This document shows, piece after piece, positions 1 through 64,000 of a DNA stretch of 64,000 nt. The notes beneath the pieces were generated by a model. The model made no database searches and had not been told where the DNA came from. It worked only from the letters and a program-made list of their open reading frames with translations. Numbering within the stretch: the stretch's first letter is position 1; every line of letters starts with the position of its first letter. Source of the DNA: Alphaproteobacteria bacterium (GTDB taxonomy: Bacteria; Pseudomonadota; Alphaproteobacteria; UBA8366); assembly GCA_965206405.1 (NCBI GenBank), contig CBDBJQ010000006.1:675061-739060 (forward strand), written 5' to 3'. The position numbers were made by a program, and so were the translations under genes.

Positions 1-1
1 A

Positions 2-349
2 GAGTTCATAATCATCGGCGACCGGATCTATTTCGACCTCAACAAGTCGGAACTTCGCTCCGAGGCGATCGAGGTTCTCAATAACCAGGCAGTCTGGCTG
101 GCCAAGTATCCTGCGGTCACGATTGTTATCGAAGGACACTGTGACGAGCGCGGAACGCGCGAATACAACCTTGCGCTCGGCGAGCGACGCGCCAACTCGG
201 TCAGGGATTACCTAGTCAGCCGTGGCATTGCCGGCAGCCGTGTCGAGGTTCTCAGCTACGGCAAGGAGCGGCCGGAAGTGATCGGCTCTAATGAAAACGC
301 ATGGAGCCAGAACCGTCGAGGCGTGACGATTATCAAAGGCGGCGCCTAG
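2..349 (+). CDS. pal: peptidoglycan-associated lipoprotein Pal, OmpA-like C-terminal domain; 5' end lies outside the window
   Basis: My own frame-2 translation from the window edge gives ...IYFDLNKSELRSEAIEVLNNQAVWLAKYPAVTIVIEGHCDERGTREYNLALGERRANSVRDYLVSRGI...SQNRRGVTIIKGGA, with stop TAG at 347-349. This is the classic OmpA/Pal peptidoglycan-binding domain, and cpoB follows as in tol-pal clusters. It is absent from the ORF track because there is no start in the window. Confidence 0.85.
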   Translation, partial: EFIIIGDRIYFDLNKSELRSEAIEVLNNQAVWLAKYPAVTIVIEGHCDERGTREYNLALGERRANSVRDYLVSRGIAGSRVEVLSYGKERPEVIGSNENAWSQNRRGVTIIKGGA

Positions 350-459
350 GATTTTGTCCCCGGAGTGGCTCCCGGTTTCGGGAGTGACGCTGCGGGGGCC
401 ATTCCAGGTATCTTGGAGGCCGCATCGAAGATCGCCTCGCCGGGCATAGGGCGATTGGG

Positions 460-1353
460 ATGGCCCAAATGCGATATCGGACACTAATCGCTTTTTCTAT
501 GCTCTTTGCCAGCATCGGCGCGCCCGATGCCGTAGCGCAGTCGGTGACACTAGAATCAGTGTCTGCCCTCCAGCAACAGATCGCTGTCCTCCGCCGTGAG
601 TTGCGAGATCTCAAGGGCGAGGTCGAGAGGGCCGGTCACGGTGTCGGCCATCTCGAGAGCAGCGTCGCCAAGCTTGTCAAGGATGTCGATTTGCGGTTGC
701 GGGTTCTTGAAACCCGCGCCCTCGCCGCCACGCCAGGGACAGGATCGGCGACCGCACCGGCCCTGGCCGGCGCAGCAGGTTCCGCGCCCCCCGCAGCCGC
801 TTCGACCCCGAAAACCCTGGGTGTCTTGTCGAAAACTGATTACGACAAGGCGCGTGAAGGGAGAACTTCCGGTCCGGCGCCATCTCTTCCTGCCGTCACT
901 GCACCCGCGGCGGTTGCACCGGCGCCGTCCTCCGATGAACGGCTTCCCGAGGGCTATCCGGTTGATGCCGGTCCCAAGGAGCAATACGACTTTGCGATAA
1001 ATCTCCTCTACAAGCGCCAGCTGCCCGAGGCCGAGACCGCCATGGCGGCCTTCTTGGCCCGACACCCGAAACACGACCTTGCCAGTAACGCGGTGTTCTG
1101 GATCGCGGAAACCCATTACGTGCGCAAGGATTACAAGAATGCCATCAAGAGCTATTACGAGGCCTACAAGGCTTATCCGAGAGGGCGTAAGGCGCCCGAC
1201 ACGCTTCTTAAACTGGCCTTCGCTCTTGGCAAGCTCCGCGAGAAGAAATCCGCCTGTTCTGCGCTCGCCGAACTGGAATCCTCCCATGGCGACGCCGAAG
1301 AACGCATCCTCAAACAAGCGGCAAAGCAAAAGACGCAACTCGGTTGCGTCTGA
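460..1353 (+). CDS. cpoB: tol-pal system protein CpoB/YbgF (signal peptide, coiled coil, C-terminal TPR)
   Basis: 297-aa ORF. It has an N-terminal signal-like segment (MLFASIGAPDAVAQ), a coiled-coil stretch (LQQQIAVLRRELRDLKGEVE) and a C-terminal TPR-like region (YDFAINLLYKRQLPEAETAMAAFLARHPKHDLASNAVFWIAETHY). It lies directly after pal. Confidence 0.8.
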   Translation: MAQMRYRTLIAFSMLFASIGAPDAVAQSVTLESVSALQQQIAVLRRELRDLKGEVERAGHGVGHLESSVAKLVKDVDLRLRVLETRALAATPGTGSATAPALAGAAGSAPPAAASTPKTLGVLSKTDYDKAREGRTSGPAPSLPAVTAPAAVAPAPSSDERLPEGYPVDAGPKEQYDFAINLLYKRQLPEAETAMAAFLARHPKHDLASNAVFWIAETHYVRKDYKNAIKSYYEAYKAYPRGRKAPDTLLKLAFALGKLREKKSACSALAELESSHGDAEERILKQAAKQKTQLGCV

Positions 1354-1366
1354 CCGAGCTCAGCCG

Positions 1367-2818
1367 ATGTCGTTGATCGGCGGGAATCCGGTCGACGACG
1401 CCGAGTTTGAGCAACTTATGCACGGATTGAGGCCGTTCGAGCCGGCGCCGACTCTCGCGGTTGCCTGTTCCGGCGGCGCCGACAGCATGGCGTTGCTGTT
1501 GCTGTCCTGCGCATGGGCCCGGAATGCCGGCGGATCCATCTCCGCTCTTGTCGTCGACCATGGTCTGCGGCCAGACTCTGCCGCCGAAGCCCGGCGGGTG
1601 TGCGGCTGGGCCGAACAGGCGGGTGCGCATCCAGTCCTTCTCGAATGGAACCGCCCCGCTTCTGGTGCTGACGGGTCCGCTTCCAGTGTCGGCGGGCCCG
1701 TCTCTGGCGCCAATCTGCAGGCGCGGGCCCGTGACGCCCGCTACCAGCTGATGACCGCGTGGTGCCGCGATGCGGGCGTTCTCCATCTTCTGGTCGGCCA
1801 TCACCAGGACGACCAGGCGGAGACCCTGTTGCTCAGGCTCTCCCGCGGCAGCGGCGTCGATGGACTCGCGGCGATGGCGCCGGTGGTCGAGCGGTCCCAG
1901 ATGCGTGTGTTGCGCCCCCTGCTGGATATTCCACGGACCCGTCTTGCAGCGACGCTCGCTGCCCGTGGCGGATCATCGGTCGAGGATCCGTCCAACCACG
2001 ACAGCCGGTTTGCGCGGGTGCGGATGCGCCAGCTGTTGCCGATGCTCGAGCGGGAAGGGCTGTCACCGGCGCGACTGGCGGCGACGGCCGCATATATGGC
2101 GCGCGCGCGGGCGGCTCTTGAAGGCCGGACGGCGGCGATGCTGGCCGATGCGGCTGCGTTTTTCCCCGAAGGCTACGCCCGCATCGATTCCGATGTCCTG
2201 TGCGCGGCCGAACCAGAAGTGGTTCTGCGGGCGCTGGCGCGGATCGTCTCCGTGATCGGCGGACGGCAGGATCCACCACGCTTGAAGCGCGTCGAGCGCC
2301 TGTATGAACGCCTGCAGGCCCTGTCGGCCGGAGAACGGTTCGCCGGCCGCACCATCGGCGGGTGCCGGATTTTCCCCCATCGCAAAGGCGGTAGCCGGAA
2401 AGACGGCAGTGGCGATGCAGAACTTCTGGTGACCAGGGAGCCGGCCATGGCGAGGCAGCGGTTGGCCCTGCCGGAGCAAGTACAGGAGCTATGCTGGGAC
2501 GGCAGGTTCCGCCTGCAGTGTTCAGGGGGCGGGGACGGGCTGGAAATTCGTCAGCTCGGGGCCGAGGGATGGTCGATGCTGCGCCGCAGCTTGCCTGCCG
2601 GAACGGAACTGCCAGCACCGGTTCTGCACGCCCTTCCGGCCGTCTGGAGCCTTGAAGGTGTGGTCGAGGCACCCCATCTGAACGGCGTGGCCGGAAATCC
2701 GGCGGGGCGGTATGTGCACAGCGTGGCTTTTGCACCGGAATCTCCTATCGGTGTGCGTCGCTTTGCAAATTCCGCCTCGGCGCACCACACTGATCGCATT
2801 GGGGCTAAATGCCCGTAG
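1367..2818 (+). CDS. tilS: tRNA(Ile)-lysidine synthase
   Basis: The PP-loop motif SGGADS occurs in ...LAVACSGGADSMALLLL..., followed by HHQDDQAETLLLRLSRGSG. The track ORF starts at 1079 but that part overlaps cpoB, so I chose the in-frame ATG at 1367 (MSLIGGNPVDD), just after the cpoB stop. Confidence 0.85.
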   Translation: MSLIGGNPVDDAEFEQLMHGLRPFEPAPTLAVACSGGADSMALLLLSCAWARNAGGSISALVVDHGLRPDSAAEARRVCGWAEQAGAHPVLLEWNRPASGADGSASSVGGPVSGANLQARARDARYQLMTAWCRDAGVLHLLVGHHQDDQAETLLLRLSRGSGVDGLAAMAPVVERSQMRVLRPLLDIPRTRLAATLAARGGSSVEDPSNHDSRFARVRMRQLLPMLEREGLSPARLAATAAYMARARAALEGRTAAMLADAAAFFPEGYARIDSDVLCAAEPEVVLRALARIVSVIGGRQDPPRLKRVERLYERLQALSAGERFAGRTIGGCRIFPHRKGGSRKDGSGDAELLVTREPAMARQRLALPEQVQELCWDGRFRLQCSGGGDGLEIRQLGAEGWSMLRRSLPAGTELPAPVLHALPAVWSLEGVVEAPHLNGVAGNPAGRYVHSVAFAPESPIGVRRFANSASAHHTDRIGAKCP

Positions 2819-2857
2819 TCCAGGCAAGCAGAAACCAGGCAAACGAGAATTGGAACC

Positions 2858-4783
2858 GTGAACCTGTTCGGCAGAAACATCATTCTCTGGGTCATCATCG
2901 TCGTGTTGATGGTGGGCCTCTTCAACATGTTCCAGGGATCCTCGACGCGCGAGGAACAATCCGAGGTCGCCTACTCGCAGTTCCTTGCCGAGGTCGAGCG
3001 CGGCGAGGTGTCCTCGGTTGTCATCGAGGGCGACCAGATCACCGGCACCTATAAGAACAACCGTCCCGGATTCATCGTCTACGCTCCCGACGACCCCAAG
3101 TTGGTCGAAAGGCTGGTCGAGCGCGACGTTCTGGTGAAGGCCAAGAAGCCGGATGGCGGTCTTCTGGCCCTGCTCATGGTGCTTCTGAACTGGTTCCCGA
3201 TGTTGCTCCTGATTGGCGTGTGGATCTTCTTCATGCGGCAGATGCATTCGGGCGGCGGTCGGGCTCTTGGCTTCGGCAAATCTCGGGCCCGCATGCTGAC
3301 GGAGAAATCCGGTCGCGTTACTTTCGAGGACGTGGCCGGCATCGACGAGGCGAAGCAGGAACTCGAGGAAATCGTCGATTTCCTGCGCGACCCGCAGAAG
3401 TTCCAGCGCGTCGGGGGCCGTATCCCCAAGGGCGTTCTCCTGGCCGGTCCTCCGGGCACCGGCAAGACCTTGCTCGCCCGGGCGATTGCCGGTGAGGCCA
3501 ACGTTCCGTTCTTCACCATTTCCGGCTCGGAATTCGTCGAGATGTTTGTCGGCGTCGGCGCCAGCCGGGTGCGCGACATGTTCGAACAGGCAAAGAAAAG
3601 CTCGCCCTGCCTGCTTTTCATTGACGAGCTTGATGCGGTTGGCCGCCATCGCGGTGCCGGTGTGGGCGGCGGCAACGATGAGCGCGAGCAGACACTGAAC
3701 CAGCTCCTGGTCGAAATGGACGGCTTCGAGACCAACGAAGGGGTCATCCTGATCGCCGCTACCAACCGCCCCGATGTGCTCGATCCGGCCCTGCTCCGAC
3801 CCGGGCGCTTTGATCGCCAGGTGGTCGTCCCGAATCCGGATATCCGCGGCCGCGAACTGATCCTCAAGGTGCATCTGCGCAAGGTGCCCATGACGGCCGA
3901 TGTCGATGCCCGGATCATCGCCCGCGGCACGCCCGGCTTCTCGGGCGCCGATCTCGCCAACCTGGTTAACGAGGCGGCCTTGCTGGCTGCACGCAAGAAC
4001 CACCGGGCCGTTTCGATGCTGGACATGGAATCGGCCAAGGACAAAGTACTGATGGGCGCCGAGCGCCGCTCGATGATCATGACCGAGGATGAGAAGCGGC
4101 TGACTGCCTATCACGAGGCCGGCCATGCGCTGGCAACTCTGCACAGCCCGGCCTCGGATCCGATCCACAAGGCAACGATTATTCCCCGAGGGCGAGCTCT
4201 CGGCATGGTCATGCGCCTGCCCGAGAAGGACATCTTGGCGATGGCGCGCGACCAAATCGAAGCGAACCTGGTGGTCGCGATGGGCGGGCGCCTGGCCGAA
4301 GAACTGGTGTTTGGCCGCGAGAAAGTGACGACGGGCGCCGCCAACGACATCCAGCAGGCGACCGAGATCGCCCGCAAGATGATCACCGAATGGGGCATGA
4401 GCGACAAGCTCGGCCCGCTGCGCTACAACGACAATCAGGAAGAGGTGTTCCTCGGCCACTCGGTAACCCAGACGAAAAACGTCTCGGATGCGACGGCGCA
4501 GATCATCGATAACGAGATTCGGCGCGTCGTCGACGCAGCTGAAACGGTATGTCGCGAGATCCTGAAGACGAACATCGACGATCTCCACGCCATCGCCGGA
4601 GCGCTACTTGAATACGAAACTCTCACCGGTGATGAGATCGAAGCGGTGCTGCGCGGCGAGACGATTGTCCGGGATATCGACACCGACGTCTCCGATGACG
4701 CAGCCGGTGGCTCCCGACCCTCGGTGCCGCGGAGCGGCGCCGTCCGGCCGGGTGAGGAACCCGAGCCGCAACTGGGCGTTTGA
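2858..4783 (+). CDS. ftsH: ATP-dependent zinc metalloprotease FtsH
   Basis: 641 aa with an N-terminal TM segment, Walker [19 protein letters not shown], the SRH region [20 protein letters not shown] and the zinc motif HEAGHAL. The start is GTG. Confidence 0.97.
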
Positions 4784-4903
4784 AGCCCCTCTTTCCGCAC
4801 ACTCAGGACATTTTCTGATTACGCCCCATGACATGCCGATCGTGCGGCCGGTGTCGATAGGCGCGTGAAACGACTGCAGGTAAACATCGGAGACCATGCG
4901 GAC

Positions 4904-6262
4904 ATGACCGCGCGAATGAACTATTTTGGAACCGACGGCATCCGCGGCACCGTCAATCAGGAGCCAATCACGCCCCAGACGATACTTCGTCTTGCGATGG
5001 CTGCCGGCACCCGGTTCCGGCGCGGCGACTATCGCCACAGGGCTGTCATCGGCAAGGACACACGGTTGTCCGGCTACATGCTGGAGCCGGCGCTGACCGC
5101 AGGCTTCATCGCTACCGGCATGGATGTGATCCTTGCCGGCCCGTTGCCGACCCCGGCCATCTCGATGCTGGTCCCTTCCCTGCGGGCCGATGTCGGGGTC
5201 ATGATATCGGCGTCGCACAACCCGTACTGGGACAACGGAATCAAGCTGTTCGGGCCCGATGGTCGCAAACTGTCGAGCGCGGTCCAGCACGAGATCGAGG
5301 ATCTGATGAATGATCAGGAGGGCCCGGCCGTGCAGGATCTCTCCACGGATACCGGCCGCGCCAGTCGGCTCGATGACGCTCCCGGCCGATACATCGAGAT
5401 GGTCAAGAACACCTTGCCGGCCGATTTGCGCCTGGATGGCCTGAAAATCATCATCGACTGCGCCAATGGCGCCGCCTACCGCGTGGCGCCAACCGTGTTG
5501 TATGAGCTGGGGGGCGAGATCATCTCTCTCGGTGACGCCCCCGATGGCCTAAACATCAACCAGGAATGTGGCGCGGTCGACCCCGAGGCCATGCGCCAGA
5601 AGGTCCTCGATGAGGGCGCCGATATCGGCATCGCCCTCGACGGAGACGCTGACAGGGTAATTCTCGCCGACGAGAAAGGGGCACTGGTCGATGGAGACCA
5701 GATCCTCGCCCTGATTGCCGAAGCCTGGCACGGCACGGGGCGGCTTAACGGCAATGCCGTGGTTGGCACGGTAATGTCGAATCTCGGTCTCGAGAACCGC
5801 CTCAGGGATCTCGGCCTGGGCCTGGTTCGCACCGCTGTTGGCGATCACCATGTCATCGAGAGCATGGTCGCACAGGGGTACAATGTCGGCGGCGAGCAAT
5901 CCGGCCATATTGTTCTCAACGATTTCATCACCACCGGGGACGGCCTGATCGCGGCTTTGCAGGTGCTGGCCGTCCTGGTCAGGAATGGTCGTCCGGCCAG
6001 CGAAATCTGCCGGTGTTTCGAGCCGATGCCACAGATTCTGCGCAATGTTCCGGTAACCAGCAATGATCCACTCGCGACGCTCGCGGTTCGGGAGGCGATG
6101 CGCAGCGGGGAGAAGAAACTCGGGGATACAGGCCGGTTGCTGGTACGCCCCTCGGGCACCGAGCCGGTGATCCGAATCATGGCAGAGGGGCCGGATAGCA
6201 CACTGATCGCCGGTGTGGTGGACGATATTGCAGCGGCGCTCGAACAGGGTGCACGTTCGTGA
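4904..6262 (+). CDS. glmM: phosphoglucosamine mutase
   Basis: Contains YFGTDGIRG at the N-terminus, the active-site SASHNP motif and a GEQSGH loop. Start chosen at ATG 4904 ([12 protein letters not shown]), with GGAGA 10 nt upstream. ATG 4916 or the track start 4865 are alternatives. Confidence 0.93.
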
Positions 6263-7062
6263 CTGTTGCGGCGCTGGGCCGGGTTCTGATTGTCGCGGGA
6301 TCCGATTCCGGCGGCGGTGCCGGGATCCAGGCTGATATCAAGACAGTGACAGCCCTCGGCGGCTTTGCGATGACTGCGGTAACGGCAGTGACTGCCCAGA
6401 ACACCACCGGCGTATTTGGAGTCTCGGCGCTGGACCCGGCCTTTGTCGCGCAACAGATCGAGGTGGTACTCGACGATCTCGGTGCCGATTGCATCAAAAC
6501 GGGAATGCTTTCGGGCACAGGCGTCATCAACGCCGTGGCCGGGGCTCTCGAAACACACGCGCCGGCGGTTCCCCTGGTCGTCGATCCGGTGATGTTTGCC
6601 AAGGGCGGGCATCCCCTGCTCGCAACCGACGCCGTGGCGGGTCTGAAGGCCACGCTGTTGCCACGGGCGACCCTGGTGACTCCCAACATACCGGAGGCCG
6701 CCGCCCTGGCCGGCAGAGCCGTCGAGACGGTCGAGGACATGGAACGGGCCGCTGTGGAAATCTGCAGTCTTGGCGCGGAAGCCGTGCTGGTGAAGGGCGG
6801 GCACCTTCCGGGTCCGGTGTTGACTGACATCCTCGTTGATTCAACCGGAACCCTTCGCCTCGAGGATCCGCGCATTGAAACCCGCCATACCCACGGCACG
6901 GGTTGCACGCTTGCTTCCGCGATCGCAGTGCGGCTCGCCACGGGAGTGCCATTGCATGATGCGGTTGCCGACGCTCGGGGGTATGTACGCGAGGCGATCC
7001 GGACCGCTCCCGATCTTGGCGCCGGGCACGGGCCGATGAACCACGCCCATACGGTACACTGA
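6259..7062 (+). CDS. thiD: bifunctional hydroxymethylpyrimidine / phosphomethylpyrimidine kinase
   Basis: 267 aa: ...[21 protein letters not shown]...AVTAQNT...[14 protein letters not shown]. The GTG start overlaps the glmM stop (GTGA). Confidence 0.9.
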
Positions 7063-7085
7063 ACAAAATAAAACGGAGCTTTCTG

Positions 7086-8063
7086 GTGGATATTCCCAAG
7101 CGCGAAGATATTGAATCGGCAGCAGAGCTGATCTACCGGACCATGCCGCCGACCCCGCAATATTGCTGGCCTCTCCTCTCGACGCGTTGCGGAACCGAGA
7201 TCTGGGTCAAGCACGAGAACCACACGATGACCGGAGCCTTCAAGGTCCGGGGTGGAATCGTGCACATAGATGCCCTGGCACGGGAGCGATCCGATATTCC
7301 CGGGGTGATCGCCGCAACCCGGGGCAATCATGGCCAGTCAGTCGCCTTTGCGGCGCGAAACGCCGGTATCCGGTCCGTGGTCGTGGTACCGCACGACAAC
7401 AGCCGGGAAAAGAACGCAGCCATGCGCGCCTTCGGTGCGGAACTGGTCGAGCATGGCCGCGATTTCAACGAGGCTTATGACTATGCACGCGAGCGGGCTG
7501 AAGCCGAGGGGTTGTATCCATTTCCATCCTACGATCTGGATCTGGTCCGGGGCGTTGGCACCTATTCACTGGAGATTCTGTCGGCGGTGCCCGATCTCGA
7601 TATCCTCTATGTGCCGCTCGGCCTCGGCTCAGGCGTGTGCGGTGCCGTTGCCGCTCGCGAAGCACTCGGGTTGAAGACGAACATCGTCGCCGCTGCTGCC
7701 GAGCAAGCGCCTTGCTATGCGCACTCGTTTGCAGCCGGCAAGCCGGTTTCGACGAACTCGGCGGATACGATTGCCGATGGTCTGGCGGTGCGCATTCCCG
7801 ACGAACGTCCGCTCGAAGTCATACTCAAGGGCGTTGCCCGCATCGTCACCGTCTCTGAGGCCGAAATTGAGGCGGCGATGCGGTATTACTACACCGACAC
7901 CCACAATCTTGCCGAAGGCGCCGGCGCGGCAGCCCTGGCTGCGGCGCTACAGGAGCGCGAGACCCTGGCGGGCAAGCGCGTCGGCCTGATCCTGTCCGGC
8001 GGCAATGTCGACAAGGAGATCTATCAGCGCATCCTCGGCGACGCCCAGGTGGAGGCCGGATAA
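7086..8063 (+). CDS. PLP-dependent threonine/serine dehydratase family protein (catabolic type, no ACT regulatory domain)
   Basis: 325 aa. The PLP-lysine context is HENHTMTGAFKVRGG. The glycine-rich loop is PLGLGSGVCG and the length matches the short dehydratase / 3-hydroxyaspartate ammonia-lyase subgroup. Confidence 0.8.
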   Translation: MDIPKREDIESAAELIYRTMPPTPQYCWPLLSTRCGTEIWVKHENHTMTGAFKVRGGIVHIDALARERSDIPGVIAATRGNHGQSVAFAARNAGIRSVVVVPHDNSREKNAAMRAFGAELVEHGRDFNEAYDYARERAEAEGLYPFPSYDLDLVRGVGTYSLEILSAVPDLDILYVPLGLGSGVCGAVAAREALGLKTNIVAAAAEQAPCYAHSFAAGKPVSTNSADTIADGLAVRIPDERPLEVILKGVARIVTVSEAEIEAAMRYYYTDTHNLAEGAGAAALAAALQERETLAGKRVGLILSGGNVDKEIYQRILGDAQVEAG

Positions 8064-8100
8064 GCTCCGGCGGCAAGCTCCGGCGGCAAGCTCCGGCGGC
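8062..8100. repeat. perfect 13-bp tandem repeat x3 (aagctccggcggc), starting inside the dehydratase stop codon
   Basis: Read directly: units at 8062-8074, 8075-8087 and 8088-8100. Confidence 0.95.
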
Positions 8101-8118
8101 AAAACCCCAGCGGGTTTT
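8101..8118 (+). terminator. terminator-like hairpin AAAACCC-cagc-GGGTTTT
   Basis: 7-bp stem (8101-8107 with 8112-8118) and a 4-nt loop, right after the repeat. The T-run is part of the 3' arm, so this is a weak intrinsic-terminator call. Confidence 0.4.
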
Positions 8119-8255
8119 CTGGGTGGGTATCCTGAGCCAATTATCCCGAGTAGATTCAAGGGTTAGAGGACAGCAAGAATCGGGTGTCGGGGGCAGTACC
8201 CGATGGGCATGATGGCACCGTTAGCGCGACTGTTCCGCAGCAAGGAGGCCAGACA

Positions 8256-9128
8256 ATGACCACTGCACATCATGTGCCGCATATCGGCATCACCCGGGCG
8301 ATCGAGTATCTCGCCGAAAACTACGCCGGCCAACCTTCCCTGGGAGATGCTGCTTCGGAGGCGGGTCTCAGCCCGCATCATTTCCAGCGCCTGTTCACTC
8401 GGGATGTCGGCATCAGCCCGAAAAAGTTCGTCCAGCATCTGACACTGCGCCACGCCAAGGAAAGCCTTACGGATTCGGCGAGCGTCCTGGATGCAACCCT
8501 GGATGCGGGCCTTTCGGGACCGGGACGCCTGCATGATCTCTTCGTTGCCCATGAAGCGATGACTCCGGGGGAGTGGAAGCGCCACGGTGCCGGATTGCAG
8601 CTGACCTATGGCTGGCATCCGAGTCCCTTCGGATCCTGTCTGATCGTCGCCGGAGACCGCGGTGTCTGCGGCATGGCTTTCGCGCCTGAACCGGGATGCC
8701 AGGAAACCCTCGAGGATCTCGCCTCGTCCCTCGACGGGGCGGATTGGTCAGAGGACGCCGCTGCGACCGAAGCTTACGCAGAGCAGGCTTTCGGCGATGC
8801 AGGCGGCACGCTCCGGGTGGTCCTCAGGGGAACATCCTTTCAGATCAAAGTCTGGGAAGCACTGTTGCGGATTCCCGCCGGCCGGGTGGTCGACTATGGC
8901 GGTCTCGCCTCGGCCCTCGGCCAGCCGAGCGCGGCGCGCGCGGTGGCGGGTGCAGTGGCGCGCAATCCGGTTTCCTGGCTGGTGCCCTGCCATCGCGTCA
9001 TCCGCAGCACCGGTGCGATCACCGGCTATCGCTGGGGACCGACACGCAAGCGCGCGATGCTGGCTGTCGAGGCAGCCGGATGGGGGAGAAGAGTGCCTGG
9101 AAGAACGCGCCTGGAAGAGCGCGTCTAG
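8256..9128 (+). CDS. AraC-type HTH domain fused to methylated-DNA-[protein]-cysteine S-methyltransferase (Ada/Ogt-like)
   Basis: The N-terminus has an AraC HTH (LSPHHFQRLFTRDVGISPKKFVQHLTLRHAKESL). The C-terminus is MGMT with the active site PCHRVIRSTG. Start chosen at ATG 8256, preceded by AAGGAGG at 8242-8248; the track start is 8184. Confidence 0.85.
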   Translation: MTTAHHVPHIGITRAIEYLAENYAGQPSLGDAASEAGLSPHHFQRLFTRDVGISPKKFVQHLTLRHAKESLTDSASVLDATLDAGLSGPGRLHDLFVAHEAMTPGEWKRHGAGLQLTYGWHPSPFGSCLIVAGDRGVCGMAFAPEPGCQETLEDLASSLDGADWSEDAAATEAYAEQAFGDAGGTLRVVLRGTSFQIKVWEALLRIPAGRVVDYGGLASALGQPSAARAVAGAVARNPVSWLVPCHRVIRSTGAITGYRWGPTRKRAMLAVEAAGWGRRVPGRTRLEERV

Positions 9129-9165
9129 AAGAGTTTAGAGAGGCGCGCGCGTTATACCGCCGCTG

Positions 9166-9942
9166 TCAGACGGCGTTGCCCCAGGCCACGAAGGGCGGGT
9201 TTTTGAACCCTTCCTTGGCATAGCGCAGCGGCGCACCGTTTTCCCGCAGAACCCGCCCGCCGGCAGCTTCGAGAATCGCCTGTCCGGCGCCGGTATCCCA
9301 CTCCATGGTGGTGCCGGAACGGGGATAGGCGTCGACCTCGCCCGATGCGACCAGGCAGAATTTGAGCGAACTTCCCATGTGGACGATGTCCTTCAGGGGT
9401 CGGTTCCCGAGAAGCTCTTTCAGATAATCGGTGTTGCGGTGTCGTCTGCTGATGGCGATGGTAACTGCGGCGTCCGCCGGCACCGAGCGCGCGGCAATCA
9501 GCCGGGGCGCGCCACCGTTCTCCTGCATGAAGGCTCCGTTGCCGACGCTGCCATAATAGGTCTTGTCCAGGGCCGGTGCATGGATGACGCCACAGACCGG
9601 GACCGTGTCCTCGACAAGACAGATGTTCATGGTGAATTCGCCGTTGCGGTCGAGAAACTCCCGGGTGCCATCGACGGGATCGATGACCCAAAACTGACTC
9701 TTCCGGGATGCTATGAACTCGTTTTCGCTGAAAGACTCCTCGGCTACGGCCGGCACCCCCGGCACCAGGGCATCGAGCCCAGCGAGAATGATTTCCTCGG
9801 CCAGGATATCGGCCTCGGTGACAGGCGTGTGATCGCCCTTTTGATGCACCTCGAAATCAGTGGCGTAAATCTTCATCACCGCCTCGCCGGCTTCGTGAGC
9901 CAGCTGAACCAAGCTCTTCAGCAACGCGCCGTCCTGCGTCAT
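9166..9942 (-). CDS. cysQ: 3'(2'),5'-bisphosphate nucleotidase (inositol monophosphatase family)
   Basis: Carries the IMPase-family motifs TPVTEADILAEE, WVIDPVDGTREF and EWDTGAGQAILEAAGG. The internal ATG at 9942 is used (MTQDGALLKS); the longer track ORF (to 10401) overlaps the upstream gene out of frame. The start overlaps the upstream stop by 1 nt (TGATG). Confidence 0.85.
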   Translation of the reverse strand: MTQDGALLKSLVQLAHEAGEAVMKIYATDFEVHQKGDHTPVTEADILAEEIILAGLDALVPGVPAVAEESFSENEFIASRKSQFWVIDPVDGTREFLDRNGEFTMNICLVEDTVPVCGVIHAPALDKTYYGSVGNGAFMQENGGAPRLIAARSVPADAAVTIAISRRHRNTDYLKELLGNRPLKDIVHMGSSLKFCLVASGEVDAYPRSGTTMEWDTGAGQAILEAAGGRVLRENGAPLRYAKEGFKNPPFVAWGNAV

Positions 9943-12254
9943 CAGGCGGTTTCCCCAGGGATGGCTTCCCGGATGGTGTGCCAGATCCGCTCCGGTGTTG
10001 CCGGCATGTCGATATGCAGGACACCGAGTGGTGCGAGCGCATCGAGTATCGCGTTGATGACCGTTGGCGGGGCGCCGACAGCGCCGGTCTCGCCGGCCCC
10101 CTTGATGCCGAAGGGATTGGTGCGGCAGGGGTAATCTTCGACCGCTGTCAGGGTAAAATCGGGGAAATCTCCGGCCCGCGGCATCTGGTAGTCCATGAAG
10201 GATCCGTTGAGGAGTTGGCCGTCGTTTCCATACAGGCTGACTTCCATCAACGCCTGGCCTATTCCCTGGACGAGGCCGCCATGCACTTGGCCCTGGAGAA
10301 GCAGCGGATTGACCACCACCCCGAAATCGTCGACTGCGGTATAGCGCTCGATCCGGATCTGTCCTGTCTCCGGATCGATCTCGACCTCGCAGGCGTGGCA
10401 CCCATTGGGGAAACTCATCGCCTCGGCGGTGAACGCACCTTCGCCCGACAGTTCCGGGATGTCGGTTTCGGGCACAGAAGCGGCGACGGAGACGAGATCC
10501 ATGCGCCGGTCAGTGCCGGCGACGGTGAAAATCCCGTCTTCGAAGACGATATCGGCCGCAGCGGCTTCCATGATTTCGGCGGCGATCTCGCGGCCACGCT
10601 CGATGACCGCGTCGACAGCGCGGTTGGCCGCCGGAATGCTGTTCATTGTCGCTCGGGACCCTCCGGTGCCGTTGCCGTCGGGCACGAGGTCGGTGTCTCC
10701 CTGGACCAGCGTCAGTCGTTCCGGCGGCAAGGACAGCCTGTCAGCGACGATTTGGGAAAAAACGGTTCGATGGCCCTGGCCGTTGTCCTGATTGCCGATT
10801 CTGAGGACGACGGAGCCATCAGGATTGACTGTGACCTTGGAGGTTTCCCCAAGGCCAGGTCGCACCCCCTTGACGTAATGGGCGACGCCGAACCCCCGTA
10901 GCAAGCCGGTTTCGGCCGAGGTCTTCCGTCGGGCCGACAGGCCGGCATGGTCGGCTTCCACGAGCGCGCGGTCGAGCAGGGCACTGAAATCTCCCGAATC
11001 GTAGGTCCAATCCAGAACCGTCGTGTGCGGCAGCTGCTCCGGCCGGATGAAGTTCTGCTTCCGGACGGCGATAGAGTCTTCCCCGATGGCGCGGGCGACC
11101 GCCTCGATGGCGCGCTCGACGACGTAGATCGCCTCGGGGTGACCAGCGCCTCTGTAGGCGTCGACAGGCACCGTGTTGGTGAAGACGCCGTGTACCTCGG
11201 CGTAGATAGCTGGAATCGCATAAACCCCGGTCAGCAGGGGTGCACCGCATTCGGTCGCGATATAGGGCGCCGAGGTGGAGACGAACGCGCCGAGATTGGC
11301 GAGGGTTTCGACGCGAAGACCAAGGATTCGGCCAGTTTCGTCATAGCCGACCTCGACATGATTGACCTGGTCGCGCCCGTGTAGATCGGCGGGGAAGGCG
11401 TCTGCGGTCCGCTCGCCGGTCCACCGGACCGGACGGCCGTATTCCTGCGCCGCATGCAGAACCAGTACCTGCTCCGGATAGAGGAAGATTTTCATCCCGA
11501 AGCCGCCGCCGACATCGGGCGTGCGGACGAGGAAAATTTCTTCCGGTTCCCGGAAGATGTGTTTAGAGAGTTGGCGAAGGATTGCGTGCGGGCCCTGCGA
11601 GGTGGTTGTCAGGATCCGGCGTCCATCACGCCATTCGCCGATCGCCACGCGGGGTTCGAGAGAGGCGGCGGACAGCCGGTTGTTGACCAGGTCGAAGACG
11701 AGGCGGTTTGGCGCTGCGGCAAGAGCGCTTTGCGTCGCATCCTCGTCGCCGAGCGACCAGATAAAACTGCGGTTGTCCGGAAAATCCGACCTGATCTGCG
11801 GTGCGCCGGGGCGGGCCGCCTCGGCTGGGTCAGAGATGGCGGTGCGGGGCGCGAACTCGATTTCGATCAGCTCGGCGGCATCCTTCGCCTGCTCGACCGT
11901 TTCGGCGACGACAAAGGCAATGGGTTGGCCGGCATAAAAGACACGGTCCTCGGCCAGAATCGGGAAGCGCGGGCTGCGGATATCGGAGCCATCCTTCTGC
12001 TGGACCGTTCCAAGCACCGGGATCGCTCCGAGCGCGGCGATGTCGGCCGCGGTGGTGATTCCGAGGACTCCGGGAGCGGTTTTCGCCGCTTCCACATTGA
12101 GATTGGTGATGTTGGCGTGGGCATAAGGTGAGCGGAACAGGATGCCGTGTGCGTCGCCGTCAATGGCCCTGTCGTCACTGTAGCGTCCCTGCCCGGTCAG
12201 CAGGCGCGGATCCTCGACGCGCCTGACCGGCTGACCTATGCCAAACTGTCCCAT
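9942..12254 (-). CDS. xanthine dehydrogenase / aldehyde oxidase family molybdopterin-binding large subunit (CoxL-like)
   Basis: 770 aa. The N-terminus MGQFGIGQPVRRVEDPRLLTGQGRYSDD is typical of this family, and there is an internal VDAYRGAGHPEA motif. No FAD or 2Fe-2S partner subunit genes lie next to it. Confidence 0.85.
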   Translation of the reverse strand: MGQFGIGQPVRRVEDPRLLTGQGRYSDDRAIDGDAHGILFRSPYAHANITNLNVEAAKTAPGVLGITTAADIAALGAIPVLGTVQQKDGSDIRSPRFPILAEDRVFYAGQPIAFVVAETVEQAKDAAELIEIEFAPRTAISDPAEAARPGAPQIRSDFPDNRSFIWSLGDEDATQSALAAAPNRLVFDLVNNRLSAASLEPRVAIGEWRDGRRILTTTSQGPHAILRQLSKHIFREPEEIFLVRTPDVGGGFGMKIFLYPEQVLVLHAAQEYGRPVRWTGERTADAFPADLHGRDQVNHVEVGYDETGRILGLRVETLANLGAFVSTSAPYIATECGAPLLTGVYAIPAIYAEVHGVFTNTVPVDAYRGAGHPEAIYVVERAIEAVARAIGEDSIAVRKQNFIRPEQLPHTTVLDWTYDSGDFSALLDRALVEADHAGLSARRKTSAETGLLRGFGVAHYVKGVRPGLGETSKVTVNPDGSVVLRIGNQDNGQGHRTVFSQIVADRLSLPPERLTLVQGDTDLVPDGNGTGGSRATMNSIPAANRAVDAVIERGREIAAEIMEAAAADIVFEDGIFTVAGTDRRMDLVSVAASVPETDIPELSGEGAFTAEAMSFPNGCHACEVEIDPETGQIRIERYTAVDDFGVVVNPLLLQGQVHGGLVQGIGQALMEVSLYGNDGQLLNGSFMDYQMPRAGDFPDFTLTAVEDYPCRTNPFGIKGAGETGAVGAPPTVINAILDALAPLGVLHIDMPATPERIWHTIREAIPGETA

Positions 12255-12349
12255 CGGTTACGGTTTCCGCCCGCTGTGTTCGCCTGCTACCGCCCGTTGC
12301 GGCAAAATGCGGGGCTTTCCTTGCAGCGTTGCCGCTAGGCTGCGGCGGT

Positions 12350-13309
12350 TCAGGAGAAAGCTTCCTCCCAGGAACCCTGGGTCGCGGCGCGGGAATATTC
12401 GGTTACCCTGTTCTCGAAGAAGTTGGCGTGTTCGACGCCGTTCAGCATCTCGTCCATCCAGGGCAGGGGGTTGTGTTCAATTCCGTGGGTAGGTTCAAGG
12501 CCAAGCTGGTCCAATCGCCGGTCGGCGATGTAGCGGATGTACTGCTTGATCTCATCGACGTTGAGTCCCTCGACGCCGCCCATCTCGAAAGCAAGGTCAA
12601 TGAAGGCGTCCTCGTGTTCGATGATGGTTATGCATGCGCCATAGATGTCGGCCTGCAGTTTTTCGGTCCAGATTTCCGGGTTTTCGTCGATGAAGGTTTT
12701 GAACAGGCGGATGATCGAGTTGGTGTGCAGCGATTCATCGCGTGCCGACCAGGTGACGATCTGGCCCATGCCTTTCATCTTGTTGAAACGGGGGAAGTTG
12801 AGCAGGACCGCGAAGCTCGCGAACAGCTGAAGGCCTTCGGTGAAACCACCGAACACGGCCAGCGTCTTGGCGATGTCCTCCTTGGTATCCACCCCCCACT
12901 GCTGCATGAAGTCGTATTTATCCTTCATCTCTTTGTATTTGCGGAAGGCCTGGTACTCGCTTTCCGGCATACCAACCGTATCGAGAAGATGGGAATAGGC
13001 AGCGATGTGGACCGTCTCGATATTGGAGAAGGCGGACAGCATCATCTGCACTTCGGTCGGCATGAAGACCTGTGAGTAATGCTTCATGTAGCAATTATTC
13101 ACCTCGACATCGGCCTGGGTGAAGAAACGGAAAATTTGGGTCAAGAGATTGCGCTCGGCTTCGGTGAGCACCCTGTGCCAGTCCTTGACGTCGTCGGCGA
13201 GCGGTACTTCTTCGGGAAGCCAGTGTATGCGCTGCTGTGTCAGCCAGGCGTCGTACGCCCAAGGGTAGTGGAACGGTTTGTAGGAGGGGTCGGAATCGAG
13301 AAGAGACAT
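12350..13309 (-). CDS. nrdB: class I ribonucleoside-diphosphate reductase beta subunit
   Basis: 319 aa of the ferritin-like R2 family: ...LTEAERNLLTQIFRFFTQADVEV...SAFSNIETVHIAAYSHLLDT...ARDESLHTNS... It lies downstream of the alpha subunit. Confidence 0.9.
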   Translation of the reverse strand: MSLLDSDPSYKPFHYPWAYDAWLTQQRIHWLPEEVPLADDVKDWHRVLTEAERNLLTQIFRFFTQADVEVNNCYMKHYSQVFMPTEVQMMLSAFSNIETVHIAAYSHLLDTVGMPESEYQAFRKYKEMKDKYDFMQQWGVDTKEDIAKTLAVFGGFTEGLQLFASFAVLLNFPRFNKMKGMGQIVTWSARDESLHTNSIIRLFKTFIDENPEIWTEKLQADIYGACITIIEHEDAFIDLAFEMGGVEGLNVDEIKQYIRYIADRRLDQLGLEPTHGIEHNPLPWMDEMLNGVEHANFFENRVTEYSRAATQGSWEEAFS

Positions 13310-13554
13310 TATTGAAATCCGTATCCAATACCGGTATCGACCAGATCAAAGCCTGCCGCTACGGGGGAGAGAATCCTCTATGTTGGTCAGGTTGTTGGCA
13401 AGGTAAATCTGGTTGCCCTTCACTGAATCCTCATTCAATTCTCCAGAATAATTTCACCAGGCAACACCGCCATCGCTCGCTCGCAGCAGAGCCTTATTCC
13501 GGCCTATTGATCGACGCTGACGCTGCCCGCGAAGTCGAGCCTTACTGGTGGCCC

Positions 13555-15540
13555 TTACTGGCAGGACAGGCATTCCTCGTAGTCGACGGGGCCGATCTGT
13601 ACGGGCATCGCCACGTCGGGCTGGCGGCTGTCTTGGTTGGCGACGATTTCGGCCCGCTGGATCGACTTCGAGCGGCAGTAGTAGAGACTCTTCACGCCCT
13701 TTTTCCAGGCCTGGAAGTGGAGCTGGTGAAGGTCACGCTTGTGGATGTCGGCTGGCAGGAACAGGTTGACTGACTGCGACTGGCAAACATCGCCGGCCCG
13801 GTCCGCCGCATGCTCGATAATCCACCTCTGGTCGATCTCGAACGCGGTCCGGAACACCACCTTTTCGTCTTCGCTGAGACAGTCGAGATGCTGAACCGAC
13901 CCTTCGTTGATCGTGATCGAAGACCAGGTCGTCTCGTTGTTTCGACCCTTCTCCGCCAGCAGTTCCTTGAGGTGCCGATTGCGCACGTTGAAGGAACCGG
14001 ACAGGGTTTTGTGCGTGAAGCTGTTGGCCGCGATCGGTTCAATGCCGGGTGAGGTGCCGCCACAGATGATCGAGATCGAAGCGGTGGGAGCGATCGACAG
14101 TTTGTTCGAAAAGCGTTCCTGGATGTTGAAATCGCCTGCGTCAGGGCAGGGGCCGCGCTCCTCTGCGAGGACAACCGATGCGGTGTCGGCTTGGTTGCGT
14201 ATGTGGCGGAACATTCGCTTGTTCCAGACCTGGGCCATGACACTCTCGAGGGGAATCATGTTGGCTTGCAGGAACGAGTGGAAGCCCATGATGCCGAGGC
14301 CAACCGAGCGTTCGCGCATGGCCGCATAGCGGGCGCGCTCGAAGTCGTCCGGCGCATTGTCGATGAAATCCTGTAGAACGTTGTCGAGGAAGCGCATCAC
14401 ATCCGGAATGAAATCCTCGTGACTTTCCCACTCGAGGAAAGTTTCGGCGTTCAGCGAGGACAGGCAGCAGACAGCCGTGCGCTCCTTGCCGTTCCGGTCG
14501 ATCCCGGTCGGCAGGGTGATCTCGGAACATAGGTTCGAGGTTTTGACCTCGAGGCCGGCGAGCTTGTGGTGTTCGGGGATGGCCCGGTTCACATGGTCGA
14601 TGAAGATCAGATAGGGCTCTCCGGTCTCGATCCGCGAGGTGAGGATGCGGATCCAAAGCGCCCGGGCAGAGATATTGTGGATCGGCGCGCCGTCCTTGGG
14701 GCTCGTCAGGATCCACTCGCCGTCTTCCTCGACGGCGCGCATGAAGGCATCAGAGATCAGGACGCCGTGGTGCAGGTTCAGCGCCTTGCGGTTCGGATCG
14801 CCTCCGGTCGGCCGCCGGAGTTCGGTAAATTCCTCGATCTCCGGATGGCTGACGGGCAGGTAGACGGCGGCGCTGCCGCGTCGCAGGGATCCCTGGCTGA
14901 TGGCGAGAGTCAGGGAGTCCATGACCCGGATGAACGGGATGACGCCCGAGGTCTTGCCGTTCTGGCTGACACGCTCGCCAATCGAGCGGAGGTTTCCCCA
15001 GTAACTGCCGATGCCGCCGCCGCGGGCCGCGAGCCAGACATTCTCGTTCCACAAGCCCAGGATGCCCTCGAGGCTGTCCGAGGCCTCGTTCAGAAAACAG
15101 GAGATCGGCAGACCGCGAGCGGTTCCGCCGTTGGAGAGCACGGGGGTTGCCGGCATGAACCAGAGTTTGCTGATGTAGTCGTAGAGCCTCTGGGCGTGGT
15201 CGGAATCGTCGCTGTAATGGAGAGCGACCCGGGCGAACAGGTCCTGGTAATCTTCGCCGGGCATCAGATAGCGGTCGGTGAGGGTGGCCTTGCCGAACTC
15301 GGTCAGCAGGGAGTCGCGGCTCGGGTCGATGCGAATGCGGATGCCGCGATCGTTCTGCCGCAGTGTGTCGTCGGCGATCGTCAGGGTATGCGCATCGTGG
15401 GTATCCTGCGCGACCGAGTCGCGCAGTCGCGACTCGAGCGCGGAAACATCGGCGGTCTTATCCCGCATCGCGCCAGGCGTGCCGTCCACAGGTTGCTCCA
15501 AGGTTTGCGTATCACCAGCGTCATTACTGAAATAATTCAT
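13555..15540 (-). CDS. nrdA: class I ribonucleoside-diphosphate reductase alpha subunit (no obvious ATP-cone)
   Basis: Catalytic-core motifs are present: PVLSNGGT, SCFL, NLCSEITLP, and a C-terminal CLSC redox pair. Start chosen at ATG 15540 (MNYFSND); the track start is GTG 15558. Confidence 0.9.
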   Translation of the reverse strand: MNYFSNDAGDTQTLEQPVDGTPGAMRDKTADVSALESRLRDSVAQDTHDAHTLTIADDTLRQNDRGIRIRIDPSRDSLLTEFGKATLTDRYLMPGEDYQDLFARVALHYSDDSDHAQRLYDYISKLWFMPATPVLSNGGTARGLPISCFLNEASDSLEGILGLWNENVWLAARGGGIGSYWGNLRSIGERVSQNGKTSGVIPFIRVMDSLTLAISQGSLRRGSAAVYLPVSHPEIEEFTELRRPTGGDPNRKALNLHHGVLISDAFMRAVEEDGEWILTSPKDGAPIHNISARALWIRILTSRIETGEPYLIFIDHVNRAIPEHHKLAGLEVKTSNLCSEITLPTGIDRNGKERTAVCCLSSLNAETFLEWESHEDFIPDVMRFLDNVLQDFIDNAPDDFERARYAAMRERSVGLGIMGFHSFLQANMIPLESVMAQVWNKRMFRHIRNQADTASVVLAEERGPCPDAGDFNIQERFSNKLSIAPTASISIICGGTSPGIEPIAANSFTHKTLSGSFNVRNRHLKELLAEKGRNNETTWSSITINEGSVQHLDCLSEDEKVVFRTAFEIDQRWIIEHAADRAGDVCQSQSVNLFLPADIHKRDLHQLHFQAWKKGVKSLYYCRSKSIQRAEIVANQDSRQPDVAMPVQIGPVDYEECLSCQ

Positions 15541-15552
15541 TCGCTTTCCCTG

Positions 15553-15600
15553 TTCCACAACTGTGGAAAATTATGCCTAGATAACCACAATATATTGATT
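15553..15600 (-). promoter_or_regulatory. candidate NrdR operator: two palindromic boxes, 32 bp centre to centre, upstream of nrdA
   Basis: Box 15585-15600 (ccaCAATATATTGatt) matches the 10-bp core of the NrdR box as I remember it (acaCwAtATaTwGtgt). The perfect 16-bp palindrome TTCCACAACTGTGGAA at 15553-15568 matches the consensus poorly but has the right spacing. A third partial palindrome, CACCactaGGTG, lies at 15615-15626. Confidence 0.4.
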
Positions 15601-15770
15601 CAATCTCGACTTTTCACCACTAGGTGTTGAAATTTAATAGGTCATTTACCCAACAAAGGCAACCAGAGAATTTTTCAAAAGGGCAACATGAATACTGGGT
15701 TTGCCGCCGGGAAATCAAGGGTCGGAAAGGGCCAAGGGAGAGGATCGGACGATTTTTCTGAGGCTGGCCA

Positions 15771-15797
15771 GTTTTTTCAGGGTTGTTTTTCAGGGTT
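15771..15797. repeat. tandem duplication gtttt(t)tcagggtt x2
   Basis: Read directly; intergenic between nrdA and the panE-like gene. Confidence 0.85.
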
Positions 15798-15865
15798 GCG
15801 GTGACGCGGTATCTGGTGGTTCGGTGCCGGATCTGTGCGGATCGGCGCCTCAGGCGCTGTGAGGA

Positions 15866-16879
15866 TCAGGCAAGACCCTTGGCCCGGGCCTTGGTGCAGG
15901 TCAGGGCATAGATGATGTCGAGTGCCGGGGTGGCTATGCCGGCGCGCTGCCCGAGTTCGCAGACCGCTCCGAGGATTGGGCCGATTTCCAGCGCTCGGCC
16001 GGTCTCGTAATCCTGAAGCATCGAGGTACCGATTTCGCCGAGGGCCGCAAAGCCCTTGATGCGATCTGTCATCTCGCGCTCGAGTTCTTCTGCATCATCG
16101 GCAAGGGAGACGCCGATGGTGGCGGCAACCTCGGCTGCCTCGCGCATCATCGTTTTCATCACCTCGACGCAACCGGCGTCAGCGGCGAGCGTCGCGCTGG
16201 TCGCTTCGGCCAGGACGCTGAGCGGGTTGCCCGTCAGGTTGCCCCATATCTTGATCCACACCTCCCGGCGGATGTCGGCGACCAGGGGTGTCTCGATGCC
16301 GATTCCCTCCAGCAACGCAGCTACCGTCTCGCTCCTGTGGCTGGTCCCGCCGGCGAATTCCCCGAGATAGAAGCGCATCAAGTCATTGTGGACCTCGACG
16401 ACTCCGGGCTCGGGCATGCTGTTCATGATGTAGACGACACAGCCGAGCACCCGTTCCATGTCGAGCGCGCTCCAGATCTTCCCGCCGGGATCGACCGATT
16501 CTAGCCAGCCGCCGCCATGCGTGTCCTCCGGGTGGAAATACCAGAACGGAATCCCGTTGATCATTGGCACGATCACCGTCTTCGGACCGACCAGCGGCAC
16601 GATTTGGTCGATCGCGCCGCCAATGGCGTGCGCTTTGGTACCAAGCAGCACGAGATCCTGGGGACCGAGGCCGGTAGTGTCGTTGGTGACCGGAAGGTGG
16701 TGGGTTGCCGTGCCGTTGCGGTCCCGCACGGTCAGGCCGTCTGTGCGCAGGGCCTCCAGCCGCTCGCCGCGCGACACCAGGGTGGGTTCGTGTCCGGCTG
16801 CCGCAAGCCGGCCGGCAACGAGACCGGATACGGCGCCGACTCCGAAAATGCAGATTTTTGCTGGGATGTCGGCGGACAT
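15866..16879 (-). CDS. 2-dehydropantoate 2-reductase (ApbA/PanE) family oxidoreductase
   Basis: 337 aa. The N-terminal Rossmann motif is ICIFGVGAVSGLVAGRLAAAGHE. Overall layout resembles ketopantoate reductase family proteins; the substrate is unknown. Confidence 0.75.
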   Translation of the reverse strand: MSADIPAKICIFGVGAVSGLVAGRLAAAGHEPTLVSRGERLEALRTDGLTVRDRNGTATHHLPVTNDTTGLGPQDLVLLGTKAHAIGGAIDQIVPLVGPKTVIVPMINGIPFWYFHPEDTHGGGWLESVDPGGKIWSALDMERVLGCVVYIMNSMPEPGVVEVHNDLMRFYLGEFAGGTSHRSETVAALLEGIGIETPLVADIRREVWIKIWGNLTGNPLSVLAEATSATLAADAGCVEVMKTMMREAAEVAATIGVSLADDAEELEREMTDRIKGFAALGEIGTSMLQDYETGRALEIGPILGAVCELGQRAGIATPALDIIYALTCTKARAKGLA

Positions 16880-16910
16880 GGTGTCTCGGGCGGTGTCAGG
16901 GCGAGCGCAA

Positions 16911-16960
16911 CGGGCAGAGTGAGGCGGGCGTGGGGCGGGCAGAGTGAGGCGGGCGTGGGG
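16911..16960. repeat. perfect 25-bp tandem duplication (cgggcagagtgaggcgggcgtgggg x2)
   Basis: Read directly: units at 16911-16935 and 16936-16960, between the panE-like start and the aapP stop. Confidence 0.95.
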
Positions 16961-16973
16961 CGAGATCGCGCCC

Positions 16974-17765
16974 TCAGTGGGACAGGATCTGGCTCAGGAA
17001 GAGCTTTGTGCGGTCCGATTGCGGATTGTTGAAGAACGCCTCGGGCTCGTTGCTTTCGACGACCTGGCCTTCGTCCATGAATACGACCCGGTGCGCCACC
17101 TGGCGGGCGAAGCCCATTTCGTGGGTGACGACCAGCATCGTCATGCCGCTTTCCGCGAGATCGACCATGACGTCGAGAACCTCCTTGATCATCTCCGGAT
17201 CGAGCGCTGAGGTCGGTTCGTCGAACAGCATGATCTTTGGTTTCATGCACAGCGCGCGGGCGATGGCCACACGCTGCTGCTGGCCGCCCGAGAGCTGGCC
17301 TGGATACTTGTCCGCCTGCTCGGGAATCTTGACCCGCTCGAGCAGTTCCATCGCCATCCCGTCGGCCTCTTCCCGGGGCGTCTTGCGCACCCAGATTGGC
17401 GCCAGGGTGCAGTTCTCCAGCACCGTCAGGTGGGGGAAAAGGTTGAAGTGCTGGAACACCATGCCGACCTCGCGACGCACGCTGTCGATCTGCTTGAGGT
17501 CGTTGGTGAGCTCGATGCCGTCAACGACGATCCGCCCCTGCTGGTGCTCCTCGAGGCGGTTGATGCAGCGGATCAGGGTCGATTTGCCAGACCCGGACGG
17601 ACCGCAGATGACGATTCGCTCACCTCTGTCGACCATGAGGTTAATGTCCCGGAGCACGTGGAACTCGCCGAACCACTTGTTCATGTCGCTGATCGAGATC
17701 GCGATACCGTCAGCCCCTTCCTGGGGCAGCCCTCCTTGTGCTGCATCCTGTTCCGTCATTGCCAT
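16974..17765 (-). CDS. aapP: general L-amino acid ABC transporter ATP-binding protein
   Basis: 263 aa with Walker [10 protein letters not shown], signature [15 protein letters not shown] and Walker [12 protein letters not shown]. It is last in an aapJQMP-ordered operon. Confidence 0.9.
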
Positions 17766-17838
17766 AGCCGCTTTCCCGTAATTGCTCCGCTTTTTCTCGG
17801 CGGATCGTTTTTCGGTTCCGTTCGTCTATTCCGTCGCC

Positions 17839-18963
17839 TCAGTCCCGCGTCGTGGTGTCGAGTTTCTTCTCGAGCCCAAGACTGTAGCGCGACATGGAGA
17901 AGCAGAAACAGAAGTAGATGAAGGCGATAAACATGTAGGCCTCGTGTTCGAGGCCGAGCCAGTTCGGATCGGTCACCGATGTCTTGGCGATCTGGAGCAG
18001 ATCGAAGAGACCGATGATCGAGACCAGGGAGGTGTCCTTGAACAGACCAATGAAGGTGTTGACGATTCCCGGGATAACGATGCGGAGCGCCTGCGGCATG
18101 ATGATCAGCCGCATCGACTTCCAGTAGTTGCAGCCAAGCGCGCTGGCCGCCTCGGCTTGTCCCGGCGGTAATGCCTGAAGTCCGCCGCGCACTACCTCGG
18201 CCATGTAGGCCGAGGCAAACATGACAACCCCGATCAGCGCCCGCAGAAGTTCGTTGAAGTTGACCCCCTCGGGCATGAACAGAGGCAGCATGAAAGATGC
18301 CATGAACAGGACGGTGATCAGCGGCACCGAGCGCCAGAGTTCGATGAAAGCGACGCAGAAGGCATTCACGATCGGCATCTTCGAGCGTCGGCCGAGAGCG
18401 AGCAGAACGCCGATTGGCAGGGAGAAGATGATGCCGACTGAAGCGATCACCAGGGTGAGGGTGAGGCCCCCCCACTTGTCCGTCGGCACGATCTCCAGGC
18501 CAAAGGCTCCGTACAGAAGTACATAGGCGACCATCGGCGTGCCGAAGACAACGAACAGCACCGCCTGGGTGCGTCCGGGCACGCGGTCAACGAGCACAGG
18601 TACGAGAGAGGCAAGGAAAATGATGAAGGTGAGATTGACGCGCCAGCGTTCGTCGTCGGGATAGAAGCCGTAAATGAACTGACCCAAGCGGGCGGGGACG
18701 ATGCTCCAGCAGGCACCGTAGCGACCGAGGCAGGCCTTGTTGGAATCGCCTGTCCATATCGCCGAGAAGATTGCCCAGTCAGCCAGTGGTGGGATTATGA
18801 GATAGAGCGCGGCGACGGCGAGGACGGTGAGGGCGGCGTTGACCGGCGAGGAAAACAGGTTCAGACGCAGCCAGCCAATGATCCCGGTCGTTGCTACCGG
18901 CGGCGGCGCAGGCGCAACGAAATCCTGGCGGACGAAGGCGTGTTCTATGCGGGAATCGGTCAT
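17839..18963 (-). CDS. aapM: amino acid ABC transporter permease
   Basis: 374-aa polytopic membrane protein with the EAA-like loop EAASALGCNYWKSMRLIIMPQALR. Confidence 0.85.
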   Translation of the reverse strand: MTDSRIEHAFVRQDFVAPAPPPVATTGIIGWLRLNLFSSPVNAALTVLAVAALYLIIPPLADWAIFSAIWTGDSNKACLGRYGACWSIVPARLGQFIYGFYPDDERWRVNLTFIIFLASLVPVLVDRVPGRTQAVLFVVFGTPMVAYVLLYGAFGLEIVPTDKWGGLTLTLVIASVGIIFSLPIGVLLALGRRSKMPIVNAFCVAFIELWRSVPLITVLFMASFMLPLFMPEGVNFNELLRALIGVVMFASAYMAEVVRGGLQALPPGQAEAASALGCNYWKSMRLIIMPQALRIVIPGIVNTFIGLFKDTSLVSIIGLFDLLQIAKTSVTDPNWLGLEHEAYMFIAFIYFCFCFSMSRYSLGLEKKLDTTTRD

Positions 18964-18982
18964 GACGACTGCCTACGCACCA

Positions 18983-20179
18983 CTATCGTCGCACCAGAGC
19001 GATACGGCGGTTGTACCAGTTCATGTACATCGAGATCAGCAGGCTGAAGGTCAGGTAGACGACCATGCACATGGCGATGACCTCCAGCGCCTGGCCAGTC
19101 TGGTTGAGCGAGACGCCGCCGAACACGCTGAACAGGTCGGGATATCCGACCGCGATGCCGAGAGACGAATTCTTGGTCAGGTTGAGGAACTGGCTGATCA
19201 GCGGCGGCACGATGACCCGGAGAGCCTGGGGGATGATGATCAGTTGCAGGGTCGGCATATCCCGCATCCCCAGCGAGCGCGAGGCTTCCGTCTGCCCCTT
19301 GTCGATGGCGAGAATGCCGGCGCGGACGATTTCGGCGATGAAGGCGGCGGTATAGAGGGTCAGTGCGCTAAGTGCCGAGAACAGCTCGACCGGGATCTCG
19401 AAACCGCCTGCGAAGCGGAAGCGTCCGAATTCCGGATAGTCCCAGCTCAGCGGCAGGCCTGTTGCCAGCGCAGTGATAGCCGGCAGGCCGATGAGCAGCC
19501 CGATGGATATCCATAGCACCGGGAACTGCTGCCCCGTCTCGTTCTGTCGTTTGTGCGCCCAACGACGCAGCCACTGGATGCCGCCAATGGCAGCCAGCAG
19601 GGAGAAAACAATCAGCCAGAAGCCGTCTTCGGGGATCGGCGCCGGCGCGGTGACGCCGCGGTTGTGGATATAGATGATGCCGAAGATATCGAACGCCTCG
19701 CGGATGAGAGGCAGGGACTGGAAGACAGCGAAGTGCCAGAAAACGAACTGGAGCAGGAGGGGGACGTTGCGGATCGTTTCGATGTAGAACCCGACCATCC
19801 GCGAGATCAGCCAGTTCGACGACAGCCTGAGGATGCCGAGGATGAAACCAAGGGTGGTTGCGAGGACGATGCCGAGGGCCGAGACCAGCAGGGTGTTGAG
19901 CAGTCCGACAATGAATACCCGGCCATGAGTCGATCCCGCATCCACCGAATACGGGATCAGCGACATCGAGATGTCGAAGCCGGCCGGCGAATCCAGGAAA
20001 TCGAAGCCTGCCCGGATGCCGCGATTTTCAAGATTGGCGATCGTGTTCTGGATCAGGATCGTGGCGGCGACCACGACAGCGGCGACCAGCGCCACCTGGA
20101 TGATGGCGGCGCGAAACTTCGGGTCATACCAGAAGGTAGCCAAGCGGCCGGTCAGGTGACCACCACTAAAGGCAGACAT
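18983..20179 (-). CDS. aapQ: amino acid ABC transporter permease
   Basis: 398-aa polytopic membrane protein with the EAA-like loop EASRSLGMRDMPTLQLIIIPQALR. Confidence 0.85.
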   Translation of the reverse strand: MSAFSGGHLTGRLATFWYDPKFRAAIIQVALVAAVVVAATILIQNTIANLENRGIRAGFDFLDSPAGFDISMSLIPYSVDAGSTHGRVFIVGLLNTLLVSALGIVLATTLGFILGILRLSSNWLISRMVGFYIETIRNVPLLLQFVFWHFAVFQSLPLIREAFDIFGIIYIHNRGVTAPAPIPEDGFWLIVFSLLAAIGGIQWLRRWAHKRQNETGQQFPVLWISIGLLIGLPAITALATGLPLSWDYPEFGRFRFAGGFEIPVELFSALSALTLYTAAFIAEIVRAGILAIDKGQTEASRSLGMRDMPTLQLIIIPQALRVIVPPLISQFLNLTKNSSLGIAVGYPDLFSVFGGVSLNQTGQALEVIAMCMVVYLTFSLLISMYMNWYNRRIALVRR

Positions 20180-20228
20180 CGGGCCAGTTCAGTCTGTCAG
20201 AGACTGTGTTGGGAGGGAGATAAAGCGG

Positions 20229-20257
20229 TCCCGCGGGGGAAACAGCACCCCGCGGGA
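20229..20257 (-). promoter_or_regulatory. intercistronic GC-rich hairpin between aapJ and aapQ
   Basis: tcccgcgggg (20229-20238) pairs perfectly with ccccgcggga (20248-20257) around a 9-nt loop. There is no T-run, so this looks like an mRNA-stabilising or attenuating element after the binding-protein gene. Confidence 0.5.
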
Positions 20258-20268
20258 ACCACGGTTTC

Positions 20269-21294
20269 TCAGCGGAACGGCGGCGAGTAGAGGATACCGC
20301 CGTTTGTCCACAGCTCGTTGACACCCCGCGCGAGGCCGATCGCCGTCTCCGGGCCGATATGGCGTTCGTAAATCTCGCTATAGTTGCCCACGGCCTTGAT
20401 GACGTTGTAGGCCCAGTCAGCCGGCAGCCCGAGCATTTCCCCGAGCTTGCCGTCGGTGCCAAGCAGACGCTTTACCTCCGGATTGTTGGAGGTTTTCATG
20501 CTGTCGACGTTGGCCTTGGTGATGCCGAGCTCCTCGGCCACGACCAAGGCGTTACGCACCCAGCGCGCGATATCCCCCCACTGGTTGTCGCCGTGCCGGA
20601 CCAAGGGACCAAGCGGCTCCTTGGAGATGATCTCGGGCAGGATGATATGCGCGTCGGGATCCTTCAGGACCGCGCGCTGGGCAGCGAGGCCCGAACGGTC
20701 GGTCGTGTAGACATCGCAACGATTGTTGGCGTAGTTCTGGCGCGCTTCGGCCGCATCCTCGACGACCACCGACTTGAACGACATGTTGTTCGAGCGGAAG
20801 AAGTCGGCGAGATTGAGCTCCGTGGTGGTTCCGGTCTGGATGCAGACCGAAGCGCCGTCGAGCTCCTTGGCGCTTTTGACGCCGAGACTCTTGCGGGCCA
20901 TGAAACCCTGGCCGTCGTAATAGGTGACGCCGACGAATTCGAAGCCGAGATTGACGTCGCGCACGAAGGTCCAGGTCGTATTACGGGACAGGACATCGAT
21001 CGCAGCCGACTGAAGGGCCGGGAACCGCATCTTGGAGCTGGTGGGTTTATAGAGGATTTTGTCGGGATCGCCGAAAATGGCGGCGCTGACGCCCCGGCAA
21101 TAATCGACGTCAAAGCCTTTCCAAACTCCCTGGTCGTCGGGTGCGGCAAAACCGGCCAGACCGGTGGTCACGCCGCAGATCAGCTGACCCCGATTCTTGA
21201 CGGCTTCAAGCGTCGGGCTTGCAGCCTGTGCGGTGCCAGCTACGAAGAGGATCACGGCAAGCATCGCCGAAGATACAGAAAACACTCGTTTCAT
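20269..21294 (-). CDS. aapJ: general L-amino acid ABC transporter periplasmic substrate-binding protein
   Basis: 341 aa with a signal peptide (MLAVILFVAGTAQA) and a family-3 SBP fold. It is first in the aapJQMP order. Confidence 0.85.
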   Translation of the reverse strand: MKRVFSVSSAMLAVILFVAGTAQAASPTLEAVKNRGQLICGVTTGLAGFAAPDDQGVWKGFDVDYCRGVSAAIFGDPDKILYKPTSSKMRFPALQSAAIDVLSRNTTWTFVRDVNLGFEFVGVTYYDGQGFMARKSLGVKSAKELDGASVCIQTGTTTELNLADFFRSNNMSFKSVVVEDAAEARQNYANNRCDVYTTDRSGLAAQRAVLKDPDAHIILPEIISKEPLGPLVRHGDNQWGDIARWVRNALVVAEELGITKANVDSMKTSNNPEVKRLLGTDGKLGEMLGLPADWAYNVIKAVGNYSEIYERHIGPETAIGLARGVNELWTNGGILYSPPFR

Positions 21295-21488
21295 GATATT
21301 TTTCCCCAGGCCCGGACCTAATCACGAGCCAGTTTGCTAGTTATTTTCCGGAACATCGTAACCCCGGTAGTGCGGACGGGCGCAACAAGCCCTCCCATTG
21401 AGCATGAAAGGTAGCGGAGTGGGGCATCTGGGGCAAGAGATTCAGCACCCGCAGGAGATTCCGGCTCTCGGCTTCGTTGAACAGGCGG

Positions 21489-22640
21489 TTATGCTGTCGC
21501 GGAAAGGAGATCCCGGCTGATGATCTCCTTCATGATCTCCGAGGATCCCCCGGCGATCGTCGAGGCGCGGGCATCGGCCCAGGCCCGGGCAATGGGCACC
21601 TCCCACATATAGCCGAACCCGCCATGGAGTTGCAGGCACTCGTCGACGACGATTTTCAGCGTCTCGCTGGCATGGAGCTTGGCCACGGCTGCGTCGTGCG
21701 TTGAAAGGCCGCCATCCATGTGCAGCTTTATGCACTGATCAATGAATGCCTGTGTCACCATGGCCTTGGTCTTTACCTCGGCCAGCTTGAAGCGGCTGTT
21801 CTGGAAATCGGCGATGCGCCGGCCAAAGGCCTCCCGCTCGCAGGTGTAGGTCACGGTTTCCCTGAGCGCAGCGTTGACTCCCGCCGCGCACCGGATGGCG
21901 ACCGCCAGGCGCTCCTGCGCCAGCTGTTCCATCAACTGCACGAACCCCCGGCCCTCTTCGCCGAGAAGATTTGTCAGCGGCACGCGGACGTCGTGGAAGA
22001 AGAGCTCCGAGGTGTCCTGGGCCCTGAGGCCGATCTTCTCGAGATTGCGTCCCCGTTCAAACCCTTCGGTATCGCCTTCGACCAGGATCAGGGAAACGCC
22101 CTTGCCGCCCTGACTCGGGTCGGTCTTGCAGGCGAGGATGTAGAGGTCGGCAATCTGCCCATTCGAGATGTAGACCTTCTGACCATTGATCACGTAATGG
22201 TTGCCGTCGACCTCGGCCCGGGTCTGGATGGCTTGGAGGTCGGATCCAGCCGAAGGCTCGGTCATACCGATGGCCATCACCGTCTCGCCGGAGCAGACCC
22301 TGGGCAGCCAGCTGCGTTTCTGGTCCTCCGAACCGTAGGCCTGGATATAGGGCACGATAATGTCGGAGTGGAGCGAGAAGGCAGGACCGGTGGCGCCGAC
22401 CCGTGCCATTTCCTCGATCACCACGACATTGTGCAGGAAATCGCCCCCGGGGCCGCCGTATTTCTCTTCCACGGTGCAGCAGAGAAGACCCTGCTCCCCG
22501 GCGCGCCGCCAGAGATCCCGGTCGACGATCCCGTCGCGCTCCCACTGGGCATGGAAGGGAACGATCTCCTCTTTCACGAACCGGCGCACCGTTTCGCGAA
22601 AGACGTCGTGTTCTTCGGAAAACAGGTTTCGCGGCAGCAT
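21489..22640 (-). CDS. acyl-CoA dehydrogenase
   Basis: 383 aa; ...GMTEPSAGSDL... and ...QLHGGFGYMWEVPIARAWADAR...IAGGSSEIMKEII are typical ACAD signatures. Confidence 0.9.
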   Translation of the reverse strand: MLPRNLFSEEHDVFRETVRRFVKEEIVPFHAQWERDGIVDRDLWRRAGEQGLLCCTVEEKYGGPGGDFLHNVVVIEEMARVGATGPAFSLHSDIIVPYIQAYGSEDQKRSWLPRVCSGETVMAIGMTEPSAGSDLQAIQTRAEVDGNHYVINGQKVYISNGQIADLYILACKTDPSQGGKGVSLILVEGDTEGFERGRNLEKIGLRAQDTSELFFHDVRVPLTNLLGEEGRGFVQLMEQLAQERLAVAIRCAAGVNAALRETVTYTCEREAFGRRIADFQNSRFKLAEVKTKAMVTQAFIDQCIKLHMDGGLSTHDAAVAKLHASETLKIVVDECLQLHGGFGYMWEVPIARAWADARASTIAGGSSEIMKEIISRDLLSATA

Positions 22641-22688
22641 GGGGCCTCTCCTTAGATGTTGTGCCGGGGATGCCGGGGGGCCGACTCG

Positions 22689-23381
22689 TCAGAAATTTTC
22701 GACCCAGGGGCGCAGCGCGACTTCCCAGGTCCACGCGCTTCGGTGCTGGCGGTGCACCTGGAGATAGGTTTCGGCGATCGCGTCCGGCTCGAGAAATTCG
22801 TCCGTCTCGCTGACCCGGTTCCGGCCTTCGCTGCGGATGCCGCCATCGATGACGAAATGCGCAACATGGACGTTCTTCGGTTGCAGTTCCCGGGCCATGC
22901 TCTGGGCCAGTCCGCGCAGGCCGAACTTGCCCATCGCGAAGGCAGACGAGTTCGGGTAGCCCTTGACACTGGCCGAGGCGCCGGTGAACAGGATCGTGCC
23001 CTTGCTGCGGGCAATCATCCGCTGTGCTGCTTGCTGGCCGACAAGAAAACCGCCATAGCAGGTGATCAGGATTGCGTCCCTGACCGCAGCCGGATCGATG
23101 TCCTCGACCGCCCCTCGGACCCGGGAACTCGGGTTGAAGACGACGATGTCGGGATCCCCGATCGTTTTCGCCGTTTCCTCGAACAGCGTCGCAACGGAAG
23201 CAGGGTCCGCGGCGTCGCAGGCCATGACGGTGGCATCGGTGGCCTTCTGCAGCTCGGCAAGCTTGTCGGTATTGCGGGAAGCGAGGGCGACGCGCATGCC
23301 TTCGCTGTGGAACAGTCGTGCCAGCGAGGCGCTGAGTCCGTCTCCAACGCCAACGATAAGTGCGGTTTCCTGTACGGCCAT
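22689..23381 (-). CDS. short-chain dehydrogenase/reductase (SDR) family oxidoreductase
   Basis: 230 aa with an N-terminal Rossmann segment ALIVGVGDGLSASLARLF and the mid-region FTGASASVKGYPNSSAFAMGKFGLRGLAQSMAREL. Confidence 0.8.
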   Translation of the reverse strand: MAVQETALIVGVGDGLSASLARLFHSEGMRVALASRNTDKLAELQKATDATVMACDAADPASVATLFEETAKTIGDPDIVVFNPSSRVRGAVEDIDPAAVRDAILITCYGGFLVGQQAAQRMIARSKGTILFTGASASVKGYPNSSAFAMGKFGLRGLAQSMARELQPKNVHVAHFVIDGGIRSEGRNRVSETDEFLEPDAIAETYLQVHRQHRSAWTWEVALRPWVENF

Positions 23382-23575
23382 GAATGGTCTTCCTCTATGA
23401 TCCGGCTTCGTGTGCGAATTCCGGGTGTCGATCTTCCGCAGAAAATCAGATGCGAAGAGATATAGGGGAATTTAGCGTGCTGACAGCGTAGCCGGGATAT
23501 TACATCGGCTGCCACGAAGGTTCCGCAGGGTGGGAATGAAGACTCCCCGAGGCGGGAATTCGGTGCGTCAGCGTG

Positions 23576-24998
23576 TCAGCGCGGCAGATCGCTGGCGCCG
23601 GTGAGAAACGCATCAATGGCGCGTGCGCATTGCCGTCCCTCGCGGATCGCCCAGACGACCAGTGACTGACCGCGCCGCATGTCGCCGGCGGCGAAGACTT
23701 TCGGTGTCGAGGTCTGGTAATCCTCTGTCGAAGCCTGGACGTTGCCCCGGGCGTTGAGGTCGAGAGCGAGTTCGGCGAGCATGCCACCCTCGACCGGGCC
23801 GGTGAATCCCATGGCCAGCAACACGAGATCGGTCTCGATGCGCCTTTCGGTGCCTTCGACGGGTGCGAACCCGCCATTCTCCGCCCGCACCTCATTCAGG
23901 GTGAGGGCCGAGACCCGCCCGGCGGCGTCGGTCTCGAAACCGGTCGTGGCGACCCCGTAGATCTGCTCGGACCCTTCCGCCATCGAGGACGAGATTCTCA
24001 ATCGTCGCGGCCAGTTCGGCCAGATCAGCGCCAAGTTCGGCTCCAGCGGTGGTTCGTCCATGATCTCGAGCTGGATGATCTGTTCCGCACCCTGGCGGGT
24101 CGAGGTGCCGATGCAGTCGGAGCCGGTGTCGCCGCCTCCGATCACCACCACTTTGCGCTCCTTGGCGGAGATGAATCCGGCATCGGGGATATCGTCGCCG
24201 GCGTTACGCTTGTTCTGCAGCAGCAGGAAGTCCATCGCATAGTGCACCCCGTCGGCGTCGCGGCCGGGGACCGGCAGGTCGCGTGGCGCCTCGGCGCCGC
24301 CGCAGAGCGCAACGGCGTCATAGGTGGTAAGGACATCAGTGATCTTGGTATCGACGCCGACATGGACGCCGGTCTCGAAGGCCACGCCTTCCGCTTCCAT
24401 CTGCGCCATACGCCGGTCGATCAGGTGCTTTTCCATCTTGAAGTCGGGAATGCCGTAGCGGAGGAGGCCGCCGATGCGGTCGGCCTTCTCCATCACCGTC
24501 ACGACATGACCGGCGCGGGCGAGCTGCTGGGCGCAGGCGAGGCCGGCCGGCCCGGATCCGACGACCGCGACCCGCTTGCCGCTGTGCATGTCCGGTGGCT
24601 CCGGCTGCACCCAGCCTTCCGCAAAACCCCTGTCGACGATGGCGCACTCGATGGTCTTTATGGTGACCGGGTCGTCGTTGATGTTGAGAACACAGGCCTC
24701 TTCGCAGGGCGCCGGGCAGATGCGCCCGGTGAACTCGGGGAAGTTGTTGGTGGAGTGCAGATTGCCGAGCGCCGTCCGCCAGTCGGCGTGATAGACGAGA
24801 TCGTTCCAGTCGGGAATCTGGTTGTTGACCGGGCAGCCGCTGTGGCAGAACGGAATGCCGCAATCCATGCAGCGGGCGGCCTGGTTCGTGATCTCGGATT
24901 CATCCAGCGGCTCGACGAACTCGCGCCAGTTCTGCAGGCGTTCGGCCACCGGCCGGTAGGGACGGTCGCGGCGGGGATTCTCGAGGAACCCGGTCACC

Positions 24999-25006
<8 letters not shown>
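23576..25006 (-). CDS. gltD: glutamate synthase (NADPH) small subunit
   Basis: 476 aa with the N-terminal Fe-S cysteine cluster ([14 protein letters not shown]...CPAPCEEAC) and [14 protein letters not shown]. The start overlaps the gltB stop by 8 nt. Confidence 0.95.
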
Positions 25007-29711
<4,705 letters not shown>

Positions 29712-30152
29712 CTGTGGTGGCGGTGTGTCCTGCACCGATCGCCTCCGGGTTCGGGTTGGCGGCACCTGTGCGCCTCTGGCAAGGCACGCATCCGGAATGC
29801 CGCCGGTGTCTGGGATTGCGGCGCATGGCGTCGGTCGGGTGTCATCCGCCAACGAACCGTGTGCTCACCCCCGGTCCGCACTCCCGGGAACATGGTCCTC
29901 GGGGTGCATACCTCCGGGCAGGCATGCCGTTGCACTAATCTTGTGCGACCGGCTAGTCTAGCGACTGGCCCGCGCAATGACAAGAAACCGCAGGGTCAAA
30001 AAGCGTAAAACGCAAAGCGTTTCAGGGCGAAATCAGGGTTTACAGGGTGTGGTCGCGCCGTGCGGCGGCGCTTTTGCCATGTCGGCAGGGCCGGTTAAGC
30101 TGTGTCTCTGGAACCGGACTGGGTGGGGACACACTGGGGGAACAAGTGAATC

Positions 30153-31010
30153 ATGGCGGAAACGGTTATCAACGGCGAGGGGCGCACACCGCGCCTTAAG
30201 GCTCCGGAGCTGGCCTGCGAGTGCCATTCGCACATCTATGCGCCGGCCGGCCGCTATGCCGAAGCATCCGGCGGCACCCCGCACGGCCCCGCCTCGCTGG
30301 AAGCCTATGAAACCATGCTGGCGCGTCTCGGCATATCCCGCGGCGTCATCGTCCAGCCCTCGCTCTACGGTTCCGACAACGGCGCGACGCTGGAGGCCAT
30401 CGCGACGATGGGGCTCAACCGGGCACGGGGTGTTGCGATTGCCCCGGAGGCAGACGAGGCGGAACTGAAGGCTCTGCATGATGCGGGCATCCGCGGATCC
30501 CGGTTCTTTCTTCTCGCCGGCCCCGGCTTTGATGTAATCGACGAGGTGGCGCGACGGATCGCGCCGTTTGGCTGGCATGTCGATGTCCAGGATGACGGCG
30601 ACTGGCTTGGCGAGGCGATCCCGATACTCGAGCAGCTTCCTGTCGACGTCGTCATCGACCACATCGGCCGGCAACCCGAGGGAACGACGCCAGACGCACC
30701 GGGATTCCAGGCCCTGCTGCGGTTCATGGAGACGGGCCGCTGCTGGATGAAAATCTCGGGGCCGTATTACCGCTCGACCGCAGGGGCGCCGGGCTTCGCC
30801 GACAAGATACCGCTGGTTCGCGCCATGCTCGAGTGCCGCCCGGACCGGCTGGTCTGGGCCGCCAACTGGCCGCATCCGGGTTTCAAGGTCGACGCCAAGC
30901 CCGAGGATGCGGACTGTCTCGATTTTCTGCTCGACGCCGTGCCCGAGGATGCGTTGCGCAACGCCATCCTCGCCGACAACCCGGCCCGGCTCTACGATTT
31001 CCCCAACTGA
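30153..31010 (+). CDS. amidohydrolase_2 family metal-dependent hydrolase (LigI / 2-pyrone-4,6-dicarboxylate hydrolase-like)
   Basis: 285 aa with an HxH motif near the N-terminus (CECHSHIY) and a TIM-barrel hydrolase pattern (...WHVDVQ...VVIDHIG...WAANWPH). The 3' end overlaps the convergent gene by 19 bp. Confidence 0.7.
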   Translation: MAETVINGEGRTPRLKAPELACECHSHIYAPAGRYAEASGGTPHGPASLEAYETMLARLGISRGVIVQPSLYGSDNGATLEAIATMGLNRARGVAIAPEADEAELKALHDAGIRGSRFFLLAGPGFDVIDEVARRIAPFGWHVDVQDDGDWLGEAIPILEQLPVDVVIDHIGRQPEGTTPDAPGFQALLRFMETGRCWMKISGPYYRSTAGAPGFADKIPLVRAMLECRPDRLVWAANWPHPGFKVDAKPEDADCLDFLLDAVPEDALRNAILADNPARLYDFPN

Positions 31011-32830
31011 AACGTCGACGGTTCCGCTGGCGGGGACGCCGGCGTCTCGCCGGCGGTTTCCGCTTGGTCGAGAGCGGCTAGGGCGCCGATCGAAACCGGC
31101 TTCACCGGCGGGCGGATCCGGAACGATCCAACCTCGGGAACCGGCAGGCGGCGCTCCCGGGCGATCAGTTCGCCCGCCGTCGCCGCACACATCCGCCCCT
31201 GACACGGGCCCATCCCGCAGCGGGTGAAGGCCTTGAGCTGGTTTGGCCCGGTGGCACCGAGCCGGAGCGCGCCCCGGATTTCTCCGACCCGCACCTCCTC
31301 GCAGCGACACACCATGACCCGGTCTTCTGCCGGTGCGAGCATCTCCGGCGGCGGTCGGTACAGGCGGTCAAGCAGGGGCCGGATCGCGGCCAGCTTTTGT
31401 CGCCTCCGGTGTAGCGGTCGCGCGAGGCGGTCGCGCAGGGTCATGTCGATGCAGCCGAGATGGAAAGCGGCGTCGAGCGCCGTGATCTCGCCGGAAAGTG
31501 CTGCTGCCTCGGCGCCGAGGATGCCGGCGGTGTCGCCGGCGACCGCGATGCGGGGCCGGTCCGTGGCGCCCCAGGCGTCGGTCTCGGGCTCCCAGTGCCG
31601 CGGCGCCTCGCGCCAGAGGTGACGGCATCCTGCCTGCCGGGAGAGATGGGTGGCGGGAATGACTCCTTCGTGCACCAGCAGCGTTTCCGTTTCTATCACC
31701 ACTGCCTCACCCGACCCGCCGGCCTGGAACCGGACCGCTTCGACATGTTCCTCACCGAGGGCCTCAATGCTCTGGCAGCCGCGCCAGACGGGAAGACGGC
31801 TGCGGCGCAGTGTGCGCATCATCGCAGCGCCCTCGGCGAGCATGGGATAAGCCTGCAGGGCCCGGGGCAGAAGCGGAGCGGCCGCGGCGAAGTCCCGCCG
31901 CCGGGTGGTTTGCAGCACGCCGGCGATATCGGTGCCGGCGGCGCGGAGTTGCAACGCGGCGAGCAACAGCAGCGGTCCGCTGCCGGCGAGCACCGTACGG
32001 CCGGCGGGCACCGCACCGGTTGATTTGAGCATGATCTGTGCGGCGCCTGTGCCCATCACGCCGGGCAGGGTCCAGCCGGGCAGGGGTGTCGGCCGCTCCA
32101 TGGCGCCGGTCGCGATAATGATCCGCCTAGCCGTCGCCGTCCATGCGCCGCGATCGTCACGGCAGGCGACGGTGCCGTCATCATCAATGCGCCAGACCGC
32201 GGTGCCGGGCGCATAGGCGGCGGTACTGGTACGGAAACGCCTGATCAGCGCATCACCGCGCTTGCGGTGGAGGCCGGGAATCCTGTCGGCTCCCCCAACC
32301 TTTCCGTCCGGCGGCACTCCCTGCAATGCTGGCGATATCCGGCGGTAGATCTGGCCGCCCGGGTGTGTCTGCTCGTCGATTAGCAGGACTGAAAGCTCGC
32401 ATTCGGCCGCAGTTGCGGCGGCAGCAAGACCGGCCGGTCCGGCGCCAATGACGAGGACATCGACGTTGCTCGTTTCGGGACGGTTCTCCGGCAAAGTTTT
32501 TGAGGGATCCTTCGGGAAATCTTCCGGGGAGAGCGGTTCGCGCGTTGCACCAGCGCGGCGAACATCCATACCGTCGCGGACCGGGGTGAGGCAGGCCTGG
32601 CGGCGGCCGAGGCCGTCGATATCGACGAGGCACTCGAAGCATGTGCCCATCATGCACCAGGGCGCGCGCCGTTCACCCGAGTTCGCCGCTGTTCGCATCC
32701 AGCCGATGCCGGCCGCAAGAAGGGCGCCGGCGACGCTGTCCTGGGCGTGCGCCTCGATGACCTGTCCCTCGAAGCGGAACGAGACCGGCGCGGTGTCAAT
32801 CAAAGAAGGGTCAGGCAGCCGCCGGTACAT
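30992..32830 (-). CDS. fused 2Fe-2S (HcnA/SoxA-N-like) and FAD/NAD(P) oxidoreductase (HcnB/OoxA-like) with a BFD-like [2Fe-2S] domain
   Basis: 612 aa. The N-terminus carries ...WCMMGTCFECLVDIDG...RQACLTPV, followed by DVLVIGAGPAGLAAA, and a C-terminal VCRCEEVRVGEIRGAL...FTRCGMGPCQGRMC. Confidence 0.75.
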   Translation of the reverse strand: MYRRLPDPSLIDTAPVSFRFEGQVIEAHAQDSVAGALLAAGIGWMRTAANSGERRAPWCMMGTCFECLVDIDGLGRRQACLTPVRDGMDVRRAGATREPLSPEDFPKDPSKTLPENRPETSNVDVLVIGAGPAGLAAAATAAECELSVLLIDEQTHPGGQIYRRISPALQGVPPDGKVGGADRIPGLHRKRGDALIRRFRTSTAAYAPGTAVWRIDDDGTVACRDDRGAWTATARRIIIATGAMERPTPLPGWTLPGVMGTGAAQIMLKSTGAVPAGRTVLAGSGPLLLLAALQLRAAGTDIAGVLQTTRRRDFAAAAPLLPRALQAYPMLAEGAAMMRTLRRSRLPVWRGCQSIEALGEEHVEAVRFQAGGSGEAVVIETETLLVHEGVIPATHLSRQAGCRHLWREAPRHWEPETDAWGATDRPRIAVAGDTAGILGAEAAALSGEITALDAAFHLGCIDMTLRDRLARPLHRRRQKLAAIRPLLDRLYRPPPEMLAPAEDRVMVCRCEEVRVGEIRGALRLGATGPNQLKAFTRCGMGPCQGRMCAATAGELIARERRLPVPEVGSFRIRPPVKPVSIGALAALDQAETAGETPASPPAEPSTFQLGKS

Positions 32831-32842
32831 CGTGTGGATCCT

Positions 32843-32870
32843 CGGGGGTTTTCGGGGTTTTCGGGGGGGG
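32843..32870. repeat. short 9-10-bp tandem repeat cgggg(g)tttt x2.5 in the 5' leader of the HcnAB-like gene
   Basis: Read directly: cgggggtttt cggggtttt cgggggggg. Confidence 0.8.
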
Positions 32871-32884
32871 TGGCGCGGGTTGTT

Positions 32885-34039
32885 TCAGGCCACCTTAGGC
32901 GCCGGGGCGAAGCGACGGGCGCTGAAGGCATCAAAACCGTCCGGCTTCTCGCCGCCCGCAATCCAGCGCGCGACCAGACGCGCATTGGCGGCGGCAAGCG
33001 TGATGCCGCTGTGGGAGGTTGCAGAATAGGCGCCGGGACAGGCCTCCGATTCATCGTAGATGGCGGCGCCGTCCGGGGTGAGCACCCGGATGCAGCCCCA
33101 GCTGCGTACCAGGTTCAGCCCGGCGAGATCCGGGAAGGCGGCGACCGCCCGGCGTGCGATCCGTGCGGTCGCGGCCAGCGTGGTCCCGTTATCGAAACCG
33201 ACATCCTCCTCGGAGTTCCCGAGCAGGAAACCGCCCTCGTCAGTCCTGCGCATGGTCGCAACCGGTATTGCGGCTGTGGCTGCAGTTGCGGCACGTTCGG
33301 TGACGAGAACCTGGCCGCGCTGGGGACGGACCGGCACATCGAGGCCGACCATTGACGCGAGTCGCGGCGCGCCGTGACCGGCGGCGAGCACGAGTTTTGC
33401 TGCCGAAACAGGTCCGGTTTCAGTTTCCGCAACGAAACCGTCGCCCTCGCGGCGAATGGACACAACCTCGCTTTCCGGGCGGTAGTGACCACCGGCCTCG
33501 CGGAATCCCGCATGCAGGGCCCGTAGCAGGCGTAACGGGTTGACGTCGCCGTCGTGGGGGCAGAAGGATGCACCGGTAACGGTGTCGCCGATGCGGAGCT
33601 TTGGCAGCATCTGGCGCACCTCTTCGGGCTCGATGATTTCGCAGTCGTAGCCCTCGGGCCCGGCCTGCTGGCGCATGATGTCCATTTGCCGCCGGCGTTC
33701 CTCGCGTTCCTCTTCGCCAACCAGGATCTGCAATCCGCCGTCATTGCGGTGAGCGACCCCGATTCCGGTCCCTTCCTCGAGTTCGGCCGCAAAATCACCC
33801 CAGAGCCCGGCTGATTCCCGGCTCCAGTCAGTGTAGCGCTGCATGCCCATGCCTTTGGTCTGGACCCAAACCAAACCGAAATTGCCGCGCGCCGCACGCA
33901 ACGCGTCGTCGCCACCGTCGAGAACCAGGGTGTCGCAGCCAAGCCGCTGGAGGCCGTAGGCGATGGCGATGCCGAAGATACCGCCGCCGACGACAACGGT
34001 ATCGGCGGTGTCTGTCTCGATGCGGGATGCTGGTCGCAT
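32885..34039 (-). CDS. FAD-dependent oxidoreductase, DAO family (HcnC/OoxB/sarcosine-oxidase-beta-like)
   Basis: Dinucleotide fold DTVVVGGGIFGIAIAYGL. Start chosen at ATG 34039 (MRPASRIETD); the track ORF extends to 34138. It sits directly upstream of the HcnAB-like fusion. Confidence 0.8.
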   Translation of the reverse strand: MRPASRIETDTADTVVVGGGIFGIAIAYGLQRLGCDTLVLDGGDDALRAARGNFGLVWVQTKGMGMQRYTDWSRESAGLWGDFAAELEEGTGIGVAHRNDGGLQILVGEEEREERRRQMDIMRQQAGPEGYDCEIIEPEEVRQMLPKLRIGDTVTGASFCPHDGDVNPLRLLRALHAGFREAGGHYRPESEVVSIRREGDGFVAETETGPVSAAKLVLAAGHGAPRLASMVGLDVPVRPQRGQVLVTERAATAATAAIPVATMRRTDEGGFLLGNSEEDVGFDNGTTLAATARIARRAVAAFPDLAGLNLVRSWGCIRVLTPDGAAIYDESEACPGAYSATSHSGITLAAANARLVARWIAGGEKPDGFDAFSARRFAPAPKVA

Positions 34040-34085
34040 GGGCTTCGTTTCTCTTGTGTGAGTCGACCCCGCGCATGTTCTGCCG

Positions 34086-34123
34086 GAAATATCGAGGTCA
34101 CACCGAAATATCGAGGTCACACC
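34086..34123. repeat. perfect 19-bp tandem duplication (gaaatatcgaggtcacacc x2), 47-85 bp upstream of the DAO-family gene
   Basis: Read directly: units at 34086-34104 and 34105-34123, in the divergent promoter region. Confidence 0.95.
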
Positions 34124-34153
34124 ATAGCGATAAATCAAACGATATTGGAGAGT

Positions 34154-34181
34154 CGATACTAGGGACGATACTAGGGACGAT
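34154..34181. repeat. 12-bp tandem repeat cgatactaggga x2.3
   Basis: Read directly: units at 34154-34165 and 34166-34177, plus a partial third unit. Confidence 0.9.
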
Positions 34182-34496
34182 TCCGTGTCCCGGCAACGGC
34201 GCTGTATGGGGTTGCCGGCTGGATGGCGAGGTTGATATTGCTGTGATCGTGCCCGATATATTTACTGTCGGGCGCCCGCATAAGGGTTTGATATGGTTCG
34301 CCCAGCCTGACATCACCCGCCTTCCGCCCGGAGGGTTTTCTGGTGCGTGTCTCTGGCCTCGCACCTTCACAGCGATATGAGCCCCAAAAACAGGCGTTTG
34401 GACCCGGTTTCCGGGCGTGGCAGGTTCTTTGCTGAACCTTGCCACCCGCTACGGCACTGCCTACCTTCAATACCTACCAGCCACAGGATCGCCAGC

Positions 34497-35075
34497 ATGC
34501 CATCAAGACCGATTCGGTTTTCTTCCGCACGTTCCGCAGGACTGCCTGCCGCATTGCCTGTCGCGCTGTTTGCAGGCGTCCTTGCGTTTGGTGTCGCACT
34601 CGATATTCCCGAGAGTCGCGCCGGCAGCAGCCTCTATCCGACGACCGTGCCGCGTGGCTCGGCGGGCAAACTTCAGCACATCCGCTACGGTACCATCGAG
34701 GGTGTCCGCCGTGTTCGGATCGAGGGATCGAAGTCGGGCATCGGTGCTGCTGTCGGTGGCGTGGGCGGCGGTGTCGCCGGCTCGGCTTTCGGTGGTGGCA
34801 AGCGCGCCAAGACCCTGACGACGCTTGGTGGTGCTCTGGCTGGTGGTATTATCGGCCACAAGGTGGAAGAAGAGACAACCAAGGAGCGCGGCTACGAGTA
34901 CACCATCCAGATGGATACCGGCGAGCATGTCGCCGGCATCCAGGGTGGCCACCGGCCTTTCAAGGTCGGCGACCGGATCCAGATCATCGAGAGTGTCGAT
35001 AATCGCCCCGTCTGGAAACGACAGCAGGACGGCGGCGCGACCGTCCGCATCCTGCCGGCGCCACCGGGAAAATAA
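34497..35075 (+). CDS. glycine-zipper (SlyB / 17-kDa-antigen-like) envelope protein
   Basis: Internal ATG 34497 (MPSRPIRF...) is followed by a hydrophobic signal/anchor segment LPAALPVALFAGVLAFGVAL. The glycine-zipper stretch is GIGAAVGGVGGGVAGSAFGGG...LGGALAGGIIG. No lipobox Cys is present. Confidence 0.6.
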   Translation: MPSRPIRFSSARSAGLPAALPVALFAGVLAFGVALDIPESRAGSSLYPTTVPRGSAGKLQHIRYGTIEGVRRVRIEGSKSGIGAAVGGVGGGVAGSAFGGGKRAKTLTTLGGALAGGIIGHKVEEETTKERGYEYTIQMDTGEHVAGIQGGHRPFKVGDRIQIIESVDNRPVWKRQQDGGATVRILPAPPGK

Positions 35076-35079
35076 CACC

Positions 35080-36531
35080 ATGCCAATGAATGATGGGCCA
35101 ATGAATGATGGCCTCGTTCTCGTCGCCAAGCGCGACTGCCCGACCTGCACGATGCTTGAGCCTGTCTATCGGCAGATCGCCGATGGCGGCCTGTCCATGC
35201 AGATTCACAGCCAGGATGACCCGTCCTTTCCCGAAACCGTCGACGGTGTCCTCGACGACACCGAGCTCGAGGTCTCCTACAGGCTTGGTATCGAGACGGT
35301 GCCGACGCTGATCCGAATGGAGGCGGGCCAGGAGATCGACCGTGCGGTGGGCTGGAGCCGCGACGAATGGGAGCGGGTCGCCGGGGTTCCCGAACTGGGC
35401 CAGACTCTTCCTGATCACCAGCCCGGATGCGGCTCGCGAAGCGTCGAGCCGGGCATGCCGGAACTGCTCGAGATTCGCTACGGCGATGCGCCGCTGGCGT
35501 CGCGCCAAATCGAGGTCACAGCGATCGAGGACGAGGTCGAGGCCTGCTACAGCCGCGGCTGGAGCGACGGTTTGCCGGTGGTGCCGCCAACCCCAGTGCG
35601 GGTCTGGCGGATGCTGCAGGGTACGCCGCGTGATCCGGCGGAGCCTGTTGGCGCCATTCCACCGAACAACGTCCCCTGCACGGTGGAGAAGGTAGCTGTC
35701 AATGCCGTCATGGCCGGGTGCCGGCCGGAATACATGCCGGTTGTGCTGGCCGTCGTCGAGGCGGCGCTTGATCCCGATTTCTGCATGCACGGGATGCTGT
35801 GCACGACGCATTTCGTCGGGCCGATGGTCATCGTCAATGGCCCGATAGCGGCCCGCATTGGCATGAACAGCGGCGTGAACGCCCTCGGACAGGGCAACCG
35901 CGCAAACGCGACCATCGGCCGCACCCTGCAACTGGTGATCCGCAATGTCGGCGGTGGTGTTCCGGGCGGAATCGACCGGGCGACCCTCGGCAACCCGGGC
36001 AAGTACACCTACTGCTTCGCCGAGGATGAATCGAACCCGATCTGGAAGCCGCTGTCCGTCGACCGAGGCGTGGCACCGGGCTGGTCTGCGGTCACGCTCT
36101 ATGGCGGCGAGGGATTGATGGGCAATTTCGACCAGCTGTCCCGGACTCCGGAATCGCTTACCCGGTCGCTGGCCATGTCGATGCGGGCCATTGGCCACCC
36201 CAAGAAAGTCCAGGTCCATGACGTGTTGCTGGTGATTGCACCCGAGCATCTCAGGGTCTATGCAGAAGCAGGCTGGTCGAAGGCGCGGCTGATGCAGGAA
36301 TTCGACGAAGTGCTGTCGTTACCTGGTGAGGATCTGGTGCAGGGAGCCCATGGCGTCGCCGAGGGTATCGCGCCCGAGGGTGTGGGACGCCGCCATGCCA
36401 AGTTCCGGCCTGGCGGCCTCAATATCGTCCGCGCCGGCGGCGAGGCCGGCCTGATGTCGGCCCTCATCGGCGGCTGGGGAGCCACCGGCGAACGGGGAAG
36501 TGAACTGGTCACAAAGGAGATCGACGAATGA
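35080..36531 (+). CDS. thioredoxin-fold (CPTC) domain fused to a ~370-aa domain of unknown function
   Basis: ATG 35080 lies 4 nt after the upstream stop. The N-terminal ~110 aa are LVLVAKRDCPTCTMLEPVY...IETVPTLI (CxxC plus the cis-Pro context of thioredoxins). I do not recognise the remainder (CYSRGWSDGLPVVPPT...AVMAGCRPEYMP...FCMHGMLCTTHF...). The stop overlaps the next start (ATGA). Confidence 0.7.
   Translation: MPMNDGPMNDGLVLVAKRDCPTCTMLEPVYRQIADGGLSMQIHSQDDPSFPETVDGVLDDTELEVSYRLGIETVPTLIRMEAGQEIDRAVGWSRDEWERVAGVPELGQTLPDHQPGCGSRSVEPGMPELLEIRYGDAPLASRQIEVTAIEDEVEACYSRGWSDGLPVVPPTPVRVWRMLQGTPRDPAEPVGAIPPNNVPCTVEKVAVNAVMAGCRPEYMPVVLAVVEAALDPDFCMHGMLCTTHFVGPMVIVNGPIAARIGMNSGVNALGQGNRANATIGRTLQLVIRNVGGGVPGGIDRATLGNPGKYTYCFAEDESNPIWKPLSVDRGVAPGWSAVTLYGGEGLMGNFDQLSRTPESLTRSLAMSMRAIGHPKKVQVHDVLLVIAPEHLRVYAEAGWSKARLMQEFDEVLSLPGEDLVQGAHGVAEGIAPEGVGRRHAKFRPGGLNIVRAGGEAGLMSALIGGWGATGERGSELVTKEIDE
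35083..35112 (+). repeat. in-frame 15-bp tandem duplication (ccaatgaatgatggg/c x2) encoding PMNDG-PMNDG
   Basis: Read directly at codons 2-11 of the thioredoxin-fusion gene. Confidence 0.95.
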
Positions 36532-37049
36532 ATGATTCCATTGTCATGCTTGATCCGACAGGTGAAACCCTGCCGGTCGAGCGTCGGCGCAAGAATCCGC
36601 CGGCATCACTTGAGGGGTTGACCATCGGCGTCCTCGACATTGGCAAGGCGCGCGGTGACGTGTTCTGCGACAGAATCGCCGAGGCGATGGAAGAGCGCGG
36701 ATACACGGTCAAGCAGTATGCCAAACCGACCAACACGCGGGTCGCGCCGCTTGCGCTTTCCCAGCAGATCGCCGCCGAGTGCGACGTCGTCGTCGAGGCA
36801 CTAAGCGACTGAGGATCCTGCACGTCGTGCAGTTTGCATGACATTGCGGATCTTGACGAAAGAGGCATCCCCGGCGGGATGATCGCCACCACGGCTTTTG
36901 AGCAGGCGGCAGAGGCGCAGGCCGCAGCACTCGGCTTCCAGCCTGGGATCGTCTACGTGCCGCATCCGATACAGGATCGCACCGACGAGGAAATCAGGGC
37001 TATCGCCGATGCCGCGATGGAGCCGGTCCTGCGCATGATCACCGCCTGA
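36528..37049 (+). CDS. candidate selenoprotein, 'UGSC family (seleno)protein'-like; in-frame TGA at 36810-36812 read as Sec
   Basis: Track ORFs 36528-36812 and 36834-37049 share one frame (both starts are divisible by 3). They are separated by TGA plus 7 sense codons, giving ...VVVEALSD-U-GSCTSCSLHDIADLDERGIP.... The second ORF 'starts' at TTG with no SD. A hairpin lies immediately 3' of the TGA. The ATG overlaps the upstream stop (ATGA). Confidence 0.7.
36813..36853 (+). promoter_or_regulatory. candidate SECIS region: two hairpins directly 3' of the in-frame UGA
   Basis: Hairpin 1 is CUGCAC-GUC-GUGCAG (36818-36832). Its apical GCA-cGUCg-UGC resembles the E. coli fdhF apical GCA-GGUC-UGC as I recall it. 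Hairpin 2 spans 36833-36850 (UUUGCA-UGACAU-UGCGGA, 6 bp including 2 G.U pairs). GGAUCC (36813-18) could also pair with GGAUCU (36848-53) to enclose both. Confidence 0.4.
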
Positions 37050-37055
37050 AACGAC

Positions 37056-38072
37056 GTGGCAGAGGGCAATCCGTTGTCGGAAAGCAGCAAAGACGACGAA
37101 GAACGTCTTGGGCCAGAGATTCCATCCGATTGCCGGCCGCAGCCGGAGAACTGCTCCTTTGACCTGCGCGCGGCGCTGTTGGCGGTGTATTCGATTGTCT
37201 GCCACATTCCGCAGGATGCCTACACGGCGCCCCTACTCGGTATGGAGCGCAGCGGCAACGCCGTTCTGATTGACAAGAGCGGGCTGTTCCTCACTGTCGG
37301 CTACCTGGTCACCGAGGCCGAGACTATCTGGCTTCTCGACAACGCCGGCCGCGCTGTGCCAGGACATGTTGCCGCCTATGACCAGGAAACCGGCTTCGGG
37401 CTGGTTCAGGCGTTAGGCCGGATCGAGACCGCACCGCTCGATATCGGCATCTCTTCCAATCTCAAGATTGGCGATCCGGTAATCGTCGCCGGCGGTGGTG
37501 GCATCAGCCACGCAATCCAGGCCGAGGTGGTGGCGGTCCGGGAGTTCGCGGGCTATTGGGAGTACTTGCTCGATTCCGCGGTCTTCACAGCACCACCGCA
37601 TCCGCTCTGGGGCGGCACCGCTCTGCTTGGGAACGACGGTACCCTGCGTGGAATCGGATCGCTCTTCGTCCAGCAAACCCAGGACGGCCAGGAGCCGGTC
37701 GACGTCAACATGATGGTGCCGATCGACATCCTCAAGCCAATCATGGAAGAGCTGCTCCGGAACGGAAAGACCGCTAAGCCGCCGCGGCCGTGGCTTGGCA
37801 TGTTCACGACCGAGATCGACGACAGGGTCATGGTTGCCGGGATTGCCGATGACGGCCCGGCGGCTCGTGCTGGAGTCCATGTCGGTGATGCCGTTCTCAG
37901 TATCGGCGGCGCGCCGGTTTCCTGCATGGCCGACATGTTCCGCACAATCTGGTCGAGGGGTGCGGCCGGGATCGACATCCCGCTCCACCTAGGCCGGGGC
38001 GGGGATACGATCGAGGTTGCCGTCCGATCGATCAGCCGGAGCGATCTCTTGCGGTCGCCGGCGGTCCACTGA
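37056..38072 (+). CDS. trypsin-fold (S1C/HtrA-like) plus PDZ domain protein, apparently without the catalytic triad
   Basis: 338 aa with a GTG start 6 nt after the selenoprotein stop. The HtrA-like blocks are GLFLTVGYLV (His position is Tyr), ETGFGLVQ (Asp position is Gly) and HPLWGGTALLGNDG (the GNSGG Ser position is Gly). A C-terminal PDZ-like segment reads WLGMFT...VAGIADDGPAARAGVHVGDAVLSIGG. All alignment was done by eye. Confidence 0.7.
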   Translation: MAEGNPLSESSKDDEERLGPEIPSDCRPQPENCSFDLRAALLAVYSIVCHIPQDAYTAPLLGMERSGNAVLIDKSGLFLTVGYLVTEAETIWLLDNAGRAVPGHVAAYDQETGFGLVQALGRIETAPLDIGISSNLKIGDPVIVAGGGGISHAIQAEVVAVREFAGYWEYLLDSAVFTAPPHPLWGGTALLGNDGTLRGIGSLFVQQTQDGQEPVDVNMMVPIDILKPIMEELLRNGKTAKPPRPWLGMFTTEIDDRVMVAGIADDGPAARAGVHVGDAVLSIGGAPVSCMADMFRTIWSRGAAGIDIPLHLGRGGDTIEVAVRSISRSDLLRSPAVH

Positions 38073-38115
38073 GTCTGCGGATTCGGCCGGAAACGCTGGG
38101 GCTGTCGGGGGTACC

Positions 38116-40683
38116 GTGGATCGGATCGATGTGGGCCGGCTCGATCTGTGCCGGGAGTTCCGCGACAACCCGCTTGGACCGCACAGTCTCGAACTCCAGA
38201 AGCTGATCAAGCTCCTGCGCTGGGAGCCGGTCGACAACCGCTACCTTCTGGCCCAGACCGAACGCAACGGCCCCTGGTATCTCGCCTACGCATCCGGCCC
38301 GAAGAGCCGTCCGCTCGAGATTTTCCGCGACCGCGCCTTCGCCACTCTCCATGAGGGTTGGTGGGCGCTGTTCAAGGCCCGCTGGGAGTGTCTCGCCGGC
38401 CAACGGATGGTGCTCGACGGTGTCGACGATCCACCGATTCCCCGGCCGGGAGAGGGAGAGCCAACCGGCGCCCTCGTCGACCGGCCACTGCTTTCCTACA
38501 GCGACCGCTTCAGCGTTCCGGCCGGTGGCAGGATCGCGTTCAAGGTCAGCTCCCGCGACGATCTGCCATACCGTGCCGATATCATCCGCCTGCGTTGCGG
38601 CGATGCGAGTCCGGGCGGAGTCGGCCACAAGCAGGAGGCGGTCGGGACACCGATCGACGGCGAGTATCCCGGCCGGTTCCAGCCCATCGATGCAGGCTCT
38701 TATGCCGAGATCGGCGACATTCCCGCGGTACCCGGCGATGGCGGCGTGGCGTTGCAGGCCTGGATCTGGCCAACCGCGCCTGGCGGCCGCGCACAAGCGG
38801 TGATGGGCAATTGGGATGCTTCGGCCGGCTCGGGTTTTGCGCTTGCCATAGACGAGAGCGGCGCGCTTGTCTTTCACGTCGGCGACGGCACACAACAGAT
38901 GACGGTGTCGACCGGAACGCCGTTGCTTGAGCGCCACTGGTATCTGGTGGCGGCAAGCTTCGATCCCGACACCGGCCGCGCCTGGGTCGGCCAGCGGCCG
39001 CTTCTCGGTTATGCACGCGACGACACCACGGCGGAACAGGAAGCGTCCGCGCCGGTACCGGCGGCGGGGCCGGGATTTCGGATCGCCGCCTGGCATGGCC
39101 GCGACGGCGAGCGTCTGATACCCGCGGGCCACTACAACGGCAAGATCGACTCGCCCGTCCTCGCTGCGGGCGCCCTTACGGCAGAAGAGCGGCGGGTAAT
39201 CCTTGCCGAGGGCAACCCGGCGGCGATCGCCGATGCTGCTGCGCGCTGGGATTTTTCCCGCGATATTCCGGGCCTGACAATCAGAGACGTGTCCGGCAAC
39301 GATTGCCACGGCACCACCGTCAATCTGCCGACCCGGGCGATGAAGGGATGGAATTGGGACGGAAGCGAGTACAACTGGGCCTGCAAACCGGAGCAGTACG
39401 GCGCCATCCATTTCCATGACGACGATTTGCACGATTGCGGCTGGGAGACCGATTTCACTTTCGAGGTGCCGGAGGATCTCGCCAGCGGCATCTATTGCGC
39501 TCATCTCACCCGCGATGGGCGCGAGGATTACTGCCCGTTTGTGGTCACGGCGCCACCGGGGCGCACCGAGGCCGATCTCGCCCTGCTTCTGCCCACCGCC
39601 AGCTACTGGGCTTACGCCAACCGGCATGTCGACCTGGAGTGGCAGGAGCGCGAGAATGTCGTCGGTTACTGGGCGGCGCTTGACTCCGTGTCGCTCTATC
39701 TCTGCGAGCACCCGGAGCTCGGCGTGTCGATGTACGACGACCACAGCGACGGCTCGGGCGTTTGTCTTGCATCGCGGCTGCGGCCGATCCTCAGCATGCA
39801 GCCGAAAGAACGCCTCTGGCAGTTCGCCGCCGACACCCACATCACCGACTGGCTCGAGGCGCGAGGCATCGCCTATGACGTGATTACCGAGGATGATCTC
39901 GATGCTGCGGGGACGTCGCTGCTCGAACCCTATCGCTGCGTGATCACCGGAACCCACCCTGAATATCCCTCGAAGAGCGTGCTGGACGCGATCCTCGACT
40001 ATCAGAACCGTGGCGGCCGCTTCGTTTATTTCGGTGGCAACGGGTTTTACTGGCGAGTCTCCTATTCGCCGGACATTCCCGGCGCGATGGAGATGCGCCG
40101 AGCCGAAGACGGAATCCGCTCGTGGCTTGCCGAGGGCGGGGAGTACTACCACGCCTTCACCGGCGAGCTCGGCGGCATGTGGCGGCGGATGGGCCGGCCT
40201 CCGCAGAGCGTCGCCGGCACCGGCATGACGGCGCAGGGTTTCGATTATTCGGCCTCGTATGCACGCAACCCGGAGAGCTTCGATGCGCGCGCCATGTTCA
40301 TCTTCGAGGGCGTCGGGGCGGAGGAGCGAATCGGCGATTTCGGGTTGTTCGGTGGCGGCGCTGCGGGATGGGAGATCGACCGCGCCGATCCGGCCCTGGG
40401 CACGCCGCCGCATGCGCTGGTCGTGGCCACGGCGACGGAGTTTTCCGCCGCCTATCACTGGGTCAAGGAAGAGCTGACGCACACCCATTCCGCCAACACC
40501 GGCGATACCTGTCCGATGGTCCGCTGTGATATGGTGTTTTACGAAACGCCCAATGGTGGTGCGGTGTTCTCGACCAGCTCGATCGCCTGGGCTGGCGCGC
40601 TGGCCCATAACAGCTACGACAACAACGTCGCGCGCATCTCCGAGAACGTGATCCGGCGGTTTATCGACCCGCAACCGCTCTAA
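38116..40683 (+). CDS. N,N-dimethylformamidase large-subunit-like protein (LamG-like and GATase-like domains) with a ~125-aa N-terminal extension
   Basis: From about aa 125 there is strong similarity to DmfA2 as I remember it: DRFSVPAGGRIAFKV..., HYNGKIDSPVL, WDFS, GWNWDG, PEQYGAIHFHDDDLHDCGWETDFTFEVPE, SYWAYAN, MYDDH, ITGTHPEY, GGGAAGWEIDR. Start chosen at GTG 38116 after GGGGG; the track start 38017 overlaps the previous gene. Confidence 0.75.
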   Translation: MDRIDVGRLDLCREFRDNPLGPHSLELQKLIKLLRWEPVDNRYLLAQTERNGPWYLAYASGPKSRPLEIFRDRAFATLHEGWWALFKARWECLAGQRMVLDGVDDPPIPRPGEGEPTGALVDRPLLSYSDRFSVPAGGRIAFKVSSRDDLPYRADIIRLRCGDASPGGVGHKQEAVGTPIDGEYPGRFQPIDAGSYAEIGDIPAVPGDGGVALQAWIWPTAPGGRAQAVMGNWDASAGSGFALAIDESGALVFHVGDGTQQMTVSTGTPLLERHWYLVAASFDPDTGRAWVGQRPLLGYARDDTTAEQEASAPVPAAGPGFRIAAWHGRDGERLIPAGHYNGKIDSPVLAAGALTAEERRVILAEGNPAAIADAAARWDFSRDIPGLTIRDVSGNDCHGTTVNLPTRAMKGWNWDGSEYNWACKPEQYGAIHFHDDDLHDCGWETDFTFEVPEDLASGIYCAHLTRDGREDYCPFVVTAPPGRTEADLALLLPTASYWAYANRHVDLEWQERENVVGYWAALDSVSLYLCEHPELGVSMYDDHSDGSGVCLASRLRPILSMQPKERLWQFAADTHITDWLEARGIAYDVITEDDLDAAGTSLLEPYRCVITGTHPEYPSKSVLDAILDYQNRGGRFVYFGGNGFYWRVSYSPDIPGAMEMRRAEDGIRSWLAEGGEYYHAFTGELGGMWRRMGRPPQSVAGTGMTAQGFDYSASYARNPESFDARAMFIFEGVGAEERIGDFGLFGGGAAGWEIDRADPALGTPPHALVVATATEFSAAYHWVKEELTHTHSANTGDTCPMVRCDMVFYETPNGGAVFSTSSIAWAGALAHNSYDNNVARISENVIRRFIDPQPL

Positions 40684-40754
40684 TATGCCTGAATATTAAT
40701 ACGCCTGACCATTGGCGTTCGGCGCCGGTTCTGCCTATCGTCGCCCCTGTTTTC

Positions 40755-42230
40755 ATGGAGCCACGACTGATGACCGAACTACACTACCTGCCGGCTGTCG
40801 ATCTCGCGGCGCGGATCCGCGACCGCGAGATTGGTTGCCTCGAGCTTCTCGACCACTTTCTCGAGCGTTGCGACCGCCACAATCCGACGCTTAACGCCGT
40901 CATCGCCTGGGATCGGGAAGGCGCGCGCGCCCGGGCTCGCGAAGCCGACGAGGCGCTGGCTGGCGGCAATCTCTGGGGTCCTCTGCACGGGGTGCCGATG
41001 ACCATCAAGGAAAGCTATGACGTCGCCGGCATGCCGACGACCTGGGGCTGGCCGAACATGCGCAACAACGTCGCCGAAAAGAACTCGGTGGTCGTCGATC
41101 GGATGCTCGCGGCCGGCGTGGTGCTGTTCGGCAAGACCAATGTGCCTTTGTTCCTGTCCGACTGGGAAAGCTTCAACGAAATCTACGGCACTACCAACAA
41201 CCCGTGGGATATTGAGCGCTCGCCCGGCGGATCCTCGGGCGGATCCGCAGCGGCGCTGGCAGCCGGGCTGACAGGAATCGAATCCGGCAGCGATATCGGC
41301 GCTTCGATCCGCAACCCCGCGCATTACTGTGGCGTGTTCGGACACAAGCCGACCTGGGGCATTGTGCCGCCGCGTGGCCAGGCGCTGCCCGGTGTTCTCT
41401 CCCAGACGGACATCTCCGTGGTTGGGCCGATGGCCCGCAGCGCCGAAGATCTGGCCGTGGCGCTCGACTGCATGGCCGGGCCGGACGCGCTCGAGGCCGA
41501 CGGGATCGATCTCGACCTGCCGCAGCCGGCGCAAACGGATCTCTCCGAGTTCCGCGTTGCGGTGATGCAGAGCGACGATGTCTGCCCCGTCGATGCGCCC
41601 TATGCCGACCGCATCCAGGAGGTTGCCGATAAGCTCGCCGAGCTTGGTGCCGTGGTCGACGACAAGGCTCGGCCCGATATCGACATGGCGCGGTCACACG
41701 AGATCTATGTCCAGCTGCTCCGGGGCGCGACTGCAGCCCGGATGCCCGATGGCGAGTTCAGCGAGAATCTGCGCCTCGCCGGCAAACTCGATGCGAGTGA
41801 CGACAGCTATCGGGCCCGGGCGTTTCGCGCCATGACCCAGTACCACCGGGACTGGGCAGGGGCCAACGAGGAGCGGACCCACATGCGCTGGGCCTGGCAC
41901 CGGTTTTTCCAGGATTGGGATGTCCTGCTCTGTCCGGCCGCTTCCTCCGCTGCTTTCCCGCACATGCAGAAAGGCGAGCGTTGGGACCGCTTCATCACCG
42001 TCAATGGTGAGCCGCAATCGGTGGTCGACCAGCTGTTCTGGGCCGGCCTGACCTGCGTCGTCTACCTGCCGGCGACGGTGGCACCGATCGGCCGTGTCGG
42101 TCCCGGCACGGGCCTTCCGGTCGGCGCCCAGATTGCGGGCCCGTCGATGCACGACCACCGGACGATCGCCTTTGCCGGCCTTCTTGCGCGTGAGATCGGC
42201 GGTTTCGAGCCGCCGCCGGGCTGGGATTGA
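40755..42230 (+). CDS. amidase (amidase-signature family)
   Basis: 491 aa with the AS-family core GGSSGGSAAALAAGL...GSDIGASIRNPA. An alternative start is ATG 40770. Confidence 0.9.
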   Translation: MEPRLMTELHYLPAVDLAARIRDREIGCLELLDHFLERCDRHNPTLNAVIAWDREGARARAREADEALAGGNLWGPLHGVPMTIKESYDVAGMPTTWGWPNMRNNVAEKNSVVVDRMLAAGVVLFGKTNVPLFLSDWESFNEIYGTTNNPWDIERSPGGSSGGSAAALAAGLTGIESGSDIGASIRNPAHYCGVFGHKPTWGIVPPRGQALPGVLSQTDISVVGPMARSAEDLAVALDCMAGPDALEADGIDLDLPQPAQTDLSEFRVAVMQSDDVCPVDAPYADRIQEVADKLAELGAVVDDKARPDIDMARSHEIYVQLLRGATAARMPDGEFSENLRLAGKLDASDDSYRARAFRAMTQYHRDWAGANEERTHMRWAWHRFFQDWDVLLCPAASSAAFPHMQKGERWDRFITVNGEPQSVVDQLFWAGLTCVVYLPATVAPIGRVGPGTGLPVGAQIAGPSMHDHRTIAFAGLLAREIGGFEPPPGWD

Positions 42231-42295
42231 GGCGTTCCTGACGGCGCACCCGGCCGACGATGTATCTGCCTGATGACACACATTGAAAGCATGGT

Positions 42296-43216
42296 TCAGG
42301 AAGCGATCCGGTACAGGCGGCGGGCGGTGTCATGGAACAGCGCGCGCCGGTCAGATTCGGGGAAATCTGCGGTGATCTCCCGGAATCCGCCGTAGATCGT
42401 CGCATAATCGCCAACCAGGCTGTCAACCGGGAAGTTGCTCGCGAACATGCAGCGCTGCGGCCCGAAGATGTCGATGGCGGCGCGCACGATCGGTCCGTTT
42501 TCAGCCACGGTCCATGCCTCGTCCCGCACGCCGAGGCCGGAGATTTTTACCGCCGTGTTCGCCTCCGCTGCGAACCCCTCCATGGCTTCCCGCCATCCGG
42601 CCAGCCCCGTTGCAGAGCGGTTGGCGGGCAGGCCGGCATGGTTCAGGACAATCATCGTGTCGGGAAAATCGCGCGCCAGCGCGACTGCCTCGCCCAGATG
42701 CCACCAGGGTGTCTGCAGCTCGTAATGGAGGCCGAATTCGGCCAGCAGCGCATAGCCGGCGCGGAACGCAGGATCGGCCATCGATCCCGGATAGCCCGGG
42801 ACAATAGCATCCGGCCCGGATGCCGCGGCGGGTTTCTGGCGGATTCCGCGTGTCAGCGGGAAAGCGGCATGGCCGGCGAGGACCTCGGCGATGTTGCTAC
42901 GGCAGAACATGGCCCATCCGACGATGGCGTGGGGAAAGCCGCTCTGCTCGGCAACCCTGTGCAGCCAGCGCGTCTCGGCCACCGGGTCTGCCGGGTCGTG
43001 CTCGGCCTCGATGTGAACCGAAGCGACGATGTTCTGCCCGGCGGTATCTTCGGCGTAGTGCTCTGGCAGATAGCTGCGGCAGATCGCGGTGTAGTCGCCG
43101 TAGCGGAAATCCGGAAGCCAGCCGTCCTGGAGCCAAGGATAACGGTTGTTCTCAAGATCGAAGAAATGCTGGTGGGCGTCAATCGCCGCAAGGATCGGCG
43201 GGGCGGGAGGGGCCAT
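42296..43216 (-). CDS. amidohydrolase_2 family metal-dependent hydrolase
   Basis: 306 aa with AIDAHQHFFD (HxH) near the N-terminus and ...IVLNHAGLP...ASNFPVD. The start codon overlaps the phoB stop by 1 nt (TGATG). Confidence 0.8.
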   Translation of the reverse strand: MAPPAPPILAAIDAHQHFFDLENNRYPWLQDGWLPDFRYGDYTAICRSYLPEHYAEDTAGQNIVASVHIEAEHDPADPVAETRWLHRVAEQSGFPHAIVGWAMFCRSNIAEVLAGHAAFPLTRGIRQKPAAASGPDAIVPGYPGSMADPAFRAGYALLAEFGLHYELQTPWWHLGEAVALARDFPDTMIVLNHAGLPANRSATGLAGWREAMEGFAAEANTAVKISGLGVRDEAWTVAENGPIVRAAIDIFGPQRCMFASNFPVDSLVGDYATIYGGFREITADFPESDRRALFHDTARRLYRIAS

Positions 43217-43935
43217 CAGGCGGATTCCGAATCGATCGAGTAGCCCGCCTTCTTCACCGTCCGGATTAGATCCTGCGCGCCGTCGGCATTGAGCACCCGG
43301 CGCAGGCGCCGGATATGGACATCGACCGTCCGGGGTTGGACATGGATGTCATGGCCCCAGGCGAGATTGAGAAGCTGTTCGCGCGACAGCACTCGGGTCG
43401 GTTGCTCGAGCAGCACCCGCAGGAGTCGGAATTCGGTCGGCCCGAGGCGTACCGGTTTTCCGTCCCGCGAGACCCGATGGCGGGCGAGGTCCATGGCGAT
43501 GTCGGCATAGCAGAGAACGTCGTCTCCGGCCTCCGGCTGGCGGCGCCTGAGAACGGCCTGGATGCGTGCCATCAACTCGTTTGGGGAGTATGGCTTGACC
43601 ATGTAGTCGTCAGCGCCTGTCTCGAGGCCGCGGATCCGGTCCTCTTCCTCTCCCCGCGCCGTCACGATCACGATCGGCAGGTTGCGTGTCCGGGATGATT
43701 CCCGCAGACGGCGGCAGATCTCGATGCCGGAGATGTCCGGGAGCATCCAGTCGAGGATCATGACATCTGGCTCCTGCCGCACGGCGATTCGGAAAGCCTT
43801 CCGGCCGCTGTCGGTCGCGACCGTGCGATAGCCCTTGCGCTGCAGGTTGTAGGTCAGCAGATCGACCTGGGCCTCTTCGTCCTCGACGATCAGGACCAGG
43901 GGGTCGGCGGCCGGGGATTCGGCAGAGGAAGTCAT
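43216..43935 (-). CDS. phoB: phosphate regulon response regulator (OmpR family)
   Basis: Start at internal ATG 43935 (MTSSAESPAADPLVLIVEDEEAQ). It has a receiver domain (ILDWMLPDISG) and a winged-helix C-terminus (...RTVDVHIRRLRRVL...IRTVKKAGYS). It follows phoU. Confidence 0.92.
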   Translation of the reverse strand: MTSSAESPAADPLVLIVEDEEAQVDLLTYNLQRKGYRTVATDSGRKAFRIAVRQEPDVMILDWMLPDISGIEICRRLRESSRTRNLPIVIVTARGEEEDRIRGLETGADDYMVKPYSPNELMARIQAVLRRRQPEAGDDVLCYADIAMDLARHRVSRDGKPVRLGPTEFRLLRVLLEQPTRVLSREQLLNLAWGHDIHVQPRTVDVHIRRLRRVLNADGAQDLIRTVKKAGYSIDSESA

Positions 43936-43963
43936 ATCGCGGCTCCGCCGGTGATGGGCCCGC

Positions 43964-44731
43964 TCATCCAGATTTTGGCTCGTCCGCCGCTTGCATGCCG
44001 CCGCTGTGTCTGGCTTGGGCATCCGGATCGATCACCGTGAAGCTCGAATGATCTCCCTTTGGCCTGTCTTCTTCGGGCATCACGCCCTCGATCATGAAAT
44101 GAATCTGCTCGGTGATATCGGTGATGTGGTCGCCGACCCGCTCAATATTCTTGGCGATGAACAGGAGGTGCGCACTGGACGCGACATTGCTGGAATCCTT
44201 CGCCATGTGAGTCAGCAACTCCTGGAACAGGCTGGTGTTCAGAAGGTCGATCTCCTCGTCCCGGTTGCGCACATCGAGAGCCTTGTTGAGATCGTCCTCG
44301 ATATAGGCGTCGAGCGCATTCTTGATCATTTCCTGGGCGAGCTGGCCCATGCGTTCGATCGTGTTCAGGGCTTCCGTGTTCGGGGTCAGGCCGGTCAGTG
44401 TCGATGAGCGTTTGGCTATGTTCTTCGCGTAATCGCCGATACGTTCAATCGCGCTCGAGATCTTCAGCGCCGAAATGAGGCGACGCAGGTCCTGGGCCAT
44501 CGGTTGGCGCAGGGCAACGGTGGTTACTGCGAATTCATAAAGCTCGTCGTCGAGCTGGTCGATGCGCGTGTCGGAGGCAATGGCCTCTTCCGCCGCCTCC
44601 TGGTCCTGTCGCATCACGGCGTCGATGCTGCGGGCGAGCTGGGCTTCCGCAATCCCGCCCATCTGTGCAATCAGGTTCTCGATGCGGGCAAGATCCTGGT
44701 CAAAGGATTTGACGATATGATCCTGGGGCAT
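43964..44731 (-). CDS. phoU: phosphate signalling complex protein PhoU
   Basis: Start at internal ATG 44731 (MPQDHIVKSFDQDLARI). It contains the duplicated PhoU repeats with ERIGDYAKNIA and ERVGDHITDI. Confidence 0.92.
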   Translation of the reverse strand: MPQDHIVKSFDQDLARIENLIAQMGGIAEAQLARSIDAVMRQDQEAAEEAIASDTRIDQLDDELYEFAVTTVALRQPMAQDLRRLISALKISSAIERIGDYAKNIAKRSSTLTGLTPNTEALNTIERMGQLAQEMIKNALDAYIEDDLNKALDVRNRDEEIDLLNTSLFQELLTHMAKDSSNVASSAHLLFIAKNIERVGDHITDITEQIHFMIEGVMPEEDRPKGDHSSFTVIDPDAQARHSGGMQAADEPKSG

Positions 44732-44744
44732 TCTCGAACCTCCG

Positions 44745-45638
44745 TCAGCCGAACCGGCCCGTGATGTAGTCCTGGGTGCGTTTTTCCTCAGGGTTGGTGA
44801 AGATCTGTTCGGTATCGCCGAACTCGATAAGGTGGCCGAGATGGAAAAAGGCGGTGCGCTGCGACACGCGGGCTGCCTGCTGCATCGAGTGGGTGACAAT
44901 AACAATGGTGAATTTGTCACGCAGATTGTCGATCAGTTCCTCGATGCGGGCGGTGGCGATGGGATCGAGCGCCGAACAGGGCTCGTCCATGAGGATGATG
45001 TCGGGGCTGACTGCGATCGCCCGGGCGATGCAGAGGCGTTGCTGCTGGCCACCGGAGAGATTGGTGCCCGGTTCTGACAATCGGTTCCGGACTTCGTCGA
45101 TAAGCCCGGCGCGCTCGAGGCTTTCGGTGACGATCGCGTCGATTTCGGCCTTGTTGGCGGCGAGTCCGTGGAGCCTGGGCCCGTAGGCGACGTTGTCGTA
45201 GATCGATTTCGGGAAGGGGTTCGGCTTCTGGAACACGATACCGACCATGGCTCGCAGCTGGACGACGTCGATCTCCGGGTTGTGAATGTCGATTCCGTCG
45301 ATCCGGATATCGCCGTCGACGCGGCACCCGTCGATAACGTCGTTCATGCGGTTGATGCAGCGCAGGAATGTCGTCTTGCCGCAGCCCGAAGGGCCGATCA
45401 GCGCGGTAACCTCGCGCGGCTGGATATCGAGGTCGATGCCGAACAGGGCCTGCTTGCCGCTGTAGGAGACGTTGACGTCCCTGCAGATCACCTTCGCCGA
45501 CCCGGCCGTTGCTGAATCTTCCAACCCTGAGTCCAACCCTGAGTCCAATCCTGAATCCCCCGATGCCAACGCCTTGCTTCGGGCGTAGATGTTCTCGCCG
45601 GGTGTCACGATGTCCTCTCTGCTGATTTCGTTCATCAT
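44745..45638 (-). CDS. pstB: phosphate ABC transporter ATP-binding protein
   Basis: Walker [14 protein letters not shown], signature [14 protein letters not shown] and Walker [12 protein letters not shown]. It has an unusually long N-terminal leader containing the (SGLD)x3 repeat. Confidence 0.93.
45521..45556 (-). repeat. in-frame 12-bp tandem repeat x3 inside the pstB 5' region (encodes [12 protein letters not shown])
   Basis: Read directly: ccaaccctgagt ccaaccctgagt ccaatcctgaat. Confidence 0.9.
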
Positions 45639-45651
45639 TGCCCTGCTGCGG

Positions 45652-46977
45652 TCACCATCGCCGTTCGAGTTTCCTGCGCAGGATCTGTGCTGCCAGATTC
45701 ATGGTAACGAGGAAGGCAAGAAGCACCAATATCGCAGCCGCCATCCGTTCTATGAAAGCGCGTTCCGGACTGTCGGCCCAGAGGTAGATCTGGACCGGCA
45801 ACACTGTCGCCGGATCGGTAATGCCGCCCGGGATGTCGACAATGAAGGCGACCATGCCGATCATCAACAGGGGCGCCGTTTCTCCAAGCGCCCGGGCCAT
45901 ACCGATAATGGTGCCGGTCAGCATGCCCGGCATCGCCAGCGGCAGCACATGGTGCAGGACTGCCTGCATCCGGCTCGCGCCGACGCCGAGCGCGGCCTCG
46001 CGGATCGACGGCGGGACCGCCTGCAAGGTGGCGCGGCCGGCGATGATGATGGTCGGCAGGGTCATCAGCGCCAGCACGATACCGCCGGCCAGCGGCGCCG
46101 AGCGGGGGACGCCGAAGAAATTGAGAATCACGGCAAGCCCGAGAAGCCCGAACACGATCGAGGGCACAGCCGCGAGGTTGTTGATGTTGATCTCGATGAG
46201 GTCGGTCCAGCGGTTCTTGGGTGCGAATTCCTCAAGATACACTGCGGTCATGACGCCGATTGGGAAAGAGAGAGCCAGGGTGACGAGCAGGGTAAGCAGG
46301 GAGCCGACCAGGGCGCCGAGGATGCCCGCCTGCTCGGGGTCGCGGCTGTCGCCGGCGGTAAAGAAGTTGCTGTTGAAAGCGAGTTCGGCCTGGCCGCGTG
46401 TCTGCAATGTTTCGATCCACGCTTTTGCCTTCGGGCCGATCCGAGCGACCGCCGCCTCGGCCCCCGCCCTGCCTTTGATCAGCGTGTCGACCTCGCTCGA
46501 AGCGGTGATCCACACCGTCTTGCGGGCTCCGACTAGGTCCGGGTCTGCGAGCACCGCGTTGCGGAGCTCATAGATCGCGCCATTGCTGGGCAATTTGTAG
46601 AGCTGTCGCTTGTCGCGCCGGGACGTGGCTTCCGGGAAGGCTTCTCGCAAAGCCTGTTTGAGAAGGCGTCCATAGTCGGCGCTGTACAGAACCTCCCGTG
46701 AACCGGTGCCGTCCGGATCCAGGGCGCTTTGCTCGAAAGTAATATCAACGGCGATTCGGGCCTGCAGAAAGGCGCTGTATCCCTTTGTGCCGATGCTCGC
46801 CAGAAGAAACACAAGGAAACCGGCGGCGCCGATGATGGCGGTGATGCCATAAAGGCGGATCCGGCGCTCGGCGGCGTAACGCCGGCGCAGACCGAGGGCG
46901 ACTTGTCGGCCGGTCGGGGAGGTGGCGAAGCTCCCCTGTGTGTTGTCCCGCACATTGCCCTGGGCGTGTTCGCTCAT
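45652..46977 (-). CDS. pstA: phosphate ABC transporter permease PstA (long form)
   Basis: Start at internal ATG 46977 (MSEHAQGNV...), overlapping the pstC stop (ATGA). It is a polytopic permease with the EAA-like loop [20 protein letters not shown]. The track's 746-aa ORF is an out-of-frame extension across pstC. Confidence 0.9.
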
Positions 46978-48365
46978 TCGTAGCGCTCCCGGTAGTGGCG
47001 GACGATGTGCAGGGCCATGACGTTGATCACCAGGGTGACGAGAAACAGGACCAGACCAAGAGCGAAGGCGGCCAGGGTTTTCGGGCTGTCGAACTCCTGG
47101 TCGCCGACCAGCAAGGTGACGATCTGGACGGTGACGGTGGTCACCGCCTCGAAGGGGTTGGCGCTCAGCTTGGCGCTCAGCCCGGCGGCCATGACGACAA
47201 TCATGGTTTCGCCGATGGCCCGCGAGACCGCCAGCAGGATGCTGCTGATGATGCCGGGAAGCGCAGCCGGCAAGACCACCTGGCGAATGGTCTCCGACTG
47301 GGTGGCGCCGACGCCGTAGGAACCCTCCCGCAGGGCGTCTGGAACCGCGGTGATGACGTCGTCGGACAGCGAGGAGATGAACGGAATCAGCATTATGCCA
47401 AGGACAATGCCGGCGGCGAGAGCGCTCTCGGAAGAGATCGTGAGACCGATATCGGCGCCGACGGAGCGGAACAGGGGCGCGACCGTTAACGCCGCGAAGA
47501 AGCCGTAGACGACCGTCGGGATGCCAGCGAGGATCTCGAGAATGGGCTTGGCCACCGTCCGGAAGGCCGACGAGGCGTATTCGGCCATGTAGATTGCGGC
47601 GAATAGCCCGATCGGCACCGCGACGATCATGGCGATGGTGCTGATCATCAGGGTGCCGGCAAAGATCGGTACCGCGCCGAAACTGCCACTGGCTGCGACC
47701 TGGTCTGAACGCAACGCGATCTGCGGGCTCCACTCGGTGCCGAAAAGGAACTCCGTGATCGGAACCTGCTCGAAGAATCGCAAGGCCTCGAACAGGAGAG
47801 AAAGGATGATGCCGATCGTTGTGAGAATCGCGATGGCGGCGGCGGCGGCGAGGAGGCTGGTGACGATTTTCTCGACCGCGTTGCGGGCCCACATCCCCGG
47901 CGCGACGAGACGACGGCTGAAGGCAAGGCCGGCAACGGCAACAGCGAGGGTGCCGGCGGCCATCAGCCAGATGCCGGTATCCTGAAGGCGGCTGTAGTGT
48001 TCGGCGTGAAAGGCGAGATTGACGCCCGTATCGCCCGCACCGCTGCTCGCGATGTCGCCGGCGGCGATGTTGCGGATGTCGTTGACCAGCAAGCCGAGCT
48101 GGTCTTCAGGTAGGCCACGCACGGCATCGGGCAGGCCGGCAGTGACCATCGCGGCGATCACGGCGTCTTCGCAGGAGACCCAGACTGCGAACAGCAGAAG
48201 CGCGGGCAGGCCACACCACAAGGCGACGAAATATCCGTAATAGCCGGGGGTCGAGTGTAGTTCGCGGATGCGGCCGCCGACAGTAGTAACAGCGCGCGCT
48301 CGGCCGAGACAGAAGCCGATCACGGTCAGGCCGAGAAGAACAAGTAAGACGATGAAGATTTGCAT
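46974..48365 (-). CDS. pstC: phosphate ABC transporter permease PstC (long form)
   Basis: 463-aa polytopic permease with the EAA-like loop EGSYGVGATQSETIRQVVLPAALP. It lies between pstS and pstA. Confidence 0.9.
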   Translation of the reverse strand: MQIFIVLLVLLGLTVIGFCLGRARAVTTVGGRIRELHSTPGYYGYFVALWCGLPALLLFAVWVSCEDAVIAAMVTAGLPDAVRGLPEDQLGLLVNDIRNIAAGDIASSGAGDTGVNLAFHAEHYSRLQDTGIWLMAAGTLAVAVAGLAFSRRLVAPGMWARNAVEKIVTSLLAAAAAIAILTTIGIILSLLFEALRFFEQVPITEFLFGTEWSPQIALRSDQVAASGSFGAVPIFAGTLMISTIAMIVAVPIGLFAAIYMAEYASSAFRTVAKPILEILAGIPTVVYGFFAALTVAPLFRSVGADIGLTISSESALAAGIVLGIMLIPFISSLSDDVITAVPDALREGSYGVGATQSETIRQVVLPAALPGIISSILLAVSRAIGETMIVVMAAGLSAKLSANPFEAVTTVTVQIVTLLVGDQEFDSPKTLAAFALGLVLFLVTLVINVMALHIVRHYRERYE

Positions 48366-48389
48366 GCGGATCCGGCGATCACCATAGAC

Positions 48390-48427
48390 GATCCCGGCCG
48401 GTGCAGGGCGCTGGTCGGGCCGGGATC
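48390..48427 (-). promoter_or_regulatory. intercistronic hairpin between pstS and pstC
   Basis: gatcccggcc (48390-48399) pairs perfectly with ggccgggatc (48418-48427), a 10-bp stem around an 18-nt loop. There is no T-run. Confidence 0.55.
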
Positions 48428-48448
48428 AACTGTGATGCGTGTTCGGCG

Positions 48449-49510
48449 CTACATGGCAAGGTTGGAGAGCGAGATGGTGTTGCGAAGAAACTTTTTCCGC
48501 TCTTCCTCGGGCATGGGGATTAGGCCGCGGTCGGTCAGGTAGCCGTCCGGCCCCCAGGTGCCCTCGGCGGTGAACTCGGCCATATACTCGCGCAGTCCGG
48601 GGATTGTTCCGACATGGGCGCCCTTGACGTAGAAGAAGAGCGGGCGGGACACTGCGTATTTGCGCGCGGCGATGTTCTCGAACAGCGGGGTGACACCGTT
48701 GACCCGGCTGCCGCGAATCTTGTCGGCGTTCTGGTCGAGAAAACTGTAGCCGAAAACACCGAATGCCGACGGGTTGGCGTCGAGCTTTTGGACGATGAGA
48801 TTGTCGTTCTCGCCTGCCTCGATATAGGCACCGTCCTCGCGGATGCTGCGGCAGATCGCCTTGTAGGTTTTCTTGTTCTTCTTCTTTATCGCCTTGAGGT
48901 GACTGAAGGTCTTGCAGCCGCCCTCGATGGCGAGTTCATTGAAGGCATCGCGGGTGCCCGAAGTCGGCGGCGGTCCGAGAACCTCGATGCGGGCATTCGG
49001 CAGCGAGGCGTCGATATCGCTCCACTTCTTGTAGGGATTGTCGACCAGCTTGCCACCTTCACGGCCGCCCTCCGGCACCTGCCGGCCAAGAGCGAGGAAC
49101 AGCTGTTGCAGCGTGATTGCCATCTCCGGCGCCTTGTTCGAGTTGGCGAGGATGATGCCGTCATAGCCGATCTTGACCTCGACGATATTCTTGACGCCAT
49201 TCTTGTGGCACTTGCTGACCTCGGACTTCTTGATGCGGCGCGAAGCGTTGGTGATATCGGGGTGGCTGATGCCGATGCCCTTGCAGAAGAGTTTGAGGCC
49301 GCCGCCGGATCCGGTCGCTTCGATCTTCGGGGTCTTGAACGCAGTCGATTTGCCGAAGCGTTCGGCAACGACGGTGGCAAAGGGATACACCGTCGAGGAG
49401 CCGACGATGTTGATCCGGTCGCGGGCCGAGGCCGTGCCGGCCACAGAGGCCATGCCAAGGGCGAGGGTGATGGCGGTGGCTATGGAAATTGCGAGAGAGA
49501 CTTTTCTCAT
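48449..49510 (-). CDS. pstS: phosphate ABC transporter substrate-binding protein
   Basis: 353 aa with a signal peptide (AITLALGMASVAGTASA) and the PstS-family N-terminal block INIVGSSTVYPFATVVAERF. Confidence 0.9.
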   Translation of the reverse strand: MRKVSLAISIATAITLALGMASVAGTASARDRINIVGSSTVYPFATVVAERFGKSTAFKTPKIEATGSGGGLKLFCKGIGISHPDITNASRRIKKSEVSKCHKNGVKNIVEVKIGYDGIILANSNKAPEMAITLQQLFLALGRQVPEGGREGGKLVDNPYKKWSDIDASLPNARIEVLGPPPTSGTRDAFNELAIEGGCKTFSHLKAIKKKNKKTYKAICRSIREDGAYIEAGENDNLIVQKLDANPSAFGVFGYSFLDQNADKIRGSRVNGVTPLFENIAARKYAVSRPLFFYVKGAHVGTIPGLREYMAEFTAEGTWGPDGYLTDRGLIPMPEEERKKFLRNTISLSNLAM

Positions 49511-49586
49511 TCCAGAGAATCTCCCGGAGATTGTCTCATTGCGCCGGCGCCAGCGTGGCGTCGCGGCGCATCCTAGCCTTTCTTGC

Positions 49587-49626
49587 CGTCAGCATTATGA
49601 CGGCGATGTTACGATTCCGTGACAAT
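49587..49626 (-). promoter_or_regulatory. candidate Pho box upstream of pstS (heptamers on an 11-bp period)
   Basis: Read in gene orientation: aTTGTCACggaaTCGTAACatcgCCGTCATaatgCTGACGG. The four heptamers match CTGTCAT at 5/7, 3/7, 6/7 and 4/7. The proximal edge is 77 nt upstream of the pstS ATG. Confidence 0.45.
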
Positions 49627-49636
49627 TTCCCATGCG

Positions 49637-49708
49637 GTATTTTCCGCAGTGTTTTCCGCAGTGTTTTCCGCAGTGTTTTCCGTAATGTTGTTTTGAATGT
49701 TGTTTTGC
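49637..49708. repeat. 12-bp tandem repeat array, 6 units (gtgttttccgca type, decaying to atgttgttttga/c)
   Basis: Read directly: units start at 49637, 49649, 49661, 49673, 49685 and 49697. The array fills the gap between the phoR stop (49711) and the Pho-box candidate. Confidence 0.9.
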
Positions 49709-49710
49709 CC

Positions 49711-50793
49711 TCATCCGGCGGTCTCGTCGGGTGCATTTTCCGCACTGGCGGTCGGCAGGAAAACCGTGAACACGCTGCCCTCTCCGGGCGTGCTGCGGAT
49801 GGCCAGGTGGCCCCGGTGGCGGTTGACGATGTGCTTGACGATCGCGAGGCCGAGCCCGGCGCCGCCCTCGGTGCGTGAGCGCCCTCTATCGATCCGGTAG
49901 AACCGTTCGGTGAGGCGAGGCAGGTGCTCCGGTGCCATCCCGCGCCCGGAATCCGAAACCTCGACGGCGATACCGGAGCCGCCCGCTTCGGGAATGCGGT
50001 CGAGGGCGCGGGCAGAAATCCGGATCCGAGCCTCCTTGCCGGCATGGGTGTGGGCATTGTCGACGAGGTTGTCGAACACCTGGGTGAGTTCGTCCGGATC
50101 AGCCACGGCCTGCGGCAAGGATGCCTCGACCGCAACCGGAATCGTTACGCCGGCCCGTGCTCCGGAAATCCTGGCAACGTCGTTGAGGAGAATATCGATG
50201 TCGACGGCTTCGCGCGGAGCCACGTGCTCGCGCGCCTCAATTCGGGACAGCGAAAGCAAATCGCTCACGAGTCGGGACATGCGACTGGCTTCGCGACCCA
50301 TGGTAGTGAGGAATCGATCGCGCGCCGCCGTGTCGTCCCGCGCCGTGGTGCGGAGGGTTTCGATGAAGCCGGTCAGCGAGGCGAGCGGCGACCGCAACTC
50401 GTGGCTGGCATTGGCCACGAACTCGGTCAGGGTCTTGCGCGCGTGATCCTGTGCGGTGATGTCGCGCAGGGAAACAACCACCCTGGCGTCACCGGGAGCG
50501 TCGGGAGGCAGTGCCGCGGCGTGCACATCAAAGGCCTGGCGGACGGCGGCGTGGATGACTGCAGTGGTGCGGTGGTATGCAGCACCCCCGAGGACGGCGT
50601 CGACGGCGGCGAGGATATCGGGCTGGCGCAATGCAAGGGCAAGCGGCCGGCCAACCGGATTGTCGCCGAGCATTCTGGCGGCGGCCCTGTTGGCGGCGAT
50701 GATTTTCTGCTGGCTGTCGACGAGCAGGATGCTGTCGGGAAGCGCATCGAGGATGGCCACGCCGGTGGCACCAGAAAGCGGGCCGAGACTCAT
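49711..50793 (-). CDS. phoR: phosphate regulon sensor histidine kinase, PAS-HisKA-HATPase, no N-terminal transmembrane segments
   Basis: 360 aa with a PAS-like N-terminus, the H-box FVANASHELRSPL, an N box DNLVDNAHTHA and a G box DSGRGM...GGAGLGLAIVKHI. It heads the phoR-pstSCAB-phoU-phoB string. Confidence 0.85.
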   Translation of the reverse strand: MSLGPLSGATGVAILDALPDSILLVDSQQKIIAANRAAARMLGDNPVGRPLALALRQPDILAAVDAVLGGAAYHRTTAVIHAAVRQAFDVHAAALPPDAPGDARVVVSLRDITAQDHARKTLTEFVANASHELRSPLASLTGFIETLRTTARDDTAARDRFLTTMGREASRMSRLVSDLLSLSRIEAREHVAPREAVDIDILLNDVARISGARAGVTIPVAVEASLPQAVADPDELTQVFDNLVDNAHTHAGKEARIRISARALDRIPEAGGSGIAVEVSDSGRGMAPEHLPRLTERFYRIDRGRSRTEGGAGLGLAIVKHIVNRHRGHLAIRSTPGEGSVFTVFLPTASAENAPDETAG

Positions 50794-50854
50794 TGACTGA
50801 GACTCATTGACTGAGACTCATTGACTGAGACTCATTGGTTGAGACCCATTCTTG
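50785..50854 (-). repeat. 14-bp tandem repeat x5 that reiterates the phoR start codon context
   Basis: Plus-strand units are gagactcattgact x3 (50785, 50799, 50813), gagactcattggtt (50827) and gagacccattcttg (50841). In gene orientation each unit carries ATGAGTCTC. Confidence 0.95.
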
Positions 50855-50995
50855 AGGTTGATTGTTTCGGACCCGGGCTTGAGGCACCGGTTCCCGGGCA
50901 TTAGCATGCCGCGCTTCGTTCGGGCGGTTTCCCTGGGCGTGACGCTCTTGAGCCCGATGTGTTCGGGCACGGATTCTTGCAGGAAACGGGACGAT

Positions 50996-51280
50996 ATGGC
51001 GGAAAACGCAGAAGACATATTTCCAGAGGGAGAAGGCCAGGCGGTTCCTGTTGCCGGGGATGGTCAGTTGCGCGATTTTATCGAGCGCATCGAGAGCCTT
51101 GAGGACGAGAAGGCGGAGGTCGCGGGCGCCGTGCGCGAAGTCTACGCGGAAGCCAAGCTTTCCGGCTACGATCCGAAAATCATCCGCCAGGTCGTGCGGC
51201 TGAGGAAGATGGAAACTGTCGATCGTCAGGAGCAGGAGGCGCTGCTCGACGCCTATATGGCCGCTCTCGGCATGAGCTGA
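50996..51280 (+). CDS. gapR: DUF2312 / GapR-like nucleoid-associated protein
   Basis: Start at internal ATG 50996 (MAENAEDIF...). The sequence QLRDFIERIESLEDEKAEVAGAVREVYAEAKLSGYDPKIIRQVVRLRKM...ALLDAYMAALGM is the characteristic DUF2312 sequence. Confidence 0.8.
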   Translation: MAENAEDIFPEGEGQAVPVAGDGQLRDFIERIESLEDEKAEVAGAVREVYAEAKLSGYDPKIIRQVVRLRKMETVDRQEQEALLDAYMAALGMS

Positions 51281-51290
51281 GACCGGCACG

Positions 51291-51318
51291 GCGGCGCCCG
51301 TTGGCACGCCGCTTTTTT
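51291..51318 (+). terminator. rho-independent terminator after gapR
   Basis: GCGGCG (51291-96) pairs with CGCCGC (51307-12) around a 10-nt loop and is followed by TTTTTT (51313-18). Confidence 0.7.
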
Positions 51319-51342
51319 GCCTGTGGTTTCTTTGTCTGCCCC

Positions 51343-51669
51343 CTATTCGTCTGCCGCCATTGAACTGCGGAGCTGCGTGAGCTGCTCGGGCGAAGCCTGG
51401 CCCTGGTGTTTTTTCTTCCACTCCGCGTAAGGCATGCCGTAGACGATCTCGCGCACGTCCTCATACTCGAGGCCGATCCCGCGCTCCTCGGCTGCTGCCT
51501 TGTACCATTTCGAGAGGCAGTTCCTGCAGAATCCGGACAGGTTCATCAGGTCGATGTTCTGAACGTCGGTACGTTCTCGCAGATGATCAACCAGCGTGCG
51601 GAAGGCCGCGGCCTCGAGTTCGGTGCGTGTTTTGTCGTCGATCGCGGGAGGTGTGGACGGGGCGGTCAT
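51343..51669 (-). CDS. DUF1244 domain protein
   Basis: 108 aa; ...FRTLVDHLRERTDVQNIDLMNLSGFCRNCLSKWY... matches the DUF1244 family as I remember it. Confidence 0.75.
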   Translation of the reverse strand: MTAPSTPPAIDDKTRTELEAAAFRTLVDHLRERTDVQNIDLMNLSGFCRNCLSKWYKAAAEERGIGLEYEDVREIVYGMPYAEWKKKHQGQASPEQLTQLRSSMAADE

Positions 51670-51833
51670 GGGATCGGTCTCCGGTCAGCCTGAGGCGGAC
51701 ATCGCCGCCTCGTCGATACCAGTATGATGGCGATATCGTGGCTGTGCGGCAAGCCGGGAAACCCCGGGCCGGCGCAGGCAGGGACGCTCAGAAACGTGCA
51801 GAGATGCGCTGAACCCCGTGACCGGCCGGATTT

Positions 51834-52652
51834 TCAGGTGTCGGCGTCCCGGGACAGTGTCGGATCGGACAGCGCCGCCTCGAGATGGTCGGCGAGAAGC
51901 CGGGCCCAGCGTGTCGTGCCCGCCTCGTCCTGGAGCAGGTCCTGGCGCACCTCGATGAGGACATTGGGGATCCCGGCGGCGACAGCGTGGGTCTGGATCG
52001 TGTAACCGCGGGCGCTGGCGCCCGAATAGGGCTTGTTGTCGCCGACAACGACGTCCGGTATCTCCGCGAGATCGGCAAGCAGCCGGTCAGCGAAGCGACG
52101 ATCGGCATCCGAGGAGAGGATGCCGAGATGCCAGGGACGGTCGTAACCGTCCATGTGCGGGGTGTAGCTGTGCAGGGAGATCAGGGCCGGTGCCGCGTTC
52201 ACTGCCTGCCGCTGCCGAAGGAGATCATCGAGAGCGTCGTGATAGGGAGTGAATATCTCCTTGATCCGCGCATCCCGATCCTTGACTCCGAGATCGGCGT
52301 TCCCCGGGACCGCAACCCCGTCGCTGACAGCGCAGATCGAGGTCGAATCCTCGATGCTGCGGTTGCAGTCGATCACAAGGCGGCTGTAGTTGGCGAGAAT
52401 GGCGGTGGTGTTGAGCAGGGATGCGATCTGGGTGACCAACCCGAGAATGCCGATGTCATAGGCGATGTGCTGGCCAAGCTCGGCCGGGCCAAGACCGAGA
52501 GTGCCCAGTGCGCGCGGGATCGCAACGCCGGCATGGTCGCAACAGATCAGGTGGCGCGGGTCCCCGTCGGGATTGACGATGTCGAAAGCGGGCGGATCAC
52601 CGGGGCCGATCAGCTCTGGCGCACGCGGTTCCTGTTCTGGGGATGCCAGCAT
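51834..52652 (-). CDS. N-formylglutamate amidohydrolase (FGase) family protein
   Basis: 272 aa; ...HLICCDHAGVAIP...NYSRLVIDCNR...ISLHSYTP... is typical of the FGase family. Confidence 0.75.
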   Translation of the reverse strand: MLASPEQEPRAPELIGPGDPPAFDIVNPDGDPRHLICCDHAGVAIPRALGTLGLGPAELGQHIAYDIGILGLVTQIASLLNTTAILANYSRLVIDCNRSIEDSTSICAVSDGVAVPGNADLGVKDRDARIKEIFTPYHDALDDLLRQRQAVNAAPALISLHSYTPHMDGYDRPWHLGILSSDADRRFADRLLADLAEIPDVVVGDNKPYSGASARGYTIQTHAVAAGIPNVLIEVRQDLLQDEAGTTRWARLLADHLEAALSDPTLSRDADT

Positions 52653-52769
52653 GACCGGGAGACTATATTGCGCTATCCGGCAACGTCCACGCCTCTCTGC
52701 TCTCGCTTCTTCTCTCTCGCTTCCCCGGGCTGGCCATCTGACGGACCCAGGCTATCCTCTTCGGCTGTC

Positions 52770-53339
52770 ATGAACGGTGCTTCGACGATTTCGCCGCCTG
52801 CTGCTGGCCATCGCTATCCTGTTGCAAGTTTGCGGGGGGATTATGTGCGGGCTGTGATCGGCATGCTGGTCACTGGACCGTTGCTGATTGGCGCCAGCGC
52901 AGTACCGGTGGCTTTTGTGATCGCTCTCGTCGTTTTCCTGATGTTTCTCGGCTTCGTGCTCCAGACCCTGTGGCGTCAGTTCACGGTGATCACGGTCGAG
53001 GAGCGCGGTCTTATCGTCTCCGGGCCGTGGGTTCGCCGCATGGCCTGGGGTGATATTCGCAAGGTTCGTCTGAAGTACTTTTCGACCAAGAAAAGCCGGA
53101 CCGAAGGCTGGATGGAGATGATCCTCCAGGGTGACGGTCGCCGAAAGTTGCGCATTGGCTCGAATCTTGAGGGTTTTGACGAGGTGGCCACAGCCGTTGC
53201 CCGAAACGTCGAGGCGCATGGCGTGGTCATCGACGAGATCAGCGTTGAGAACTTTAACGGACTCGGCATCGAGACGAAGTCGCCAGGCTTGCCCGAAGCG
53301 GCAAAAAAGGTGAACATCCAGCCCCCTTCCGAATTCTGA
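52770..53339 (+). CDS. hypothetical membrane protein (two predicted TM helices)
   Basis: Start at internal ATG 52770 (MNGASTIS...). The hydrophobic stretch is VIGMLVTGPLLIGASAVPVAFVIALVVFLMFLGFVL. The upstream part of the 484-aa track ORF is antisense shadow of the FGase gene. I recognise no family. Confidence 0.5.
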   Translation: MNGASTISPPAAGHRYPVASLRGDYVRAVIGMLVTGPLLIGASAVPVAFVIALVVFLMFLGFVLQTLWRQFTVITVEERGLIVSGPWVRRMAWGDIRKVRLKYFSTKKSRTEGWMEMILQGDGRRKLRIGSNLEGFDEVATAVARNVEAHGVVIDEISVENFNGLGIETKSPGLPEAAKKVNIQPPSEF

Positions 53340-53454
53340 AAGCGGCGGCCGGAGGCACCGAAGAACCTCGTTGCGGCTTTGAAGCAGCGAGGCATGATTG
53401 ATACTGTCCCGGCACCGTTGCCGGGTTGCCGGCCTGACGCGGGAAGGGGTATTC

Positions 53455-55044
53455 ATGGCGGTCTACGATTATGTTGTCGTCGGCGCAGGGTCGGCCGGTT
53501 GTGTCATTGCCGGACGCCTGACCAAGGATCCGAACGTCTCGGTATTGCTACTCGAGGCCGGTGGACCGGACAGGAATCTGTGGATTCACGTTCCGGCCGG
53601 CTACATGAAGACGATGTCGGATCCTGGTGTGAACTGGCTCTTCGACAGCGAACCCGAGGAAAACACCTACAATCGCTCGATCCCGATCCCTCGCGGCAAG
53701 GTCATCGGTGGGTCGAGCTCGATCAATGGCATGCTCTATGTGCGCGGGCAGGCCCGGGACTACGATATCTGGGCCCAGCTCGGAAACCGCGGCTGGTCCT
53801 ATGAGGACGTGCTACCGTATTTTCGCAAATCAGAGCATCGCGAGAACAACACTTCTTCTTATCACGGCACTGGCGGCCCGCTGAACGTCACCGATCTGCA
53901 GGACACCCATCCGATTCTTGATGCCATGCTCGATGCTGCCGAGCAAGCGGGATATCCGCGCAATCCCGACTACAACGGCGCTAGCCAGGAAGGCTTCTGC
54001 TATTACCAGGTCACCCAGAAGAACGGCCGTCGCTGGAGCACCAAGCGGGCCTTTCTCGACCCCGCCCGCCGTCGTCCCAACCTGCGCATCGTCACCAACG
54101 CCCAAGCGACCGAAATCTTGTTTGAGGGCAGCCGCGCCGTTGGCGTTTCCTATGAGGTTCATGGCTTTGCGCGTGCGGCGCGTGCGGCCAAAGAGGTGAT
54201 TCTTTGCGCCGGGGCGGTGCAATCGCCGCAGTTGCTCGAACTCTCTGGCGTCGGTGACCCCGAGATTCTCGGCAATCACGGAATCTCCGTGCGGCACGGT
54301 CTGCCGGGAGTCGGCGAGAACTACCAGGATCACTACATCAGCCGCCTTCAGTGGAAAGTGAGGGAGTCGATCACGCTCAACGAGCAGACGCGCGGTATCC
54401 GGCTGGTCGGGCAGATTCTCAAATACGCCGTCTCGGGAGGCGGCGCGCTCAGTATGCCGGGCGGCATCGTCGGCGGTTTCGTGCGCACTCGGCCCGAGCT
54501 CGAGACCCCGGACGTCCAGTACCATGCGGCACATGCCAGCTTTGAGGATCCGAAGAAGCGGATTCTCGATTCACATCCGGGCATGACGATGGGTCCCTGT
54601 CAGCTTCGGCCCGAAAGCCGGGGCTCGATCCATATCCGCTCTGCTGACCCTTATGCAGCACCTGCGATCCGGCCTAATTTTCTCGCCGAGCAGACCGACA
54701 GGGATGCCCATGTTGCCGGTCTCAGGATCGCCCGCAAGATCATCGAATCGCCGGCCATGCATCGCTTCCGGGAATCGGAAATTCTGCCGGGGCCGGATTG
54801 CCGGAGCGATGACGAGCTCCTCGATCATGCCCGGCGAACCGGCGCGACGGTCTATCATCCGGCCGGGACCTGCAAAATGGGGGATGACCCGATGGCAGTC
54901 GTTGACAGCGAGTTGCGCGTCCATGGCTTGCATGGGCTTCGCGTGGTCGACGCTTCGGTGATGCCGCGCCTGGTTTCGGGCAACACCAATGCGCCGACAA
55001 TAATGATTGCGGAAAAGGCGGCTGATATGATTCAGGTGGCCTAA
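53455..55044 (+). CDS. GMC family oxidoreductase (choline/alcohol dehydrogenase-like)
   Basis: Start at ATG 53455: [25 protein letters not shown] signatures include [14 protein letters not shown] and the C-terminal ...HPAGTCKMG...VVDASVMP. Confidence 0.9.
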
Positions 55045-55241
55045 TCCGGGTGATCTTAGTCTGTTACATAGCGGCTGCCGCAGGATCTGGTGCGGTATCC
55101 GGCGCCGTTGTATCCGCCGGACTCCCCTGCCATCATGTCGGGAGTGCAAATCGGGGCGCAAAACACACTAGGCCAGGGTTTGGGGTCAAGGTTTGAGGCC
55201 GAGGTTAAGACCAGGGCCTGGCGGCCAAAAGGAGCGAGAGA

Positions 55242-55682
55242 ATGTTGAACTGGAAGGAAATCAGCGCGGAAGAGGCGGAGGCGGATCCAAACTACGGATT
55301 CGGTGGCTGGCTGATGGTGTTCTACGTCCTGATCGTGCTGTGGTGTCTGCACGGCGCTTGGACCCTGCTGTTCGATCCGGATCTGTCGCTGACCCGATCT
55401 TACGGCTACACCAATCTGAAAATCATCAAACTTTCCAGTTTCTTCCAGATTCTGTTCGCCTTGCCGTTCCTCTACCTGGTCGTGCGCCGTCAGCACATCA
55501 TGCCGAGTGTCGGCATCGCCTGCTTCTCGACCAACTGGATGGCATGGTTCGCTCTCGGGATGATTGTGCCCGAGGCACCGTTGCCTTCGATCGTGGTATC
55601 GGTGCTGACTCTGGTGATTATTCTGTATCTCAGGCGGTCAAACCGGGTCAACGTCACTTTCCTGTCTCGCCGCCTCGCCTGA
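55242..55682 (+). CDS. small polytopic membrane protein (DUF2569-like)
   Basis: 146 aa with about 4 hydrophobic helices. The family assignment is from memory only. Confidence 0.5.
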   Translation: MLNWKEISAEEAEADPNYGFGGWLMVFYVLIVLWCLHGAWTLLFDPDLSLTRSYGYTNLKIIKLSSFFQILFALPFLYLVVRRQHIMPSVGIACFSTNWMAWFALGMIVPEAPLPSIVVSVLTLVIILYLRRSNRVNVTFLSRRLA

Positions 55683-55704
55683 CAGCCGTACCCACCGCGA
55701 CAAC

Positions 55705-57168
55705 ATGACGGCTCTGCGTCCGCTGTTTTCTCTGCGCTTGCCGTTCTTCCTGCGCTCGCTGCCCTCGTTGCTGCGTCTGGCTACTGTCGTGGCAACCCTG
55801 GTGATCTCGCTCGCCGTCCCGGCCCAGAGCGAGACCCTTGATGCGGTGTTGCGCGACATGCTGGCGTCCAATCCAACCCTTGCCGCCGCCGCCCGCCAAG
55901 TGCGGGCGCAAAATGAGGCGATTCCGCAGGCATTGTCCGCCTTCCTGCCGTCGGCAACGTTGCGCGGCGGGATCGGTCGCACCGAACTCCGCTATTCCGG
56001 AGAGACGTCGCTGGCGGAGAACGATATCGATGTCGGCACCCAAACCATCGAGCTCGAGGCGCGTCTCAATCTGTTCCGTTCAGGCGCCGATGCGGCGACG
56101 CTGCGCGCACAGGGTTTGCGTGCCGACGAGGCGCTCGACGCCTATGAGGATCTGCGCCAGGAACTTCTCGTGGAGACCGCCGCCGTCTATCTCGATCTGG
56201 ATTTGACCGCCCGTACGGTCACCTGGCGTGAGGTGAACAGGACTGCCATCGCCGGCCGCCTTGAGATTACGCGCCGGCGCCAGGAGGTCGGCGTATCCAC
56301 GCTCGGCGACCTCGAACAGGTTCGGGCAAGGCTCGCTCTGGCGGATGCCGAACTGGTTGACGCCGAGGGTAGAAAGGCCGTCGCGGTGGCGGTGTTCGAA
56401 CAGCTGGTCGGGCGTCCCCCTGGCGTACTCGAGGATGTGCCACCACCGCCTGGGCTGCCGGCTTCGCTCGAAGAAGCGTTGGCTCGGGCGGCCGTCGGCA
56501 ACCGGGTTCTCCGCGCGGCATCCCGGGCCGCTGATGCCGCCGAGGAGCGGCGAAAGGCTGCCCTGCGCAGGATCGGTCCCAGTCTTGATGCCCTGGCGCG
56601 CTGGGAGCGCCGTTTTCTCGATACTCGCACATACACCACCAACATCGTGACTGGCGATCCGAACCGGGATTCGCGGCGTGGCGAATTCACGATTGGCCTG
56701 CAGGCGGAACTGCCCTTGTATACCGGCGGCCTGCAAGGCGCGCGGGTGCGTCAGGCCCGCGAGGAGGCGGCGCATCTCGGCTTGTTGCGTGCCGCGTCCC
56801 GCCGCGCTGTCGAGCGTGGGGTTGTTTCCGCCTGGCGAAGCCTACTGGCGTCACGGGAGCGCAGGCGATCCCTCGACAGGGCGGTCGAGGCACTGGTGAC
56901 GGCGGAGCGGAATGTAGAGCAGGAGGTCGAGGTTGGCCGCCGTCTCGTTGTGGACCTTCTCGACGCCAAGGCCGAGTTGATCGACTCCCGGGTCCTGCGG
57001 CGCCGTGCTGCGCGCGACGAGATCTACTGGAGCTACGCGCTGTTGCGCCTGACCGGTGATCTGGGATCCGGGATCTCGGGCGGTGAGGATTCGGTGGGCA
57101 ATCTGCGGGACCACCGGCGCCGGGCTGATCGCGCTGTCGCGCCGGCGATATTTGAACTGGGTCGGTAG
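55705..57168 (+). CDS. TolC family outer-membrane efflux protein
   Basis: 487 aa with a signal peptide ending AVPAQSETL and duplicated OEP repeats (...NPTLAAAARQVRAQNEAIPQA...). The stop TAG at 57166-68 lies in the first unit of a 14-bp repeat. Confidence 0.85.
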   Translation: MTALRPLFSLRLPFFLRSLPSLLRLATVVATLVISLAVPAQSETLDAVLRDMLASNPTLAAAARQVRAQNEAIPQALSAFLPSATLRGGIGRTELRYSGETSLAENDIDVGTQTIELEARLNLFRSGADAATLRAQGLRADEALDAYEDLRQELLVETAAVYLDLDLTARTVTWREVNRTAIAGRLEITRRRQEVGVSTLGDLEQVRARLALADAELVDAEGRKAVAVAVFEQLVGRPPGVLEDVPPPPGLPASLEEALARAAVGNRVLRAASRAADAAEERRKAALRRIGPSLDALARWERRFLDTRTYTTNIVTGDPNRDSRRGEFTIGLQAELPLYTGGLQGARVRQAREEAAHLGLLRAASRRAVERGVVSAWRSLLASRERRRSLDRAVEALVTAERNVEQEVEVGRRLVVDLLDAKAELIDSRVLRRRAARDEIYWSYALLRLTGDLGSGISGGEDSVGNLRDHRRRADRAVAPAIFELGR

Positions 57169-57207
57169 CGCGTTCCCGCTAGCGTTCCCCAGCTAGCGCG
57201 TTTCGGC
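57166..57207. repeat. degenerate 14-bp tandem repeat x3 (tagcgcgttcccgc / tagcgttccccagc / tagcgcgtttcggc)
   Basis: Read directly. Unit 1 supplies the TolC stop (TAG 57166-68). The junction of units 2 and 3 supplies the stop of the convergent minus-strand gene (cta, 57193-95). Confidence 0.8.
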
Positions 57208-60200
57208 GACGGCCGGAGAATTCCCAGTTGGCAAATCTCCGGTCGGCGAATCCACTGAATTCGATACCAGGGCCGCCTCGAGGATACGGACGACATGCAG
57301 TGCCTGCCTGCCGGTTCCATCCCGGATCTGCTGGCGGCAACTGGTGCCGTCGGCGATGAGCAGGGTGTCGTCGTCGGCTTCACGAATCCGCGGCAGCAGT
57401 GACAGCTCCCCCATCTGCATCGATACGTCATGGGTTTCGGCCTGATAGCCGAAGGCGCCGGCCATGCCGCAGCAACTCGAGACCACGGTTTCGGTTTCGA
57501 GATCGGGGATCAATCCAAGGGTGCGTTCGATCGCCGGCATCGCGGAGAACGCCTTCTGGTGACAATGGCCGTGCAATAGGGCTTTCGCGGCGCCGGGTGC
57601 GCGCAGGGGGAGATCAAGGCGTCCGGCCTCCGCTTCCCGGGCGATGAATTCCTCGAACAACAAAACTTTGCCAGCGGCTTCGGCGGCCGGGTCATCTCGC
57701 AGCAGGGCCGGGAATTCGTCGCGTAGGGTCAGGGTGCAGGAGGGTTCGAGCCCGACCACCGGCATGCCGGCGGCAATGTGTCGCTCGAGGATACGGGCGG
57801 TGCGCCATGCTTCCGCCGCCGCCTCCTCGATCAGCCCGGCACTGAGGAAAGTGCGTCCGCAGCAGAGCGGACGCTCCCGATCGGGCGGAAGAATGGTGTG
57901 GACGCGATATCCGGCGGCTTCGAGGACCCGTTCGGCGGCGCGCAGGTTCTCCGGCTCGAAATAGAGGCTGAAGGTATCGGGCAGAAGGGCAATGTCGCGA
58001 TCGCCAATAGCTTCGGCGGCTTCGGTGCTGGAGGTAAGGGCGGACCGGCGGTGCGGCCTGTAGCGGTCGCGCCGCCAGCGTGGCAGTGGTCGCGCGGCGC
58101 TGAAACCGAGAATACGCTCGCTGAGTGCAGCGAGGCCGGGAATGCCGTCCCGAAGATTGAGGAGCGGCCCGAGCGTGCGCGCGAGCGGCGCATAGCGCGG
58201 CAGCCAGGCGATCAGCCGGTCGCGTATTGAAAGACCGTGCCGGAGGCGGTGGTGGTGCAGGAATTCGATCTTCATGCGGGCCATATCGACGCCGGTCGGG
58301 CATTCGCGCCGGCACCCCTTGCACCCGACGCACAGCGCCATTGTCTCGCGCATCTCTTCGGAGGTCAGGGCGTCGGGACCGAGCTGGCCCGATAACGCCA
58401 GGCGCAAGCTGTTGGCGCGGCCGCGCACCAGATGTTTTTCCTCTTTCGTTGCCCGGTAGGAAGGGCACATCACACCAGCGTCGAACTTGCGGCAGGCGCC
58501 GTTGTTGTTGCACATCTCGACAGCGCCGGCGAAGCCGCCCCATGGCGACCAGTCAAGCGCTTCGCCGCCATTAGTTTCGCCACTATCGACCTTGCTGCCA
58601 TTGACCGCGATGCCGGCGCGGTAGCCAGGGCGGTAGCGGAACAGGCTGCGATCGTCCATTCGCGGCGGCCGAACGATCTTGCCCGGGTTCATCAACCCGG
58701 CGGGATCGAACAACGTTTTCACTTCCTCGAAATTACCGACCATTTGATTGCCGAACATCGCCCGATGGAACTCGGAGCGCACGAGGCCGTCGCCGTGCTC
58801 CCCGGAATGCGATCCCTTGTACTCGCGGACCATGGCGAAGGCTTCCTCGGCGATGGCCCGCATCGTCCCAACGCCTTCAGGCTGTTTCAGGTTGATGACC
58901 GGGCGTACATGGAGACAGCCGACCGAGGCGTGGGCGTACCAGGTGCCCTGGACGCCGTGCCGTTCGAACACCGCGGTCAGGCGGTCCGTATAGTCGGCAA
59001 GATCCTCGAGCGCGACGGCGCAATCCTCAATAAAGGAGACCGGCTTTCCGTCCCCCTTCATCGACATCATGATATTGAGGCCAGCCTTGCGGACGTCCCA
59101 GAACTCCCGCTGGCCGGCCGGTTCGGTTTCGCGGACGACTGCGCCGGGGAATCCGAGGTCGCCCATCAGTGTCTCCAAGGCATCGAGATCGGCGGCGAGC
59201 GTTGCGGCATCCTCGCCAGAAAACTCGACCAGGAGCAGTGATTCCGGCTCCCCGCGCACGAATTTTTCGATTGTCGGGCGGAACAGCGGGATGCCGCGGG
59301 CGAGGTCCAGCATGGTGCGATCGATGAGTTCGACGGCAGCGGGTTTGAGAGCGACGATGTGGCGGGTTGCTTCCATCGCTGCACGGAACGTTGGGAAATG
59401 GCAGATCCCGAGTACCCGGTGGGCGGGTGTTCGGTGCAGGCGAAGCGTCAGGCGGGTCGAAAAAGCGAGCGTGCCCTCCGAACCGACCAAGAGATGGGCG
59501 AGATTGGGTGCGCTGCCGCCCGGCTGGTTCGAAGCTCCCGAGATCAACGCATCGATGTTGTAGCCACCAACCCGCCGCATCAGGCGTGGGAAGCGCTTGA
59601 GAATCTCGTCGCGCTCGCGCACACCGAGCGCGAGCAACGCTGCGGGCAGATCGGGATGGCTAGCAGTAGCAGTAGCGGCAGAAAATTCCGAAGATCCGGA
59701 AGAGGATGCGAGCGGGCGCGAATCCTCATCGAAACGCCAGGGATTGCCATCGGCGAGCAGCGCGTCGATGGAGAGGACGTTGTCGCGCATCGTGCCGTAG
59801 CGGATCGATCGGGCGCCGCAGCTGTTGTTGCCGGCCATGCCGCCGATGGTCGCCCTGCTGGCGGTCGATACATCGACCATAAACATGAAGCCATGGGGGG
59901 CGAGGAAGGCGTTGAGTTGGTCGAGGGCGATGCCCGGCTCGACCGTTACCGTTTCGGCTTCGGTATCGAGAGCGATGATGGAATCAAGATGCCGGCTGAC
60001 ATCGACGACGAGCGCCTCGCCAACGGTCTGGCCGCATTGCGATGTGCCGCCGCCGCGGGGCAGCATGGGAATGTCCTGTTCGCCCGCGATCTGCATCGCG
60101 GTACGGATGTCCTCGGCGTGGCGCGGAACGACAACGCCGATCGGTTCGATCTGGTAGTGCGACGCGTCGGTCGAGTAGCGGCCGCGGCTGAAGGCGTCGA

Positions 60201-60300
60201 ACAAAACCTCACCCTCGATCTCCTGGCTCAGGCGGGCGGCGAGGGCGCTGTCGCCGATGGCGTGGCCGGTATTAATGAGAGGCGGGTATCGGGATGTCAT
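57193..60300 (-). CDS. FAD-binding (GlcD-like) plus Fe-S (GlcF-like) fused dehydrogenase, YdiJ-like
   Basis: Start at internal ATG 60300 (MTSRYPPLINTG). It has an FAD_binding_4 N-terminus (PRGGGTSQCGQ), 4Fe-4S motifs (CVGCKGCRRECP) and C-terminal CCG repeats. About 1035 aa, like E. coli YdiJ-type D-2-hydroxyacid dehydrogenases. Confidence 0.85.
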   Translation of the reverse strand: MTSRYPPLINTGHAIGDSALAARLSQEIEGEVLFDAFSRGRYSTDASHYQIEPIGVVVPRHAEDIRTAMQIAGEQDIPMLPRGGGTSQCGQTVGEALVVDVSRHLDSIIALDTEAETVTVEPGIALDQLNAFLAPHGFMFMVDVSTASRATIGGMAGNNSCGARSIRYGTMRDNVLSIDALLADGNPWRFDEDSRPLASSSGSSEFSAATATASHPDLPAALLALGVRERDEILKRFPRLMRRVGGYNIDALISGASNQPGGSAPNLAHLLVGSEGTLAFSTRLTLRLHRTPAHRVLGICHFPTFRAAMEATRHIVALKPAAVELIDRTMLDLARGIPLFRPTIEKFVRGEPESLLLVEFSGEDAATLAADLDALETLMGDLGFPGAVVRETEPAGQREFWDVRKAGLNIMMSMKGDGKPVSFIEDCAVALEDLADYTDRLTAVFERHGVQGTWYAHASVGCLHVRPVINLKQPEGVGTMRAIAEEAFAMVREYKGSHSGEHGDGLVRSEFHRAMFGNQMVGNFEEVKTLFDPAGLMNPGKIVRPPRMDDRSLFRYRPGYRAGIAVNGSKVDSGETNGGEALDWSPWGGFAGAVEMCNNNGACRKFDAGVMCPSYRATKEEKHLVRGRANSLRLALSGQLGPDALTSEEMRETMALCVGCKGCRRECPTGVDMARMKIEFLHHHRLRHGLSIRDRLIAWLPRYAPLARTLGPLLNLRDGIPGLAALSERILGFSAARPLPRWRRDRYRPHRRSALTSSTEAAEAIGDRDIALLPDTFSLYFEPENLRAAERVLEAAGYRVHTILPPDRERPLCCGRTFLSAGLIEEAAAEAWRTARILERHIAAGMPVVGLEPSCTLTLRDEFPALLRDDPAAEAAGKVLLFEEFIAREAEAGRLDLPLRAPGAAKALLHGHCHQKAFSAMPAIERTLGLIPDLETETVVSSCCGMAGAFGYQAETHDVSMQMGELSLLPRIREADDDTLLIADGTSCRQQIRDGTGRQALHVVRILEAALVSNSVDSPTGDLPTGNSPAVAETR

Positions 60301-60425
60301 GACGGGCAACCTGCGTGCAGTTCTTCCGCCTTGCGCCAGCGAATGCAAGCGTGGTTGCGGATATGTGGGCGAGCAGCACCAATTTTTCTCGATTTTGTGC
60401 CCGATACGATGACCTTATGTCTTAG

Positions 60426-61402
60426 ACCTGATTCACAATAACATCAGGTAGCTGAGAACGGATGTATCCTTACCGATTTGGTCAGGCTGTTTTCAAATTC
60501 ATGTTTGCCAGCGCCCCGACGTTCTTGGCAATCATGTTTTCCTGCCGGTTGCCGCGGTGAGTTTCGGCAAATATTCCGAACTTTTTCATCCGGCCAATAC
60601 CGTGCTCCACGCCGATACGTAGCTTTGCGTGCCAAGCGTTGTAAGTTTTCTGTTCGTCCGTAAGGGGGTGGTTCTTTGAGGCTTTGAGCGGGATTTCAAG
60701 CGATGTTCCCAGATAACCGAGATCACCAAGTACAAGCACACCCGGTGGCTTATCCACGCGCGCCTCGTCGTAGATACGCTTGTCATGTGCGCGCCCGGGT
60801 TGCGCCGGGCCAACCGCCAGAACCCGTTTTTTGTCATCGGTGATGATCTGATGTGAGGCCGTGTGGTGCTTTTTCTTGCCGGAATACTTCGCCTTGCGAT
60901 GCGAGAGCTTTTTCGGACGTTGAACCGGACGCTCCGTGCCGTCAATCATCAGGTAAAGCAGGTCATCCCTCTCTGACGCCGACAGCCTGATCTTGCGCTC
61001 CGGCATCCGGAAATGTCCTGCCATCAATTCTGTCATGGCAGCAATCCGACGGCAAACCGTAGGGGACGAGACACCGAACAGAAGACCCATAAAGGCCTGA
61101 CTGGTATAGGTGCGATAATACATCAAGCAGAGCAGCAATTGCTCGGCAAATTCCAAACGGTAGTTCATCCCGCCACCGATCGCGCGTTGTCTGTCTTCAC
61201 GTGAAAGCCGGTGGTGCTCACGTTCAAGCCAGATCGGATGAAGAACAACAACCAATGCCTCGAAATCCTGAAGACGGATACCTGAAAGGCGGAAAAACAA
61301 ATCAGCGCGCCCCCGCAAAACCTTCAAAACCCTCATAGACAAGCCCTCACTCTCCATTGAGCCATGAACATCGCTGAAAATCGGCTATTGCGCAACAGGT
61401 TT
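60426..61402 (-). mobile_element. complete IS element (about 977 bp), IS5-superfamily with a DDE_Tnp_4 / Harbinger-like transposase
   Basis: Imperfect terminal inverted repeats: a(g)ACCTGATTCACAATAAC at 60424/6 and AAACCTGTTGCGCAATAGC (reverse complement ending at 61402), 14/19 identical. A direct repeat cttag flanks both ends (60421-25 and 61403-07). Confidence 0.8.
60482..61357 (-). CDS. IS transposase (HTH_Tnp_4 plus DDE_Tnp_4)
   Basis: 291 aa with DDE-type blocks LMIDGTERPVQRP, LGDLGYLG and VEHGIGRMKKF. Confidence 0.85.
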   Translation of the reverse strand: MESEGLSMRVLKVLRGRADLFFRLSGIRLQDFEALVVVLHPIWLEREHHRLSREDRQRAIGGGMNYRLEFAEQLLLCLMYYRTYTSQAFMGLLFGVSSPTVCRRIAAMTELMAGHFRMPERKIRLSASERDDLLYLMIDGTERPVQRPKKLSHRKAKYSGKKKHHTASHQIITDDKKRVLAVGPAQPGRAHDKRIYDEARVDKPPGVLVLGDLGYLGTSLEIPLKASKNHPLTDEQKTYNAWHAKLRIGVEHGIGRMKKFGIFAETHRGNRQENMIAKNVGALANMNLKTA

Positions 61403-61616
61403 CTTAGGTACTGGGGGATATTCCTGGTCGGCGTCTGGCCTCGGGGTGTCTCGAGGTCTTCCGTTTTTCAGAGGAGGTTTTCGACTTCCTCGCCCATTTC
61501 ACCTTGTAGGCTGCACCGCGGCTCTGGACCCAATTGAGATTTTAGATCTCGATCAGGGGTAAATAGCGTAAAATTTATATTACCCCCTCGCCTCTGATGA
61601 TTTTTTTACCTATGAT

Positions 61617-61847
61617 ATGCAACACGCCAAGGGGGCAAAAATGCCCCGTGGCGACAAAAAAGCCATCATGAGATACCCAATTCCAATCCCGCCTCTCGAA
61701 GAGCAAGCCCGCATCGTCGCCATTCTCGATAAATTCGACGCATTGGTAAACGATCTTTCCAGCGGCCTGCCCGCCGAACTCACGGCTCGCCGTCGGCAGT
61801 ACCAATATTACCGCGACAGATTACTCGAGTTTCGGGAAGCGGCCTGA
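61617..61847 (+). pseudogene. hsdS: remnant of a type I restriction-modification specificity subunit (HsdS C-terminal conserved region only)
   Basis: ...[53 protein letters not shown] is the conserved C-terminal helix region of HsdS. No target-recognition domains are left upstream. Confidence 0.65.
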
Positions 61848-62419
61848 TGCCAGTTTGCTGGATCATCGCGGGGCCCAATGGCGTGGGAAAAACCACCTTT
61901 GCGCTGGAGTACCTGCCTCAGGTGTCGAGTAATGCCCATTTCATTAATGCCGACCTGATTGCCGCCGGGCTTTCCCCCCTCGCACCTGAACGAAAATTAC
62001 TTGCCGCCAGCCGTATCTTTCTACGTGAGATCAAACAGCGCATTGCGGCCCGCGAAAACTTCGCCTTTGAAACCACCTTGGCAGGGCGCACCTATCTGCG
62101 GTTAGTCGAACGCCTGCAACCTGATGGCTGGCGGGTAGAGCTGATCTACATGGCCTTGCCCAATGTTGAAATGTCGAAGCAGCGCGTGGCCGAGCGGGTC
62201 GCCCACGGCGGGCATAATATTCCTGCAACGGATATAGAACGACGCTTTCCGCGCAGTCTGCGCCACCTACTTGACGATTTCAGTCATCGTGTCGATAGCT
62301 GTACGTGTTTCATGAACGACGGCGAAAATTCGGCGCTGGTATTCGAGCAGCATGGCAATGACAGGGATATTATCCATGACGACGACTACCAGTTTCTGCT
62401 TGAGGGGATCAACCAGTGA
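61847..62419 (+). CDS. zeta-toxin-like P-loop kinase (AAA/zeta toxin family)
   Basis: 190 aa with Walker [13 protein letters not shown] near the N-terminus and ...VAHGGHNIP...RRF.... The ATG overlaps the hsdS-remnant stop (TGATG). GC is lower than in the core genome. Confidence 0.7.
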
Positions 62420-62586
62420 ACATAGTAAGAAAAAACATGCCTTCGCCGGAAGGACAACAACAACTGAAAATTCTCCGTCAGGCCGTCCGCAAGGCCTTGG
62501 AGAGAAAGCGGCGATTGGGCCAGTACGCCGTGGTCTGGCAGGATGGCAAACCGGTCAGAAAAGGTGAGGATGCACCGGATCGGTAG
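62416..62586 (+). CDS. small ORF (49-56 aa) coupled to the zeta-like gene; possible cognate partner or antitoxin
   Basis: It is not in the track because it is under 60 aa. GTG 62416 overlaps the upstream TGA (GTGA), with an alternative ATG at 62437; the stop is TAG 62584-86. Translation: (VNIVRKN)[49 protein letters not shown]. Confidence 0.4.
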
Positions 62587-62637
62587 TGGGTCAGTTTGAA
62601 TTTTAAGCTATCCATATACTGTCATATCTGAAATAAT

Positions 62638-63449
62638 AAACCTGTTGCACAATAGCCGATTTTCAGCGATCTTTATGGCTCAATGGAGAGTGAGGACTTG
62701 TCTATGAGGGTTTTGAAGGTTTTGCGGGGGCGCGCTGATTTGTTTTTCCGCCTTTCAGGTATCCGTCTTCAGGATTTCGAGGCATTGGTTGTTGTTCTTC
62801 ATCCGATCTGGCTTGAACGTGAGCACCACCGGCTTTCACGTGAAGACAGACAACGCGCGATCGGTGGCGGGATGAACTACCGTTTGGAATTTGCCGAGCA
62901 ATTGCTACTCTGCTTGATGTATTATCGCACCTATACCAGTCAGGCCTTTATGGGTCTTCTGTTCGATGTCTCGTCCGCTACGGTTTGCCGTCGGATTGCT
63001 GCCATGACAGAATTGATGGCAGGACATTTCCGGATGCCGGAGCGCAAGATCAGGCTGTCGGCGTCAGAGAGGGATGACCTGCTTTACCTGATGATTGATG
63101 GCACGGAGCGTCCGGTTCAACGCCCGAAAAAGCTCTCGCATCGCAAGGCGAAGTATTCCGGCAAGAAAAAGCACCACACGGCCTCACATCAGATCATCAC
63201 CGATGACAAAAAACGGGTTCTGGCGGTTGGTCCGGCGCAATCCGGGCGCGCACATGACAAGCGTATCTACGACGAGGCGCGCGTGGATAAGCCACCGGGT
63301 GTGCTTGTACCTGGTGATCTCGGTTATCTGGGAACATCGCTTGAAATCCCGCTCAAAGCCTCAAAGAACCACCCCCTTACGGACGAACAGAAAACTTACA
63401 ACACTTGGCACGCAAAGCTGCGTATCTCCGTGGAGCACGGTATTGGCCG
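62638..63449 (+). mobile_element. second, inverted and 3'-truncated copy of the same IS
   Basis: It begins with the same end, AAACCTGTTGCACAATAGC (62638). By eye it differs from copy 1 only at scattered positions, up to ...ggtattggccg (63449), where similarity stops. Confidence 0.8.
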
Positions 63450-63486
63450 CAAGGGAATAGACGGGGCGTACTCCTGTACGCTGTAG
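62683..63486 (+). pseudogene. truncated transposase of IS copy 2
   Basis: It matches the copy 1 protein up to VEHGIGR, with about 6 substitutions seen by eye (for example G5D, G85D, P89A, VLVLGD to VLVPGD). It then runs into unrelated sequence (KGIDGAYSCTL*). Confidence 0.75.
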
Positions 63487-63519
63487 GTAACGGCCCGACT
63501 TCGGCCGGGATTAATCTAC

Positions 63520-63557
63520 GATGCAACAGGAGAGAAGATGCAACAGGAGAGAAAATG
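63520..63557 (+). repeat. 17-bp tandem duplication (gatgcaacaggagagaa x2.2) that duplicates the RBS/ATG context of the lipoprotein gene
   Basis: Read directly: units at 63520-63536 and 63537-63553, plus a partial unit. Confidence 0.9.
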
Positions 63558-63878
63558 ACAGTAAATATGAATTTAACCCTTGTAATAGGCGCAATGTTAC
63601 TTGTTGGCTGCGCGCAGAACGTTGATATTACACCGCTTCCAATTTCTGGAAGTCGTGCAGACGGGGCAATTGTTATGGGGTATGAATATGGTCCACGAGA
63701 TATACCCGTTGTTGATTGGGAGGACGGTATAGCTAATGCAACCAACGCTTGTCGAGCTTGGGGCTATCGTTCATCCCAACCGTTTGCGGGTGTCCAAACA
63801 CGATGTCTACAAGGCGGAGGTTTGTATGGGAATTGTTTGCGAATTGCTGTTTCGAAAACATTCCAGTGTATAAAATAA
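63555..63878 (+). CDS. small low-GC putative lipoprotein
   Basis: Start at internal ATG 63555, preceded by AGGAGAG. MTVNMNLTLVIGAMLLVGCAQN carries a lipobox (LVGC). 107 aa; clearly AT-richer than the rest of the window. Confidence 0.6.
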   Translation: MTVNMNLTLVIGAMLLVGCAQNVDITPLPISGSRADGAIVMGYEYGPRDIPVVDWEDGIANATNACRAWGYRSSQPFAGVQTRCLQGGGLYGNCLRIAVSKTFQCIK

Positions 63879-64000
63879 ATAATAAATCCCATCGCGCTTT
63901 AGCTGCTTTTCTTGCAATAGAACTACATTTTTCCGATGTAAGAGAAGCTGCACGAGCCTTGCCGCCCTTTAAGCCTCGACGTCTACCCAAGACAACAGCA

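Follow-up and report, generated by a model that had tools for sequence, protein, structure and literature searches.

Does the TGA at positions 36810-36812 of the window (the whole 64-kb stretch of DNA analysed here) close a short gene, or is it read as selenocysteine (Sec) inside a longer one? A sequence-only reading had proposed that two neighbouring open reading frames, ORF 1 (36528-36812) and ORF 2 (36834-37049), form a single selenoprotein gene. On re-reading, both were indeed found in the same frame, with the TGA as the sole interruption, followed by the codons GGA TCC TGC ACG TCG TGC AGT, so that read-through yields the expected product of 173 aa containing ...VVVEALSD-U-GSCTSCSLHD.... 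Our analyses show that 36528-37049 is one gene of the UGSC family; its UGA is very probably recoded as Sec with a SECIS hairpin downstream, and its product may take part in a redox relay with the protein encoded by an adjoining partner gene. The elements of the gene itself are as follows.

36528-37049, forward strand: UGSC-family selenoprotein gene, from the start codon ATG at 36528 to the stop codon TGA at 37047-37049; 173 aa, with predicted Sec at residue 95.
36514-36519, forward strand: Shine-Dalgarno sequence AAGGAG, 8 nt 5' of the UGSC ATG, read off the sequence.
36810-36812, forward strand: in-frame TGA, predicted to be read as selenocysteine (U95), in the motif D-U-G-S-C-T-S-C.

As had been noticed, ORF 2 has no usable start codon or Shine-Dalgarno sequence of its own. 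The TTG at 36834 with which it nominally begins is merely the codon of Leu103, and the nearest Shine-Dalgarno-like sequence, GAGGA at 36811-36815, lies about 19 nt upstream, a spacing too great for it to be usable. A scan of the whole 64-kb window for other in-frame TGA junctions returned ordinary gene boundaries only. The expectation that a gene caller would split a gene of this kind is borne out by the closest public relative, GCA_054013835.1, where it appears as two fragments of 94 and 57 aa, both of which match Pfam PF24696. The predicted junction peptide that spans the TGA in the window reads ...ECDVVVEALSD-U-GSCTSCSLHDIADLDER.

The family name given in the earlier reading, 'UGSC family (seleno)protein', proved to be the right one. 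Queried with C substituted for U, the window protein exceeded the curated cut-offs of both NCBIfam NF041046 UGSC_fam (134.9 bits against 125, profile positions 2-146 of 147) and PF24696 (132.9 bits against 25, positions 2-171 of 172). Membership of PF07355 was considered as well and rejected, as hmmscan at E<=10 gave PF24696 plus three chance-level matches (E 0.09-0.16) and no PF07355. The possibility had been raised that homologues might end at the TGA or align to one half only; the best 120 are all 170-198 aa long and cover both halves, and the alignment crosses the junction without a gap and has invariant positions to either side of it, as befits a single protein. Residues D94-C101, H104, D105 and H146 are invariant in this alignment, and LSD[C]GSCTSCS occurs in 118 of the 120 homologues. 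The junction motif D-[U/C]-G-S-C-T-S-C-x-x-H-D does not vary among homologues, and therefore its restoration across the TGA is more than chance.

The column of the TGA alternates between Sec and Cys codons. It is occupied by Cys in 119 of the 120 protein homologues and by TGA in other genes, the two outcomes that the sequence-only reading had proposed to look for. Across 76 genome loci the codon is TGC in 55, TGT in 14 and TGA in seven, these last falling in Alphaproteobacteria, Burkholderiales and Actinomycetota, and TGA stands at the same column in at least 120 metagenome contigs; at least 130 other genes carry it there. Cys-form hosts include Methylobacterium, Bradyrhizobium and Sphingosinicella. 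The window protein is 47-56% identical to Cys forms from genome collections and about 80% identical, across the C-terminal half, to the nearest metagenomic Sec forms; locus L197, the closest relative, agrees with the window in both TGA and hairpin. When compared with the closest relatives, the sequence 3' of the TGA gave dN/dS values of 0.06-0.29 at dS of 0.8-2.3; it is under purifying selection.

A second line of evidence comes from the RNA that follows the UGA. The 6-bp hairpin noticed in the sequence-only reading exists (CUGCAC-GUC-GUGCAG, 36818-36832, -6.5 kcal/mol), but as a SECIS it gives way to a stronger hairpin that overlaps it, the two being mutually exclusive. The elements of the preferred structure are listed below.

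36824-36842, forward strand: candidate apical SECIS hairpin, GUCGUGCA-GUU-UGCAUGAC, -9.1 kcal/mol, part of the minimum free energy (MFE) fold.
36812-36818 paired with 36848-36854, and 36820-36822 paired with 36845-36847, forward strand: candidate SECIS lower stem, in the fold that includes the apical hairpin.

The whole fold, apical hairpin plus lower stem, reaches -23 kcal/mol (z = -2.7), and its loop G-U at 36832-36833 occupies nucleotides 23-24 counted from the U of the UGA. The inner 5 bp of the hairpin at 36824-36842 pair in all 124 TGA forms compared, against 101 of 124 for the hairpin at 36818-36832, which is probably not the functional one. We prefer the former as the SECIS because it alone explains two features of the Sec forms, the constraint on codon 103 and the invariance of the loop G-U. 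Close relatives retain a lower stem, with differing sequences, and the register that it has in the window is not conserved family-wide. Covariation for the full MFE structure of the window was not significant and did not exceed shuffle controls; support for the hairpin as a putative SECIS comes from its conservation and from the contrast in codon choice between Sec and Cys forms.

That contrast is sharp. In TGA forms, codon 100 is NCG in 122 of 124, and all 124 have TGC at codon 101, AGT or TGT at codon 102 (0 of 69 Cys forms) and G as the third base of codon 103, whereas Cys forms are free in their synonymous choices at codons 100-103. Even the amino acid differs at residue 103, where Cys forms have Thr and most Sec forms Val, Leu or Met, a change that we attribute to the pairing requirement of the family-specific SECIS. 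All 124 TGA forms have the core 5-bp stem and the loop GU, compared with 17 of 69 Cys forms for the stem (Fisher p=1e-32) and 1 of 69 for the loop, and on average they fold more stably (MFE -18.2 kcal/mol, Cys forms -13.7 kcal/mol, p=4e-12). Of the whole contrast, codons included, a part could be phylogenetic, since the Sec set was gathered by a pattern scan over the broad family and the Cys set represents a closer subfamily. The covariance-model check suggested for the region after the TGA was made with a model of Sec forms built without the window sequence, and it found a unique match at 36810-36856 (66.0 bits, E=3e-17); the same model gave 66.9 bits for L197 as an independent Sec form and 16-46 bits for the 69 Cys forms. 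No SECIS family of Rfam matched at the gathering threshold over the whole window, nor at E<=10 on 36400-37200, mostly because Rfam covers little of the diversity of bacterial SECIS elements.

These codon choices bear directly on the simplest objection, that the gene is a Cys form in which a TGC has turned into TGA by mutation or sequencing error, with no Sec involved. A single base separates the two codons, and the window holds no Sec machinery that would speak to the contrary. Nevertheless, the window has the full set of synonymous choices of the Sec forms (TCG-TGC-AGT-TTG), including an AGT at codon 102 that none of the 69 Cys forms shares, and on the Sec-form model it outscores the best Cys form by 20 bits. 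A chance lesion would also have to have left the same TGA and hairpin in L197 and the selective constraint 3' of the TGA. Taken together, these observations bring a pseudogene or sequencing error close to refuted.

If the UGA is recoded, the hairpin of the mRNA at 36824-36842 would serve as its SECIS, the binding site from which SelB, loaded with Sec-tRNA(Sec), would bring Sec to the ribosome. None of selA, selB, selC (tRNA-Sec) and selD was detected within the 64-kb window, so that Sec decoding in this genome is something we infer; given that sel genes usually lie elsewhere in the chromosome, their absence from the window says little. Other UGSC loci place the machinery close at hand. The tRNA-Sec gene lies 0.25-2.7 kb from UGSC in four TGA-form loci and in no Cys-form locus, selB homologues are present in seven TGA-form loci, and in one of the TGA forms (L148) both selA and selB (TIGR00475, 415 bits against a cut-off of 242) adjoin UGSC. 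This recurrent clustering with selA, selB and selC offers one starting point towards the function of the family.

Sporadic loss of the Sec trait is known among bacteria, and it could be argued that this lineage has lost Sec decoding, so that translation now stops at the UGA to give a 94-aa product, or two products, with the SECIS and ORF 2 as recent relics. The lack of Sec-machinery genes in the 64 kb fits such a loss, with the reservation already made about where sel genes usually lie. Against it, hairpin and coding sequence 3' of the UGA are both undamaged and conserved when set beside long-diverged relatives, at the dS and dN/dS values given above, and ORF 2 lacks any usable start codon or Shine-Dalgarno sequence from which a second product could be made. 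We regard a loss of decoding as very improbable, though slightly less so than a pseudogene or sequencing error, and retain the reading of the UGA as Sec.

What the protein might do is suggested in the first place by its neighbour.

35080-36531, forward strand: partner gene, 483 aa, with an N-terminal thioredoxin fold carrying CPTC (C20/C23) and an unannotated domain of about 360 aa.

The stop codon of the partner overlaps the UGSC start in an ATGA at 36528-36531, through which translation of UGSC is coupled to that of the gene upstream. A partner of about 480 aa lies directly upstream of UGSC on the same strand in 171 of 196 loci, and the two genes form a conserved pair. The partner family comprises at least 8000 homologues and has no Pfam domain on record. 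Structure comparison supports the thioredoxin fold of the N-terminal domain, and a search of PDB sequences with the partner profile returned thioredoxins only, all in this domain. The C-terminal part of about 360 aa had no match in Pfam, NCBIfam or PDB sequences; three of its cysteines, C117 (in the context PGCGS), C214 and C312, are conserved family-wide, and a metagenomic partner (L092, a single case) has a TGA and a hairpin exactly at C117. A likeness of the C-terminal domain to class I fumarate hydratases, obtained with Foldseek, was set aside as unreliable (TM 0.23, rmsd 17 Å). Fusions of partner and UGSC were likewise discarded. Upstream of UGSC, 23 loci have no stop in its frame over more than 300 codons, but what this stretch would encode is Arg/Gly-rich nonsense, and for that reason we take it for the GC-rich partner gene read in another frame.

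Clustering of the ORFs of the 196 loci gave no third conserved gene beyond the partner-UGSC pair. The next real ORF families were TctC-like (17 loci), TrxB-like (13 loci, mostly Methylobacterium, Bradyrhizobium and Xanthobacter, possibly through synteny), ABC ATPase and S9 peptidase. Several of the clusters in this comparison consist of shadow ORFs. The trypsin/PDZ, DMFA2_C-like and amidase genes that lie downstream in the window are conserved in its closest relative only.

The fold of UGSC was approached through a Cys homologue (P0001) 55% identical to the window protein, whose AlphaFold2 model has a pLDDT of 89.5. Although UGSC has been described as of 'likely Trx-like fold' (PMC2398784), no thioredoxins appeared among the best PDB structure matches of this model, which were flavodoxins, TIR domains and the flavodoxin domains of FprA (TM 0.4-0.5); a search of PDB sequences with the UGSC profile gave no match. 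The model thus predicts a flavodoxin-like alpha/beta fold, not that of thioredoxin. In it, U95 is predicted to lie where strand beta-3 ends, capping the N-terminus of the helix that carries C98 and C101, a placement that a redox-active UxxC selenenylsulfide centre would typically have.

On these grounds, UGSC and its partner might constitute a thiol/selenol redox relay, in which electrons would pass between the thioredoxin domain and conserved cysteines of the partner and U95/C98 of UGSC to act on a substrate. In its most specific form, to which we give slightly less than even chances, UGSC would not work alone but be the small Se/S subunit of an obligate two-gene system, with the C-terminal part of the partner as a catalytic domain and C117 of the partner shuttling on a flexible linker between the thioredoxin domain, C214/C312 and U95/C98. 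If this two-gene reading is true, it would define a new and very widespread oxidoreductase system and give a handle on a selenoprotein family abundant in aquatic environments.

The same residues could be arranged otherwise. Sec might be inserted as proposed and yet U95, C98 and C101, perhaps joined by H104 and H146, might coordinate a metal or a cluster of the iron-sulfur type, so that UGSC would serve the C-terminal domain of the partner as a subunit that carries electrons or handles metal and not as a selenenylsulfide oxidoreductase. The U/C-x-x-C-x-x-C spacing with invariant H104, D105 and H146 would suit such a site, as would a flavodoxin-like fold, typical of cofactor carriers, and the three further cysteines conserved family-wide in the C-terminal domain of the partner. 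The sole full-length structural likeness of the partner is moreover to the [4Fe-4S] class I fumarate hydratases; it is weak (probability 0.8, at the TM-score given above), and its rmsd makes the match an unreliable guide. On the other hand, a UxxC motif in which Sec and Cys alternate where the helix has its N-terminal cap is the classic signature of thiol oxidoreductases (PMC2398784), and an adjoining thioredoxin domain with CPTC suits dithiol exchange. Ligation of a metal or cluster therefore seems to us unlikely, if clearly more plausible than the two objections to recoding, and we continue to favour the thiol/selenol relay.

Publications on the UGSC family go back to 2007, and it figures as 'UGSC-containing protein' in the metagenome selenoproteomes of Zhang & Gladyshev, with ABI76733.1 of Hyphomonas neptunium as their example. 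Few selenoprotein families are as abundant in aquatic metagenomes, GOS having 255 Sec forms of it. The belief that its function is uncharacterised holds good, as a 2026 review still lists it so, and no experimental evidence on UGSC function was found in the literature. Concrete leads towards it are the nearly obligate, translationally coupled partner with its thioredoxin and unannotated domains, the flavodoxin-like fold and the family-specific SECIS. For the genome at hand, the main value lies in correct annotation, since standard callers split such genes and leave both the selenoproteome and the Sec trait under-reported.

Set against known systems, the window gene is a regular member of the UGSC family with nothing essential different; it shares the full-length match, the D-U-G-S-C-T-S-C motif, the Sec/Cys column and a length of around 150-180 aa. 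Its RNA element resembles the SECIS of E. coli fdhF, which is likewise a stem-loop directly 3' of the UGA within the coding sequence with a loop G-U at nucleotides 23-24, and in which the SelB-binding G23/U24 sit in the apical loop (PMC8659212, review). In contrast to fdhF, the window fold has no equivalent of the bulged U17, its apical stem is a perfect 8 bp closed by a 3-nt loop (5 nt in some relatives), and the contact with SelB is a predicted one. At the protein level, a parallel is found in GrdB and PrdB (PF07355) of glycine and D-proline reductase, also small to medium UxxC selenoproteins, whose cycle is reset by the thioredoxin system. By analogy only, UGSC would have its thioredoxin domain encoded in the adjoining, translationally coupled gene, while its partner is not GrdA/E- or PrdA-like. 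The hosts differ too, UGSC occurring in aerobic Proteobacteria and Actinomycetota, and GrdB/PrdB in amino-acid-fermenting Firmicutes.

Two open reading frames on the forward strand, 36528–36812 and 36834–37049, share one frame in which the sole intervening stop is the TGA at 36810–36812. Together they form one UGSC-family gene, whose read-through product of 173 aa contains the junction ...VVVEALSD-U-GSCTSCSLHD..., much as the sequence-only reading had proposed. A strong Shine-Dalgarno sequence (AAGGAG, 36514–36519) lies 8 nt upstream of the ATG of the first ORF; the second had been described as devoid of both ATG and Shine-Dalgarno sequence, and its TTG 'start' is indeed a Leu codon within the gene, from which no ribosome-binding site is suitably spaced. 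The gene and its upstream neighbour are arranged as follows:

35080–36531, forward strand: partner gene, 483 aa, directly upstream of the UGSC gene
36528–37049, forward strand: UGSC gene, with the in-frame TGA (36810–36812) proposed as Sec (U95)

The coding sequence 3′ of the TGA is under purifying selection (dN/dS of 0.06–0.29 against the closest relatives), and we consider it very probable that the gene truly encodes a UGSC selenoprotein and bears a SECIS.

Profile searches, run with Cys in place of Sec, matched both the NCBIfam model NF041046, 'UGSC family (seleno)protein' (134.9 bits, cut-off 125, profile positions 2–146 of 147), which is the family named in the earlier reading, and the Pfam model PF24696, 'UGSC' (132.9 bits, cut-off 25, positions 2–171 of 172). 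Among 5.8 billion proteins searched, 514 homologues were found, and the best 120 of them, all of 170–198 aa, cover both halves instead of ending at the TGA or aligning to one side of it; 119 of these 120 have Cys at the TGA column, within a near-invariant LSDCGSCTSCS motif. Since Sec forms cannot show in protein databases, DNA was searched directly for homologues with TGA at that column (TGA forms). The codon was present in 7 of 76 genome loci, despite seed patterns favouring Cys forms, with hosts in Rhodospirillales and other Alphaproteobacteria, Burkholderiales and Actinomycetota, while a TGA-specific pattern matched at least 120 metagenome contigs. An HP[IMLV] motif is kept 3′ of the TGA in 119 of the 128 TGA-motif matches from genome and metagenome loci. 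As anticipated for standard gene callers, the UGSC gene of the closest public relative (L197, GCA_054013835.1) has been called as two pieces of 94 and 57 aa, each matching PF24696.

Because the peptide motif is itself conserved, nucleotide conservation alone would be no proof, and synonymous codons were compared instead.

Codons 3′ of the TGA column in 124 distinct TGA forms and 69 Cys forms, two sets that were sampled differently
Codon 100: TGA forms, NCG in 122/124; Cys forms, TCC, TCG, TCA and TCT all in use
Codon 101: TGA forms, TGC in 124/124; Cys forms, TGC in 54 and TGT in 15
Codon 102: TGA forms, AGT or TGT in 124/124; Cys forms, AGT or TGT in 0/69
Codon 103: TGA forms, G-ending in 124/124 (Val, Leu or Met 112, Thr 9, Ser 3); Cys forms, mostly Thr (ACC or ACG)

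Codons 96, 97 and 99, serving as an internal control, vary freely among TGA forms, and the constraints on the other codons are precisely those required for a hairpin. Its 5-bp core pairs in 124/124 TGA forms versus 17/69 Cys forms (Fisher p = 1e-32), its loop has G-U at nt 23–24 from the UGA in 124/124 versus 1/69, and mean folding energies are −18.2 versus −13.7 kcal/mol (p = 4e-12). The TGA forms are thus under an RNA constraint of their own, placed and with loop bases as in bacterial SECIS elements. A covariance model over the TGA region, a check that had been suggested, was built from 123 relatives with the window left out; it gave a single match in the window, at 36810–36856 (66.0 bits, E = 3e-17), compared with 66.9 bits for the independent Sec form L197 and 16–46 bits for the 69 Cys forms. 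The change of residue 103 (window 36834–36836; columns 28–30 of the alignment A2) appears dictated by the pairing requirement of the SECIS.

The 6-bp hairpin originally pointed out, CUGCAC-GUC-GUGCAG (36818–36832, −6.5 kcal/mol), exists and is enriched in TGA forms (101/124 versus 6/69 Cys forms), but it is not universal, it leaves codon 103 and the invariant U at nt 24 unexplained, and it shares nucleotides with a stronger, competing hairpin, GUCGUGCA-GUU-UGCAUGAC (36824–36842, −9.1 kcal/mol). Together with a lower stem, the latter gives the region its lowest-energy fold (−23 kcal/mol, z = −2.7), a stability matched by 1 in 200 shuffled sequences. Pair counts on this full structure gave no significant covariation, and the register of the lower stem varies across the diverse TGA set, close relatives retaining the stem with differing sequences; hence the RNA evidence consists of conservation and the Sec/Cys contrast, not of covariation.

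Within the window, no tRNA genes were found, nor selA, selB or selD among ~55 scanned ORFs, and its genes are ordinary chromosomal ones (ftsH, glmM-like, thiD-like, Ada-like, molybdo-hydroxylase, nrdAB, panE, ABC transporters, gltBD, pstSCAB-phoB-like and gapR), of which gapR points to an alphaproteobacterium. Elsewhere in the family, ARAGORN located tRNA-Sec in four TGA-form loci (L051, at 8932–9025 in UGSC orientation, L115, L131 and L148), 0.25–2.7 kb downstream of the UGSC gene, and none in 760 kb of Cys-form loci, a proximity with a Poisson probability of ~2e-5 for a single-copy gene. Seven TGA-form loci, but no Cys-form locus, have a selB homologue beside UGSC; at L148 (4446–7755, UGSC-oriented), UGSC is next to selB (TIGR00475, 415 bits, cut-off 242), to a TrxR-like gene and to the end of selA. 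These neighbours indirectly support Sec decoding of the family.

The UGSC gene is translationally coupled to a conserved partner with a thioredoxin domain, whose stop codon overlaps the UGSC start (ATGA) and whose own start at 35080 is confirmed by the database copy P0121. In 171 of 196 UGSC loci a partner homologue immediately precedes UGSC in the same orientation, never on the opposite strand, with a median spacing equal to the 94 N-terminal UGSC codons, and nearly all the remaining loci are contigs that end too soon. At least 8000 homologues of the partner exist, each ~479 aa long; no Pfam domain is recorded for them, and 'thioredoxin' is the only name they bear. The first ~100 aa of the partner adopt a thioredoxin fold with CPTC (TM 0.55–0.72 to many thioredoxins). 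The remaining ~360 aa, for which searches of Pfam-A, NCBIfam and PDB sequences at thresholds as lax as E <= 10 returned nothing and structure comparison gave no reliable match, may represent a widespread, undescribed domain family. Cysteines C20, C23, C117 (PGCGS), C214 and C312 are conserved family-wide. At the metagenome locus L092 (Ga0208881_1000100, ~9260–9340, UGSC-oriented), a TGA falls exactly at the C117 column (KPG-U-GSLTVDPG) and is followed by an 8-bp hairpin, GGUCGAUC-CCGGGCG-GAUCGAC, so that this partner may be a Sec form, though a single locus could reflect an error. Apparent partner–UGSC fusions proved to be frame artefacts. Within its first codons (35080–35112) the partner gene has a direct duplication, CCAATGAATGATGG(G/C), encoding MPMNDGPMNDG, and the UGSC gene, too, begins with ATGAATGAT (MND).

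No third gene conserved around the pair was found. The window genes 3′ of UGSC (37056–42227, forward strand) encode a trypsin-like/PDZ protease, an N,N-dimethylformamidase beta subunit-like protein (DMFA2_C) and an amidase. In GCA_054013835.1, whose partner is 75% identical, the syntenic order is partner, UGSC, trypsin/PDZ and amidase (the last two at 10011–12460), but the protease and amidase are not generally kept around UGSC. A TrxR-like gene occurs within ~5 kb of the pair in 12 of 76 loci having enough flank (L002, L007, L016, L027, L032, L036, L041, L044, L060, L062, L074 and L148), mostly in Methylobacterium, Bradyrhizobium and Xanthobacter, which could reflect clade synteny or a functional link. 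At the window edge, DDE_Tnp_4 transposases (60482–61354, reverse; 62683–63483, forward) around a zeta-toxin/AAA_33-like gene (61847–62416) may form a composite mobile element (60482–63483). In some bacteria, the O6-methylguanine-DNA methyltransferase family includes proteins with Sec; the Ada-like gene of the window, joining such a domain to an AraC-HTH (8184–9125, forward), is an uninterrupted ORF and hence a Cys form.

The AlphaFold2 model of P0001, the closest natural Cys homologue (55% identical), confidently predicts a five-stranded alpha/beta/alpha sandwich (pLDDT 89.5, pTM 0.85) with the Sec-equivalent Cys between strand 86–92 and helix 95–110. Foldseek returned only generic flavodoxin-like folds at TM 0.4–0.5 (flavodoxins, FprA flavodoxin domains, TIR domains) and no thioredoxins, and no PDB sequence relatives of UGSC were found. 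This predicted fold contradicts the remark that the family has a 'likely Trx-like fold' (PMC2398784). We propose that Sec would be inserted at U95 in this organism in a SelB-dependent manner, that U95 and C98 may form a selenenylsulfide redox centre at the helix N-terminus, and that UGSC would exchange electrons with the CPTC and conserved cysteines of its partner, acting on a substrate. Alternatively, U/C-x-x-C-x-x-C together with the invariant His and Asp could serve as a metal or cluster site.

UGSC-containing proteins have been on selenoprotein family lists since 2007 and figured prominently in the GOS metagenomes, where Sec forms numbered 255 and Cys forms 21. Their function is still given as unknown in a review of 2026, in line with the earlier reading. 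The family is already known, with curated NCBIfam and Pfam models, and the window gene is a further member that will not surprise a specialist. In the papers searched we found no description of the partner gene that nearly always accompanies UGSC, of its own flavodoxin-like fold, of a family-specific SECIS altering residue 103 or of the clustering with selA, selB and selC, results which modestly raise the value of the finding. The UGSC protein differs from GrdB and PrdB, to which no sequence similarity was detected. Its hairpin resembles the E. coli fdhF SECIS, where SelB contacts G23 and U24, in having G-U at nt 23–24 from the UGA (PMC8659212).
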